Assembly: GCA_019057375.1 (NCBI GenBank)
Contig: DXJF01000029.1
Coordinates: forward strand, 1 to 35,389
DNA length: 35,389 nt
Source of the DNA: Candidatus Heimdallarchaeota archaeon
GTDB taxonomy: Archaea > Asgardarchaeota > Heimdallarchaeia > Heimdallarchaeales > Heimdallarchaeaceae
Reading direction: 5' to 3'
Shown here: positions 1 through 35,389 of the stretch, in pieces
How the letters are laid out: every line of letters begins with the position of its first letter
How positions within the stretch are numbered: position 1 is the first letter of the stretch
Made by a program: the position numbers and the translations under genes
Notes under the pieces: generated by a model
The model's database searches: none
Told to the model about the DNA's origin: nothing
What the model saw: only the letters and a program-made list of their open reading frames with translations

Positions 1-174
1 ATGCCATGCCCATGTACAACCAAATCCTTCTGGTCTTTCTGTATGTTCAGAGATGAACTCTTGACCTTCCTCGAAATAAGTACAAGTTGTTGCTGGTTCT
101 TTAAAGGGAAATTCTTCACCAAATACTTCCTTGGGATCTAATGTTCTTAATACTGTGATTTTTACATTCGTCAT
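1..174 (-). CDS. TIGR04076-family protein, 5' part only (runs off the window edge)
   Basis: Manual translation from ATG at 174 gives MTNVKITVLRTLDPKEVFGEEFPFKEPATTCTYFEEGQEFISEHTERPEGFGCTWAWH. The KITV...C..FEEGQEF...P.GF.C.WAW pattern matches the family. Not in the ORF track. Confidence 0.75.
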   Translation of the reverse strand, partial: MTNVKITVLRTLDPKEVFGEEFPFKEPATTCTYFEEGQEFISEHTERPEGFGCTWAWH

Positions 175-321
175 TTTTTCACTTCCAAGATTTAAAAACT
201 AAATCTCTCTCAGAACGAGTTTTACTTTTCTAGTAAAAAGAACTTTTCTGACACGCTTATAAATTTGTCTTGGTGTGGAATTTTTACTAACACTTTTAAC
301 TGTCTATACTCTTTGTACTGC

Positions 322-1245
322 GTGAGTAAATACCTAATAAAGTCTTATGAACCAGGTTTTGAAGAAGAGCAAGTAAAAGTAGGTTCAGAAGTGGTGAAAA
401 ATTGGGTTTGGCCATATCAATATGACCTAGAATCTTTAAAAAACAGATACTCCTCACCAGATTTTGATCCTGAAACAGCTCTTTTCTGTTTCAAAGATGA
501 TAAATTGATAGGCTTTACTTCTGCTACAATAGGTGTGCAAGAAGGAGTGATTGGTCCAAGTGTTAAAAGAGGTGATCAGCTGGGAGCAAGTTTAGCTCTT
601 CCTCGAGTTTTACACAATGACAAAGTAGCAGGAGATTTACTCATGGAAAAAATCCTTGAAGTGTTGGAATCTAAGAATGTTCCTTTCATTCAAGCTAGAG
701 CATCAATTATGCATACAAACAGCATTGAACTTGCTAGAAAGTGGGGTTTTAAGGAACACAAAGAATATCCTTTAGGGTATAAACTCTATTTCCATTATGT
801 TTTGGAAAAAGGAAAAATCGAAGATAAAACTGATGATGTTGAAAGATTTAATTCTGAACTAGATATTACTGATTGTGCGATAAGTGTTTCAAATTTTTTC
901 AAAGTTTCTAAGGAGAAGGCTAGAAAGGATATATTAGAAATAGATAGTTCAGATGATTTAGTAAGTCACTTGGTAATTCGAAAGGATGGTAAACTTGAGG
1001 GATATTGTTACGCATTACCAAATTCTCTGAATAAAGATATTATTGCATCCTTTCATCTTGAAGCTTCAAATGGGGAATATCTACGACAGTTACTTGTACA
1101 TGTGATTGATGATTGCTTAGAAAAAGGTGGAAAATATTTTTTGGTTGATGTGATTGGAGAACTTCTAAAATTTAAGAATGTGTTTACAAATCTAGGTTTT
1201 GATAAAGTAGCTACATGGGGAATATTTGAAAAAGTTTTGAGTTAA
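322..1245 (+). CDS. Probable tandem GNAT-fold acetyltransferase-like protein
   Basis: The ORF runs 265..1245, but GTG at 322 (MSKYLIKSY) is the more plausible start. Two halves carry GNAT-like patterns (LFCFKDDKLIGF...LMEKILEVL...LARKWGF and LVIRKDGKLEGY...LLVHVIDD...FTNLGF). Confidence 0.55.
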   Translation: MSKYLIKSYEPGFEEEQVKVGSEVVKNWVWPYQYDLESLKNRYSSPDFDPETALFCFKDDKLIGFTSATIGVQEGVIGPSVKRGDQLGASLALPRVLHNDKVAGDLLMEKILEVLESKNVPFIQARASIMHTNSIELARKWGFKEHKEYPLGYKLYFHYVLEKGKIEDKTDDVERFNSELDITDCAISVSNFFKVSKEKARKDILEIDSSDDLVSHLVIRKDGKLEGYCYALPNSLNKDIIASFHLEASNGEYLRQLLVHVIDDCLEKGGKYFLVDVIGELLKFKNVFTNLGFDKVATWGIFEKVLS

Positions 1246-1274
1246 AAGAAAAAAATGAAGTGCCATCTTAATCG

Positions 1275-2222
1275 TTATCTTCTTGATCTATTTCGTATAA
1301 AGAACATTGCTAGAACTACTAATCCTACAAACCCAAACATCCACTGTAGACTTACTGATAAGCTCTCATCGATGGTATCGATAGTAAATATCGCTTCACT
1401 TATCCGATATAGTTTGTATTCGCCATCAACTTCTCTGTATTCCTCAGTTTTCCCTTCAAAGTAATATAGTACTCCTAGACTATTATATTGAAATACTGCT
1501 TCATCAATGAATTTTTTACCTGGAAGATCTTCAATCTCTATGAAAAAAGTATATTCGTAATTATAGGAATATCCTTCAAACTTCTTACCTTTCAATCTAA
1601 ATGTTTCTTTAGATTCTAATTCAAAATCAGTAAAGATTTGTTCATAGACTGTGTAATTTGTTTCAAAACTGAAACTGGGTGATAAGACTGGCAGAAATAA
1701 ACAGCCAATATAATCCCACATACCTATTGACATTGGAAGATCTAATAGATTAACTGGTATATCAACTTCAAATCCTAGAAACTGCATGTCTCTTGGATCA
1801 ACAAATCCGAGTTTTTGCTCGGTTTCATTATAAGCATATGTTGCTTTGATACTATCTGTTTCGTTATCATACTCAAGTGCTTCTAAAAATTCCTCGTAAC
1901 CCTCTTCACATGCACAACTAACATAACCTAGAAATGTAAACCATTTTGTAGTCCTAAAGGTTATGTTGTTTTCATTACTTTTTACATCCCAAATCATTAC
2001 TTCTTCTGTGGTTGTATTTGAATATTCGACTCCACCAGTACCTTCAATGTCATATCTAGTATACTCAAAAACTCTAGAATATGAATAAGAGTCTCTATTA
2101 ATTCCCCAATAGTTTTCTGCTTGTGATGTGAAGGTCAGTGGGCAAAAAACTAGAAGAAGCAGCAAGGAAGTAAAAAGTATTTTACTCTGTTTTCTCTTAA
2201 CCCTCTGTGGCATGCTTACCAA
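1275..2222 (-). CDS. Secreted/surface protein with N-terminal signal and C-terminal membrane anchor, function unknown
   Basis: Basic N-terminus plus hydrophobic stretch (ILFTSLLLLLVFCPLTF), a Tyr/Thr/Glu-rich middle, and a C-terminal TM helix followed by RNRSRR. Confidence 0.7.
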   Translation of the reverse strand: MVSMPQRVKRKQSKILFTSLLLLLVFCPLTFTSQAENYWGINRDSYSYSRVFEYTRYDIEGTGGVEYSNTTTEEVMIWDVKSNENNITFRTTKWFTFLGYVSCACEEGYEEFLEALEYDNETDSIKATYAYNETEQKLGFVDPRDMQFLGFEVDIPVNLLDLPMSIGMWDYIGCLFLPVLSPSFSFETNYTVYEQIFTDFELESKETFRLKGKKFEGYSYNYEYTFFIEIEDLPGKKFIDEAVFQYNSLGVLYYFEGKTEEYREVDGEYKLYRISEAIFTIDTIDESLSVSLQWMFGFVGLVVLAMFFIRNRSRR

Positions 2223-2314
2223 ATAAATAATACTTAAACCATCTATTTATACATATCTAATTATTTGATACTTCATTGCTTTTATAAATGAAATACAAAA
2301 TATATACTCTTGTT

Positions 2315-3157
2315 ATGGCTGATAAAGAATTCTCTCAAGATTTAGATATTAATAATGGATCAAATGTTTGTGTGTTTTTATTCCATGGACTTTCTGCAAC
2401 TCCTTATGAATTGAAAACTTGGGCGGAAAAAATTGCTGATCTTAAAGTCGATGTCAAAGTCCCCTTACTCCCTTATCATGGTGTTGATTCAGACTTACTA
2501 TGTAGTGTAGACTCAGCCGATGAATTCTATGAGTGGGGAAGAAACTATATTGAAAATCTCAAAATTAAATATCAAACAGTAATTGGTTTGGGTATCTCTT
2601 TGGGTGCTGGAACCATTTTCGATTTTTTGGTAAACAAAGGAGGAAATCTAGATGCTGCAATATTCCTTGGCACAGGGGGATTTGCGGCTAAAGAATTAGG
2701 TCTACTTACATGGTTAGTGCGGATTTTCAACCTAAAAACTATAAAAAATCCTTTTATCAACGAATTTGATAAACTTCTTGTTCCTTTAGAATACTATAAT
2801 TGGAAGATGAAAAATTTCCCCAAAGTTCCAGTAAAGATGCTTATGAATGCTCTCTATCAACAAAAGAAGGAAGGTATCAATGAGAAACTAGCTCGAATTA
2901 ATTGTCCAGTTATGTTGATCAACGGTACTGCAGGGCTACTGACTAATAGAAACTCAGTTAAGCAATATTTTGAAGTGATTTCAGCTAAGAAGAAATATGG
3001 TCTAGTAGTTGAAGGAGCAACTCATACTGTACACAAATCTAAATTCAATGAGCAAATCTTAGAACATATAATCAAGTTTATTTCAGAGTTTCTAGATTCA
3101 AAAGAAAGCAAAGCAGAGACTGAAAGTCGGATTATTACTACCCTTAAAGATGATTGA
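2315..3157 (+). CDS. Alpha/beta hydrolase, carboxylesterase-like
   Basis: HGLSATPYEL, nucleophile elbow GISLG and a late His (GATH). The ORF opens at 2288, but ATG 2315 lies about 27 nt after TTTATAAA (2281-2288). Confidence 0.8.
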   Translation: MADKEFSQDLDINNGSNVCVFLFHGLSATPYELKTWAEKIADLKVDVKVPLLPYHGVDSDLLCSVDSADEFYEWGRNYIENLKIKYQTVIGLGISLGAGTIFDFLVNKGGNLDAAIFLGTGGFAAKELGLLTWLVRIFNLKTIKNPFINEFDKLLVPLEYYNWKMKNFPKVPVKMLMNALYQQKKEGINEKLARINCPVMLINGTAGLLTNRNSVKQYFEVISAKKKYGLVVEGATHTVHKSKFNEQILEHIIKFISEFLDSKESKAETESRIITTLKDD

Positions 3158-3159
3158 TG

Positions 3160-3495
3160 CTAGTTCTCTTCTTTTTCAAGTTTTTCCAAGATATTTTTAA
3201 ATTTGGAAAGATATGAGCTAAATTCTTCCTTTCCTTTCTCTGAAATAAAGATTATATTTATTGGTCTTTTCGAGAAAAGCATCTTCTTTGTATCTATGTA
3301 ACCATTTTCCATCAGCTTGTTCAGGTGATGATTTAGATTCCCTGCTGTAAGATTTAGTAGCTTTTGCAGCTCTGCGAAACTGATTTTCTTATGGATATAA
3401 AGAAGGAACATAATACTAAATCTAATAGAAATAGAGAATATGTCATCTGATGAAGGTAACTCTATTTCTCTATCTTCTTTATCCATATAAATCAC
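3160..3495 (-). CDS. Winged-helix transcriptional regulator (HTH_34/ArsR-MarR-like)
   Basis: ISFAELQKLLNLTAGNLNHHLNKLMENGYI...ISEKGKEEF. It overlaps the stop of the upstream membrane gene (GTGA). Confidence 0.85.
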   Translation of the reverse strand: MIYMDKEDREIELPSSDDIFSISIRFSIMFLLYIHKKISFAELQKLLNLTAGNLNHHLNKLMENGYIDTKKMLFSKRPINIIFISEKGKEEFSSYLSKFKNILEKLEKEEN

Positions 3496-4220
3496 TGAGT
3501 TTCCTTCGTAATTAATATGTTGTGTTTTTTTAAGTTCTTATATGCCCTTATCAGAGCAATAATACCACAAATCACTGCAAAAAAACTGAAGATGAATATA
3601 AAATATTCGCTAAAGAAATCAAACTTGAAAACTAATGGATCCAAAGTAACTGTGAATATATCAAAAATAGTCAAGAATGCAACAGATATTGGTAGTTCAA
3701 TTAATTTAATTCCTTCCTTTTTGTTTCTTAATAGAAAATAGCCTAAAAGTAAAGCCAGATTATCTCCCCAATAAATTTGGATTGTTCTGCCTTTGATTTC
3801 TAAAATAGTTCCACCCAAAATAGCAGGAAAGCTTTTGTAAGGTATCGAAGGAGCTACAAGGGTTTCTAGAAGTTCTGCAATCATGAATAGAATGGCAAAG
3901 AAAAAGAAAATACCTAAGAGTGCAAGTCCCAACTTAATGTAATATCTGGACACAATCTTCTTATTTCTAATTTCTAGCTTTTTTGTTGATAGAAAACCAC
4001 GAGTGAAGAAAACTATTATAACAATTATTACTACGCCTTGAAGTCCTGGATAAATATACTCAGCATTTCTTCCATAGGATATCCATACATCAAAAAGAAT
4101 AATATGTACTAGATTGGCCAAAGGAATTGTAATCAAAGCAATTCCCCACAATTTAAGAATTCTATAACTTTCATATCTCTTAGTTAATTCAATTGCTTCA
4201 AATAGATCTTCTGTAGTCAT
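3492..4220 (-). CDS. Multi-pass membrane protein, co-transcribed with the wHTH regulator
   Basis: About six hydrophobic segments and a 4-nt overlap with the regulator gene. Confidence 0.75.
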   Translation of the reverse strand: MTTEDLFEAIELTKRYESYRILKLWGIALITIPLANLVHIILFDVWISYGRNAEYIYPGLQGVVIIVIIVFFTRGFLSTKKLEIRNKKIVSRYYIKLGLALLGIFFFFAILFMIAELLETLVAPSIPYKSFPAILGGTILEIKGRTIQIYWGDNLALLLGYFLLRNKKEGIKLIELPISVAFLTIFDIFTVTLDPLVFKFDFFSEYFIFIFSFFAVICGIIALIRAYKNLKKHNILITKETQ

Positions 4221-4248
4221 CTTTCTAACCTTCTGTTACTCTATTTCT

Positions 4249-4301
4249 GTATTTAGATTATATAAAAAGAGATTATACTTTGCTCAACAAAATCTAAATA
4301 C
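4249..4301. promoter_or_regulatory. 11-bp perfect inverted repeat in a divergent promoter region
   Basis: GTATTTAGATT (4249-4259) and AATCTAAATAC (4291-4301) with a 31-nt spacer. Each arm reads as a TATA-like TCTAAATA about 25-30 nt before one of the divergent start codons (4220 minus, 4324 plus). Confidence 0.5.
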
Positions 4302-4323
4302 TACAAAATAATAAGTATCATTT

Positions 4324-5037
4324 ATGGAAGAAGCTAAATACCGCTATAATCGTGACCAATTAGTTGGAAGACTTGGAAAATCAATTGGAACAGTCAAGAC
4401 TGCTCTTTCTGACAAATATTCTACTGTTGAGATTGAATCAATTGTAGAAGATACTATTAAGGAGATAAAATTACTTCTTCCTCATATCCCATATATAGGT
4501 GGTAAAGAAAATTACTCTCTAAATGATTTCTACGACTCAATTATGCTTTTAGCTCTATTCAAAGAATTAACTAAAAGAGGGTCTTCAGTCAGGGATGTTG
4601 GACTGATAATGTATGAAATTAGAGAAATACAATCTTTCAATCAATCTAGAATAATAAAATTTCTAACTTCGAAATTGATGTTTTCATCATTTATTAAAAA
4701 TAGATTTAAGAGAAAGATCAAAAAAATGACTCAAAACAATTATCCTGATAATTGGAAAGTCGAATTTGTTGAAGGAGATGGAGAAGAATTTGATTGGGGA
4801 ATGGATTATCATGAATGTGCTGTTCGTAAATTCTATGAAAAGCATGGAGGTGAAGAATTACTCCCCTATATCTGTATGTCTGATTATGCTATGTTTAATG
4901 CACTAAAGAATGTCAAATTTTATCGAACTCACACAATCTCTGGAGGAGGTCCCTATTGCGATTTTAGATTTAAGAAGGGAGGCTCTACCCCTCGAGGATG
5001 GCCTCCAGAAGAAAGAGAGGATTTTCAATACAAATAA
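4324..5037 (+). CDS. L-2-amino-thiazoline-4-carboxylic acid hydrolase family protein (ATC_hydrolase-like)
   Basis: FDWGMDYHECAVRKFYEKHGGEELLPYICMSD...RTHTISGGGPYCDFRF, the C...C.D...RT.TI..G...CDF pattern. Confidence 0.8.
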   Translation: MEEAKYRYNRDQLVGRLGKSIGTVKTALSDKYSTVEIESIVEDTIKEIKLLLPHIPYIGGKENYSLNDFYDSIMLLALFKELTKRGSSVRDVGLIMYEIREIQSFNQSRIIKFLTSKLMFSSFIKNRFKRKIKKMTQNNYPDNWKVEFVEGDGEEFDWGMDYHECAVRKFYEKHGGEELLPYICMSDYAMFNALKNVKFYRTHTISGGGPYCDFRFKKGGSTPRGWPPEEREDFQYK

Positions 5038-5074
5038 TTTAATGTTTAAAAAATATTAAAAATAAATTTACATC

Positions 5075-7009
5075 TCAAAAAAGAGATGTATTATCTTTTA
5101 TTCTATCACCAGCTTGAGGTTCTGAAGATTCAGGTGAGGTATCAATAACCTCAAACTGACTATTATAGAGATCAGCATAGAATCCACATTGTACCAGTAA
5201 TTCTTTATGACTACCTTGTTCAACAATATCTCCTTCATTCATAACCAAGATTAGATCTGCATTTCTGACTGTTGATAATCGATGAGCGATCACAAAGCTT
5301 GTTCGATTCTCCATCAGTTCATCCATTGCTCTTTGAATAAGAATTTCTGTACGAGTATCAACTGAACTAGTTGCTTCGTCTAGAATGAGTACTGGAGGAT
5401 CAGCTAAAACTGCTCTGGCGATTGTTAGAAGCTGTTTTTGTCCTTCAGAAACATTGGTTACTTCTTCGTTAAGTTCCATATAATAACCACCTGCTAAAGT
5501 GTGAACAAACTGGTCAACATGTGCTGCTTCAGCAGCTGCTACAACCTCTGCATCTGTTGCATCTGGTCGTCCATAACGAATATTTTCAAGTATGGTACCA
5601 TTGAAGAGCCAAGTGTCTTGAAGTACCATGCCAAACATTTTACGCAAGTCTGAGCGAGTGAAATCATAAATATCGTTTCCATCTACTAAGATAGAACCAG
5701 CATTAATATCATAAAAGCGCATAAGTAATTTGACCATGGTGGTTTTCCCTGCACCAGTTGGACCAACTAGAGCAATCTTTTGTCCTGGTTTTGCCACAGC
5801 AGAAAAGTTGTGTATAATTATTTTTTCAGGATCATAACCAAAATTCACATTCTTAAATTCAACAAGTCCGTTTACCTTTTCTAGTTTAACTGGATCAGCT
5901 TCTTCTGCTACCTCTTCTGGTTCCTCTATGAATTCGAATACTCTTTCAGCTGCAGCAGCAGTTTGTTGAAGAACATTGGAGACATTAGCTAGTTGAGCAA
6001 TTGGCCTGGTGAAGTTACGAACATATTGAATGAAAGCTTGAATATCTCCAACTCCAATAGACTCTTGAATAGCTAACCATCCACCCATGATTGCAATTCC
6101 TACATATCCTAAGTTTCCAACAAATGTCATGATAGGCATCATCAATCCAGAGAAGAATTGAGATTTCCAAGCAGATTTGTGAAGAGTTGAGTTGTATTTT
6201 TCAAATTGCTCTTGACTTCTCTTCTCTCCATTGAAAGCTTTCATTACAACATGACCACCATACATCTCCTCAACATGACTATTAACATGTCCAAGGTATT
6301 CCTGTTGTTGGTCGAAGTGTTTTTGAGACTTTTTGACAATAAATGCTACTATCAATCCTGATAAAGGTATTATCACTAATGCAACTAAAGTCATCATCCA
6401 ACTGATGGTAAACATCATCACTAGTACCCCTACTACTGTAACAGCTGAAGTGATAATTTGTGAGATACTCTGACTCAAAGTTTGATTTATAGTATCTACA
6501 TCATTAGTAATGCGAGAAAGTATTTCACCATGAGTGGTCTTATCGAAATATTTGAGTTTCATTCGATTGATTTTCTCTGCAATATCTCTGCGGAATCTAT
6601 ATGCAATATTAGTTGAAACTCTTGCCATAATCCATCCTTGAATATAGCTTAAGATTCCTGATCCTACATAAAGGATTAATGTAATGTAAATCAACCTACT
6701 AATAGCAGGGAAATCAACCTCGCCTATTCCCCTAATTGTATCAATCAATCCTTCAAATAGTATTGTTGTAGCATTACCAAGAATTTTAGGGCCAAAAATC
6801 ATGGCTGCTGTAGAACCTGCTGCAATCAAAATTGCAATCAGAATGATTACTTTGTATCTACCTAGATATCTGATTAGCTTAGCCATAGTACCTTTGAAGT
6901 CACTTGCTTTGTCCCCTTTCATCATTTGACCCATTGGTCCTCCTGGCCCTCTTCTTCGACCTGGTGGACCTCCTCTTGAAGATCTTCCTCCTGGTGGACC
7001 GTGGCTCAT
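5075..7009 (-). CDS. Type IV ABC exporter subunit (TMD+NBD), consensus catalytic half of a heterodimer
   Basis: Walker A GPTGAGKTT, Walker B LILDEATS, H-loop AHRL, six-TM domain and a Gly/Pro/Arg-rich N-terminal tail. Confidence 0.95.
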   Translation of the reverse strand: MSHGPPGGRSSRGGPPGRRRGPGGPMGQMMKGDKASDFKGTMAKLIRYLGRYKVIILIAILIAAGSTAAMIFGPKILGNATTILFEGLIDTIRGIGEVDFPAISRLIYITLILYVGSGILSYIQGWIMARVSTNIAYRFRRDIAEKINRMKLKYFDKTTHGEILSRITNDVDTINQTLSQSISQIITSAVTVVGVLVMMFTISWMMTLVALVIIPLSGLIVAFIVKKSQKHFDQQQEYLGHVNSHVEEMYGGHVVMKAFNGEKRSQEQFEKYNSTLHKSAWKSQFFSGLMMPIMTFVGNLGYVGIAIMGGWLAIQESIGVGDIQAFIQYVRNFTRPIAQLANVSNVLQQTAAAAERVFEFIEEPEEVAEEADPVKLEKVNGLVEFKNVNFGYDPEKIIIHNFSAVAKPGQKIALVGPTGAGKTTMVKLLMRFYDINAGSILVDGNDIYDFTRSDLRKMFGMVLQDTWLFNGTILENIRYGRPDATDAEVVAAAEAAHVDQFVHTLAGGYYMELNEEVTNVSEGQKQLLTIARAVLADPPVLILDEATSSVDTRTEILIQRAMDELMENRTSFVIAHRLSTVRNADLILVMNEGDIVEQGSHKELLVQCGFYADLYNSQFEVIDTSPESSEPQAGDRIKDNTSLF

Positions 7010-9246
7010 GATAAATCCTCCAGTTCAAGTTGAGAAGTTGCTATCTCTCTGTAAATATCATTAGTCTCAAGTAACTCTTCATGTGTACCTTTACCAGCTA
7101 TTTTTCCATCATCGATAACGATTATTTGCTCAGCATTCTTAATTGTAGAAACTCTCTGTGTTACAATTAGCAAAGTACTATCACCTGTTTGTTTCTTTAG
7201 AGCTTTACGTAAAGCAGCATCTGTCTTGAAATCTAACTGAGAAAAGCTGTCATCAAAAATATATATTGGTGGTTTTTTAACTAATGCTCGCGCAATTGAA
7301 AGCCTTTGTTTTTGACCTCCTGATACATTCATACCTGCTTGAGCAATTTCACTTTCTATTCCATCCTCTTTAGAAGATACAAATTCTGTTGCTTGAGCTA
7401 TATCAAGAGATGATTGAAGTGCTTCTTCACTTGCATCTTCATCTGCAAAGCGTAGGTTACTTTCAATCGTACCTGAGAATAAGAAACTCTTCTGAGGTAC
7501 ATATCCTATAACTTCTCTTAAATCATATTGAGTCACTTCGCGAATGTCAACACCATCAATCAAAATAGAACCTGAAGTTACCTCATAAAATCGTGGAACC
7601 AAGTTGATAACTGTTGATTTACCAGATCCTGTTGCTCCAATAAAAGCTGTAGTTTGGCCTGGTTCTGCGGTAAAATTAATATCTTGTAGCACGTTCTTCT
7701 TCGCTCCTGGATAATTAAAGGTCACATTACGGAATTCAACTGAGCCCTTAAATGGTTCAGCAAATTTCTTAGGTTCTTCTGGATCGTTGATTACTGGTTC
7801 TATTTGTAAAACTTCATTGATTCGATTACCTGCGACTACAGCTCGAGGGAGAATGATGAACATCATAGTCAGCATCAAAAATGCAAACACGATTTGCATA
7901 GAATATTGTAAGAAAGCCATCATGTCACCAACTTGCATAGCGCCATCAGCAACTCTGTGGGCTCCTACCCAGATAATGCTTATAGAAAGACCATTCATAA
8001 TAAGCATCATAAACGGCATCATGATTACCATCACTCTGATAACAAATAGACTAACAGCTGTTAGGTCAATATTAGCTTTATCAAATCGTTTTTCTTCATG
8101 CTTTTCCATGTTAAAAGCTCTAATAACTAGCATTCCTGTAAGATTCTCCCTAGCAACAAGGTTAAGACGGTCTGTTAATTTTTGAATTATCTTAAATTTC
8201 GGAAGAGCAACTACAAATACAATCATAATCAGACCTACTAGTGCGAAAACCGCTACACCGATTAACCACCACATCGATCTGCTTTTTTGTAAAGCTCGAA
8301 CAATTCCCCCGATACCAAGTATTGGGGCATAGAAGACCATTCGAACTATCATATACATGGCCATCTGTACCTGAGTGATGTCATTAGTTGAACGAGTTAT
8401 CAGAGATGCAGTTGAAAAACTGTCAAATTCAACACTTGAGAAGCTTTCAACCTTCTTGAATAACTTACTTCGAATGTCACGTGCCATTCCTGCAGATGTC
8501 CTCGAAGCTAAATAGCTTACAGCAATAGTACATATAACTGCTAGTAAGGTCATCAAAAGCATCAGTCCACCAGATTTCAAAATGTACATATTTTGCAGTT
8601 TATCGATATTCATTCCTAGCATTTCATATTCAAATCTTACTCCAATTACTGCGAATTGAGCAAGCATAGTTTCCCCAATTTCAGTAAAGCTTTGTGTGAT
8701 TGATTCAACTATGAATGTAATGTTCGCTAGAGGTAACATACTCAACATATCGAAGAAAACTGGTGCTGGTGGGATAGTACTGATATTGTAACCCAATTGT
8801 TCCCAAATCTCTGTAGCATTTTCTGGATTAGCTAATGCTTGTTCGAAGGTGAAAACCACAACAAGTGGTTTAACAATTATATCCTCCAATTCATTTAGTT
8901 TCGTTTTCTTAATGTCGTTTAACACATAAACAGATTCATTTGCAAGAACTGGATATATTTCCGCATAGCTATCATAATCTGTAGAATTTTCATCTATTAA
9001 TGTATATGAATCGTTCACTATTGTTTGGTTTTCAGGTGCCATAAAAATGAAGAATCTCTCCAATTCACTCTTACGTATAGCAATAGGTACCGGATTTTCA
9101 ATTCCTCCTTGTTGTATTCCTGTATCAACAATATCTGAAAGATAATCAGGTAGTGCTAGTTCTAAATTAGCTTGCGCATAAAGAAGCCCTATAGATGCTA
9201 GTATCAGTAACAAGTAAGGTTTTGAGTATTTTAATAATCGGAACAT
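7006..9246 (-). CDS. Type IV ABC exporter subunit (TMD+NBD), degenerate half, with a large extracellular insertion
   Basis: GATGSGKST and VSGGQKQR are present. Walker B is degenerate (IFDDSFS) and Gln replaces the switch His (TQRV). ATG 9246 is preceded by AGGAGA, and the gene overlaps its partner by 4 nt. Confidence 0.95.
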   Translation of the reverse strand: MFRLLKYSKPYLLLILASIGLLYAQANLELALPDYLSDIVDTGIQQGGIENPVPIAIRKSELERFFIFMAPENQTIVNDSYTLIDENSTDYDSYAEIYPVLANESVYVLNDIKKTKLNELEDIIVKPLVVVFTFEQALANPENATEIWEQLGYNISTIPPAPVFFDMLSMLPLANITFIVESITQSFTEIGETMLAQFAVIGVRFEYEMLGMNIDKLQNMYILKSGGLMLLMTLLAVICTIAVSYLASRTSAGMARDIRSKLFKKVESFSSVEFDSFSTASLITRSTNDITQVQMAMYMIVRMVFYAPILGIGGIVRALQKSRSMWWLIGVAVFALVGLIMIVFVVALPKFKIIQKLTDRLNLVARENLTGMLVIRAFNMEKHEEKRFDKANIDLTAVSLFVIRVMVIMMPFMMLIMNGLSISIIWVGAHRVADGAMQVGDMMAFLQYSMQIVFAFLMLTMMFIILPRAVVAGNRINEVLQIEPVINDPEEPKKFAEPFKGSVEFRNVTFNYPGAKKNVLQDINFTAEPGQTTAFIGATGSGKSTVINLVPRFYEVTSGSILIDGVDIREVTQYDLREVIGYVPQKSFLFSGTIESNLRFADEDASEEALQSSLDIAQATEFVSSKEDGIESEIAQAGMNVSGGQKQRLSIARALVKKPPIYIFDDSFSQLDFKTDAALRKALKKQTGDSTLLIVTQRVSTIKNAEQIIVIDDGKIAGKGTHEELLETNDIYREIATSQLELEDLS

Positions 9247-9336
9247 TAAGTAATCTCCTATGAGAGAATGTAAATTCAACTAACTCGATTGAATATATTT
9301 GTATATTTAATTATTCTGATATTGTGAAATTTCGAT

Positions 9337-10512
9337 TTAACAATGTTTTAACGGAGTTAGTACTTCCCCTGGTATCCTTCCTTTCAACGGTTCCATTTCT
9401 TTACATTCAGTGATTGTTATTTCTTCATCAAAGATGAATTTTCCAACTCTTTTCACTTCTTCCAACACTTGTTTTTTAATTGAAACCTCTGGCTTTTCTA
9501 GAAAAAATATCTTAATAGTTGATTTTTTACTACTAACAAAATCCCATATTCCTATAACTCTCCCATTAAGAAGGATTGCTGAGGTAGCATTTCCAGATTT
9601 ATCAAACAGATAACTGTAATGATCTTCTTTGACATACCTTTCTCTATCTTTATGTCCCATTAAATATGGATCTAAATCAGAAAGAAGAGTAACAACACTT
9701 TTTTCAGTTTTACTAATTGTTTGAAGTTTTTTCAAATCTTCAGATAGAATCAGGTACTCTTTGTCGATTCCTTTGATTTGAATTTTCTCAATTTGACCTT
9801 CTAATTCCTGAAGTATCCTTCTTGTTTGAGTTTTATTGAACCCAGTCCACCACACAATATCTGTTTCTGTAGCTGGACCTAGACATTCGAAATACTTTCT
9901 AACCAAGAATTTCATACTTTCTTCTTCATTGATTCCTTCAAAGCTCATTTCTGGGAAATATTCTTTGAAGAGGGAGTATGTGTGTCTCTTATCTCTCCAA
10001 CTCTTTACTGGCTTAGTTCGTATCAAGTCTAGTTGATCACACATCAAAGTAATGAAATGAGTAGTGTACTCTTTAGAACTAATTTCTTTTTTTATATCAG
10101 CTGTTGATAAAACCTTACCAGTCAAAATTCTTCTTATTGCATTTGCAGCTTTCTCATATACATCAACTGTAACTCCAAGATTCTTTAGATAATCTTCATG
10201 ACGTTTTGAATATTGTTTCTTTGTTGCTATAAATAGACGTGGAATCAGTTCTGTAGGTTGAATAAAGATTGTTTTTCTCATACATCTGATTTTTCCCAAA
10301 TTCTTCTTTTCATAGATTTCTTTTTCCAAATCTTCTTTCCTGAAATCTATAGCTCTGAAGAAAGTAGAAAGATAGGTAGTTGTCTGACTTGTAGCATGAA
10401 GTCCTCCAATATCATATACTATTTTCGAAATATCTTCAATACGTGATTCAGGAACCAAATGTTGTTTGGTTAGAATAAAGTAATTGATTTCTGAAGCTGT
10501 GAATTCATCCAT
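9337..10512 (-). CDS. HTH_42 / AlkZ-like winged-helix DNA glycosylase family protein
   Basis: GGLHATSQTTTYLS at the catalytic-motif position, RCMRKTIF, LGPATETDIVWWTG, LLSDLDPYLMGHKDR and LLNGRVIGIW. Confidence 0.85.
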   Translation of the reverse strand: MDEFTASEINYFILTKQHLVPESRIEDISKIVYDIGGLHATSQTTTYLSTFFRAIDFRKEDLEKEIYEKKNLGKIRCMRKTIFIQPTELIPRLFIATKKQYSKRHEDYLKNLGVTVDVYEKAANAIRRILTGKVLSTADIKKEISSKEYTTHFITLMCDQLDLIRTKPVKSWRDKRHTYSLFKEYFPEMSFEGINEEESMKFLVRKYFECLGPATETDIVWWTGFNKTQTRRILQELEGQIEKIQIKGIDKEYLILSEDLKKLQTISKTEKSVVTLLSDLDPYLMGHKDRERYVKEDHYSYLFDKSGNATSAILLNGRVIGIWDFVSSKKSTIKIFFLEKPEVSIKKQVLEEVKRVGKFIFDEEITITECKEMEPLKGRIPGEVLTPLKHC

Positions 10513-10631
10513 AAAGATTCATTCAATTTCAACCTTTTTTATTTTTCTGATGACAATTCAGATTTATATATTTAAAAAAAATGTAGTCAATAAGAAGCCA
10601 ATTAAGCTTAACATACTTAGTAGTGAGATAC

Positions 10632-11339
10632 ATGAAAGAAGAAGAATTCAGGAAATTTCTCAAAAGAAAGGGTAAAAAAGCAGATGTAATTGATAGAAAT
10701 GTTACATCAGTAACTAGATTTATTGAGTTTCTAAAGAAAGAAAGAGGAAAAAACCTAGATTCTACGATAAAAGATGACATTGATTCTTATGTAAATGAGA
10801 TAGAGAAAAAACAAAAAAAATCAGCTAAAGGAGCTTTGTATGTTCTGATGAACTACTACAAATTCACTGAAGATAGTGAAATGTTATCATATGTAGCAAA
10901 ACTGAGAGAAGAAAGAACTAAGAAATCACGAAGAGTTTTTCCAATTAAGGAGTTCCACAAGGTCAATTCTGAATATGTTCAAAAACTCTCTAGTGTTGGT
11001 ATAAAAAACGTTGAACAAATGCTTGAAGCTGGCAAAACCAAACAACAACGAAAGAAACTTTCAGAGGAATTAAACATACCTGAAGAAGCAATTTTAGAAC
11101 TTGTAGAACTCTCAGATATTACTCGAATAGGATATGTTAAAACAAAACTAGCTCGTCTTTATCATAGCGCTGGAATTGACTCTCCTACTAAACTTGCTCA
11201 ATTTGAAGTTAGCGAACTCTATGAGTTTTTTAAGAAATATGTGAAAGAATCAGGTTGGGATGGTATGGTTCCCAATCCTAAAGATCTAGAATACAATATT
11301 CGCAATGCTAAGAAACTTAAAGAAATTGTAGAAAAATGA
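10632..11339 (+). CDS. DUF4332-domain protein with an N-terminal integrase SAM-like helical domain
   Basis: C-terminal KLSSVGIKNVEQML...LSDITRIGYV...AGIDSPTKLA (HhH-like DUF4332). N-terminal FRKFL...F.EFL...IDSYV...LMNYYKF. ATG at 10632. Confidence 0.7.
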   Translation: MKEEEFRKFLKRKGKKADVIDRNVTSVTRFIEFLKKERGKNLDSTIKDDIDSYVNEIEKKQKKSAKGALYVLMNYYKFTEDSEMLSYVAKLREERTKKSRRVFPIKEFHKVNSEYVQKLSSVGIKNVEQMLEAGKTKQQRKKLSEELNIPEEAILELVELSDITRIGYVKTKLARLYHSAGIDSPTKLAQFEVSELYEFFKKYVKESGWDGMVPNPKDLEYNIRNAKKLKEIVEK

Positions 11340-11365
11340 ACCCTCTAGTGATGCAGAAAAAGCTA

Positions 11366-11560
11366 TTACTTCTTTCTATTAGCATGACAAACTTTGTGAA
11401 CTATCCACCATTTATCGTCTAGCTTGAGTAAGTTGAAGTAGTCAATGAATTGAGCTCTATCGCATTCTAATCTTATCTTAGCTAATCAAACGTTTCCTGT
11501 AATATCCACATATAGAATCTCTGTTTCCCATTTAATATTTTCATCATAATCTTTAGAATC
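11366..11560 (-). pseudogene. Remnant of an NTF2-like/SnoaL (Lumazine_bd_2-type) gene
   Basis: Reading through TGA at 11486-11488 gives KWETEILYVDITGNV*LAKIRLECDRAQFIDYFNLLKLDDKWWIVHKVCHANRKK*, matching the family C-terminus. No credible start was found; the 5' boundary is approximate. Confidence 0.65.
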
Positions 11561-11648
11561 ATACCCAGAGCAATAATAAACATTATTTGAGAAATCCTTA
11601 TTATAAATAACAACAGTGTACAATTTTAGGTCATAAAAATTTCTAGAG

Positions 11649-13361
11649 GTGATAAAAATTAAAAAAAGAGATTTAGTAAAAGACCTAAGAACAATTTTTC
11701 TTCTCTTACTCATAATAACTGTACTTCTTGCTACTCAAAATACTCTCCAAATAAGATCAGAGAATGGACAAATTGAATCTATTAGAGATTCTGACTGGTT
11801 TTGGACAGATACTGAAGTTCTATCAAAAGAGAGTCCCCAAAATTCTGAAAATCCTAAAGTGATAACAGATTCTGTTGGGAATGTTCATATTGTATGGAGA
11901 GATCAAACAGATTATTTAGGAGCAGGTACGGATAGAGATATCTTCTACAAACGATGGGAAGCCAATTCAAATACATGGCGGACAACTGAAGTTGTCTCTG
12001 AAAGCTCATCAGAATCTTTTAGCCCAGATATTGCTCTTGATTCATTAGATAATATCCATTTAGTATGGGAAGAAAATTCTCAAGTTATTTTATATAAACA
12101 ATGGATTACTGCTACGCAAAGCTGGTCTAGCATTACTACCATCTCAACTGAAAGCTCTGTAAACTCTGTCAATCCCTCAATTGGAGTTGATTTATCAGAT
12201 AATTTACATCTGGTTTGGGGTGACAATACAGATTATTTAGAAGCCGGAGGAGAATTTGATATTTTCTATAAAATCTGGAACGAAACAAAACAATCATGGT
12301 CAACTACACAGGTTGTTTCTACAGAGAGCACTGCTGATTCTTTTGTTCCTAAACTAGCTATTGATTCTGTTGGAAATGTTCATGTCACTTGGGATGACAC
12401 TACTGATTATCTTGGTGCAGATGCTGATAGAGATATTTTCTACAAGTATTTAGATGCATCAACAAAAATCTGGCAACCAGCAAAGGTCCTATCTAATGAA
12501 AGTATTGTATTATCATTGAATCCCGATATATCTGTCGATTCTTTTGATAATATACATATTGTCTGGGAAGATTCAACAGGTTTTGATGGTGCTGAAGGAG
12601 ATAGTGATATTTTCTATATAATCCATGACAAAGAATCTGCTAGTTGGACAATACCTGAAGTAATATCTGATGTCGGAGAATCTGCTTCTTGGTTACCATC
12701 CATTGATATAGATTTGGAAGATAATATCTATATTGCATGGGAAGATGCTTCAGTTTATGATGGTGCAGATACAGATCTAGATATTTTCTATCGAATGTTC
12801 TCATCACGTACAGAAACTTGGTTAAAAACTGAAGTCATTTCTACTGACAGTACCTCATCATCTAGATTTGTATCTCTAGCTGTTGGAAATTATGGAAGTG
12901 TGAATATAATATGGTACGATTATACTAATTTATCGTATTATGGTGGTGATTCTGACATCTTCTTTAAAAGATTTATAGGACCACCTACAGAACCTACATT
13001 GGCACCTATAGTTCCAGATCAGATAGATACAGATGTACTACAATTAAAGTGGAATGATGCAAAAGGTGTTAGACAGTACTATGTCTATAGAGATACATCA
13101 TATATCTGGTCCGTTGATCATTTAGATTTTATATTTTCAGTTAGTACAAATACAACAATTGATACACTACCCGACACAGGAATCTACTATTATGTTGTTG
13201 TTGCTGATAATGTACATTACAATAGTTCACTGTCTAATTGTGTATTTGTAGAATATAAATTGGTACATATTCGAGAATTTGTCATACCGATTAGCATAAT
13301 GACAATAATAGCTATGCTAGTTATAACAATAAGAATTAGACGTAAAAGATACAATGCATAA
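11649..13361 (+). CDS. Cell-surface protein: seven-repeat beta-propeller, FN3-like domain, C-terminal TM anchor
   Basis: Signal/TM at the N-terminus. Seven ~50-58 aa repeats (EV.S.ES...S..P.I..DS.DN.H.VW.D.T...G...DIFYK...W). FN3-like LQLKWND...YYVYR...GIYYYVVVA. Ends IREF + TM + RRKR. Confidence 0.85.
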   Translation: MIKIKKRDLVKDLRTIFLLLLIITVLLATQNTLQIRSENGQIESIRDSDWFWTDTEVLSKESPQNSENPKVITDSVGNVHIVWRDQTDYLGAGTDRDIFYKRWEANSNTWRTTEVVSESSSESFSPDIALDSLDNIHLVWEENSQVILYKQWITATQSWSSITTISTESSVNSVNPSIGVDLSDNLHLVWGDNTDYLEAGGEFDIFYKIWNETKQSWSTTQVVSTESTADSFVPKLAIDSVGNVHVTWDDTTDYLGADADRDIFYKYLDASTKIWQPAKVLSNESIVLSLNPDISVDSFDNIHIVWEDSTGFDGAEGDSDIFYIIHDKESASWTIPEVISDVGESASWLPSIDIDLEDNIYIAWEDASVYDGADTDLDIFYRMFSSRTETWLKTEVISTDSTSSSRFVSLAVGNYGSVNIIWYDYTNLSYYGGDSDIFFKRFIGPPTEPTLAPIVPDQIDTDVLQLKWNDAKGVRQYYVYRDTSYIWSVDHLDFIFSVSTNTTIDTLPDTGIYYYVVVADNVHYNSSLSNCVFVEYKLVHIREFVIPISIMTIIAMLVITIRIRRKRYNA

Positions 13362-13364
13362 CTT

Positions 13365-13385
13365 CCCCTCAAAGCACGTGAGGGG
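13365..13385. terminator. GC-rich hairpin immediately after the surface-protein stop codon
   Basis: CCCCTCA-AAGCACG-TGAGGGG is a perfect 7-bp stem starting 4 nt after TAA. The function (terminator or stability element) is inferred. Confidence 0.3.
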
Positions 13386-13441
13386 ACCCACTTAAACGAT
13401 GGTTAGAAAGCCTCTGGCAAGTTTAACCAAGTTTCATAACA

Positions 13442-13513
13442 CGCGTAAGATATAGTCTTACCAAAGGGTATCTCTGTAAGTTCATTCCAAACCTTTTTTT
13501 AAATCTCTGACAT
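13442..13513 (-). pseudogene. Short remnant of a second ogt-like gene
   Basis: The minus strand reads MSEI*KKVWNELTEIPFGKTISYA. 12 of 19 residues are identical to EKVWMKLLEIPFGSVISYS of the intact Ogt at 14486..14962. Confidence 0.6.
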
Positions 13514-13593
13514 ATTGTGTGTTTTACAAGAAACTATATCGCTTTTAAGGAAATTAGAAAATAATATATAAATCTTCGTTAATAATCTCATTT

Positions 13594-14496
13594 ATGGTAT
13601 CAGATGAAGAAAAATTCGGTAAAACAATAATTCTTTCTGATGGAAGACAATTTGGTTATATTGAAAGAGGAAATCCTGAAGACAAAGCTGTTTTTTATAT
13701 TCACGGATGGCCTAGCTCTAGATTGGAAGTGTTAGAGTGTGAATCATTTACTTCATTTTCAGGGAGTAGAATCATCTCAATAGACAGACCAGGAATTGGT
13801 TTATCTGATTTTAAGAAGAAAAGAACAATTCTTGATTTAGCTGATGATATTGTAGAACTAGCAGATTTCTTAGGCATAGAACAATTTTCTGTCTTAGGCT
13901 TATCTGGTGGTGCTCCCTTCGCACATGCATGTGCTTACAAAATCCCAGACCGTTTACATTCAGTTGGGATAGTATCAGGAATGGGACCATACTATATTAC
14001 AAAGGAGCACTTATCAGGACCAGTAGGATTTATGCTTTCTTTACTAAGAGTTGCACCTTGGTTAATGAGGTTATTTCTGGGGATTGTATTTGTAAGATCT
14101 TTGAGATCAAAAAATCAAGAAAAAGCAAAAGAAAAAATGAGAGCTAATTTAATGAGTAATTTACCAGAACCTGATGAAGAATTATTAAAAAAACCAGAAG
14201 TATTTGCTGTTACGTGGAGGCAAATGCAAGAAGCATTCACTAAAGGTGCAAAAGGACCAACTAAAGATGGTTCACTTTATACTAAACACTGGGGTTTTGA
14301 ATTAAGTGATATACCAAAAGAAGTTAAGATTTTTCTTTGGCATGGGGAAATGGATAATACTGCTCCTGTAGGCATAGGAAAAGCAGTAGCAAAAGAGATA
14401 CCTCATTGTGTAAGTAAATTTTATCCAAAAGAAGGACACTCCTCTCTACTGATGAACAATTTTGATGAAATAGTTAATACTTTACTCAATGCATAA
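13594..14496 (+). CDS. Alpha/beta hydrolase
   Basis: HGWPSSRLE, DRPGIGLS, nucleophile GLSGG, WHGEMD and EGHSS. TATATAAA lies about 22 nt upstream of the ATG. Confidence 0.9.
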   Translation: MVSDEEKFGKTIILSDGRQFGYIERGNPEDKAVFYIHGWPSSRLEVLECESFTSFSGSRIISIDRPGIGLSDFKKKRTILDLADDIVELADFLGIEQFSVLGLSGGAPFAHACAYKIPDRLHSVGIVSGMGPYYITKEHLSGPVGFMLSLLRVAPWLMRLFLGIVFVRSLRSKNQEKAKEKMRANLMSNLPEPDEELLKKPEVFAVTWRQMQEAFTKGAKGPTKDGSLYTKHWGFELSDIPKEVKIFLWHGEMDNTAPVGIGKAVAKEIPHCVSKFYPKEGHSSLLMNNFDEIVNTLLNA

Positions 14497-14962
14497 TGCA
14501 GAACTGAGCTTTCTCAAAATCTAATAACCATTTTTTCCTATCCAGTCCTCCTCCATACCCTACGAGCTTACTATTTTTACCAATTACTCTGTGACAGGGA
14601 ATGAAGATACTGATAGGATTCTGTCCGTTAGCATTACCAACAGCTCTTACAGCTGCTATATTTCCAATTTTAGAAGCAAGCTCACTATAGGAGATAACAC
14701 TACCAAATGGTATCTCAAGAAGTTTCATCCAGACTTTTTCTTGAAATTCTGTACCAGAGGGAAGCAAGGTGAGATCAAACTCTTTTCTCTTTCCTGTAAA
14801 ATACTCATCTAGCTGAAGCAAAGCTTGTTTTAGAATTGATGGAACGGTTTCAGATTGAGCTTCTTTTTCTTTGAAATTACTAGCTAGTAAGCTATTCTGG
14901 TCACTTACTATCTCTAAATTACCAATAGGGGTGTCATAATTTGTAAAGAATTTATCTGGCAT
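14486..14962 (-). CDS. ogt: Methylated-DNA--protein-cysteine methyltransferase
   Basis: Active-site PCHRV, GTEFQEKVW, RAVGNANGQNP and GYGGGLDRKKWLL. Confidence 0.97.
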   Translation of the reverse strand: MPDKFFTNYDTPIGNLEIVSDQNSLLASNFKEKEAQSETVPSILKQALLQLDEYFTGKRKEFDLTLLPSGTEFQEKVWMKLLEIPFGSVISYSELASKIGNIAAVRAVGNANGQNPISIFIPCHRVIGKNSKLVGYGGGLDRKKWLLDFEKAQFCIMH

Positions 14963-15038
14963 TAAATCTACTCATTTGATTAGTTCGAGGGAAAGTTTAT
15001 TAAACCTCGCAATAAAACTTCTTCTTAGTGAATATAAA

Positions 15039-15272
15039 ATGGCATCGGCATACATTTTAATCAATTGTGAGATTGGAGAAGAGAGCAGCGTAATGTCCCA
15101 GCTGAAAGAAATGCCCAATGTTGTAGAAGTACACATTGTGTATGGAGTTTATGACTTAATAGCTAAGATTGAAGCTGATGATACAGACTCATTAAAGAAG
15201 ATTGTTACTGAGAATCTTAGAGTATTAGAGAAAGTTCGTTCTACAATGACCATGATTTGTGTAGATCAATAG
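15039..15272 (+). CDS. Stand-alone Lrp/AsnC ligand-binding (RAM) domain protein
   Basis: AYILINCEIG...VVEVHIVYGVYDLIAKIEA...VRSTMTMI, with no HTH. ATG at 15039. Confidence 0.9.
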   Translation: MASAYILINCEIGEESSVMSQLKEMPNVVEVHIVYGVYDLIAKIEADDTDSLKKIVTENLRVLEKVRSTMTMICVDQ

Positions 15273-15602
15273 ATTTACACTCTTTATCCATTTTTTCTTT
15301 TTATTTCTTCTCGATAAACTTATATTTGCATGATTTTCCTGTAAGTTGATAACAATGTCACTCCTTAATCGCACTATTTAGTAACATGCGAGGGGATCTC
15401 GCGCTGAAATCCTGTATTGTATTGTTTAGTAGCGAGTAGTATACATTGTTAAAGAATTTTTCAAACATCTTTGAATAAATCAAAAACATTCTGATTTCTT
15501 CTATTTGAAAACCTCTTTCTTTGTTTTCGCTACTAAAGATGAACGAAACTGGAATTAATTCCAAGAAAAATTAAAGTAAATGAAAAAAAAGAAGGTGATA
15601 AG

Positions 15603-16586
15603 ATGAGCAATTATACCAAACTCAAATGGTATAGATTCAATATAGCTAGAAGAATATGGAATCTTGAAGGCGAACAGCTCATAGCTGAATTAGAGGATAT
15701 TATTCAAGATATCCGTAATAAGAAATTGGATAAAATGGGCATCTTCAAACTTCAGATTCAAGAATTAGAAAATATGATTTCTCAGGCTAAAGCTAAACCT
15801 AAGGTTAAAGGTAGGGATTATGACCCCTTTCATATTCCCTATTCTGGTGATGGTAGAATAGCCTTGTTTGGGCTTTCAAATGTTGGTAAAAGCACACTGA
15901 TGAACGCTATAACAAATGCTGACGTTAAGGTCGGAGCCTATCTCCATACAACAAGAGAAGCTCATGCTGGAACATTAGAATACGAAGATTTGAAAATACA
16001 GATTATAGATCTCCCTGGTTTCTTAGATTTCAGCGAAGATTGGGCTATAAGCAAACAAATCGTAAGAGTAGCAAGAACAAGTGATGCTATCTTAATGGTT
16101 ATTGATTTATCAATGGACATTGATAGACAGTTGAATTTTCTGTTAAAACAGCTTGAAGATGCTAAGCTGATAATAGATGGTCAAACCCCTTACAAACTAG
16201 GCATCATAGCTACAAAAGGAGATCTTTCTGGGTCTAAGGAAAAATACGAAGAATTGATGAGTAAAACCAATCTCCCTGTACATCCAATAACTATCAAAGC
16301 TGAAGAAACACTTGAAGATTTAAAGAAGATGCTCTTTGAGCAGCTTGATGTAATTAGAATATATACAAAGAAACCTGGTCAGAAAGCTGATCTCGAGCAA
16401 CCCTTTGTTATCTATGAAGGGTCAACTGTTGCTGATGTTGCCACGAAAATCCATACCAGTTTCACTAAAAGATTTAGATTTGCTAGAGTTTGGGGAAAAT
16501 CGGGTGAGTTCGAAGGACAACAAGTAGGTCTAGAACATGAATTAGCTGACAAAGATATCCTTGAGATAATTGTTGAGAGAAGATGA
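15603..16586 (+). CDS. DRG/OBG-family GTPase with C-terminal TGS domain (short form)
   Basis: G1 GLSNVGKSTL, G2 HTT, G3 DLPG, G4 TKGD. TGS: IRIYTK...STVADVATKIH...FARVWG...GQQVG.EHEL.D.DILEI. GGTGA ribosome-binding site. Confidence 0.9.
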   Translation: MSNYTKLKWYRFNIARRIWNLEGEQLIAELEDIIQDIRNKKLDKMGIFKLQIQELENMISQAKAKPKVKGRDYDPFHIPYSGDGRIALFGLSNVGKSTLMNAITNADVKVGAYLHTTREAHAGTLEYEDLKIQIIDLPGFLDFSEDWAISKQIVRVARTSDAILMVIDLSMDIDRQLNFLLKQLEDAKLIIDGQTPYKLGIIATKGDLSGSKEKYEELMSKTNLPVHPITIKAEETLEDLKKMLFEQLDVIRIYTKKPGQKADLEQPFVIYEGSTVADVATKIHTSFTKRFRFARVWGKSGEFEGQQVGLEHELADKDILEIIVERR

Positions 16587-16605
16587 TTTTCTCCAACTTC
16601 TTTTT

Positions 16606-16884
16606 TTAAAAAACTAACTTTAAATCACAGTTATTGCAGTATATATGTCCAACTGGATCATTAATACCTATATTCTGTTTTCTATTAAGAGCTGTTTCTA
16701 GTGTTTTTTCGAAACATTCTGGACATCGTATTTGCGAAAAATCTGTACTTCTTTCAAAACAAGAACTGCATTGGTAAATAACGGCTCTTTCCAACATATC
16801 AGCTGCTACTGCTGTCATGGGATTAAGAGCATCTACATATACATCCAACTGCCCACCACAAGTAGGACATTCCATAGCTTTCAT
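16606..16884 (-). CDS. Small double zinc-ribbon protein
   Basis: Four CxxC pairs (CPTC, CSSC, CPEC, CNNC) in 92 aa. Confidence 0.7.
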   Translation of the reverse strand: MKAMECPTCGGQLDVYVDALNPMTAVAADMLERAVIYQCSSCFERSTDFSQIRCPECFEKTLETALNRKQNIGINDPVGHIYCNNCDLKLVF

Positions 16885-16999
16885 TGGTTGCTGTTTCTTA
16901 TCTCCCCAATATGAATGTTATGTTTTCTATGAATAGTTTCTGTCATGTAGTCATATTAAGGGAACTATGAATCACTTTGAAAGACACTTAAGAATCAAA

Positions 17000-18360
17000 T
17001 ATTACGGGAGCTTTTATAGGGAATTCAAGGGAGAAGGGTGATGACAAAAGTACTGAGAGTGGAATGTATAGAACTCCCCTATCACCAAGCTCTAAGCACA
17101 CTTTGTCATCAAGTGAAAAACCTCTATAATCGAGCGAATTATCTAGTAAAGCAATCGTTGAGTAAGAAGAGCAAGTTGCTAGTGTACTATGACCTCAACA
17201 CCTTACTTAAGGAAGAAGCGTGTTACAAAACCCTTCCCGCACATACTGCACAACATACCCTCAAGCTCCTTTGCAGAAATTGGAAAGGATATTTTCGTGC
17301 ACTGAAGGAATGGAAAAAGAATCCTGCATTGTTCTTCGCTATGCCTCAACATCCTAACTACAAAGCGAAAGATGGGGAAGTTGTAGCTATCTTCACCAAC
17401 CAACAAGCGAGGATAATAAATGGCTGGCTAGTCCTTCCTAAGAAAGTAGGCTTCTATTACAAAACTCGACTGACAGCGCGTACCACGTTGAAAGAAGTAA
17501 GAATTGTCCCACGACGAGTGGGTTACACTCTCGAACTAGTGTATGAGAAAGTCTTACCTAAACCACGAAAACGGTTTACCAGGAAAGGTGCGATCGATTT
17601 AGGATCTATCAACTTTGTAGCCTTTGTGGATAACCTCGGCAATCAACCGATTGTTATCAAGGATCACGGGAAAGGGATAAGAAGTATTATCCAATATTAT
17701 TTGAAACAACAAACACAATTAAGATTACAATATGTCCAGCAGCAAAAACAGCAATTAAAAACAAGGAACAAACTCAGCTATGGTCCAGCCTATTATCATC
17801 TTCGTGAGAAGTGGCGCAAAAAACTCAAAGATGCTATCCACAAACTCACAAGATATTTAGTAGACTTGTGGGTTGAACGGAACTTACATGAAGTCATTAT
17901 CGGTTATAATGAGAAATGGAAACAGAATGTCCATTTCTGGAAAAAGATCACCCAGATGTTCGTAGCTATTCCCTTCATGAAAATTATTCACCAGTTACAG
18001 TATAAAGCGGCTGAACATGGGATAAAGGTTGAGCTTATACCCGAAAAGTATACTTCTAAGTGTAGCTTTCTGGATAATGAGTTTCCCAGGTCTAGGGAGA
18101 AGTATGCTGGACGTAGAATTACTCGAGGGTTGTTTAAATCTGCACAAGGTCATCTGATCAATGCTGATGTCAATGCTGCATACAATATTTTAATCAAAAG
18201 CGATCCGAAAGCATTGCCTAAACGGCGTGCGAACGGGGTAGGAGGATACGTGATGTATCCACGTAGAGTGAGTGTTGACCCATAATGACCTCTCCAAAAG
18301 ACATTCGACTATGCTTGGTTAATATGCCAAGATGACATAAACTCATCATTTTGAGAAAGA
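17000..18360 (+). mobile_element. Non-autonomous tnpB-only (IS1341-like) element; ends not defined
   Basis: tnpB has no adjacent tnpA or serine recombinase, and a hairpin-rich segment sits at and after the tnpB 3' end. Boundaries are approximate. Confidence 0.55.
17038..18285 (+). CDS. tnpB: TnpB RNA-guided endonuclease (IS200/IS605-IS607 superfamily), rearranged-RuvC subtype
   Basis: N-terminal KNLYNRANY and RNWKGYF. RuvC-I AIDLG, VIIGYNEKWKQ, PEKYTSKCSFLD, RITRGLF and RuvC-III NADVNAAYNI. Confidence 0.93.
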   Translation: MMTKVLRVECIELPYHQALSTLCHQVKNLYNRANYLVKQSLSKKSKLLVYYDLNTLLKEEACYKTLPAHTAQHTLKLLCRNWKGYFRALKEWKKNPALFFAMPQHPNYKAKDGEVVAIFTNQQARIINGWLVLPKKVGFYYKTRLTARTTLKEVRIVPRRVGYTLELVYEKVLPKPRKRFTRKGAIDLGSINFVAFVDNLGNQPIVIKDHGKGIRSIIQYYLKQQTQLRLQYVQQQKQQLKTRNKLSYGPAYYHLREKWRKKLKDAIHKLTRYLVDLWVERNLHEVIIGYNEKWKQNVHFWKKITQMFVAIPFMKIIHQLQYKAAEHGIKVELIPEKYTSKCSFLDNEFPRSREKYAGRRITRGLFKSAQGHLINADVNAAYNILIKSDPKALPKRRANGVGGYVMYPRRVSVDP

Positions 18361-18376
18361 GGATATCTTGCGAGAA
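18236..18376 (+). ncRNA. Candidate omegaRNA (TnpB guide scaffold plus flank-derived guide)
   Basis: Stems GGATAC/GTATCC (18244-18260), CTTGG/CCAAG (18314-18331), GATGA/TCATC (18331-18347) and TCTC(C)AAAA/TTTTGAGA (18291-18356). The position matches the known location of omegaRNAs at the tnpB 3' end. Confidence 0.4.
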
Positions 18377-18598
18377 TTAAAGTAGAGTACCAGAACTAAA
18401 TTTAACTAATGCGAAAGTTATAGTGCCTGATACAAAAGCTGCTGAGAAAAATATACTTCCATAGATGGGATCACCTTTAATAAGAAAGACTATTGCAATC
18501 ACAATATAAGCAATTGTTTGGAGCAGAAAAAGCATTCTTATTATATGGATAACAATTCCTCTGTTTTTCTTCCAAAAAACTCCAAGTTTTGTAAGCAT
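18377..18598 (-). CDS. Small two-TM membrane protein
   Basis: ATG start and two hydrophobic helices separated by KGDP. It fills an otherwise empty gap. Confidence 0.6.
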   Translation of the reverse strand: MLTKLGVFWKKNRGIVIHIIRMLFLLQTIAYIVIAIVFLIKGDPIYGSIFFSAAFVSGTITFALVKFSSGTLL

Positions 18599-18682
18599 GC
18601 ATATTCTATCTCAACCACTCTTATAAGATTAGTTACATTGGGATAGTGTTATTTTATATAGTAGAAAATCTTTCTATTTACT

Positions 18683-20134
18683 ATGACTAGTGTCACACTT
18701 CATGGAGCAGTTGGGGAGATAGGAGGAAATAAGATTCTGATAGAAGATGGTGATACAAAACTCTTCTTTGATTTTGGATTAAGCTTCGGAAAATATGGTG
18801 ATTTTTTCTCCCCTTATCTTCAACCTAGACGACATAGTATCATTAGTGATTATATGAATTTAGGATTACTACCTAACCTCACTGGACTTTATAGACAAGA
18901 CTATGAAAACCGGTTTCGAGAAAGTAGTCCAGAACCCAAATATGATGGGGTGGTTCTTTCACATCCTCATCTAGACCATGCGGGATTTCTTTCCTATGTT
19001 CGTCCTGATATCCCAGCTTACTGTTCTACCGGATGTAAAGCAATTTTACAAGTTTTTGAGGAATCATCTTATGGTTTTCATGAATATACTAGAATCAAAG
19101 AGTCTTTCAAAATCAGAGAGAGTAAACGTGATGCTACAAAGAAAGTTAAAGACAGAAGTTCAGTTATACCAAGAGAAGTCAATATCTTTAAGCCTACCTT
19201 CAAAATTGATGATATAACCATTCATCCTTTTCCTGTAGACCATTCTGTTCCTGGAGCTAATTCCTTTGTTATTGAGACTTCAGAAGGATCTATTGTATAT
19301 ACAGGTGATATACGTTTTCATGGGCGGAGAGCTAATTTTAGTCAGTTCTTCGTAGAAAAAGCTGCTTCCTTTGATCCAGATATTATCATCAGTGAAGGGA
19401 CTAACGTTCATGAACCCAAAACCTATGGGGAGTTGGATCTTCAACATGATTTGTTCTCAGTAATAGAAAATGTACGAGGTCTAATAATTGTCAATTTTCC
19501 AGTGAGAGATACTGATAGAATGCGATCCTTTATAGAAGCAGCAAAACATACAGATCGCTCATTAGTTGTTAGTATGAGACAAGCATATACTCTCAAAACA
19601 TTAGAGGAAAATGGTGTGTCACAAGTTCCACGATTGGATGAAGTGAAAATCTTTGTTCCAAAAAAAGGATGGGGGGTTCTTAACGATATGAATTATCCAA
19701 TGGAAATACAAATGCAAGATTATCAAAGTTGGGAAAACCAATTCATTGGACATGATAACACCGTAACAGCTGATGAAATTAATAACCATCCAGATCAGTA
19801 CATTTTCAGATGCGATTTTGCAGAATTGAAATATCTCTTTGATATTAAACCTCCTGAAGAATCAATTTACATCAGATCTGTAACTGAACCTGTTGATGAA
19901 GAAATGGAATTAGATCAGAAAAAAGTTGACAACTGGCTCAAGTATTTCGGTCTTTATCCATATACACAGCTTCATTGTTCTGGTCATGCTTCAGGGTATG
20001 ATATTCAAGAAATGGTGCGTCAAATTAATCCTAAGAAAGTAATGCCTGTTCACACAGAGAGACCAACTGAATTCAGTTCGTTCCATGGAGATGTGATTCT
20101 AAAGGGATTAGGAGAAAAATATAATTTAAGCTAG
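18683..20134 (+). CDS. MBL-fold/beta-CASP ribonuclease, RNase J-like
   Basis: EIGGNK, SHPHLDHAG, VDHSVPGA, YTGDIR, SEGT, HCSGHA and PVHTE. TTTTATATA about 23 nt upstream. Confidence 0.9.
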   Translation: MTSVTLHGAVGEIGGNKILIEDGDTKLFFDFGLSFGKYGDFFSPYLQPRRHSIISDYMNLGLLPNLTGLYRQDYENRFRESSPEPKYDGVVLSHPHLDHAGFLSYVRPDIPAYCSTGCKAILQVFEESSYGFHEYTRIKESFKIRESKRDATKKVKDRSSVIPREVNIFKPTFKIDDITIHPFPVDHSVPGANSFVIETSEGSIVYTGDIRFHGRRANFSQFFVEKAASFDPDIIISEGTNVHEPKTYGELDLQHDLFSVIENVRGLIIVNFPVRDTDRMRSFIEAAKHTDRSLVVSMRQAYTLKTLEENGVSQVPRLDEVKIFVPKKGWGVLNDMNYPMEIQMQDYQSWENQFIGHDNTVTADEINNHPDQYIFRCDFAELKYLFDIKPPEESIYIRSVTEPVDEEMELDQKKVDNWLKYFGLYPYTQLHCSGHASGYDIQEMVRQINPKKVMPVHTERPTEFSSFHGDVILKGLGEKYNLS

Positions 20135-20883
20135 CGTAAACAGGTTAGAAATCTTCCACCATCTATACTAACAGTTTCTCCTGTTATCCAAAGAGCTTTT
20201 TCGGAAGCTAAGAATAATATCAATTCAGCTATTTCTATAGGTGTGCCAACTCTCCCAAGAGGGTGAGTTTCTTTACTATGTTCTAGAAAATTGCTATATT
20301 GTTCTTCATTCATACCACTAGCCCTATGAAGATTAGTTATTACTACTCCTGGATTCACAGCATTTACTCTAACCCCAAACGGTGCTAATTCAAGAGCTGA
20401 GCATCTAGTTAAATGATCAACTGCTGCTTTGCTAACACAATACGATAATACCCCAGGGAATGCTCTTATACCCGTTACACTTGAAACATTGACAATGTTA
20501 CCTTTGCTCTCTTTGAGGAAAGGAACAGCTGTTTGCATAAGCACAAAAACAGATCTTAGATTCACATCCATCATTCTGTCGAAATCATTAATTGATGTGT
20601 TCATGATGTTTCCAGTTTCAATAATGCCTGCTGCATTAATTAAAATATCAATTTTATTCCATTCCAGTATTGTTTCACCTATTATTTGCTCTGCAGAAGC
20701 TTTAGCTGTTATGTCAATTGCGATATACTTTGCATCTATTTCTTCTGAAATTTCCTTCAATCTTTCTTTAGATCTTGCGACCATCAACACATTTGCTTTC
20801 TCCTTCTTGAAAGCCCTTGCAGTAGCTAGACCTATTCCTGAGCTTGCTCCAGTTACAATAACTGTTTTCCCTTCGAATGACAT
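20131..20883 (-). CDS. Classical short-chain dehydrogenase/reductase
   Basis: TGASSGIG, INAAG, catalytic YCVSK, NPG and ITGETVSIDGG. ATG at 20883 (MSFEGK). Confidence 0.95.
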   Translation of the reverse strand: MSFEGKTVIVTGASSGIGLATARAFKKEKANVLMVARSKERLKEISEEIDAKYIAIDITAKASAEQIIGETILEWNKIDILINAAGIIETGNIMNTSINDFDRMMDVNLRSVFVLMQTAVPFLKESKGNIVNVSSVTGIRAFPGVLSYCVSKAAVDHLTRCSALELAPFGVRVNAVNPGVVITNLHRASGMNEEQYSNFLEHSKETHPLGRVGTPIEIAELILFLASEKALWITGETVSIDGGRFLTCLR

Positions 20884-21086
20884 GATTAAACTGCTGTTTA
20901 AAGGATAAATAACTTTTCGGATTTGGAAGATTAACATTTTAAATGCTTAATTACAATTTACATGTATGTTACAGGCGTTATTCTGGATTCATTCGATAAA
21001 TGCTATATTTCTAATTCTATATGACTTCTTTTCTTTTTTAGGGAAAAAAATATAAACATAAGCAATGTATTCACATCTTGATAGTA

Positions 21087-21299
21087 ATGTCAATTAAAGA
21101 ATATGTTTCTGATGATTGGACAATAGAAATTGATCATGATAAATGCGTTGGAGCTGGAGATTGCGTCGATGTCTGCCCCTCTGATGTGTTTGTACTAGTA
21201 GATGGCAAATCAACTGCACCAAATGTCGATGACTGTATCGAATGTTGTGCCTGTATAGGGGCTTGTCCAGTCGAGGCTATAGAACATACTAGCTGCTAA
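21087..21299 (+). CDS. Dicluster ferredoxin, probably [3Fe-4S][4Fe-4S]
   Basis: CVGAGDCVDVCP (second Cys replaced by Ala) and CIECCACIGACP. TATA-like AATATAAA about 30 nt upstream of ATG 21087. Confidence 0.9.
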   Translation: MSIKEYVSDDWTIEIDHDKCVGAGDCVDVCPSDVFVLVDGKSTAPNVDDCIECCACIGACPVEAIEHTSC

Positions 21300-21747
21300 A
21301 TTTAATATCTGCTAAATTTTCAATTTTTTCTTTTTTTACTTCCTTAAAGGTAAATAGGCCTTCTGTACAGATATCTCCAGCTGAATCATGAATGTAACCT
21401 TGAATGAATATATCTCTCCCTTCTACTCTTTGTATTTCTCCTACTATTTTAATTGTATCTTCAACGTAAACAGGTTTTAGAAAGTTCATTTCTACTTTCA
21501 CTGTTAACCCTGTTTTTTCTAATAAAGTAATCATGGTCCAACCACTGACTTCATCTAGAAGGACAGTTTGTAAACCACCGTGAGCAATTTTTCCCCATCC
21601 ACCCCAAGTGTCTGGTACCTCAAAATCTGCTCCTAAGGATTTTTCTGAAATCTTGTAGAAGTTTAATTTGGCTCCAATAGGATTGGATTCTCCACACCCA
21701 AAACAGTAATCATTGATTCCTAATTCTTTATCGATATATTCTTTCAT
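21289..21747 (-). CDS. PaaI-family hotdog-fold thioesterase
   Basis: CFGCGESNPIG, AHGGLQTVLLDEVSGW and MNFLKPV. Confidence 0.9.
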   Translation of the reverse strand: MKEYIDKELGINDYCFGCGESNPIGAKLNFYKISEKSLGADFEVPDTWGGWGKIAHGGLQTVLLDEVSGWTMITLLEKTGLTVKVEMNFLKPVYVEDTIKIVGEIQRVEGRDIFIQGYIHDSAGDICTEGLFTFKEVKKEKIENLADIKFSS

Positions 21748-21817
21748 TAAGTTATGTTATAGCAAAGACATATCATTTTTTCTGTTTAAACATGTAAAGA
21801 AAATTGGGAAAAAGAAC

Positions 21818-22090
21818 TCATTCTTTTTCTTTAGCAGGTACTGCTAGTTTGTATGCTTTTATACCACCAGATATCAACATAGCGATACCGCATGCTAAAA
21901 GTGGAAACATAATTAACAACCAGATAATCAAAAGAGGATCTCCAACTCTATCTTCTTTTGGAATATTAACGAGTTTGTTATAGAACCAATAGTAAAATCC
22001 ATCCCAGCCTAAACAAAAGGATGTTGTGAATGTAAGATTATACAGAATAGAGAAAAACTGTTCAACTTACAATCAGCAGAATTTATTCAT
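21818..22090 (-). pseudogene. Disrupted small membrane-protein gene
   Basis: In-frame MNKFC*L*VEQFFSILYNLTFTTSFCLGWDGFYYWFYNKLVNIPKEDRVGDPLLIIWLLIMFPLLACGIAMLISGGIKAYKLAVPAKEKE*: 82 open codons with a TM helix, behind two stops. Confidence 0.45.
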
Positions 22091-22232
22091 CTAAATTTAG
22101 TAATTTACCTTTAAAAGAGAAGAATCAGTATTTGTATTCATAATACTCAATCAATACCTTCCTCCAAAAACAAGGTGAGAAAGTTGTCAAATTAAGAAAA
22201 ATCATTTTATAGGGGTTAACTTACCTTGATTT

Positions 22233-22793
22233 ATGCCAATTATTGAAGATTCAAATGAATTAATTGTACTTACAGAAGAAGAGTGGAATGGATTAACTGA
22301 ATTAGACTTGGGAGCTTTTAATCAAAATGAAAATGGAGTTTCTATTCGTGAGAGAAGAATCATCATCAAAAATATTCGCTGTTTAATAGAAGAAAATGAA
22401 GAAATATTTTATCCATATATTTTCTATTATGATGAAGAAGGGAAAGCAAAAGTCGAGAGACTAGTACAAACAGACAATAAATTTAGAATATTGAAAGATG
22501 GAGAAATAATTTTTCAATCAAAAAATCATTTGGAAATCATTACAGAGTTTAACAGAGGAACTAGATCGGAGGAATGTGTTATAACAGATACACGAAGTGT
22601 TCATTCTTGGATAAATAGAGTAAAGAAACGACTACCTAATCTATCTCAAACCTATTTTCCTATGCCAGTAATAATTAGACATAAACGAAATTATACCCAC
22701 GAAAGCTTTGCTAAAGCTAAACGAGATTCTTACTTCATTATCCCATTAAATTTAGAGCCTGAATATCTAGGAGAGTGTAAATATAGAGGATAA
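22233..22793 (+). CDS. Hypothetical protein
   Basis: 186-aa ATG-started ORF with TTTTATA about 22 nt upstream. No recognisable family. Confidence 0.65.
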   Translation: MPIIEDSNELIVLTEEEWNGLTELDLGAFNQNENGVSIRERRIIIKNIRCLIEENEEIFYPYIFYYDEEGKAKVERLVQTDNKFRILKDGEIIFQSKNHLEIITEFNRGTRSEECVITDTRSVHSWINRVKKRLPNLSQTYFPMPVIIRHKRNYTHESFAKAKRDSYFIIPLNLEPEYLGECKYRG

Positions 22794-22986
22794 TCTTAAT
22801 TTAAACTATGCTTTTCTACTTCTCCCCATTCATCACCAATTATCACACTACTTGCTTTGCTTCTTATGGATGATAAGAAAGAAGGGCTTAAAATACAAGA
22901 TAATATTAAGGTGGATTTCAGCACTTAATATGAAGGTTCTAAGAAAAAACCATTTTGTAGAATAAGGGTGCAACTTAGGAAATGCA

Positions 22987-23553
22987 TTAATCTTCATCTT
23001 CCATCTCTATGGTATAATATCCATCTTTCCCAAGTATCCTTTTATCTCTTTGGACAATTATTTTCTTCTTTCTTATGAATACAGAAACAAAATCTACAGT
23101 TTTCTCTCCCCAACAAAATCCATCTAGTATAATGAAAGCTTCCTTTGCTTGTAAGAGCTTGTTTTCCTTGTCTTTGATCCAAGTTATTATCTCTTCGCTC
23201 TCTTCTTTTGTTTTTGGATAGCAAATTGCCATTACGATGTCAGCTTCTGAACTTAGAATCTTTTTACTTAGAGTTTCACCAATTATGTGTGTTTTATCTG
23301 TAATATTCTCGTGTTCTAAATGGAAAAATAACTCATTCTTCTTTGAATAATCCCACCAAGTTAAATCGTATCTTTTTTTTTCATAATGTACTCTATATCC
23401 TAACATCCTTCCCAAATCATCAAAATACCCCAGTATTCTTCGAGTCCATGTTGTATTTGCATGTTCTGGACTTATTTCCAATCTGTGATAATTAAGCATA
23501 AAAGCTGCATACAAGTCGTATGTGTCAATTGTCATAAGTAGACTTTCAACCAC
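22987..23553 (-). CDS. Putative PD-(D/E)xK-like nuclease-fold protein (D...E-H-E-N variant)
   Basis: WTRRILGYF..LG...GY.V..EKKRYDLTW...LFFHLEHEN, followed by a helix and a hydrophobic strand (IVMAICYP). Confidence 0.55.
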   Translation of the reverse strand: MVESLLMTIDTYDLYAAFMLNYHRLEISPEHANTTWTRRILGYFDDLGRMLGYRVHYEKKRYDLTWWDYSKKNELFFHLEHENITDKTHIIGETLSKKILSSEADIVMAICYPKTKEESEEIITWIKDKENKLLQAKEAFIILDGFCWGEKTVDFVSVFIRKKKIIVQRDKRILGKDGYYTIEMEDED

Positions 23554-23718
23554 CTTAATTTATAAATGTTTTCAGTTGTAGAAACTGAGCAGTTACAGAT
23601 AAAATACAACACTGATTTTGTTAATAATTCTAATGAATTTTATGAGCTTTGTGCTGTTGAAATTCTGTAGAATATACTCAAAAAATGAAAAACTAAGTAT
23701 AATCATATCTTGTACTGC

Positions 23719-25074
23719 TTATTCAGGAATGAAAGGTCTCAATGATTCCTCATTGATTTGCTCTTTGCATATTGGACAAGTTCCTTTAACTTTGATCCAT
23801 TCTAATATGTGATTTTTATGAAAAATGTGGTTACAAGGTTTTGTTAGAACTATTTTTTCTCCATCTACAATGATATTCTTACATATTTCACAGTAAGGAG
23901 CTTTCTTCCCACAATTTAAACAAACAATAGGTCCTTCATCTTCTACTTCTTGTAACTGAGCGTTGCAGTATATACAGAGTATTTTTTCTGGCTTTTCTAC
24001 TACTTTCCTTGAGAATTCTTCTGTTGTTATGGGAACTTCAACATCATAACGAATGAAGATTTCTTGATCTTCGATGAGCTCTCCTACTTCAGGAGTGTTT
24101 TTTAGAATCAATGACAAATAAGTTTTGAATATTGATGAAGGGAGACCAGTTTGTTCCAATAAGCGCTTTAGAGATATTTGAACTCCTGGATTAAGTGTTG
24201 TAATTGCGGTTCTAACCTTATCAAAGTTTTCTAGATATACTATCCTGTCTTTTAGTTCAGTAATTTGTTTACCAATGTCTTCTTCTGTTTTCTTTATAGT
24301 CTCAAAAATTGATTTTGCACTATTGGGTTCTAATCTCTCTATTTGATCAAGATTTGATGTAATTTCTATCAATTCTTTTAGGAAATTCCTGAATTCCATT
24401 CTTGCAGATTTTAATGCTTCCAAAGTTTGGCTTTGAGAGGTTTTTTTAACTAGATTATTGATTTTTTCATTTATTTGAATTACCTTCTCTTCCTCTGGTT
24501 TTAACATTGATAGAACCTTTGCCACCCATTTCTCTTTGTCACTTATACTATAAGATTCCACTTTTTCTCTTTCTTCTACTGAACTAAATCCTAATTTCTT
24601 AGTTTCAAGCAATTCCTTTTGTTCTTCTCTTTTTACTAAAATTAGAAAAACTAAACTAGCTAAAGTGAAGAGAAAGATGGTCAAAAATCCGAGATGTAAA
24701 AAGATTTGTGATTTATTCATTAATTCCAGAAGAAATAGACCTCGAATATAGAATGCTATTGAAGCTAAACCTGTTAATATCGGTGTTAGGGGGATGAACA
24801 ATGCAAATATGGGGATGACTAAAGCTAATGTTCGTTCTTTACTCCTGAAAGCTTTGACAATCCCATAGATTGTTAAAATGATAAAACCAGCAAAGTAAAT
24901 ACTTGAAGGAATCACCCACCACGAGAAAATAGCTGCTCCTGACAATGCATCATCTAAATCCTGTTCAAAATTGAATATGAAATTGAGTAAATATCCTACC
25001 ATTACAAAGAAAAATATATTCTCAATTGCTGTGAGTAGAGTAAAAATATGTTTTGTTTTCATTTCTAAACTCAT
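23719..25074 (-). CDS. Membrane-anchored RING-finger protein (putative E3 ligase): about 4 TM, coiled coil, wHTH-like, Zn ribbon, RING
   Basis: C-terminal CEIC-x13-CNHIFHKNH-x10-CPIC and upstream CIYC/CLNC. The likely start is ATG 25074; the 5' extension of the tracked ORF does not look like protein. Confidence 0.85.
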   Translation of the reverse strand: MSLEMKTKHIFTLLTAIENIFFFVMVGYLLNFIFNFEQDLDDALSGAAIFSWWVIPSSIYFAGFIILTIYGIVKAFRSKERTLALVIPIFALFIPLTPILTGLASIAFYIRGLFLLELMNKSQIFLHLGFLTIFLFTLASLVFLILVKREEQKELLETKKLGFSSVEEREKVESYSISDKEKWVAKVLSMLKPEEEKVIQINEKINNLVKKTSQSQTLEALKSARMEFRNFLKELIEITSNLDQIERLEPNSAKSIFETIKKTEEDIGKQITELKDRIVYLENFDKVRTAITTLNPGVQISLKRLLEQTGLPSSIFKTYLSLILKNTPEVGELIEDQEIFIRYDVEVPITTEEFSRKVVEKPEKILCIYCNAQLQEVEDEGPIVCLNCGKKAPYCEICKNIIVDGEKIVLTKPCNHIFHKNHILEWIKVKGTCPICKEQINEESLRPFIPE

Positions 25075-25447
25075 CAAATACAATTGAGGTATGAATATTA
25101 AGCTTTTTCCAAATTTACCACCTTTATAAATCAAATTTCTGATAATAGTTTTCCTACACCTATCTTGTTCCACAACCCACTGAAAGCAAATAAAAAAATA
25201 AATGGTGAACATAGTGAGTACAAACACACATACAAGAGTAAAAGAAACAGTCCAGAGATATCTCTCCTCTTTTGAGAGATTTCAAGAAGAACTTTTATCC
25301 TTAAAGGATTTAAGATTAAGAATCAATCAACCATATTTTCTTACAAAACACTTCATTTGTTCAAATCCTTTATATGTTTGTGCTATCATGCTAGTTGTTT
25401 ACTTCTTGAAAGAACCTACATATTATTAGCAGTGTTGCTAGAATGTA

Positions 25448-26926
25448 CTAAATGATTTCCAAATCTTTGTTTCTATAGAGTATTTGAGTAATTTTTCGTA
25501 ATTTTGTGTCTTTTTTTGAAATTAGTCTTTCTTGAATTTTAGTTCCGTTTTCTGAAGATAATAAATCTTTTCTAGTAATACACTTTGAATCTTTATCATC
25601 AAAAAAGAATATGTTCTCATAATCAATATTAGAGATTCTATCATTGATTTGATTCAATAAACTTTGATTATTTACGATTTTTGAATTACTCTGAATTATC
25701 TCTTGTTTATAGAATGGAATATCATATAAATTCAGTAATCCATACTTACAAGATAGAAAGACTACATCTAGCAAGAACAACAATTTTTCTTGCTGTTTAT
25801 ATGATAACAACTTCTTAAAAATCTGATTCTTTGAAATATCGGACATAAAAGCAAATGAAAGGTTACAGTTTATTTCATCAAATTCTGGTAGGATAAGAAG
25901 ATATTTTTTATAAAAAGAGAAAATCGAACTATTTAGATAGGAGCGGATCTGCTTGAATCTTAGTTTTCGTTTTTCTTTAATATCCAAATTAAAGATTGTT
26001 TCATAAATTTTTATTAGTGACAAGTAATTATTCAATTCTCTTTTCTTTCCACTTATTTTTCTCAATTTTATAATTTCCTTTTCGATTTTATTAAGTTGGT
26101 TTAAAAGAGTTGAATTATCATCTTTGGAAATATCTAAATGTTTGTTTTTGTCTATTTCAGCTATTGTGATTAACCTATCATGTTTCAATGAATTTAATTT
26201 ACTTGCAGATTTACTATCCATTTCATTTAATTTTTGAAATAACTTATTCAGAAAAGTTTGAGGAACCTGATAGTTAAACACCCAACCCTTATAATCTCCT
26301 CCATATATTTTATTCAACTGAAAAAACTTGTGTCTTTTTGGATGATAGCACCCCAGTAAAAATAGCCAATCATTAGGATATTTTCTTCTAATAGATTCGA
26401 CAACTTCCTTTAAGAAACCTTCATTTTCTACCTTTACATATCTTGCACTATTAATGTTTTTCTTTAGTAATCCTCCAATAGCTATGTAAGTATATCCAAT
26501 ATCTTTTAATCTTTGATAACAACTTAAGTAATCATCTAAATTAGAACCTTGAGCTACACCTACTAACTTAAAATTATATGTAGATTGATTGTAAACTGAA
26601 ATTGCTTCTTTAGCACTCTCTATTGTTGCTGTACTATTCTTAATTGTATCAATTATTATACCATAAGAAGCATGCATATTTTCATAAATAGTAAATAGAT
26701 CAGTATAATTTTCTGGTATACAACCATCTTTAGTAAAAACTCCTGAATCACACATTTTAACAATATTTGGTGCTTTAAAGTTTCTAAACTCTTGTTGAAA
26801 ATTTTTAGAAGTATTTGCATGACCCATTAATCCAATTTTGAATGGAAGTTTGTCTATCTCACAGTACTTCAGTATCTCTAACGACATTTGTCTATCTACC
26901 ACGAAGAACGGAATCATTCTAATCAA
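25448..26926 (-). CDS. Divergent TGT-fold (queuine/archaeosine tRNA-ribosyltransferase-like, DpdA-like) enzyme with a C-terminal DUF6884-like segment
   Basis: TGT motifs in order: D60-SG, IID93, VAQ126G, AIGG152L, FLLG192, GGD211. No CxCxxC Zn site and no PUA domain. C-terminal FLSCKYGLL. Start is TTG 26926 (overlapping the upstream stop) or ATG 26917. Confidence 0.8.
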   Translation of the reverse strand: MIRMIPFFVVDRQMSLEILKYCEIDKLPFKIGLMGHANTSKNFQQEFRNFKAPNIVKMCDSGVFTKDGCIPENYTDLFTIYENMHASYGIIIDTIKNSTATIESAKEAISVYNQSTYNFKLVGVAQGSNLDDYLSCYQRLKDIGYTYIAIGGLLKKNINSARYVKVENEGFLKEVVESIRRKYPNDWLFLLGCYHPKRHKFFQLNKIYGGDYKGWVFNYQVPQTFLNKLFQKLNEMDSKSASKLNSLKHDRLITIAEIDKNKHLDISKDDNSTLLNQLNKIEKEIIKLRKISGKKRELNNYLSLIKIYETIFNLDIKEKRKLRFKQIRSYLNSSIFSFYKKYLLILPEFDEINCNLSFAFMSDISKNQIFKKLLSYKQQEKLLFLLDVVFLSCKYGLLNLYDIPFYKQEIIQSNSKIVNNQSLLNQINDRISNIDYENIFFFDDKDSKCITRKDLLSSENGTKIQERLISKKDTKLRKITQILYRNKDLEII

Positions 26927-27801
26927 AACCTCAAGAAATTCTCGAAAAAATCATTTTCTATTATTTTTGCTTCTTGCCAGAATACATTAAAGAAATCCCT
27001 CCAGAACAAAGCATTTTCACCTAATTGAATGATTCCTGCTTCACCGTTAGTCAAAAAGGATGCTTCTCTAATTTCTCCACTTCCAACATAGGAATATTTA
27101 TTATCAACAACAATGATTTTCTGGTGAATTCCTTCATAGTGAAGTGAATGAGTAGAAGAGTGGTTGGTAATTCTGGACGAATATTCTCTAATCTGGATTC
27201 TAGTTTCCGGATTTGTTTTATTATCATTGTAAATACTAATTAGTTTTCTGAAAGCACGAATCTTTGAAATAAATGGAAATCCATCTCTTTCAATTTCTAA
27301 TATTCCTCTCGTTATTATTTTAATTGAAACTCCTTTGGTAGCTACTACTGAAAAATCATCAATCAAATAGGATAACCCACTACTTTCAAAGAAAGGTAGT
27401 ATCAAACATACTTCTTTTTCTGCAACTCGAAGAAGTAACTTAAAAGCATCAATAAGATTAATTATGTCTACAGACACATATTTCTTTCTAAGTGAATTCA
27501 ATTCTTCAGCAAGAGATAGTGGAAAGTTAATTACTAGTTTATCATTTCCTATTACATCATTAATCATAACATCAGATTTAGGGATTGTCGATTTTATTTT
27601 ATCCAAATCATCTAAATAATATATTTTTGTATTTCCCTGAATTTTTGCACTTATTTTCTTCTGTTTGACTAAATAGTCTAAAAACAAAAGAGCATGGTTA
27701 ACTTCATCTGAATTTAATTTCTCATAAACTTCCTCTTCAGATATAATTTGATTTTGTTCTAATGTTTTAACAAGCCATTTATAAATCTGTTCTATCCTCA
27801 T
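26923..27801 (-). CDS. Single-HKD phospholipase D-family nuclease with an N-terminal wHTH-like domain (DrmC/DpdK-like)
   Basis: H226-Q-K228-IIVV-D233-NKYSYV-GSGE...NGEAG, plus LILPFF and IKIITR. Confidence 0.85.
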   Translation of the reverse strand: MRIEQIYKWLVKTLEQNQIISEEEVYEKLNSDEVNHALLFLDYLVKQKKISAKIQGNTKIYYLDDLDKIKSTIPKSDVMINDVIGNDKLVINFPLSLAEELNSLRKKYVSVDIINLIDAFKLLLRVAEKEVCLILPFFESSGLSYLIDDFSVVATKGVSIKIITRGILEIERDGFPFISKIRAFRKLISIYNDNKTNPETRIQIREYSSRITNHSSTHSLHYEGIHQKIIVVDNKYSYVGSGEIREASFLTNGEAGIIQLGENALFWRDFFNVFWQEAKIIENDFFENFLRF

Positions 27802-29624
27802 TAGCTACCACTTTCCATGTTTTCAAAGGAATATTCCATGAATGATTTTGAAAAACATCTATCTAGAAGAGAGTTGGATGGTAACCATCTTGAAATTTCA
27901 TTAGGCATGAATGGATGGCAATAGAAGTCTTCTATAAATATACAAGCAGGACAAGCACTTTTACACATTTGTCTACAGAAACTTATTTGTTTAGAGAAAT
28001 TTCTAAGCATTTTTTTCATCTCTCCTCCTTGTTTTCCATAGGTTAATTGAACAAGTCCTCCTGAGCTTACATCTTCAAGTTCGTACAAAATAATTGCACA
28101 ATCTTCTAATAGAATCTTACTTCCAAAAATCTCCATACCGATCTGATTTGTTATAGAAGAGAATAATGAATGTTCCAAAGAATGTAATAGAGGAGCTAAA
28201 CCGTTTCCCTTGTAATTATCAAGAACATCTTGAAAATTTTCTTGATTTATATACTCTATTTCTGTTGATACGATTTCTTGATAGCTTTTTGATTCTTCAT
28301 AATTATTCTGATAATTTATAAACTCCTCAATTCTTTGTTTATCAAATTTGAAAACTAGTCCTCTTCCTTTTGTGATTATCACATATGCTCTGTACTTATT
28401 TCTACCATGAACAAAAATATCTGCTAGTTTATCAACTTCAGGTATAATAATTGGATAGGAAGAAGTACCTGACTTATATCCATATATTGAGGAAATTGTT
28501 GTAATTTCAGGTATTGAAAATATATCACTAATTGAGAATAAATCCAATATCATTTTCTTGTTTAAATCTTCTAGTTCATCGGAAAGTTTCCAATAGTACA
28601 TGTCTAAGTCTTTCATTTTTTCATTCTGTTTTTCTAATTCCTCTAAATTTACAATACGATTACCTAAGAAAAGAAAACTCTTAATCAATGGGATATATAA
28701 TGAGGAAGAAGATAGAGATGGTTTCATAATGGAGGAAATGCTCTTTTCTTCATCACTGCTATAAACATGGCATACGCAATTCTTAAACAGTCTAGTTTTG
28801 TAATCACAATTTCTATCAGAACAAAACCAAAAAGAGCCAGAAATGGATTCAGTTTTAAAGAAGTGAAGGTGTCCATTATTACAATTGGGACACTCAATTA
28901 AACTTCCTCTGATATTTTCAACTTTTATTTTTGGTGGTACTAGTTCGTGTACCTCAGTACATCTAGGACAAGCAAAAACATAAGGAAACTGTTCCATCTG
29001 GTTTTTTATGAGTTTTTGATTACACTGCGGGCATGTTTTCACGTTTTTATCTGATATCTGCTTCTTGCAATTGACACAATACGAAGCACAACAAGGGCAG
29101 TTTGTGTTCTCTGTAGTTTCCGGGTCTAGTATTTCATAATGCCCACAGAAGTTACATCGAAAACTCAAGGGAAAAACTTGGGTTTTGAGTGTACTTTCAG
29201 AAGTAATCTCTTTAAGTTCAATTAATGATGGATGAATATGATAATCCTCATCTTCTAACGCAGCACTAGATTCAGTTATTGTTTCTGGTACTTCTCCAAG
29301 TAGTTCCTTTAATTGAGAATCGATTATAGAATAGTCATCAACTTCGGATTCTTCTTCAGTAGAATCTTTTTCCTTTTTTAATTGAAAGAATTCATTTTGT
29401 CTCTGTGCCAATATCTTGAAATGTTCATTTTTTTTCTTAAGTAAAGTACCAATCTCTAATGATAATGATTTCGAAATTTCAGGATTTTCGTATTCAGTTG
29501 TTTGTAATATTTTCTCAGTTCTTATTGAACATAAATCTGTAGTATTTACTGCTTTTTCAAAATACCTGTATAATACTTGCCTCTTAGATAATTGAGATAT
29601 ATTTTTCATTTTAGTTATCCTCAT
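27801..29624 (-). CDS. drmB: DrmB-like DUF1998 (MrfA-type Zn-binding) protein
   Basis: FPLSFRCNFC, EQFPYVFAC, SSSSLYIP...SFL, GRGLVF, LLHSLEHSL, AIILYE...GGLVQL, C...C.SACPAC and NSLLDR follow the DrmB layout. Confidence 0.8.
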   Translation of the reverse strand: MRITKMKNISQLSKRQVLYRYFEKAVNTTDLCSIRTEKILQTTEYENPEISKSLSLEIGTLLKKKNEHFKILAQRQNEFFQLKKEKDSTEEESEVDDYSIIDSQLKELLGEVPETITESSAALEDEDYHIHPSLIELKEITSESTLKTQVFPLSFRCNFCGHYEILDPETTENTNCPCCASYCVNCKKQISDKNVKTCPQCNQKLIKNQMEQFPYVFACPRCTEVHELVPPKIKVENIRGSLIECPNCNNGHLHFFKTESISGSFWFCSDRNCDYKTRLFKNCVCHVYSSDEEKSISSIMKPSLSSSSLYIPLIKSFLFLGNRIVNLEELEKQNEKMKDLDMYYWKLSDELEDLNKKMILDLFSISDIFSIPEITTISSIYGYKSGTSSYPIIIPEVDKLADIFVHGRNKYRAYVIITKGRGLVFKFDKQRIEEFINYQNNYEESKSYQEIVSTEIEYINQENFQDVLDNYKGNGLAPLLHSLEHSLFSSITNQIGMEIFGSKILLEDCAIILYELEDVSSGGLVQLTYGKQGGEMKKMLRNFSKQISFCRQMCKSACPACIFIEDFYCHPFMPNEISRWLPSNSLLDRCFSKSFMEYSFENMESGS

Positions 29625-32600
29625 CTACTTCATTTGCCGTTAATAGATCATCTTCCTCATAGAAAGAAAACATGTAATTTCTCTGTTTTTCCAAAACTTC
29701 ATATAGTTTCACATCAGATATACAAAGAATAACGTCTCTCTCTGTTTTCGCTCTCAAAGAGAATAAAAACTCATCCTCTTCTTTTAAAATATTTGCAATA
29801 TATTGGTTTGGACCTTTTCGAACTCTGAACAATTGAATGTATTTAATAATTCCCTTTCTGATAATCAAAGCAATTTCTCTAATAAGGTCCTTATTAGAAG
29901 AAGATTCGACCATTGCATTTAGAATATCATATTCCAAAGCTTTCTGTCTATTCGAATTAGCTCCAATATTTTTTGTGAAGGAAGGAGCAGTTAATGAGTA
30001 CTGGTTGAATCCTCTGTATGACTGTGCTGCTATTATAGCTTTCATAATATTAGGTAATAATAATCGAGTTGCAAAGGCATTACTCTGTTCAGTCGGTTTA
30101 ACATCAAAATATCCTTTCACATCACTCATAACTGAGTGAAAGTTTTCATACCAAAAAAGATCTCGTGGTATTGATGGTAATAGATGAATTACAACATGTC
30201 CAGGAAATACTCCTCTTCCTGTTCTCCCTGCTGTTTGAACAAATTCAGTCATTGTTCTAGGAACACCTAGCATAATCATGTTATTCAGATTTTCAATATC
30301 AACACCTAAAGAGATGACTAAATTTGCAAGAAGAAGTTTAATATCTCCATTTATGGCTTTTGTTAATATTTCTGATATTTGTACAGTTTTTGAGTCACCA
30401 CTAAGAAAGTCTATCAGGATTTCATATCCGAGATTCTTTCTTGACATATCAATTAGAGCTTTTCGTAAACTGTAACCATCTCTTTTTCTATATAGATATC
30501 CAAGTATAAAATCATAAGCTAGTATATCGTTTTTATTTACGTTATTGATTTTTTGTTTCAATTCCTTAGTCTCATGAAGATCAATAAAAGTATGCATAAG
30601 AGCATTTGAAACAGTAGTTCGACTAGATCTGGAAACTGGAAGAATCAGTACTGTCCTATACCTAACTTTGCTATCATTGATCTTGAAATACTTTGATCGA
30701 TTAGAATCCTTTGGAAATACTGAAATATTGCTGGAACGAGTGATTTTACTTAATAATTCTACATCATTAGCAATAGTTGCAGTTCCGGTTTCAAATGTTA
30801 AATCACTAATAAAACCATCCTTGTAGTACTTATTTCCAATAATTTTATCTGACATTATCTTTAGAGTTTTAAGAAAAACAGATAATAAAATACCAGTTAA
30901 ACCATATAGTGAATGTATTTCATCGAATACAAAATAACCAATGGGTGAGTTTTCTATCTTATCTAAATGTACGTTTTTATTACACTTATTACAAACAATA
31001 GATTCTTTATTCGGGTTCATTAGTGGAATACAAAAACCACAACTGCATCTTTGATAAGAACCACCAAAGAATCTCAAATGCCCTAATTCATAACCAGCAA
31101 CAGTTGCTTCATAAAAAAGTTTATCTGGAGTTGCGATAGTCATTAAAGGGATGTATTCTTCTGCTTCTCCTGTAAGAGCAGTTGGTCTAAACATATAATC
31201 TATGTGATGATCACAATTATCACATACACCAATCATTCGTGAATTGACCAGTTTTGCATGAACTTGGTTTCTAGATTTACATTTAGGACACAAATCATAT
31301 TGAATCATTAGTTGCCCTTCAGTGATATCTGACATCGCTCTGAATAGCGGATCATATTGCCCAATATGTAAACCACCTGTAATTTCATTGTTTTGGAGAT
31401 TCTTTCTTAGATGATAAATAAATGCAGTTAGCCGCTTGAACATGTCTTCATTTAATATTCTCGTTGGAAAAGCTAATACAGACCTTTGTTCTTTTAGTAG
31501 GGAGTGAAGAGCTGCATTAACCATAAATACTATAGTCTTTCCTGTTCCAGTTGGAGCTTTAATAATTGTTACAGATGATTTTTCATCATTTAGTAGTTTT
31601 ATTATTCTATTTTGAATAGCTTCCCACTGAAATGTGTAAAGGTTCTCAATCTGAAAACCATCTTTGGCAGATTTTAAGATATTTTTAATTATTTCAAATG
31701 TATAATCTATTTTTATTTTCTCTAAATGCTCTTTAGTTAGTAAATTCATGTTTTTTAGAAGATTTTCCTTAGATGATATTAAAAGCCCTAAATTAGGTCC
31801 AATTGAAGGTTCTTCTCTAATCATATCAAAAACTCCAAAAGGAAGAATCAATATTTTTCGTAAATCAATTGTCGATTTAGTAAGAACACAATTATATTGT
31901 TCATAGTAGAGTTGTGCATCATCTGTTCCGAGATTATTATCTCTAGAAGAAGCTCGAAGCTGAGATTTTAGTACTTCAGCATGCTGTTGAGGAGGTATGA
32001 TAAAATTTGAATTTACTACTGAAATATCCAAAAAAGGAAGAATCAGAATTGAGGTTCTCCATTTTAATTCATCGGGAAATCTATGAGGTTTAACATCAAT
32101 ATCAGTTTCATTAACTAAAGAGATTTCTATTCTGATAGAATTATCAACATTCTTTTTCTTTATGATTCTTAATACAAGCTTAACATTAGCTTGACCTGAA
32201 ATCAAATCGACAAAAGCTAGATCATCTAAGGATTTGATTGTCTCTACAGTTTTTTCAATAGATATCGTTTCTACTATCTCACCTTCTTCTTCCTTTGCGA
32301 GTTCGTCGATTTTTATTTCATAATCAAATTCATAATTATCTGGTGATACACTTTTAATCATAAATTTACCATTGTCTAGCAATTGATAATTTTCACCATT
32401 AATTTCTAAATTACTGAATTCATCAGGTAAGTCTATTTGGGGATTACTGAGATATCGTTTCTGTGTGGATGTTTTAGTTTTCCTATATTCTCCGTATCTA
32501 AGATACTTCACAATACCAAATCCCCCTTTTATTTTGAGAATCACATCTTGATTTTTTTCAATGTGAAAATTACACATTACATTTGGAGGATATCTCCAAG

Positions 32601-32814
32601 CTTGGTTTTTCTTAAAAATATTTAAATCCCGAGGTACAAGTATATTTGAATCAGATGAATACCTCAATAATTCATTATTTCTATAAGTAACATTTGAAAT
32701 CTGTTTTGTAGATATTTCATTCAACAATTCTTTATCATCAGTTTGAGGTACTAAGTGTTGCATTAATTCTTTAATTCGATCCTCTAAACTGGAAGTTATT
32801 TTTGTTATTTTCAT
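29611..32814 (-). CDS. drmA: DrmA-like superfamily 2 helicase
   Basis: YTFQWEAI, APTGTGKT, PTRILNEDMFKRL, GLHIG, IATPDKL, DEIH, GTAT, LANLVISLGVDI, GVPRTMTEFVQTAGRTGR and PRDLFWYENF match DrmA-type motif spacing. Confidence 0.85.
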   Translation of the reverse strand: MKITKITSSLEDRIKELMQHLVPQTDDKELLNEISTKQISNVTYRNNELLRYSSDSNILVPRDLNIFKKNQAWRYPPNVMCNFHIEKNQDVILKIKGGFGIVKYLRYGEYRKTKTSTQKRYLSNPQIDLPDEFSNLEINGENYQLLDNGKFMIKSVSPDNYEFDYEIKIDELAKEEEGEIVETISIEKTVETIKSLDDLAFVDLISGQANVKLVLRIIKKKNVDNSIRIEISLVNETDIDVKPHRFPDELKWRTSILILPFLDISVVNSNFIIPPQQHAEVLKSQLRASSRDNNLGTDDAQLYYEQYNCVLTKSTIDLRKILILPFGVFDMIREEPSIGPNLGLLISSKENLLKNMNLLTKEHLEKIKIDYTFEIIKNILKSAKDGFQIENLYTFQWEAIQNRIIKLLNDEKSSVTIIKAPTGTGKTIVFMVNAALHSLLKEQRSVLAFPTRILNEDMFKRLTAFIYHLRKNLQNNEITGGLHIGQYDPLFRAMSDITEGQLMIQYDLCPKCKSRNQVHAKLVNSRMIGVCDNCDHHIDYMFRPTALTGEAEEYIPLMTIATPDKLFYEATVAGYELGHLRFFGGSYQRCSCGFCIPLMNPNKESIVCNKCNKNVHLDKIENSPIGYFVFDEIHSLYGLTGILLSVFLKTLKIMSDKIIGNKYYKDGFISDLTFETGTATIANDVELLSKITRSSNISVFPKDSNRSKYFKINDSKVRYRTVLILPVSRSSRTTVSNALMHTFIDLHETKELKQKINNVNKNDILAYDFILGYLYRKRDGYSLRKALIDMSRKNLGYEILIDFLSGDSKTVQISEILTKAINGDIKLLLANLVISLGVDIENLNNMIMLGVPRTMTEFVQTAGRTGRGVFPGHVVIHLLPSIPRDLFWYENFHSVMSDVKGYFDVKPTEQSNAFATRLLLPNIMKAIIAAQSYRGFNQYSLTAPSFTKNIGANSNRQKALEYDILNAMVESSSNKDLIREIALIIRKGIIKYIQLFRVRKGPNQYIANILKEEDEFLFSLRAKTERDVILCISDVKLYEVLEKQRNYMFSFYEEDDLLTANEVDEDN

Positions 32815-35096
32815 TTTCCCCTCGTCTCACTTTGAGTTTCTCTTCCATACAAAGTTATTACAAATTTAACAGCTTTCACATTATATCCTTTCTCATGAGT
32901 TATTTGAGTATTATCTCTAGAGATATGGGGGGCCATATGAGCAAACATTCTCTTTAATTTTAATACAATCCTATGAGCTTTTGCTATTCTTCTTCCACTA
33001 GCCAACAAGTTTACAGTCCCATTATTCTGTAGAACATTCTTTGCGAACCAGAAATAATTCAGTTCATCTTTTTTTCCAACATAAACATCTTTTCCAGTAA
33101 AGCTTTCATCTTTATTTATCATCATATGATTGTAATAATCTAGTTTACGTACACTCATTTCTTGACCATGTTCCAATTTAACAGAAAAAATTAGATTCTG
33201 AATATCATCATAATTTTTGTATTCATTATCAGATACTATAATGTGCTCCTTTTGAAAAATAGCATATGAGTATGTTAGTGGATGAATTAGAGCAGAATTT
33301 TCATTTATTAAAGACCAAAACATATAACAACGATTATCTTTTGATGCAATTTTATGAGGAAACGAGGGATCTGCCACATTTTGGATCATCTTTTGAAAAA
33401 AATCACGACTAGTACAATTGTAAATGTAGTAGACATTGCCTTTATATTCGAAAATATATCCTTCCTCTATAAGTTGTATAACTAATTTCTCCAATTGTTC
33501 TGTAGGAACTATACATTTTAACGAAATTAGTCTCTCTTTCGAAATAAAGCCAAAGTACTTAACCAAAGCAACAATATTTGCTTTGAAGGCCTCATCTTTT
33601 TTCAAAAATCGAATAGAAAAATTGTCAACTGCATAGAAAGCTTTGTTCTTCTGCTTAGATTTCTTAAAAGCAAAGAAATCATTTCTTAAAAGCACACTTA
33701 TCCATCCTCCTGACTTTAAATCATGAAAAGTATCTATGTTGTATTTGTAAGTATGAAAATCCCATTTAATAGTAAATCTATTTCCAAAAATATCTTTAAC
33801 AATGGTTACAGGTGTAGGAGAGCTTATTTCCAAGTTACGTTCGATTCTAACAATAGCTAAAAAAAATCTACTTAATTCATAATGACCTTTCCAATTCCCC
33901 ATATCGATATTGAAAGCTTGAAGATATCCTTTTTGTGAGAGTATAAATTCGATAGAAGGAATCCCTGTTGATAACATAAATGATCTTGATATCAACTCGG
34001 GATCTCTTTCATCAAATAAAATAGTATCTCTTGTTCCAGTATTTTTCAATCTTCCTAAATATGGATAGATTCTCCATCTTTTCAAAGTAACTTTCTTCAA
34101 ACGAACTTCAAATAAATTCGTACTTCCAAATTTAATTCTCTTCGGATATATGGATGTTGGCCAATGGAGAAATAATTCTAGATCTGGTATATACAGTTTA
34201 TAATAATTTGTTTTCCAGTTATTAGTAGATGATAAAGGATTAGCTTTGTATATAATTCCTGTTATTTCTGGATCAATTTCAAATTCATCTAAATAGGACC
34301 AGTCAAAATATGAGGTTATATTATCTATTAAATAATTTAAGAAGTTTTTAGCAATAATATTCTCTTTATCTACTTGCTCAAAAAGCAGCTCCAAATCTTT
34401 TACAAATGAAGTACCTTCAATATATCTGAAATTTCTTTCATATAGTGCTAATATGAAATTTTCAATTTCTGATTCACTTTTAAGATAATAACTATATGAT
34501 TTGGAAAGAATAGAAGAAATAAGTGATGCAATTGTTTCTATACTAATTTCTGTTTCTTCCATTGAAGGTTCGGTTTCAATAAAATCATCTTTATACTCTA
34601 CCCAGATTCTTGCTGTATGAAAAATGCTGTATATTTTATGCATATCTTTTTCATTAAAACAAAGGAAATTTGTTGATTTTTCATCAGATTGAACATGAAG
34701 AGCTCTAGTTATCAAGTCTTTATATATTTGCTCAGGAAGAAAAACTTTTCGTATATCTACATAAACTATTTTTTCTTTCAGAACAGCGGGAATTTTAAAG
34801 ATACCTGGAGAATATTGATAACCATGAATGATAGCTTCATTTCTCTTTTGAGCTTTCAAATCTTCGTCTATACATATGTAATAATACTGTTGTTTACTAC
34901 TCGGAATCAATTTTCTAACTACCCAGTTATTACGAAATAATACAAAAAAGGAATCATTACTATTATCTTTCTTGACTTTCAAGAAATCCCAGGATCTTGT
35001 CTTTGGATTAAAGAATTGCCAGAAATCACCTTTTGATACGCTGAAAAGAAAATATGCTCCAAGTTTTTCTTTAAAAGCGAACTGATCTAATTTCAT
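32811..35096 (-). CDS. Large unknown protein with a C-terminal Alba domain (possible OB-fold and wHTH upstream)
   Basis: Residues ~670-755, VYVGKKDELNY...VNLLASGRRIAKA...NVKAVKFVI, align with Alba (VLIGKKPVMNY...IVIKARGRAISKA). ATGA overlap with the helicase gene; GGTGGT upstream of the ATG. Confidence 0.75.
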   Translation of the reverse strand: MKLDQFAFKEKLGAYFLFSVSKGDFWQFFNPKTRSWDFLKVKKDNSNDSFFVLFRNNWVVRKLIPSSKQQYYYICIDEDLKAQKRNEAIIHGYQYSPGIFKIPAVLKEKIVYVDIRKVFLPEQIYKDLITRALHVQSDEKSTNFLCFNEKDMHKIYSIFHTARIWVEYKDDFIETEPSMEETEISIETIASLISSILSKSYSYYLKSESEIENFILALYERNFRYIEGTSFVKDLELLFEQVDKENIIAKNFLNYLIDNITSYFDWSYLDEFEIDPEITGIIYKANPLSSTNNWKTNYYKLYIPDLELFLHWPTSIYPKRIKFGSTNLFEVRLKKVTLKRWRIYPYLGRLKNTGTRDTILFDERDPELISRSFMLSTGIPSIEFILSQKGYLQAFNIDMGNWKGHYELSRFFLAIVRIERNLEISSPTPVTIVKDIFGNRFTIKWDFHTYKYNIDTFHDLKSGGWISVLLRNDFFAFKKSKQKNKAFYAVDNFSIRFLKKDEAFKANIVALVKYFGFISKERLISLKCIVPTEQLEKLVIQLIEEGYIFEYKGNVYYIYNCTSRDFFQKMIQNVADPSFPHKIASKDNRCYMFWSLINENSALIHPLTYSYAIFQKEHIIVSDNEYKNYDDIQNLIFSVKLEHGQEMSVRKLDYYNHMMINKDESFTGKDVYVGKKDELNYFWFAKNVLQNNGTVNLLASGRRIAKAHRIVLKLKRMFAHMAPHISRDNTQITHEKGYNVKAVKFVITLYGRETQSETRGK

Positions 35097-35305
35097 AACT
35101 AAACCACCAAAGTCCAGCGATTATCTGTACTTAACATCACTCATCCCTATTAGCTGGCGCTACAAGTAAGAATGAATTGAAGTATATATTTCTTTGTGTT
35201 AAATTCTAATAAAATTAGAGTATAATTATTGCATAAGATAGATTTGATAAAAAATTTTTTCTTAAAATCCTGAAATCTTTTTCCGTACTAAAATCCTTTC
35301 TTCCC

Positions 35306-35389
35306 TTAGCATGTAGTATTTATACGTCCTTTGTATGTAGGTATGGTTAGCTCCTTGTTTTCATTTCTTAATTTAGTTGCCTTTTCTTC
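35306..35389 (-). CDS. Possible 3' end of an upstream gene (window edge)
   Basis: The only minus frame that stays open from the edge reads EEKATKLRNENKELTIPTYKGRINTTC*. Too short to identify. Confidence 0.3.
   Translation of the reverse strand, partial: EEKATKLRNENKELTIPTYKGRINTTC

What the first reader, a model, noticed from the sequence alone, without database searches (positions are those of the whole stretch)
25448..35096. Candidate new defence system: DISARM-like core (DrmA, DrmB, PLD) coupled to a TGT-fold enzyme and an Alba-fusion protein, with no methyltransferase
Seen in sequence: five co-oriented genes joined by overlaps (ATGA at 32811-32814, overlapping or abutting at 29609-29624, TAATG at 27799-27803, TTGA at 26923-26926), which points to one translationally coupled operon. 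Established knowledge: DISARM uses DrmA (helicase), DrmB (DUF1998) and DrmC (PLD) plus a DNA methyltransferase to mark self, with DrmD or DrmE. Bacterial Dpd islands use the TGT paralog DpdA with DpdB/DpdC to insert 7-deazaguanine into DNA, and carry a helicase-DUF1998 (DpdJ) and a PLD (DpdK). Here split DrmA and DrmB sit with a PLD and a TGT paralog, but no methyltransferase, DpdB (DGQHR) or DpdC is visible. An Alba-fusion protein fills the DrmD/DrmE slot. Inference: a compact DISARM/Dpd hybrid in which self DNA is marked by base exchange rather than methylation, in a probable Asgard host. I cannot confirm novelty without a search.
Basis: partly seen in the sequence, partly recalled or inferred. 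Interest (0 to 1): 0.92.

Follow-up and report, generated by a model that had tools for sequence, protein, structure and literature searches.

The report
DISARM-like defence with deazaguanine writer
An archaeal five-gene operon keeps the helicase and nuclease core of the DISARM anti-virus system. Where the DNA methylase normally sits, it has an enzyme predicted to swap guanine in DNA for a 7-deazaguanine base. It is probably an untested restriction-modification variant that marks self DNA without methylation.

Summary
Five co-oriented minus-strand genes (25448-35096) overlap or abut. They encode g1 (761 aa, OB, winged helix and C-terminal Alba), DrmA, DrmB, DrmC (PLD) and g5 (492 aa).

g5 has a TGT fold closest to the DNA preQ0 insertase DpdA and keeps DpdA's mapped catalytic residues. 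In relatives its C-terminal half is a DpdC-like DUF6884/YaaA domain. In this copy that domain has lost its conserved motifs.

No DNA methylase lies on the contig or in 10 kb beyond it, read from a sibling assembly.

The same five genes recur in seven lineages. There they abut queC and queD, a queuosine-precursor transporter, or defence genes. The same g1-DrmABC core also occurs with a canonical DpdA plus preQ0 synthesis genes, and with a C5 methylase. So g5 sits in a swappable modification slot. g5 more often pairs with NurA-HerA.

Best reading (about 0.6): a methylase-less DISARM/Dpd hybrid that marks self DNA with preQ0. Nothing has been tested biochemically.

I found no description in the literature searched; Bell et al. 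2025 (BRIGADE) is closest. This scan has already noted the same layout on other genomes.

Verdict: a new variant of a known kind.

The parts
32811..35096 (-). g1, 761 aa: first gene of the operon. It belongs to a rare family of multi-domain nucleic-acid-binding proteins and sits where DrmE sits in class 2 DISARM.
   Evidence: ORF. Only 47 representatives at E<=1e-3 among 1.84 billion proteins. No DrmD, DrmE or Dpd HMM hit. AF2 model has mean pLDDT 58, so only its domains are usable.
32850..33098 (-). g1 C-terminal Alba-like domain (residues 667-749)
   Evidence: VIA-align Z 12.5, rmsd 1.6 A, 78 residues, 24% identity to Mja10b 1nh9. Pfam Alba 21.5 bits, below the 25-bit cut-off. Local pLDDT is about 80.
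33420..33884 (-). g1 OB-fold-like (residues about 405-500) and winged-helix-like (about 499-559) domains
   Evidence: VIA-align Z about 8-9 to SSB/PriB OB folds and to Rpa2/cullin winged helices. These are middling scores on a model of moderate confidence.
29611..32814 (-). g2, DrmA-type DEAD/DEAH helicase, 1067 aa
   Evidence: PADLOC DrmA PDLC02573, 1.3e-77 over residues 328-968. Pfam DEAD and Helicase_C. Walker A PTGTGKT at 423 and DEIH at 631 are intact.
27801..29624 (-). g3, DrmB (DUF1998-type zinc-cluster protein), 607 aa (602 aa from the later ATG)
   Evidence: PADLOC DrmB, 1.6e-24 over 175-591. Seven CxxC pairs and a C-terminal Cys cluster at 550-569. The homologue in the P0132 locus has a faint MZB/DUF1998 Pfam hit.
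26923..27801 (-). g4, DrmC, a single-HKD phospholipase-D-family nuclease, 292 aa
   Evidence: PADLOC DrmC, 1e-25. Pfam PLDc_2, 8.8e-09. HxK(x)4D motif HQKIIVVD at residue 226.
26261..26926 (-). g5 N-terminal TGT/DpdA-like TIM-barrel domain (residues 1-222), the predicted DNA-guanine transglycosylase
   Evidence: AF2 model has pLDDT above 90 across most of this domain. Foldseek best match is 7ui4, the DNA preQ0 insertase DpdA, at E 2.2e-09, followed by bacterial TGTs at about 1e-06. D60, S61, F64, D93, Q126, G127, G151, G152, L153 and D211 are invariant in 51 homologues. A profile alignment to DpdA pairs D60, F64, D93 and Q126 with Asp95, Phe99, Asp130 and His181.
25910..26260 (-). g5 long helical linker (residues about 223-339). 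It is present in some family members and absent in others.
   Evidence: Helices 222-339 in the model. The linker is missing in L009, L039 and Archaeoglobus.
25517..25909 (-). g5 C-terminal DUF6884/YaaA-like (DpdC-related) domain, degenerate in this copy
   Evidence: Homologues carry PF21818 and PF03883. The L009 homologue hits PADLOC DpdC at 4.8e-06. The window copy has E348/F349/I352 in place of C-S-x-x-K. It lacks YDGP and the G-x-I-G motif but keeps LSCKYG. It has no Pfam hit even at E<=10.

Best explanation
This is a methylase-less, DISARM-like restriction-modification operon.

g5 is a single-chain DNA-guanine transglycosylase. It belongs to a separate branch of the TGT superfamily, nearest to DpdA, and is fused to a DpdC-related DUF6884 DNA-binding domain. 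It is predicted to exchange guanine in the host's own DNA for the 7-deazaguanine base preQ0, which the host already makes for tRNA archaeosine.

The DpdC-like domain has lost its conserved motifs in this copy. The mark here would therefore probably stay preQ0 rather than become the amide ADG.

g1 (OB, winged helix, Alba), DrmA (helicase), DrmB (DUF1998) and DrmC (PLD nuclease) form the restriction half. This half would load on and degrade DNA that lacks the mark.

What is shown and what is inferred:
- Shown: gene identities, fold, conserved catalytic residues, recurrence of the operon, its links to preQ0 genes, and the interchange of g5 with DpdA or a methylase.
- Inferred: the substrate (DNA), the base inserted, independence from DpdB, how the mark is read, and the defence phenotype.
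For: 1. Core proteins: DrmA, DrmB and DrmC HMM hits with intact motifs.

2. g5 fold and residues: the model (mean pLDDT 84) matches DpdA 7ui4 best. PADLOC and NCBIfam DpdA hits are at 1e-10 to 1e-11, against 0.15 for Pfam TGT. Invariant D60, F64 and D93 align with DpdA Asp95, Phe99 and Asp130, residues the DpdA paper places in its active site; its mutants of the two catalytic aspartates lost activity.

3. The g5 family is a DpdA-like plus DpdC-like fusion. P0098 hits both PADLOC DpdA and DpdC. DpdC is a DUF328 protein according to PMC12839542.

4. Recurrence: the five genes recur in seven lineages, in two gene orders. These are the window, L009, L037 (Nitrosopumilus salarius), L039/L050, L040, L049 and the P0132 locus.

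5. Links to 7-deazaguanine metabolism:
   - L037: QueC (3e-67) and QueD (8e-23) lie directly upstream of g5, with Q_salvage nearby.
   - L009: a queuosine-precursor transporter (TIGR00697, 163 bits against a cut-off of 51) lies directly downstream of g5.

6. Slot swapping: the g1-DrmABC core occurs with a bona fide DpdA (375 bits against a cut-off of 200) plus QueC/E, FolE2 and QueD in L010. It occurs with a C5 DNA methylase in L042 and L051.

7. Modularity: g5 also pairs with NurA-HerA in 21 of 31 loci. A quick tree needs at least 4 partner switches, as expected of a self-contained modification module.

8. Substrate supply: the host has adjacent queD and queC, and an archaeosine TGT.

9. No methylase on the contig or within 10 kb beyond it.

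10. Signs of an acquired island: low GC, and no g5 homologue found in 24 genomes of the same genus.
Against: - There is no biochemical or genetic test of any member.
- Salmonella DpdA needs the ATPase DpdB (PMC10164549). No DpdB was found here, although the genome is 89% complete and the control search rang nowhere.
- g5 scores far below the NCBIfam DpdA cut-off (40.9 against 200 bits).
- No CxCxxC...H zinc-site motif, as in tRNA TGTs, was noted in the g5 sequence or in the family's conserved columns; this was not searched for systematically.
- The pairing of D211 with the DpdA nucleophile Asp256 rests only on residue order and invariance, not on an alignment.
- The DpdC-like domain is degenerate in this copy, which could also mean decay.
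- queC and queD are housekeeping genes in archaea, so some of the linkage could be coincidental.
- DISARM restriction is only partly governed by methylation in the studied systems.
Confidence: 0.6

Rival explanations
1. g5 is an effector or sensor rather than a self-marker. It would act as a DNA glycosylase or base-exchange enzyme on invading DNA, for example by excising 7-deazaguanines from modified virus genomes or by making abasic sites. The PLD nuclease and helicase would then process those sites.
For: Defence glycosylases that target 7-deazaguanine-modified phage DNA exist (bioRxiv 10.1101/2025.10.29.685425). DUF6884 is predicted to bind lesions and flip bases (PMC11701544). A TGT covalent intermediate could be hydrolysed. 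Glycosylase genes accompany related cores: HhH-GPD in L042 and L051, and Ogg in L010.
Against: A queC-queD pair and a precursor transporter directly beside g5 make sense for an enzyme that consumes preQ0, not for one that only removes bases. g5 swaps places with a canonical DpdA plus a synthesis cluster, and with a methylase. Both of these are writers.
Confidence: 0.15
2. The DrmABC-g1 core is a modification-independent DISARM-like defence. g5 would be a separate neighbouring cassette or would have a non-DNA role, such as tRNA or nucleotide-pool 7-deazaguanine metabolism or regulation.
For: g5 is found more often with NurA-HerA than with DrmABC. L041 shows the core without g5 in the part of the contig available. 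DISARM DrmAB recognises DNA ends largely without regard to sequence (as summarised in PMC11529989).
Against: The start and stop codons overlap or nearly abut within the operon. g5 is adjacent to the core in seven lineages and in two gene orders. Neither Pfam nor the structural matches of the model show a PUA or other tRNA-recognition domain. The DNA-binding DUF6884 fusion and the closest match to a DNA-acting enzyme also argue against a non-DNA role. The host already has a tRNA archaeosine TGT.
Confidence: 0.1
3. The locus is a decaying or non-functional remnant of such a system in this genome.
For: The C-terminal domain of g5 has lost the family's CxxxK, YDGP and GxIG motifs. The operon sits at a contig end near TnpB elements.
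Against: All five reading frames are intact and are identical or nearly identical in two other assemblies. The helicase, PLD and TGT catalytic motifs are intact. The sister protein in L002 shows similar partial loss, which suggests a tolerated subfamily trait.
Confidence: 0.1

Closest known systems
DISARM class 2 (drmE-drmA-drmB-drmC-drmMII; Ofir et al. 2018, as summarised in PMC11529989)
   Same: DrmA, DrmB and DrmC are recognised by DISARM HMMs. The gene order is the same: a large accessory protein first, then DrmA-B-C, then the modification gene last. Relatives of the same core (L042, L051) do carry a C5 methylase.
   Different: There is no methyltransferase. The last gene is a TGT/DpdA-like transglycosylase fused to a DUF6884 domain. 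The first gene (OB, winged helix, Alba) matches no DrmE or DrmD model.
Dpd system (dpdA-K) of Salmonella enterica serovar Montevideo (PMC10164549)
   Same: Both are predicted to work by the same chemistry, with a TGT paralogue writing preQ0 or ADG into DNA. Both have a DpdC-related domain, helicase and DUF1998 proteins related to DpdJ, and a PLD nuclease like DpdK. DpdJ also carries an Alba-like domain (Bell et al. 2025).
   Different: This operon has five genes rather than eleven. It has no DpdB ATPase and no DpdD-I. Its transglycosylase lies far outside the DpdA equivalog (40.9 against 200 bits) and is fused to the DpdC-like domain. The helicase and DUF1998 parts are split and of the DISARM type. 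The Alba domain is on a separate protein.
BRIGADE systems (Bell et al., bioRxiv 10.1101/2025.09.15.676423; prediction only)
   Same: Both are archaeal, YprA-family-based systems that combine a PLD nuclease with 7-deazaguanine chemistry. Neither has been tested.
   Different: BRIGADE is defined by fused ARMADA-like or Dpd-like YprA helicases together with a deazaguanine biosynthetic cluster, DpdG and DpdHI/BrxC, and is reported only in haloarchaea. This operon has split DISARM-type DrmA and DrmB, the g1 protein and the g5 fusion. It has no biosynthetic genes within the operon and occurs in other archaeal groups. [quoted passage not shown]
NurA-HerA plus TGT/DUF6884 cassette
   Same: It uses the same g5-type modification enzyme. 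The window's g5 is sister to a HerA-linked copy in the quick tree.
   Different: The partner machine is a NurA-HerA nuclease-translocase pair rather than g1-DrmABC.

Membership tests
DISARM | DrmA helicase | tested here: met
   PADLOC DrmA, 1.3e-77. Walker A and DEIH motifs are intact.
DISARM | DrmB (DUF1998) protein | tested here: met
   PADLOC DrmB, 1.6e-24. Cys clusters are present.
DISARM | DrmC PLD nuclease | tested here: met
   PADLOC DrmC, 1e-25. HKD motif at residue 226.
DISARM | DNA methyltransferase DrmMI or DrmMII | tested here: not met
   No PF00145, PF01555 or PF02384 match on contig C124 in six frames. No methylase is annotated in the 10 kb beyond the contig end in L008.
DISARM | DrmD (SNF2) or DrmE | tested here: not met
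   g1 and eight relatives give no DrmD or DrmE hit in PADLOC-DB at E<=1. g1 occupies the DrmE position only. A remote structural relationship to DrmE could not be tested.
Dpd system | DpdA (DNA-guanine transglycosylase, NCBIfam NF041059) | tested here: inconclusive
   The score is 40.9 bits against a cut-off of 200, so g5 is not a member of the equivalog. The fold is closest to DpdA 7ui4, and residues aligning with Asp95, Phe99 and Asp130 are conserved.
Dpd system | DpdB ParB-like ATPase | tested here: inconclusive
   NF041060 found nothing in the 89%-complete genome, but it also rang in no control genome. No ParB_N gene is listed next to g5 in the loci annotated by Pfam.
Dpd system | DpdC (DUF328 family, preQ0-DNA to ADG-DNA) | tested here: inconclusive
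   Family members carry DUF6884/PF03883, and one hits PADLOC DpdC at 4.8e-06. The window copy lacks the conserved CxxxK and YDGP motifs and has no Pfam hit.
Dpd system | Restriction genes dpdD-K | tested here: not met
   There are only weak DpdJ and DpdF helicase-motif hits on DrmA (2.7e-06). The operon has five genes in all.
BRIGADE | ARMADA-like or Dpd-like fused YprA helicase(s) with a 7-deazaguanine biosynthetic cluster | tested here: not met
   The helicase and DUF1998 parts are separate genes and match DISARM DrmA and DrmB best. The window has no que genes; the host's queD and queC are on contig C102.
TGT superfamily (g5 N-terminal domain) | TIM-barrel TGT fold with the catalytic aspartates | tested here: met
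   Foldseek matches DpdA and many TGTs at probability 1.00. D60, D93 and D211 are invariant in 51 homologues.
Alba (g1 C-terminal domain) | Alba beta-alpha-beta-alpha-beta-beta fold | tested here: met
   Z 12.5, rmsd 1.6 A over 78 of 80 residues of 1nh9. The Pfam score of 21.5 is below the 25-bit cut-off.

The most novel reading that the evidence does not exclude
The g5 family would be a DpdB-independent, single-polypeptide writer of 7-deazaguanine in DNA, built as a DpdA-like and DpdC-like fusion. It would serve as a portable self-marking module. Evolution has plugged it repeatedly into at least three unrelated restriction machines: g1-DrmABC, NurA-HerA, and a DruE-like helicase-PLD. It would do the job that methyltransferases do elsewhere. 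Chromosomal 7-deazaguanine DNA marks would then be widespread in archaea, apparently including an Asgard lineage.
Probability: 0.45. Interest if true: 0.8.

Novelty: new variant of a known kind. Interest (0 to 1): 0.62.

Why it matters
If the prediction holds, self and non-self discrimination in a DISARM-type system can run on a base-exchange mark rather than methylation. A compact one-protein enzyme without DpdB could then write 7-deazaguanine into chromosomal DNA.

That would extend 7-deazaguanine DNA epigenetics from a few bacteria, phages and predicted haloarchaeal islands to many archaea. It would also give a small, portable DNA-modifying enzyme for study. Finally, it would show by natural module swapping which half of these systems reads the mark.

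Tried and rejected
- Single-sequence search of g5 against solved structures gave only spurious pentatricopeptide hits. The profile search and the fold search were needed.
- The Pfam scan of the window's g5 found nothing significant.
- The g1 model was poor overall (pLDDT 58). Only its OB, winged-helix and Alba parts could be read, and residues 14-350 remain unassigned.
- The ESM Atlas feature search for g1 gave no usable hit.
- A broad g1 alignment (A3) was too diverse for a locus scan. Scans with the narrow alignment added only three loci.
- The sigma-70 promoter and terminator scan was uninformative for an archaeon and no better than shuffles.
- The DpdB family search was uninformative because the controls did not ring.
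- The careful tree did not finish. Only the quick tree is reported.
- I considered whether the downstream RING-finger gene (23719-25227) belongs to the system. I rejected this because it accompanies the operon only in the same organism's assemblies.
- I did not run complex prediction, because no binding claim is made.
- The supplements of Bell et al. held as text contain no mention of TGT, DpdA, DUF6884 or DrmE.


Full report
**Observation**

The window is a whole contig, C124 of a 3.47-Mb, 89%-complete genome. Five minus-strand ORFs lie at 32811-35096 (g1, 761 aa), 29611-32814 (g2, 1067 aa), 27801-29624 (g3, 607 aa), 26923-27801 (g4, 292 aa) and 25448-26926 (g5, 492 aa).

The block has 27-31% GC, against 33-38% in the rest of the contig.

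**What the genes are**

- g2 is a DrmA-type helicase (PADLOC 1.3e-77) with intact Walker A and DEIH motifs.
- g3 is DrmB (1.6e-24), with several CxxC pairs and a C-terminal Cys cluster.
- g4 is DrmC (1e-25), a PLD nuclease with a single HKD motif.
- g5 hits DpdA models (PADLOC 8.9e-12; NCBIfam 1.1e-10, far below the equivalog cut-off). It barely registers with Pfam TGT.

An AlphaFold2 model of g5, built on 51 homologues, has mean pLDDT 84. Its best match among solved structures is 7ui4, the DNA preQ0 insertase DpdA (E 2.2e-09), ahead of bacterial tRNA TGTs at about 1e-06.

D60-S61, F64, D93, Q126-G127, G151-G152-L153 and D211 are invariant across the family. A profile alignment to DpdA pairs D60, F64, D93 and Q126 with DpdA Asp95, Phe99, Asp130 and His181. 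The DpdA paper names these as the general acid/base, the base-stacking residue and the two residues that read the Watson-Crick edge (PMC10164549). Pairing D211 with the nucleophile Asp256 is inferred only from residue order and invariance.

Homologues of g5 carry Pfam DUF6884 and YaaA/DUF328 in their C-terminal half. One of them, from the syntenic locus L009, hits both PADLOC DpdA and PADLOC DpdC. DpdC is a DUF328 protein (PMC12839542). DUF6884 is described as a YaaA-like, probably base-flipping DNA-binding domain with CxxxK and LSAxxG motifs (PMC11701544).

The family is therefore a DpdA-like and DpdC-like fusion. In the window's copy the CxxxK, YDGP and GxIG motifs are gone and only LSCKYG remains. 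The other DrmABC-linked copies whose C-terminal domain could be aligned (L009, L037, L039, L049) keep them.

**g1**

The g1 family is rare, with 47 representatives at E<=1e-3 among 1.84 billion proteins. It matches no DrmD, DrmE or Dpd model. The model is poor overall but shows three recognisable parts:
- a clear C-terminal Alba domain (Z 12.5 to 1nh9);
- a winged helix (Z about 9);
- an OB fold (Z about 9).

**Is a methylase or a dpd set just outside the window?**

No. Six-frame searches for C5, N4/N6 and N6 methylase families hit other contigs but not C124. A sibling assembly of the same organism (L008) reaches 10 kb beyond position 35389. It shows small unknown genes, a sugar nucleotidyltransferase, a TnpB, a tubulin-family gene and pyruvate kinase, and nothing from dpd.

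**Recurrence**

All five genes occur together in seven lineages:
- the window (also assembled as L007 and L008);
- L009;
- L037 (Candidatus Nitrosopumilus salarius BD31);
- L039/L050;
- L040;
- L049;
- the P0132 locus.

The order is either g1-A-B-C-g5 or g5-g1-A-B-C.

**Links to 7-deazaguanine metabolism**

- In L037, QueC (3e-67) and QueD (8e-23) lie directly upstream of g5 on the same strand, with a Q_salvage gene nearby.
- In L009, the gene after g5 is a queuosine-precursor transporter (TIGR00697, 163 bits against a cut-off of 51). This is the family shown to import preQ0 (PMC5372724, title and abstract).
- In L010, the g1-DrmABC core has no g5. It lies beside a bona fide DpdA (NCBIfam 375 bits against a cut-off of 200), a QueC/QueE fusion, FolE2, QueD and Q_salvage.
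- In L042 and L051, more distant g1-DrmABC cores sit with a C5 DNA methylase and an HhH-GPD glycosylase.

The slot beside this core is thus filled by g5, by DpdA with its supply genes, or by a methylase. I take this as the strongest argument that g5 writes a self mark.

**g5 is modular**

In 21 of 31 loci, g5 is the last gene of a cassette with a HerA ATPase (PADLOC 2e-68) and a roughly 600-aa partner. One bacterial representative of that partner carries a NurA domain. In Archaeoglobus, g5 precedes a split DruE-like helicase-DUF1998-PLD protein.

A quick maximum-likelihood tree intersperses DrmABC-linked and HerA-linked copies. Well-supported branches force at least four switches, and the window's g5 is sister to a HerA-linked one. 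This is the quick tree only; the careful search did not finish.

**Host side**

The genome has adjacent queD and queC, and an archaeosine TGT, so preQ0 should be available. No g5 homologue was found in 24 other genomes of the genus. Together with the low GC, this fits an acquired island.

**Mechanism proposed**

g5 would exchange guanine for preQ0 in host DNA through the TGT double-displacement mechanism. D60 would act as the acid/base and D211 as the nucleophile. The DUF6884 domain would bind DNA. In relatives with intact motifs it may convert the nitrile to the amide, as DpdC does.

g1-DrmA-DrmB would load on incoming DNA and DrmC would cut it, with marked DNA spared. All of these steps are inferred. 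How the mark is read is unknown.

**Comparison and novelty**

The operon fails the DISARM definition because it has no methylase and no DrmD or DrmE. It fails the Dpd definition because it has no DpdB, no DpdD-K, and a transglycosylase outside the DpdA equivalog. It also does not fit BRIGADE as defined by Bell et al. 2025.

[quoted passage not shown] Its supplements, as held, name no TGT or DpdA. My literature searches found no description of DrmABC with a TGT-like enzyme, or of the g5 fusion.

This scan's own notes already record the same idea on other genomes: e1-758124 for the DISARM-like layout, and several notes for the NurA-HerA cassette. Those are unchecked AI notes. I re-derived the points I use. 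Other notes call this genome a Heimdall-group Asgard archaeon; I did not test that.

I rate the finding a new variant of a known kind. It is untested experimentally, and its interest is moderate to high.

Noticed in passing
L002-L004, L016-L038 (for example L002:5421-10577): In 21 of 31 loci the g5-type TGT+DUF6884 gene is the last gene of a three- or four-gene cassette with a roughly 600-aa partner protein (a NurA domain was detected in one bacterial representative) and a HerA ATPase. In cyanobacteria and Chloroflexota a small stand-alone DUF6884-like gene comes first. The cassette occurs in many archaeal and bacterial phyla.
   Followed up: partly
L042:2878-12406 and L051:4077-14447: DrmA-DrmB-DrmC plus a distant g1-like protein sit with an HhH-GPD DNA glycosylase and a C5 DNA methylase. 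This is a methylase-bearing version of the same core whose accessory protein matches no DrmE model.
   Followed up: partly
L010:1-20891: The g1-DrmABC core lies next to a canonical DpdA, a QueC/QueE fusion, FolE2, QueD, Q_salvage, an Ogg-type glycosylase, a UvrD helicase and a PD-(D/E)xK protein. An unassigned 542-aa protein follows DrmC.
   Followed up: partly
L005/L006/L018:9983-18096 (Archaeoglobus): g5 is followed by a split DruE-like helicase (311 aa plus a 1387-aa helicase-C/DUF1998/PLD fusion) and a 484-aa protein with no family match. A GmrSD gene and a HEPN/MNT toxin-antitoxin pair lie nearby.
   Followed up: no
L037:10095-11397 (Candidatus Nitrosopumilus salarius BD31): The g5 gene is split into two overlapping ORFs (95 and 365 aa). 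This is either a frameshift or a sequencing error, in an otherwise intact queC-queD-g5-g1-DrmABC block.
   Followed up: no
window 23719-25227 (-): A 502-aa protein with a C-terminal RING-H2 finger (1.1e-08) and a weak DUF5847 match lies directly downstream of the operon. It accompanies the operon only in assemblies of the same organism.
   Followed up: partly
window 17038-18285 (+) and L008:5945-7198: TnpB (OrfB_IS605 plus Cas12f1-like TNB) genes lie on both sides of the low-GC block. They may mark the borders of an acquired island.
   Followed up: no
window 9337-10512 (-): An AlkZ-like DNA glycosylase (1.6e-46) lies next to two ABC exporter genes (5075-9279).
   Followed up: no
L026:4279-11540 and L027:3053-11425: Other partners of g5. 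In a haloarchaeal MAG it lies beside a SIR2 (ThsA-like) protein and a CARF protein, and g5 itself is split. In a Methanoregula MAG it lies beside restriction-endonuclease-like genes.
   Followed up: no

Follow-up and report, generated by a model that had tools for sequence, protein, structure and literature searches.

What does a protein with a TGT-type barrel do at the end of a defense operon? The gene in question lies in the window, the whole 35,389-nucleotide stretch of Candidatus Heimdallarchaeota DNA analyzed here, and an earlier note, made from the sequence alone, had read its product as a probable DNA-acting base-exchange enzyme or, less conventionally, as an effector that excises guanine from invading DNA. 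Having followed up both readings computationally, we consider it moderately probable that the product of this gene is a two-domain enzyme for DNA marking, a preQ0 writer that marks self DNA for a DISARM-like operon.

The target gene and its operon

The target gene (positions 25448 to 26926, minus strand) is a genuine open reading frame for a DpdA-like TGT barrel, a helical linker and a DUF6884-like domain. Its product comprises 492 amino acids counted from TTG 26926 and 489 counted from ATG 26917; the ATG is the more likely start, since a GAGG lies 11 nt upstream of it and it is also the start of the database copy P0002. Residues are numbered throughout on the 492-aa version. As delimited by an AlphaFold2 model, Foldseek and profile alignments, a minimal (beta/alpha)8 TGT-fold barrel occupies residues 1 to 220 (26267 to 26926, minus strand). 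It is followed by a long-helix linker recognized from the model and from alignment gaps (residues 221 to 339; 25910 to 26266, minus strand) and by an alpha/beta domain of the DUF6884/ArcS-C1/YaaA-like kind, degenerate in the window copy (residues 340 to 492 plus the stop codon; 25448 to 25909, minus strand). The coiled-coil-like linker anticipated between the two domains appears in the model as long helices at residues 222 to 339; it varies within the family (median identity to family members, 26%) and is missing from the Archaeoglobus and Methanoperedens forms, where the family alignment has gaps.

The target gene is the last of a coupled operon on the minus strand, which begins with a 761-aa protein that belongs to no known family (32811 to 35096) and continues with a DrmA-like SF2 helicase (29611 to 32814; PADLOC DrmA, 1.3e-77; Pfam DEAD and Helicase_C), a DrmB-like protein of the DUF1998 type (27801 to 29624; PADLOC DrmB, 1.6e-24) and a DrmC-like PLD nuclease (26923 to 27801; PADLOC DrmC, 1e-25; Pfam PLDc_2, 8.8e-9). 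At the junction with drmC, the target gene overlaps by 4 nt if it starts at TTG 26926 and begins 5 nt past the drmC stop if it starts at ATG 26917. The 761-aa protein has a weakly Alba-like C terminus (Pfam Alba, 2e-4, under the cut-off) and clusters with proteins from two archaeal loci (L027:200-2437 and L052:11730-13646), in both of which the homologue stands alongside DrmA, DrmB, DrmC and a TGT-DUF6884 protein. Those two homologues matched no Pfam or PADLOC family, and the 761-aa protein does not resemble the 484-aa product of the gene that ends the Archaeoglobus variant.

This arrangement resembles that of DISARM class 2 (drmE-drmA-drmB-drmC-drmMII), in which DrmA, DrmB and DrmC likewise stand in this order in one coupled operon, with a large extra protein first and the modification gene last. 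Unlike DISARM class 2, however, the window operon has no methyltransferase and ends with a transglycosylase, and its first gene was not matched by the PADLOC model of DrmE. Scans with Pfam, PADLOC and NCBIfam detected no DNA-modifying methyltransferase, DrmMII included, in the operon or the window, where the sole methyltransferase-family match was an Ogt repair protein (14486 to 14962), and no DpdB (ParB-like ATPase) among the operon genes or window ORFs. Pfam scans of the large ORFs found no queC, queD, queE or folE in the window, in agreement with the earlier note. By analogy with DISARM, the target gene occupies the methyltransferase slot of the operon and so probably serves to label the host's DNA as self.

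The TGT barrel and its relation to DpdA

The assignment to the TGT fold, against which a fold other than a TIM barrel would have spoken, agrees with the AlphaFold2 model of the target protein (pLDDT 86.8, pTM 0.88), which contains eight beta/alpha units within residues 5 to 212. Foldseek against the PDB placed DpdA (7UI4) at the top with an E value of 5.2e-9, followed by bacterial TGT at about 1e-7, and the best 50 matches were all DpdA or TGT. Sequence profiles gave the same ranking: the target protein matched PADLOC DpdA (PDLC02807) with an E value of 8.9e-12 and NCBIfam DpdA (NF041059) with 1.1e-10, versus 0.0039 for tgt_general, the NF041059 score of 40.9 bits lying far under the equivalog cut-off of 200; 7UI4 was the sole PDB sequence match of the family profile. 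Pfam TGT (PF01702) did not match in a scan of the whole protein and reached 13 bits (E 0.054; gathering cut-off, 26.3) with the barrel domain alone. A phage-family Pfam match from a scan of protein halves was set aside as chance. When the ESM Atlas was searched by features, the closest clusters were short viral proteins, one of them partly annotated as DpdA. The barrel has a median identity of 59% to family members and is about 17% identical to DpdA.

The catalytic and substrate-binding residues of TGT, numbered D102, D156, Q203, G230 and D280 in the Z. mobilis enzyme, had been predicted to occur in order, and every one listed is present (D60-S61-G62, D93, Q126-G127, G151-G152, L191-G192 and D211) and invariant or nearly so in the 79-sequence family alignment. 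The family profile aligned with 7UI4 such that D60 corresponds to D95, F64 to F99, D93 to D130, Q126-G127 to H181-G182 and G151-G152 to G206-G207; the roles of the DpdA active-site residues have been described (PMC10164549). By hhalign to the arcTGT of the host's clade, DSG paired with DSG, D93 with D111, QG with QG and LLGCYHP with LFGAGHP, the alignment ending at residue 198, short of D211, and a PDB profile search with residues 160 to 228, run to align D211 to DpdA, returned nothing relevant. D211 sits 19 residues past the aligned Gly of G-x-x-H-P, a spacing shared by the Asp of the F-D-S motif in arcTGT; the distance from L191 to D211 is 20 residues, like that from L236 to D256 in DpdA, and the model puts D211 where strand 8 ends. 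Its placement at the nucleophile position is thus indirect, derived from spacing, invariance and the whole-model Foldseek match and not from a residue-level alignment.

In its overall layout, the target resembles DpdA of Salmonella Montevideo (7UI4; PMC10164549), which also is a TGT TIM barrel with no PUA domain and shares the site layout (D95/D60, F99/F64, D130/D93, G206-G207/G151-G152, L236/L191 and D256/D211). The DpdA locus likewise contains defense genes, including YprA/DrmA-type helicases and a PLD nuclease, and its pathway continues with the YaaA-superfamily enzyme DpdC, as the target barrel is joined to a YaaA-like domain. Unlike DpdA, however, the target has a barrel of about 220 residues (about 400 in DpdA), no zinc site, no DpdA-specific insertions and no DpdB, and it is fused to its partner domain. 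Its pocket also differs, Q126 replacing H181 and GGLL replacing GGMV; a Q at position 126 is also found in arcTGT, a preQ0 enzyme.

The absence of a zinc site and a PUA domain, noticed from the sequence alone, was borne out: the CxCxxC...H motif is absent from the target sequence, whose barrel ends near residue 220, and the protein has neither a PUA domain nor the C-terminal tRNA domains (C2/C3). The host genome has its own arcTGT, in which the motif is kept (C268, C270, C273 and H296), and the target is very probably not the housekeeping tRNA TGT. Searching 50,697 phage genomes by tblastn with the barrel gave no match at E <= 0.01, so that the barrel is not placeable among the phage DpdA1-4 classes, and the best 150 matches of a profile search of 1.84 billion representatives were all family members, with no DpdA or TGT outgroup among them. 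At roughly 14 to 17% identity to bTGT, arcTGT and the DpdA classes, a tree across them would be unreliable. Altogether, the prediction of a DNA-acting base-exchange enzyme gains support from DpdA being the best match by PADLOC, NCBIfam, PDB profile and Foldseek, from the complete catalytic set without tRNA-binding domains and from the position of the gene inside a defense operon.

The C-terminal domain and the probable supply of preQ0

The KYGL-bearing C-terminal domain had been likened to DUF6884/YaaA; this held as homology, while the window copy itself proved degenerate and matched no Pfam family. Homologous C-domains matched Pfam DUF6884 (PF21818) in 76 of 78 cases, YaaA in 72 and DUF5591 in 14, and the window domain aligned to the homologues' own profile with an E value of 1.7e-31. 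LSCKYGL at residues 391 to 397 aligns with ISAKYGL of the family, and, of the two motifs that define DUF6884 (CxxxK and LSAxxG; PMC11701544), LSAxxG is kept as LSCKYG (391 to 396) with the single change of Ala to Cys. The C-x3-K motif, both residues of which are kept in 40 of 42 relatives, is absent: C348 is replaced by E, S349 by F and K352 by I, leaving P-E-F-D-E-I where relatives have S-C-S-x-x-K. The YDGP and GKIGEK motifs are gone as well, and most residues conserved in the family have been lost.

Structural comparisons pointed in the same direction. PDB profile matches of the C-domain were AF0587 and YaaA, and VIA-align ranked 2q07 first (Z 5.9) and YaaA 5caj third (Z 4.9), both Z values being low; Foldseek yielded no significant PDB match. 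An Atlas shape search with the C-domain model returned seven clusters with DUF5591, DUF6884 or YaaA and one annotated as TGT only (TM by query, 0.47 to 0.55). The family C-domain, in keeping C-x3-K, resembles DpdC (DUF328/YaaA) and the C1 domain of ArcS/ArcS2 (DUF5591, PC-X3-KPY; PMC10516641), and a TGT-fold partner always accompanies it, as in the DpdA-DpdC, arcTGT-ArcS and phage DpdA2-ArcS2 pairs. The substrate of DpdC and ArcS/ArcS2 is preQ0 that a polynucleotide already contains (PMC10164549, PMC10516641). In contrast to these enzymes, the family C-domain belongs to a distinct Pfam family (PF21818) with a putative activity, and in the window copy, with C, K and most conserved residues replaced, the fold alone is recognizable. 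The DUF6884 domain might instead be a reader and not an enzyme, since it also occurs fused to GIY-YIG nucleases and one member is reported to bind DNA (abasic) and RNA lesions (PMC11701544).

As to the base, the earlier note had suggested preQ0 drawn from the host archaeosine pathway. The genome, which is 89% complete, has adjacent queD and queC genes on another contig and also encodes arcTGT and ArcS, from which preQ0 is probably available in the host; neither QueE nor FolE was identified there. With queD and queC present, the suggestion is plausible.

A proposed self-marking writer and its alternatives

The barrel family is rare: about 185,600 species genomes yielded 39 loci, and we found no published description of a TGT-DUF6884 family. 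In 41 of 43 distinct fetched loci, the barrel comes with a DUF6884 domain, either fused to it or encoded separately; in two loci (L050 and L051), the place of DUF6884 beside the barrel is taken by a small methyltransferase together with a kinase-like ATPase. Beside the TGT/DUF6884 pair, we observed a NurA-like protein with HerA (about 29 loci), SIR2/ORC-Cdc6 with a CARF-like protein (5 loci) or DISARM-like neighbors (the window, L027, L052 and L010 of Archaeoglobus), while three orphan pairs (L045, L046 and L048) have no nuclease. On the TGT tree, partner modules have been swapped repeatedly, the DISARM label requiring four changes. That the pair has joined effector modules of at least three kinds is in keeping with a mobile module for self-marking.

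Could the target instead be a divergent guanine transglycosylase for tRNA or rRNA that merely adjoins defense genes? Membership of the TGT superfamily, the weak tgt_general and Pfam TGT matches and the comparable layout of ArcS, a TGT-like domain followed by C1, would suit such an enzyme. Yet the missing PUA and C2/C3 domains, the arcTGT and ArcS already in the genome, the close abutment on drmC, the recurrence of the five-gene set in other archaeal phyla and a closer match to DpdA than to any tRNA TGT all speak against it. The target gene is also accessory, being missing from all 24 other genomes of the genus, and we regard an RNA substrate as very improbable. A self-marking writer that inserts a base other than preQ0, either a further 7-deazaguanine derivative, for example CDG or the base of archaeosine, or a purine analogue of an unrelated kind, deserves more weight and still seems unlikely. 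Phage DpdA classes insert several deazaguanines (PMC10516641), the pocket is unlike that of DpdA, que genes are linked in none of the fetched loci and DUF6884 is replaced in L050 and L051; on the other hand, the partner domain is related to enzymes that use the preQ0 nitrile, the host produces preQ0 for archaeosine, and the Q at position 126 is that of a preQ0 enzyme.

The remaining alternative, an effector or sensor on foreign DNA, would remove guanine or viral 7-deazaguanine bases, or bind such bases, and the abasic sites or the signal would guide the PLD nuclease and helicase as a type-IV-like, modification-dependent arm. Several observations accord with it: glycosylases against 7-deazaguanine-modified phages exist, in other folds (bioRxiv 10.1101/2025.10.29.685425), DUF6884 has the lesion-binding member and the nuclease fusions mentioned above, SIR2/ORC partners suit sensor-triggered systems, and the loss of C-x3-K in the window copy implies that second-step chemistry is dispensable in the operon. 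Orphan pairs without a nuclease, however, would be harmful or pointless under such a scheme, the target gene sits in the DISARM methyltransferase slot of an operon with no other self-marking gene, and the Cys-Lys motif common to preQ0-nitrile enzymes is kept by nearly all relatives. Moreover, no TGT-superfamily member is known to act as a plain glycosylase, which also argues against the effector. We consider it improbable, and the guanine-excising version put forward in the earlier note found no support, the pairing with a DpdC/ArcS-related domain and the orphan pairs favoring a writer.

For the preQ0 writer, we propose that the minimal barrel, acting on the double-stranded DNA of its own cell, would replace guanine with preQ0 drawn from the host archaeosine pathway, with D211 as the putative nucleophile, D60 as the general acid/base and D93 and Q126 reading the base. 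In most family members, a DUF6884 domain bearing C-x3-K, fused or separate, would then turn the inserted nitrile into a further derivative. Since the motif is lost in the window copy, the mark in its host probably remains dPreQ0, and the C-domain there would be only a DNA-binding or structural part. The DISARM-like helicase-nuclease machine would leave self DNA that bears the mark intact and attack DNA that lacks it. Bacterial DpdA needs a DpdB-like ATPase, while phage DpdAs act alone; DrmA could take the place of the missing ATPase. Several points count against this proposal: the zinc site conserved in DpdA and TGTs is missing, scores lie under their cut-offs, DpdB is absent, the window C-domain is degenerate, and QueE and FolE were not identified. 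Some partners, namely SIR2/ORC with a CARF-like protein, are moreover of a kind that can normally do without a self-mark.

Two described systems come near the window operon and were rejected as its identity. BRIGADE/Dpd-like YprA systems (Bell et al., bioRxiv 10.1101/2025.09.15.676423) are likewise archaeal systems in which predicted 7-deazaguanine modification goes together with PLD nucleases and DISARM/Dpd-type helicases. BRIGADE, however, is reported in haloarchaea only, with loci that include a cluster for deazaguanine biosynthesis, usually two YprA helicases that are not split, DpdG and BrxC-like genes. In the window, que genes are missing, DrmA and DrmB form a single split pair, and none of these BRIGADE components is present; the main text of that report does not mention a TGT-DUF6884 fusion. 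BRC (HerA/FtsK, GNAT and TGT; PMC12839542), a non-Dpd defense system without DpdB and DpdC, is alike in that its TGT homologue is proposed as an alternative self-marker, but its partners differ (PglZ, DUF6079, STAND NTPase, DUF4007 and GNAT) and it has no DUF6884.

We regard as evenly poised the broader proposition that restriction of the DISARM type can depend on a mark made by base exchange in place of methylation, with a Heimdall chromosome carrying 7-cyano-7-deazaguanine placed by a minimal, zinc-less, DpdB-free writer, and with TGT plus DUF6884 serving as a portable "M" cassette for NurA-HerA, SIR2/ORC and DISARM "R" modules in archaea and bacteria. If true, 7-deazaguanine marking of cellular DNA would reach far past bacterial Dpd and haloarchaeal BRIGADE, into Asgard archaea, Thermoplasmatota, Nitrososphaerota and many bacterial phyla, and would be done by a far smaller enzyme with neither zinc site nor DpdB. 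DISARM-like machines would then read a non-methyl mark, and a single modification cassette would be reused with several unrelated effector modules. The window copy, with its barrel intact and a second domain that looks dead, offers a natural comparison with close relatives that retain both, which could show the function of the DUF6884 domain, and a compact single-protein DNA preQ0 insertase, as predicted here, could serve as a tool.

Gene 25448-26926 and its DISARM-like operon

The gene at 25448-26926 on the minus strand closes a run of five genes in the same orientation, which overlap or abut one another. An ATG at 26917 is preceded by GAGG 11 nt upstream and is also the start of the database copy of the protein (P0002), so the product is probably of 489 aa rather than the 492 aa whose numbering is used here. 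PADLOC assigned the genes upstream to DrmA (1.3e-77), DrmB (1.6e-24), and DrmC (1e-25) and this gene itself to DpdA (8.9e-12), and the sole annotation of the 761-aa product of the first gene is a weak Alba-like tail. DpdA was also the top NCBIfam model (1.1e-10), at 40.9 bits far under its 200-bit cut-off, with tgt_general behind (0.0039), and the whole protein matched nothing in Pfam. Neither the operon nor the other large ORFs of the window yielded a DNA-modifying methyltransferase; the sole methyltransferase-family match was the Ogt repair protein, an O6-methylguanine-DNA methyltransferase (14486-14962, minus strand). The G+C content of the operon region (0.27-0.32) is below that of most of the remaining window. 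The window thus contributes a DISARM-type operon that is apparently intact and lies in an Asgard genome.

Ogt and an AlkZ-like DNA glycosylase (9337-10512, minus strand; Pfam 1.6e-46) are both encoded by DNA-base repair genes, about 11-16 kb from the predicted base-exchange enzyme. On the same strand, 220 bp downstream of the latter, a gene at 23719-25227 encodes a protein of 502 aa that has a RING finger at its C-terminus (zf-RING_2, 1.1e-8); this gene is probably not part of the system, since it is absent from all related loci. A TnpB/Cas12f-like gene (17038-18285, plus strand) and a gene whose product combines an integrase N-terminal SAM-like domain with DUF4332 (10623-11339, plus strand) may be mobile-element traces near the island.

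A conserved barrel and a degenerate second domain

An AlphaFold2 model built from 79 family sequences (pLDDT 86.8, pTM 0.88) consists of eight beta/alpha units (residues 5-212), long helices (222-339), and an alpha/beta domain. This agreed with the TIM-type barrel expected from the earlier note, and Foldseek ranked the DNA preQ0 insertase DpdA (7UI4) first in the PDB (5.2e-9), followed by bacterial TGTs (about 1e-7) and arcTGT (1e-6); 7UI4 was also the sole match of the family profile among all PDB sequences. That alignment pairs D60, F64, D93, Q126, and G151-G152 with D95, F99, D130, H181, and G206-G207 of DpdA, which form its active site (Hung et al., PMC10164549). The same pairs, plus LLGCYHP against LFGAGHP, were obtained with arcTGTs of the host's relatives in a profile-profile alignment that ends short of D211. 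This aspartate is invariant, stands at the end of strand 8, and follows the aligned glycine by 19 residues, a spacing identical to that of the F-D-S aspartate of arcTGT; likewise, the L191-to-D211 distance of 20 residues equals that from L236 to D256 in DpdA. The TGT-type active site read earlier from the sequence was thus borne out, as was the absence of a zinc site and of any PUA domain, because the barrel stops near residue 220, whereas the host arcTGT keeps its C-x-C-x-x-C...H zinc motif.

The DUF6884/YaaA motif call held as a statement of homology, but the window copy itself is degenerate and matched no Pfam model. Among 78 aligned family C-domains, DUF6884 matched 76, YaaA/DUF328 matched 72, and DUF5591, the catalytic C1 core of archaeosine synthase ArcS (PMC10516641), matched 14. 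The C-domain profile hit the PDB weakly (AF0587, a DUF5591 protein, E 0.0075; YaaA, E 0.16). When the window C-domain was modelled separately (pLDDT 75.6), VIA-align gave AF0587 as the best match (Z 5.9), with YaaA in third place (Z 4.9), and among the ESM Atlas shape matches listed (TM by query 0.47-0.55) DUF6884, DUF5591, or YaaA occurred in seven of eight clusters, the eighth carrying a TGT annotation only.

Median identity of the window copy to its relatives is 59% in the barrel and 20% in the C-domain, where the near-invariant positions C348, S349, K352, A361, Y365, G367, G444, Y447, G465, and W474 are all substituted. The DUF6884 signature C-x3-K (PMC11701544), reminiscent of PC-X3-K in ArcS (PMC10516641), is retained in 40 of 42 C-domains from the fetched loci, fused or free-standing; its lysine is lost in the window's sister (L009), and both residues are gone in the window copy only. 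This second domain looks inactive, and the window copy is the first among those examined in which it appears dead. Large bacterial ESM Atlas clusters (447 and 67 members) hold GIY-YIG nucleases fused to DUF6884, which suggests that this domain can also target a nuclease to certain bases or lesions.

Family distribution and host genome

The family comprises 375 relatives in 90% clusters, with 433 matches (E 1e-3 or below) in a set of 1.84 billion representatives, and occurs at 39 loci in one-genome-per-species data, across many archaeal and bacterial phyla. ORFs were called in all fetched loci and clustered. About 29 loci carry a NurA-like nuclease (weak in Pfam) and a HerA ATPase (PADLOC 1.4e-77), mostly ordered DUF6884, NurA, HerA, TGT in bacteria and NurA, HerA, TGT-DUF6884 fusion in archaea. 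Five loci have a SIR2/ORC-Cdc6 fusion with a CARF6-like protein, and at three (L045, L046, L048) TGT and DUF6884 stand by themselves. The window, a Thermoplasmata MAG (L027), and Nitrosopumilus salarius BD31 (L052) share a DISARM-like set that includes the large gene found first in the window operon. Archaeoglobus (L010) has a DISARM-like version in which a single protein fuses the C-terminal part of DrmA with DrmB and DrmC. Barrel proteins without the C-domain usually have a separate DUF6884 gene within the same operon. A maximum-likelihood tree of the barrels scatters the copies linked to DISARM (it needs four changes, at least three of them forced by well-supported branches), and the window barrel's nearest relative is HerA-linked; the predicted marking pair has therefore moved repeatedly between effector modules.

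Several loci deviate. The DrmA gene of L027 (2403-7361) is in pieces of 556 and 538 aa, separated by an opposite-strand 535-aa ORF that is probably an inserted mobile element. At L052 (10095-11397), the DISARM-like operon starts with the TGT-DUF6884 gene, which is broken into two overlapping ORFs of 95 and 365 aa, whether by a frameshift or through an error in sequencing. In a Methanoregula MAG (L047:3053-9119), MutS, MutL, and an HhH-GPD glycosylase-like/MarR-type wHTH fusion precede TGT-DUF6884, in place of a recognisable effector module. In two WOR-3 MAGs (L050:8634-9798 and L051), which lack a DUF6884 gene at these loci, the barrel-only member adjoins a small class-I methyltransferase and an AAA_33 kinase-like ATPase, which may be an alternative way to finish the base.

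The gene is accessory and probably horizontally acquired: it is absent from all 24 other genomes of the genus, and at order level only weak relatives occurred, in 3 of 47 genomes. In genomes of the same order, ORFs of 426-452 aa (L080, L081, L082) have matches confined to the middle of the barrel profile (E about 1e-12 to 1e-13) and may belong to another DpdA-like family, more distantly related, in Asgard relatives of the host. In the host genome (3.47 Mb, 89% complete), a normal arcTGT and an ArcS are encoded, and queD and queC lie side by side, so a preQ0 supply from the host is plausible; QueE and FolE were not identified in this genome. On host contig C102 (L003:337-2908), DUF366, queD, and queC are followed by a 212-aa ORF without a Pfam family, which might be an unrecognised QueE or other pathway gene. 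Another host contig, C58, encodes a free-standing 235-aa DUF6884 protein (L056:1261-1968) with C-x3-K (SSCGKLK) and LSAGFG intact; it has no link to the operon, its neighbours do not appear defence-related, and it might act in trans to provide the second step that the window copy lacks.

Proposed role

We found no description in the literature of a TGT-DUF6884 module or of an association between it and DISARM-like or NurA-HerA genes. BRC systems combine a TGT with GNAT and BREX-like parts (PMC12839542). BRIGADE was rejected as the identity of the window system because it is restricted to haloarchaea, comes with a linked biosynthesis cluster, and usually contains two YprA helicases (Bell et al. 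2025, bioRxiv 10.1101/2025.09.15.676423).

In three known pathways, arcTGT to ArcS on tRNA, DpdA to DpdC on bacterial DNA, and DpdA2 to ArcS2 on phage DNA, a TGT-fold enzyme inserts preQ0 and a YaaA-superfamily domain then modifies the nitrile (PMC10164549, PMC10516641), and the TGT-DUF6884 family follows this logic. It is nearest to the DNA enzymes, is without RNA-binding parts, and sits in defence operons at the modification gene's position. An enzyme acting on RNA is highly improbable. The SIR2/ORC partners, the GIY-YIG fusions, and the lesion binding reported for a DUF6884 protein (PMC11701544) would fit a sensor, but we regard a role against foreign DNA, as effector or sensor, as unlikely. 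Writing of a different base is likewise doubtful. We consider, with moderate confidence, that the most likely role is self-marking, in which the enzyme would mark the cell's own DNA with a 7-deazaguanine base; since the second domain of the window copy looks inactive, its product is probably dPreQ0, at which the mark would stay.

What the first reader, a model, noticed from the sequence alone, without database searches (positions are those of the whole stretch)
32811..35096. Archaeal chromatin-protein (Alba) domain fused to the first gene of the defence operon
Seen: the last ~90 aa (about 32835-33090) read DVYVGKKDELNYFWFAKNVLQNNGTVNLLASGRRIAKAHRIV...EKGYNVKAVKFVITL. Established knowledge: Alba/Sso10b has the G-K-K-x-x-x-N-Y and A-R-G-R-x-I-x-K-A signatures and is normally a stand-alone ~90-aa nucleic-acid-binding dimer. 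Before it are a wHTH-like segment (ISKERLISL...LEKLVIQLIEEGYIF) and a segment resembling an OB fold (IVKDIFGNRFTIKW...LKSGGWISV). Inference: a multi-domain nucleic-acid sensor or loader that could co-polymerise with host Alba on chromatin, or detect DNA not coated by it, and recruit DrmAB. I know of no described defence component with an Alba fusion.
Basis: partly seen in the sequence, partly recalled or inferred. Interest (0 to 1): 0.72.

Follow-up and report, generated by a model that had tools for sequence, protein, structure and literature searches.

The report
Alba-tailed DNA-binding partner of DISARM
The first gene of an archaeal DISARM-like anti-virus operon encodes a rare, undescribed 761-residue protein whose last ~85 residues are a genuine Alba (archaeal chromatin protein) fold, placed after two OB folds and a winged helix, so it is most likely the nucleic-acid-binding subunit of the helicase-nuclease machine.

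Summary

The protein belongs to a rare family (42 clusters among 1.84 billion representatives). It lies beside DrmA-DrmB-DrmC in all 11 loci inspected. It is not a detectable DrmE homologue.

The partner modification gene varies between loci: DpdA-like here, C5 methylase plus glycosylase, D12 methylase, or PAPS reductase elsewhere.

The Alba-like domain is ancestral to the family. It occurs in a bacterium with HU and no Alba, and it is naturally absent in one subclade. A general dependence on host Alba is therefore unlikely.

An Alba-like fusion in defence has a precedent: the C-terminus of the Dpd helicase (Bell et al. 2025).

Best reading: this is a new DNA-binding accessory subunit of an uncharacterised DISARM-like class. 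The scan has not noted this family on other DNA.

The parts
32811..35096 (-). Whole gene 'X', 761 aa. It is the first gene of the operon X-DrmA-DrmB-DrmC-DpdA-like.
   Evidence: ORF list. Four full-length homologues at 33-37% identity. 42 clusters in 1.84e9 representatives. AF2 model pLDDT 87, pTM 0.89.
34587..35054 (-). N-terminal beta-rich domain (residues ~15-170), fold unassigned.
   Evidence: Confidently modelled. No clear match in pdb_via_wide or Foldseek PDB, and no usable hit in the protein atlas.
34284..34541 (-). Helical bundle (residues ~186-271).
   Evidence: DSSP of the models: helices 186-203, 208-220, 229-243, 247-260. It contains the invariant Y201.
33987..34274 (-). OB fold 1 (residues ~275-370). 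It carries the family's most conserved motif, WRIYPYLGRLKNTGTR (341-356).
33600..33986 (-). OB fold 2 (residues 371-499).
33426..33599 (-). Winged-helix-like unit (residues 500-557).
   Evidence: Topology H500-515, E517-519, H520-524, H532-545, E548-551, E554-557 in the model. No domain-specific fold search was run.
33114..33407 (-). Helical linker (residues 564-661), including a 39-residue helix at 623-661.
   Evidence: DSSP of the model. H605 and P606 are nearly invariant.
32847..33098 (-). Alba-fold domain (residues 667-750). G674-K675-K676 aligns with Alba G15-K16-K17. A699-S-G-R-R-I-A-K-A707 aligns with A41-R-G-R-A-I-S-K-A49. F718 aligns with F60 (Sso10b numbering counted from memory).
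32811..32846 (-). Low-confidence 11-residue tail and stop codon. The stop overlaps the DrmA start (ATGA).
   Evidence: pLDDT below 50 for residues 753-761. Sequence. The tail is absent in homologues.
29611..32814 (-). DrmA-like SF2 helicase, 1067 aa.
   Evidence: PADLOC DrmA 1.3e-77; Pfam DEAD and Helicase_C.
27801..29624 (-). DrmB-like protein, 607 aa.
   Evidence: PADLOC DrmB 1.6e-24.
26923..27801 (-). DrmC-like PLD nuclease, 292 aa.
   Evidence: PADLOC DrmC 1e-25; Pfam PLDc_2.
25448..26926 (-). DpdA-like (TGT-fold) protein, 492 aa, in the place where DISARM carries a methyltransferase.
   Evidence: PADLOC DpdA 8.9e-12. 45% identical to the L004 neighbour that carries Pfam DUF6884. The same gene follows DrmC in L004-L007.

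Best explanation
X is a previously undescribed accessory subunit of a DISARM-like (DrmA-DrmB-DrmC) defence module. Its architecture is: an unassigned N-terminal beta domain, a helical bundle, two tandem OB folds, a winged helix, a long helical linker, and a C-terminal Alba-fold domain.

Shown: the domain folds, the strict genomic linkage to DrmABC, the translational coupling to DrmA, and the lack of detectable homology to DrmE.

Inferred: X occupies the functional niche that DrmD or DrmE have in the two described DISARM classes. It would act as the nucleic-acid-binding subunit, holding incoming DNA through the OB folds (single strands or ss/ds junctions) and through the wHTH plus Alba domain (duplex, non-sequence-specific). 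In this way it would load or license the DrmAB helicase and the PLD nuclease. Self DNA would be marked by whichever modification gene rides with the module, here a DpdA-like base-exchange enzyme.

In this archaeal clade the Alba domain keeps the canonical nucleic-acid-contacting lysine and the G-R loop, so it probably still binds nucleic acid. It is an add-on rather than the core of X, because one subclade does without it.
For: Alba fold:
- Pfam Alba hits 5 of 5 close homologues.
- The PDB profile search returns only Alba-family proteins.
- Conserved G674, K676, G701, R703, I704, K706, A707 align with the host Alba GKK and RGRxISKA motifs.

Other domains:
- Tandem OB.
- wHTH topology.

Linkage to DrmABC:
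- X lies next to a DEAD/Helicase_C helicase of ~1000-1100 aa, a ~550-640-aa protein and a PLD in the window and in L004, L005, L006, L007, L008/L009, L010, L011, L016, L018, L019.
- PADLOC names these neighbours DrmA, DrmB and DrmC in the window, L007, L008 and L010.
- There is a 4-nt ATGA overlap of X and drmA, and a 4-nt overlap also in L007.

Not DrmE:
- NF038316 DrmE_fam has no hit on X at E<=10, while it finds another gene in the same genome.
- No member of the family hits PADLOC or NCBIfam DrmE models.
- hhalign of the family against a DrmE-family alignment gives probability 0.05%.

Modification partner:
- No DNA methyltransferase lies in the window or 10 kb upstream.
- A DpdA-like gene takes that slot.

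Precedent: an ALBA-like domain and a wHTH are fused to the Dpd YprA-like helicase (PMC12458937).
Against: - No binding or defence assay exists for any member of the family.
- The N-terminal domain has no assigned fold, and the family's invariant residues (Y201, P345, G348, E383, R410, D435) lie outside the Alba domain. An unrecognised activity is therefore possible.
- Members P0029 and P0031 are complete genes without the Alba domain, so Alba is not essential to the family's role.
- In distant members the GKK and G-R-x-I-x-K-A motifs are not conserved.
Confidence: 0.6

Rival explanations
1. The Alba domain lets X join or read host Alba-coated chromatin, by hetero-dimerising or co-polymerising with host Alba or by detecting DNA that lacks it. 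Chromatin status, not only base modification, would then tell self from invader.
For: - The host genome encodes two canonical Alba genes.
- In the archaeal close clade the residues aligned with Alba K17, G43, R44, K48, A49 and the Phe aligned with Sso10b F60 are conserved. From memory, F60 mediates dimer-dimer contacts in Alba fibres.
Against: - The homologous C-terminal domain (hhalign 96.5%, E 7.9e-10) is present in P0013. Its genome encodes HU and has no Alba match.
- A Dehalococcoidia-labelled MAG carrying a close homologue also has no Alba match, though it is incomplete and the contig is short.
- A subclade lacks the domain entirely.
- Identity to host Alba is only 22-25%.
Confidence: 0.07
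2. The Alba domain of X binds RNA rather than DNA. Examples would be viral transcripts, R-loops or a guide-like RNA, in line with the RNA-binding side of the Alba superfamily (Rpp20/25, Pop6/7, Alba-RNA complexes).
For: - The Alba superfamily is held to have begun as an RNA binder (PMC11621453).
Against: - DISARM is known to act on DNA (PMC9142583, cited).
- The neighbouring domains match ssDNA/dsDNA binders (SSB, RPA, POT1, HIN).
- No RNA gene was looked for or seen beside the operon.
Confidence: 0.13
3. The Alba domain serves mainly as a dimerisation or assembly module, since Alba proteins are obligate dimers. It would make X a dimer or dock it on another subunit, with no nucleic-acid role of its own.
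For: - The stretch after helix a2 (R716, F718, A719, M721, P723, R727) is the best-conserved part of the domain in the close clade. By my recollection, this region and the b3-b4 hairpin form the Alba dimer and dimer-dimer interfaces.
- In distant members the basic DNA-contact motifs are lost while the fold pattern stays.
Against: K676 and the G-R-x-I-x-K-A loop are invariant in the close clade. That is not expected for a pure assembly role.
Confidence: 0.15
4. X is simply a very divergent DrmE, and the operon is an ordinary class 2 DISARM whose methylase has been replaced.
For: - X has a similar length (761 vs ~840 aa).
- In the archaeal clade it holds the same first-gene position as drmE in class 2 (my recollection of Ofir et al. 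2018).
- Distant members ride with a C5 DNA methylase, as class 2 does.
Against: - No hit to NF038316 DrmE_fam at E<=10.
- None of the 33 members hits NCBIfam (E<=0.1), PADLOC (E<=0.01) or Pfam (E<=0.01) DrmE/DrmE_C models.
- hhalign probability is 0.05%.
- The same genome holds a separate DrmE_fam/DrmE_C protein elsewhere.
- In the distant clade X follows drmC instead of preceding drmA.
Confidence: 0.08

Closest known systems
Archaeal Alba / Sso10b family (Pfam PF01918; e.g. PDB 1nh9, 1h0x, 3wbm)
   Different: - Here it is the C-terminal domain of a 761-aa defence-operon protein, not a free ~90-100-aa abundant chromatin protein.
- It is only 22-25% identical to the host's own Alba.
- Arg42 of ARGR is Ser here.
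- The Pfam score sits at the cut-off.
ALBA-like C-terminal domain of the Dpd system's YprA-like helicase (DpdJ), Bell et al. 2025, PMC12458937
   Same: Both are Alba-type domains at the C-terminus of a component of a DISARM-related, PLD-associated defence system that uses DpdA-type DNA modification. DpdJ also carries a wHTH.
   Different: - In Dpd the Alba-like domain is fused to the helicase-OB-CON-DUF1998 protein itself. Here it is on a separate helicase-less protein with its own tandem OB folds.
- Direct relatedness of the two Alba domains was not tested.
- X did not hit PADLOC DpdJ models at E<=0.1.
DrmE of class 2 DISARM (NCBIfam NF038316 DrmE_fam; Pfam PF24957 DrmE_C)
   Same: Both are large proteins of unknown function encoded with drmA-drmB-drmC. 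In the archaeal clade X holds the same first-gene position.
   Different: There is no detectable sequence or profile similarity. A DrmE structure was not available for comparison.
Tandem-OB DNA binders: HIN-200 domains (AIM2, IFI16, p202), RPA, POT1, TEBP, CST
   Same: Residues 262-499 align to two consecutive OB folds of these proteins.

Membership tests
Alba superfamily (fold level) | b1-a1-b2-a2-b3-b4 topology superposable on solved Alba structures | tested here: met
Alba family PF01918 (sequence level) | Score at or above Pfam's gathering cut-off of 25 bits | tested here: inconclusive
   21.5 bits on the whole protein. 25.4 bits on residues 655-761. 25.8 bits in the genome search. All five close homologues hit. 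Only 6 of 33 family members hit at E<=0.01.
Alba family PF01918 (sequence level) | Conserved Lys pair after b1 (Sso10b K16/K17) and the R-G-R-x-I-S-K-A loop before a2 | tested here: met
   V-G-K675-K676 and A-S-G701-R-R703... align with the host Alba I-G-K-K and A-R-G-R-S-I-S-K-A. K676, G701, R703, I704, K706, A707 are invariant in the close clade. The first Arg is Ser.
Alba chromatin protein (functional class) | Stand-alone ~90-100-aa, abundant, dimeric nucleoid protein | tested here: not met
   The domain is residues 667-750 of a 761-aa protein in a defence operon. The genome has two separate canonical Alba genes. Dimerisation is not testable here.
DISARM (Ofir et al. 2018 definition, as summarised in PMC11529989) | Core drmA, drmB, drmC | tested here: met
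   PADLOC DrmA 1.3e-77, DrmB 1.6e-24, DrmC 1e-25 on the three genes downstream of X.
DISARM (Ofir et al. 2018 definition) | A DNA methyltransferase, drmMI (N6A) or drmMII (C5) | tested here: not met
   No DNA-modification methyltransferase was found by Pfam or PADLOC in the window or by precomputed Pfam in the 10 kb upstream. A DpdA-like gene follows drmC instead.
DISARM (Ofir et al. 2018 definition) | drmD (SNF2 helicase, class 1) or drmE (class 2) | tested here: not met
   X has no helicase domain. It matches no DrmE model at E<=10 and shows hhalign probability 0.05% against a DrmE-family alignment.
DrmE family (NF038316 / PF24957) | Match to the DrmE_fam or DrmE_C profile | tested here: not met
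   The positive control in the same genome scored 76.4 bits (DrmE_fam) and 58 bits (DrmE_C).
Dpd system | DpdA transglycosylase together with DpdB, DpdC and an unsplit YprA-like helicase DpdJ | tested here: inconclusive
   Only a DpdA-like gene is present (PADLOC 8.9e-12). The helicase is of the split DrmA/DrmB type. DpdB and DpdC were not searched for in the genome.

The most novel reading that the evidence does not exclude
In archaea, the X subunit uses its Alba domain, which still carries the canonical DNA-contact residues and the residue aligned with the fibre-forming Phe, to plug into or read host Alba chromatin. This DISARM-like system would then distinguish chromatinised self DNA from naked incoming viral DNA. 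That would be a prokaryotic case of chromatin-state-based immunity, layered on a 7-deazaguanine-type self mark.
Probability: 0.06. Interest if true: 0.88.

Novelty: new variant of a known kind. Interest (0 to 1): 0.6.

Why it matters
DISARM's accessory proteins (DrmD, DrmE) are the least understood parts of the system. How DrmAB is brought to invading DNA is still open.

This family offers a third, structurally legible solution: a helicase-less protein built from recognisable nucleic-acid-binding modules (two OB folds, a wHTH, an Alba domain). It travels strictly with DrmABC, while the self-marking enzyme is swapped between loci (DpdA-like, C5 methylase plus glycosylase, D12 methylase, PAPS reductase).

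This suggests a modular 'DrmABC+X' restriction core, belonging to one of the uncharacterised DISARM-like classes acknowledged in the 2025 YprA survey. It also gives clear mutational targets.

It adds a second, independent case of Alba recruitment into DISARM/Dpd-type immunity. Finally, it shows an Alba-fold domain inside a bacterial defence protein, which the 2024 Alba-domain census, judged by a search of its text for defence, helicase or fusion terms, does not mention.

Tried and rejected
- **Complex prediction (collected).** The X Alba domain (alignment A7) was modelled with the host Alba from L001. The verdict was 'no answer' (score 0.04, mark 0.32), and the controls were not run. This is no evidence either way.
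- **Natural split form.** L016 encodes 648 aa plus a 99-aa Alba piece. The downstream frame stays open and homologous upstream of its ATG, and the break lies at a T7A7 run. It is therefore a frameshift, not a true split.
- **DrmE homology.** Rejected at the level of sequence and profile.
- **ESM Atlas shape search with the full model.** Only weak rows appeared (TM below 0.5); one was an Alba-bearing archaeal cluster.
- **The search for related loci.** The 33-row alignment failed for lack of a conserved stretch. The 5-row alignment found one short contig labelled Dehalococcoidia.
- **Alba remnant downstream of the Alba-less members.** None was found by HMM search of six-frame translations or by hhalign of the 114-aa neighbour.
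- **Earlier scan notes holding 'Alba' and 'DISARM'.** These concern AlbA_2 (Schlafen-type) domains, an unrelated family.
Full report
**The gene.** The window's last long ORF, 32811-35096 on the minus strand, encodes 761 residues from an ATG. Its TGA overlaps the ATG of the next gene in the sequence ATGA.

Four genes follow it on the same strand:
- a DrmA-like SF2 helicase (29611-32814; PADLOC DrmA 1.3e-77);
- a DrmB-like protein (27801-29624; 1.6e-24);
- a DrmC-like PLD nuclease (26923-27801; 1e-25);
- a DpdA-like protein (25448-26926; PADLOC DpdA 8.9e-12).

No DNA-modification methyltransferase lies in the window or in the 10 kb upstream, as seen in a near-identical public contig. The operon is slightly lower in G+C (29-31%) than most of the window (31-38%).

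**Is the C-terminus Alba?** Yes.

By sequence the signal is weak but consistent:
- Pfam PF01918 gives 21.5 bits (E 2e-4) on the whole protein, under the 25-bit cut-off.
- It gives 25.4 bits on residues 655-761 alone, with all five close homologues hitting.
- The genome-wide search scores the place at 25.8 bits, next to the host's two canonical Alba genes at 68 and 56 bits.
- A profile of the five C-termini against all PDB sequences returns twelve hits, all Alba-family proteins, best E 4.3e-4.
- BLASTP against the host Alba gives E 3e-5.

By structure the case is strong:
- An AlphaFold2 model built on a 33-sequence family alignment has mean pLDDT 87 and pTM 0.89. It shows b1 670-672, a1 678-692, b2 694-700, a2 701-717, b3 724-733 and b4 739-748.
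- Foldseek's best PDB hits are Alba proteins.

In an alignment with the host Alba proteins, V-G-K-K-D-E-L-N-Y and A-S-G-R-R-I-A-K-A align with I-G-K-K-G-T-M-N-Y and A-R-G-R-S-I-S-K-A. G674, K676, G701, R703, I704, K706, A707 and F718 are invariant in the close clade.

**The rest of the protein.**
- Together they resemble tandem-OB HIN-200 domains in Foldseek (probability 1.0, TM ~0.42). These scores are middling and show a fold, not a function.
- Residues 500-557 have the helix-strand-helix-helix-strand-strand order of a winged helix. This was not tested by a domain-specific search.
- Residues 15-170 (beta-rich) and 186-271 (helical bundle) have no clear match.

**The family.** An exhaustive profile search of 1.84 billion representatives found only 42 clusters at E<=1e-3. 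No member matches any PADLOC or NCBIfam DrmE model.

The NCBIfam DrmE_fam model has no hit on X even at E<=10. It does detect a different 870-aa gene on another contig of the same genome, and that gene carries Pfam DrmE_C. Profile-profile comparison of the X family with that DrmE family gives probability 0.05%. X is therefore not a detectable DrmE relative.

**Linkage.** In all 11 loci with enough flanking DNA, X lies directly beside a DrmA-like helicase, a DrmB-sized protein and a PLD. PADLOC confirms DrmA, DrmB and DrmC in three of the distant loci.

Two gene orders exist:
- X-A-B-C followed by a DpdA-like/DUF6884 gene: the window, L004-L007, and L016 up to its cut end. In L005 a Vut_1 (YhhQ-type) transporter follows directly.
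- A-B-C-X, accompanied by a C5 methylase plus an HhH-GPD glycosylase (L008, L010), a D12-class methylase plus ParB_N (L011), or a PAPS-reductase-family gene (L018, L019).

The four-gene core is thus constant while the presumed self-marking module is exchanged.

**History of the Alba domain.** The C-terminal domain of the distant, A-B-C-X clade is homologous to that of the close clade (hhalign 96.5%, E 7.9e-10 over 82 columns). It also picks up Alba weakly from the PDB (2h9u, E 0.0047). The basic motifs, however, are not kept there.

One such member (P0013, L008) sits in a genome that encodes HU and has no Alba match, so it is bacterial. Two members (P0029, P0031) are complete genes of about 650 residues that stop before the domain, with no remnant downstream. 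An apparent split form (L016) is a frameshift in a T7A7 run.

The domain is therefore old in the family, usually kept, sometimes lost, and not tied to hosts that have Alba chromatin.

**Mechanism.** What is shown is the architecture and the linkage.

What I infer is that X is the nucleic-acid-binding accessory subunit of this DISARM-like class. It would fill the slot that DrmD or DrmE fill elsewhere. The OB folds would suit single-stranded DNA or junctions, and the wHTH and Alba domain would suit duplex DNA. X would help DrmAB and the PLD nuclease engage DNA that lacks the operon's mark.

Three rivals are not excluded:
- an RNA-binding role;
- a pure dimerisation role;

The last is weakened as a general explanation by the bacterial and Alba-less members. 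It stays open for the archaeal clade, where the canonical contact residues persist. A complex prediction of the X Alba domain with the host Alba gave no verdict and counts for nothing.

**Literature.**
- Bell et al. 2025 (PMC12458937) describe an ALBA-like domain fused to the C-terminus of the Dpd YprA-like helicase, and a wHTH at its N-terminus. [quoted passage not shown]
- PMC13477220 reports AlbA-family domain proteins beside archaeal Argonautes.
- The 2024 census of more than 15,000 Alba proteins (PMC11621453) contains no mention of defence, helicases or fusions.
- Full-text searches found no description of this protein family, or of a DrmABC operon with a DpdA-like gene.

This protein family and this operon type, however, appear undescribed in the literature I could search.

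**Verdict.** This is a new variant of a known kind: a DISARM-like system with a new accessory subunit. It is of moderate to good interest.

Noticed in passing
window 25448-26926 (-); L004 9475-10950; L005 11788-13876; L007 18051-19358: The gene after drmC is DpdA-like (PADLOC 8.9e-12 in the window; 1.8e-11 in L007). Its homologues carry Pfam DUF6884 at the C-terminus. In L005 a Vut_1 (YhhQ-type queuosine-precursor transporter family) gene follows directly. In L004 a 630-aa radical-SAM gene lies nearby. This points to a 7-deazaguanine-type self mark in place of methylation.
   Followed up: partly
L008 2878-4534; L010 12517-14447; L011 6579-8464; L018 1-2086; L019 1070-2203: The DrmABC+X core travels with different presumed modification modules: a C5 DNA methylase plus an HhH-GPD glycosylase, a D12-class methylase plus a ParB_N protein, or a PAPS-reductase-family gene (with a WYL regulator in L018).
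   Followed up: partly
L015 (G000 contig C109, 1-14128): The same genome holds a second defence island. It contains a prokaryotic viperin (pVip 2.9e-83), a Mokosh MkoA-like helicase, a two-PLD protein, two type II methyltransferases and an 870-aa DrmE_fam/DrmE_C protein. No DrmA or DrmB is seen on that contig.
   Followed up: partly
L016 2100-2300: In one metagenomic homologue the X gene is broken into 648 aa and 99 aa (the Alba part) at a T7A7 homopolymer run. This could be a sequencing error, a pseudogene or a slippery site.
   Followed up: yes
P0042 (305 aa), P0036 (171 aa), P0011 (1017 aa): P0042 is a protein with two tandem Alba domains of the 'IGKKDE..Y' type, closest to X's domain. P0036 joins a PAS-like N-terminus to the last ~75 residues of an X-type Alba domain and may be a chimera or a remnant. 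P0011 is an X homologue with an extra N-terminal extension of about 285 residues.
   Followed up: no
window 23719-25227 (-): A 502-aa protein with a C-terminal RING finger (zf-RING_2 1.1e-8) follows the operon. It is also present in the near-identical contig L021, but not beside the operon in the other loci. It is probably not part of the conserved module.
   Followed up: partly
window 9337-10512 (-), 14486-14962 (-), 17038-18285 (+): The window also holds an AlkZ-like DNA glycosylase (1.6e-46), an Ogt-type O6-methylguanine methyltransferase and a TnpB (OrfB_IS605 plus Cas12f1-like TNB). A second TnpB lies about 3 kb upstream of X in L022.
   Followed up: no
L012 (DAOUDQ010000291.1, 3.1 kb): A close homologue of X (37% identity over residues 12-474) lies on a short contig binned to a Dehalococcoidia MAG. 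That MAG has no Alba and no HU match. The binning of so short a contig is doubtful.
   Followed up: partly
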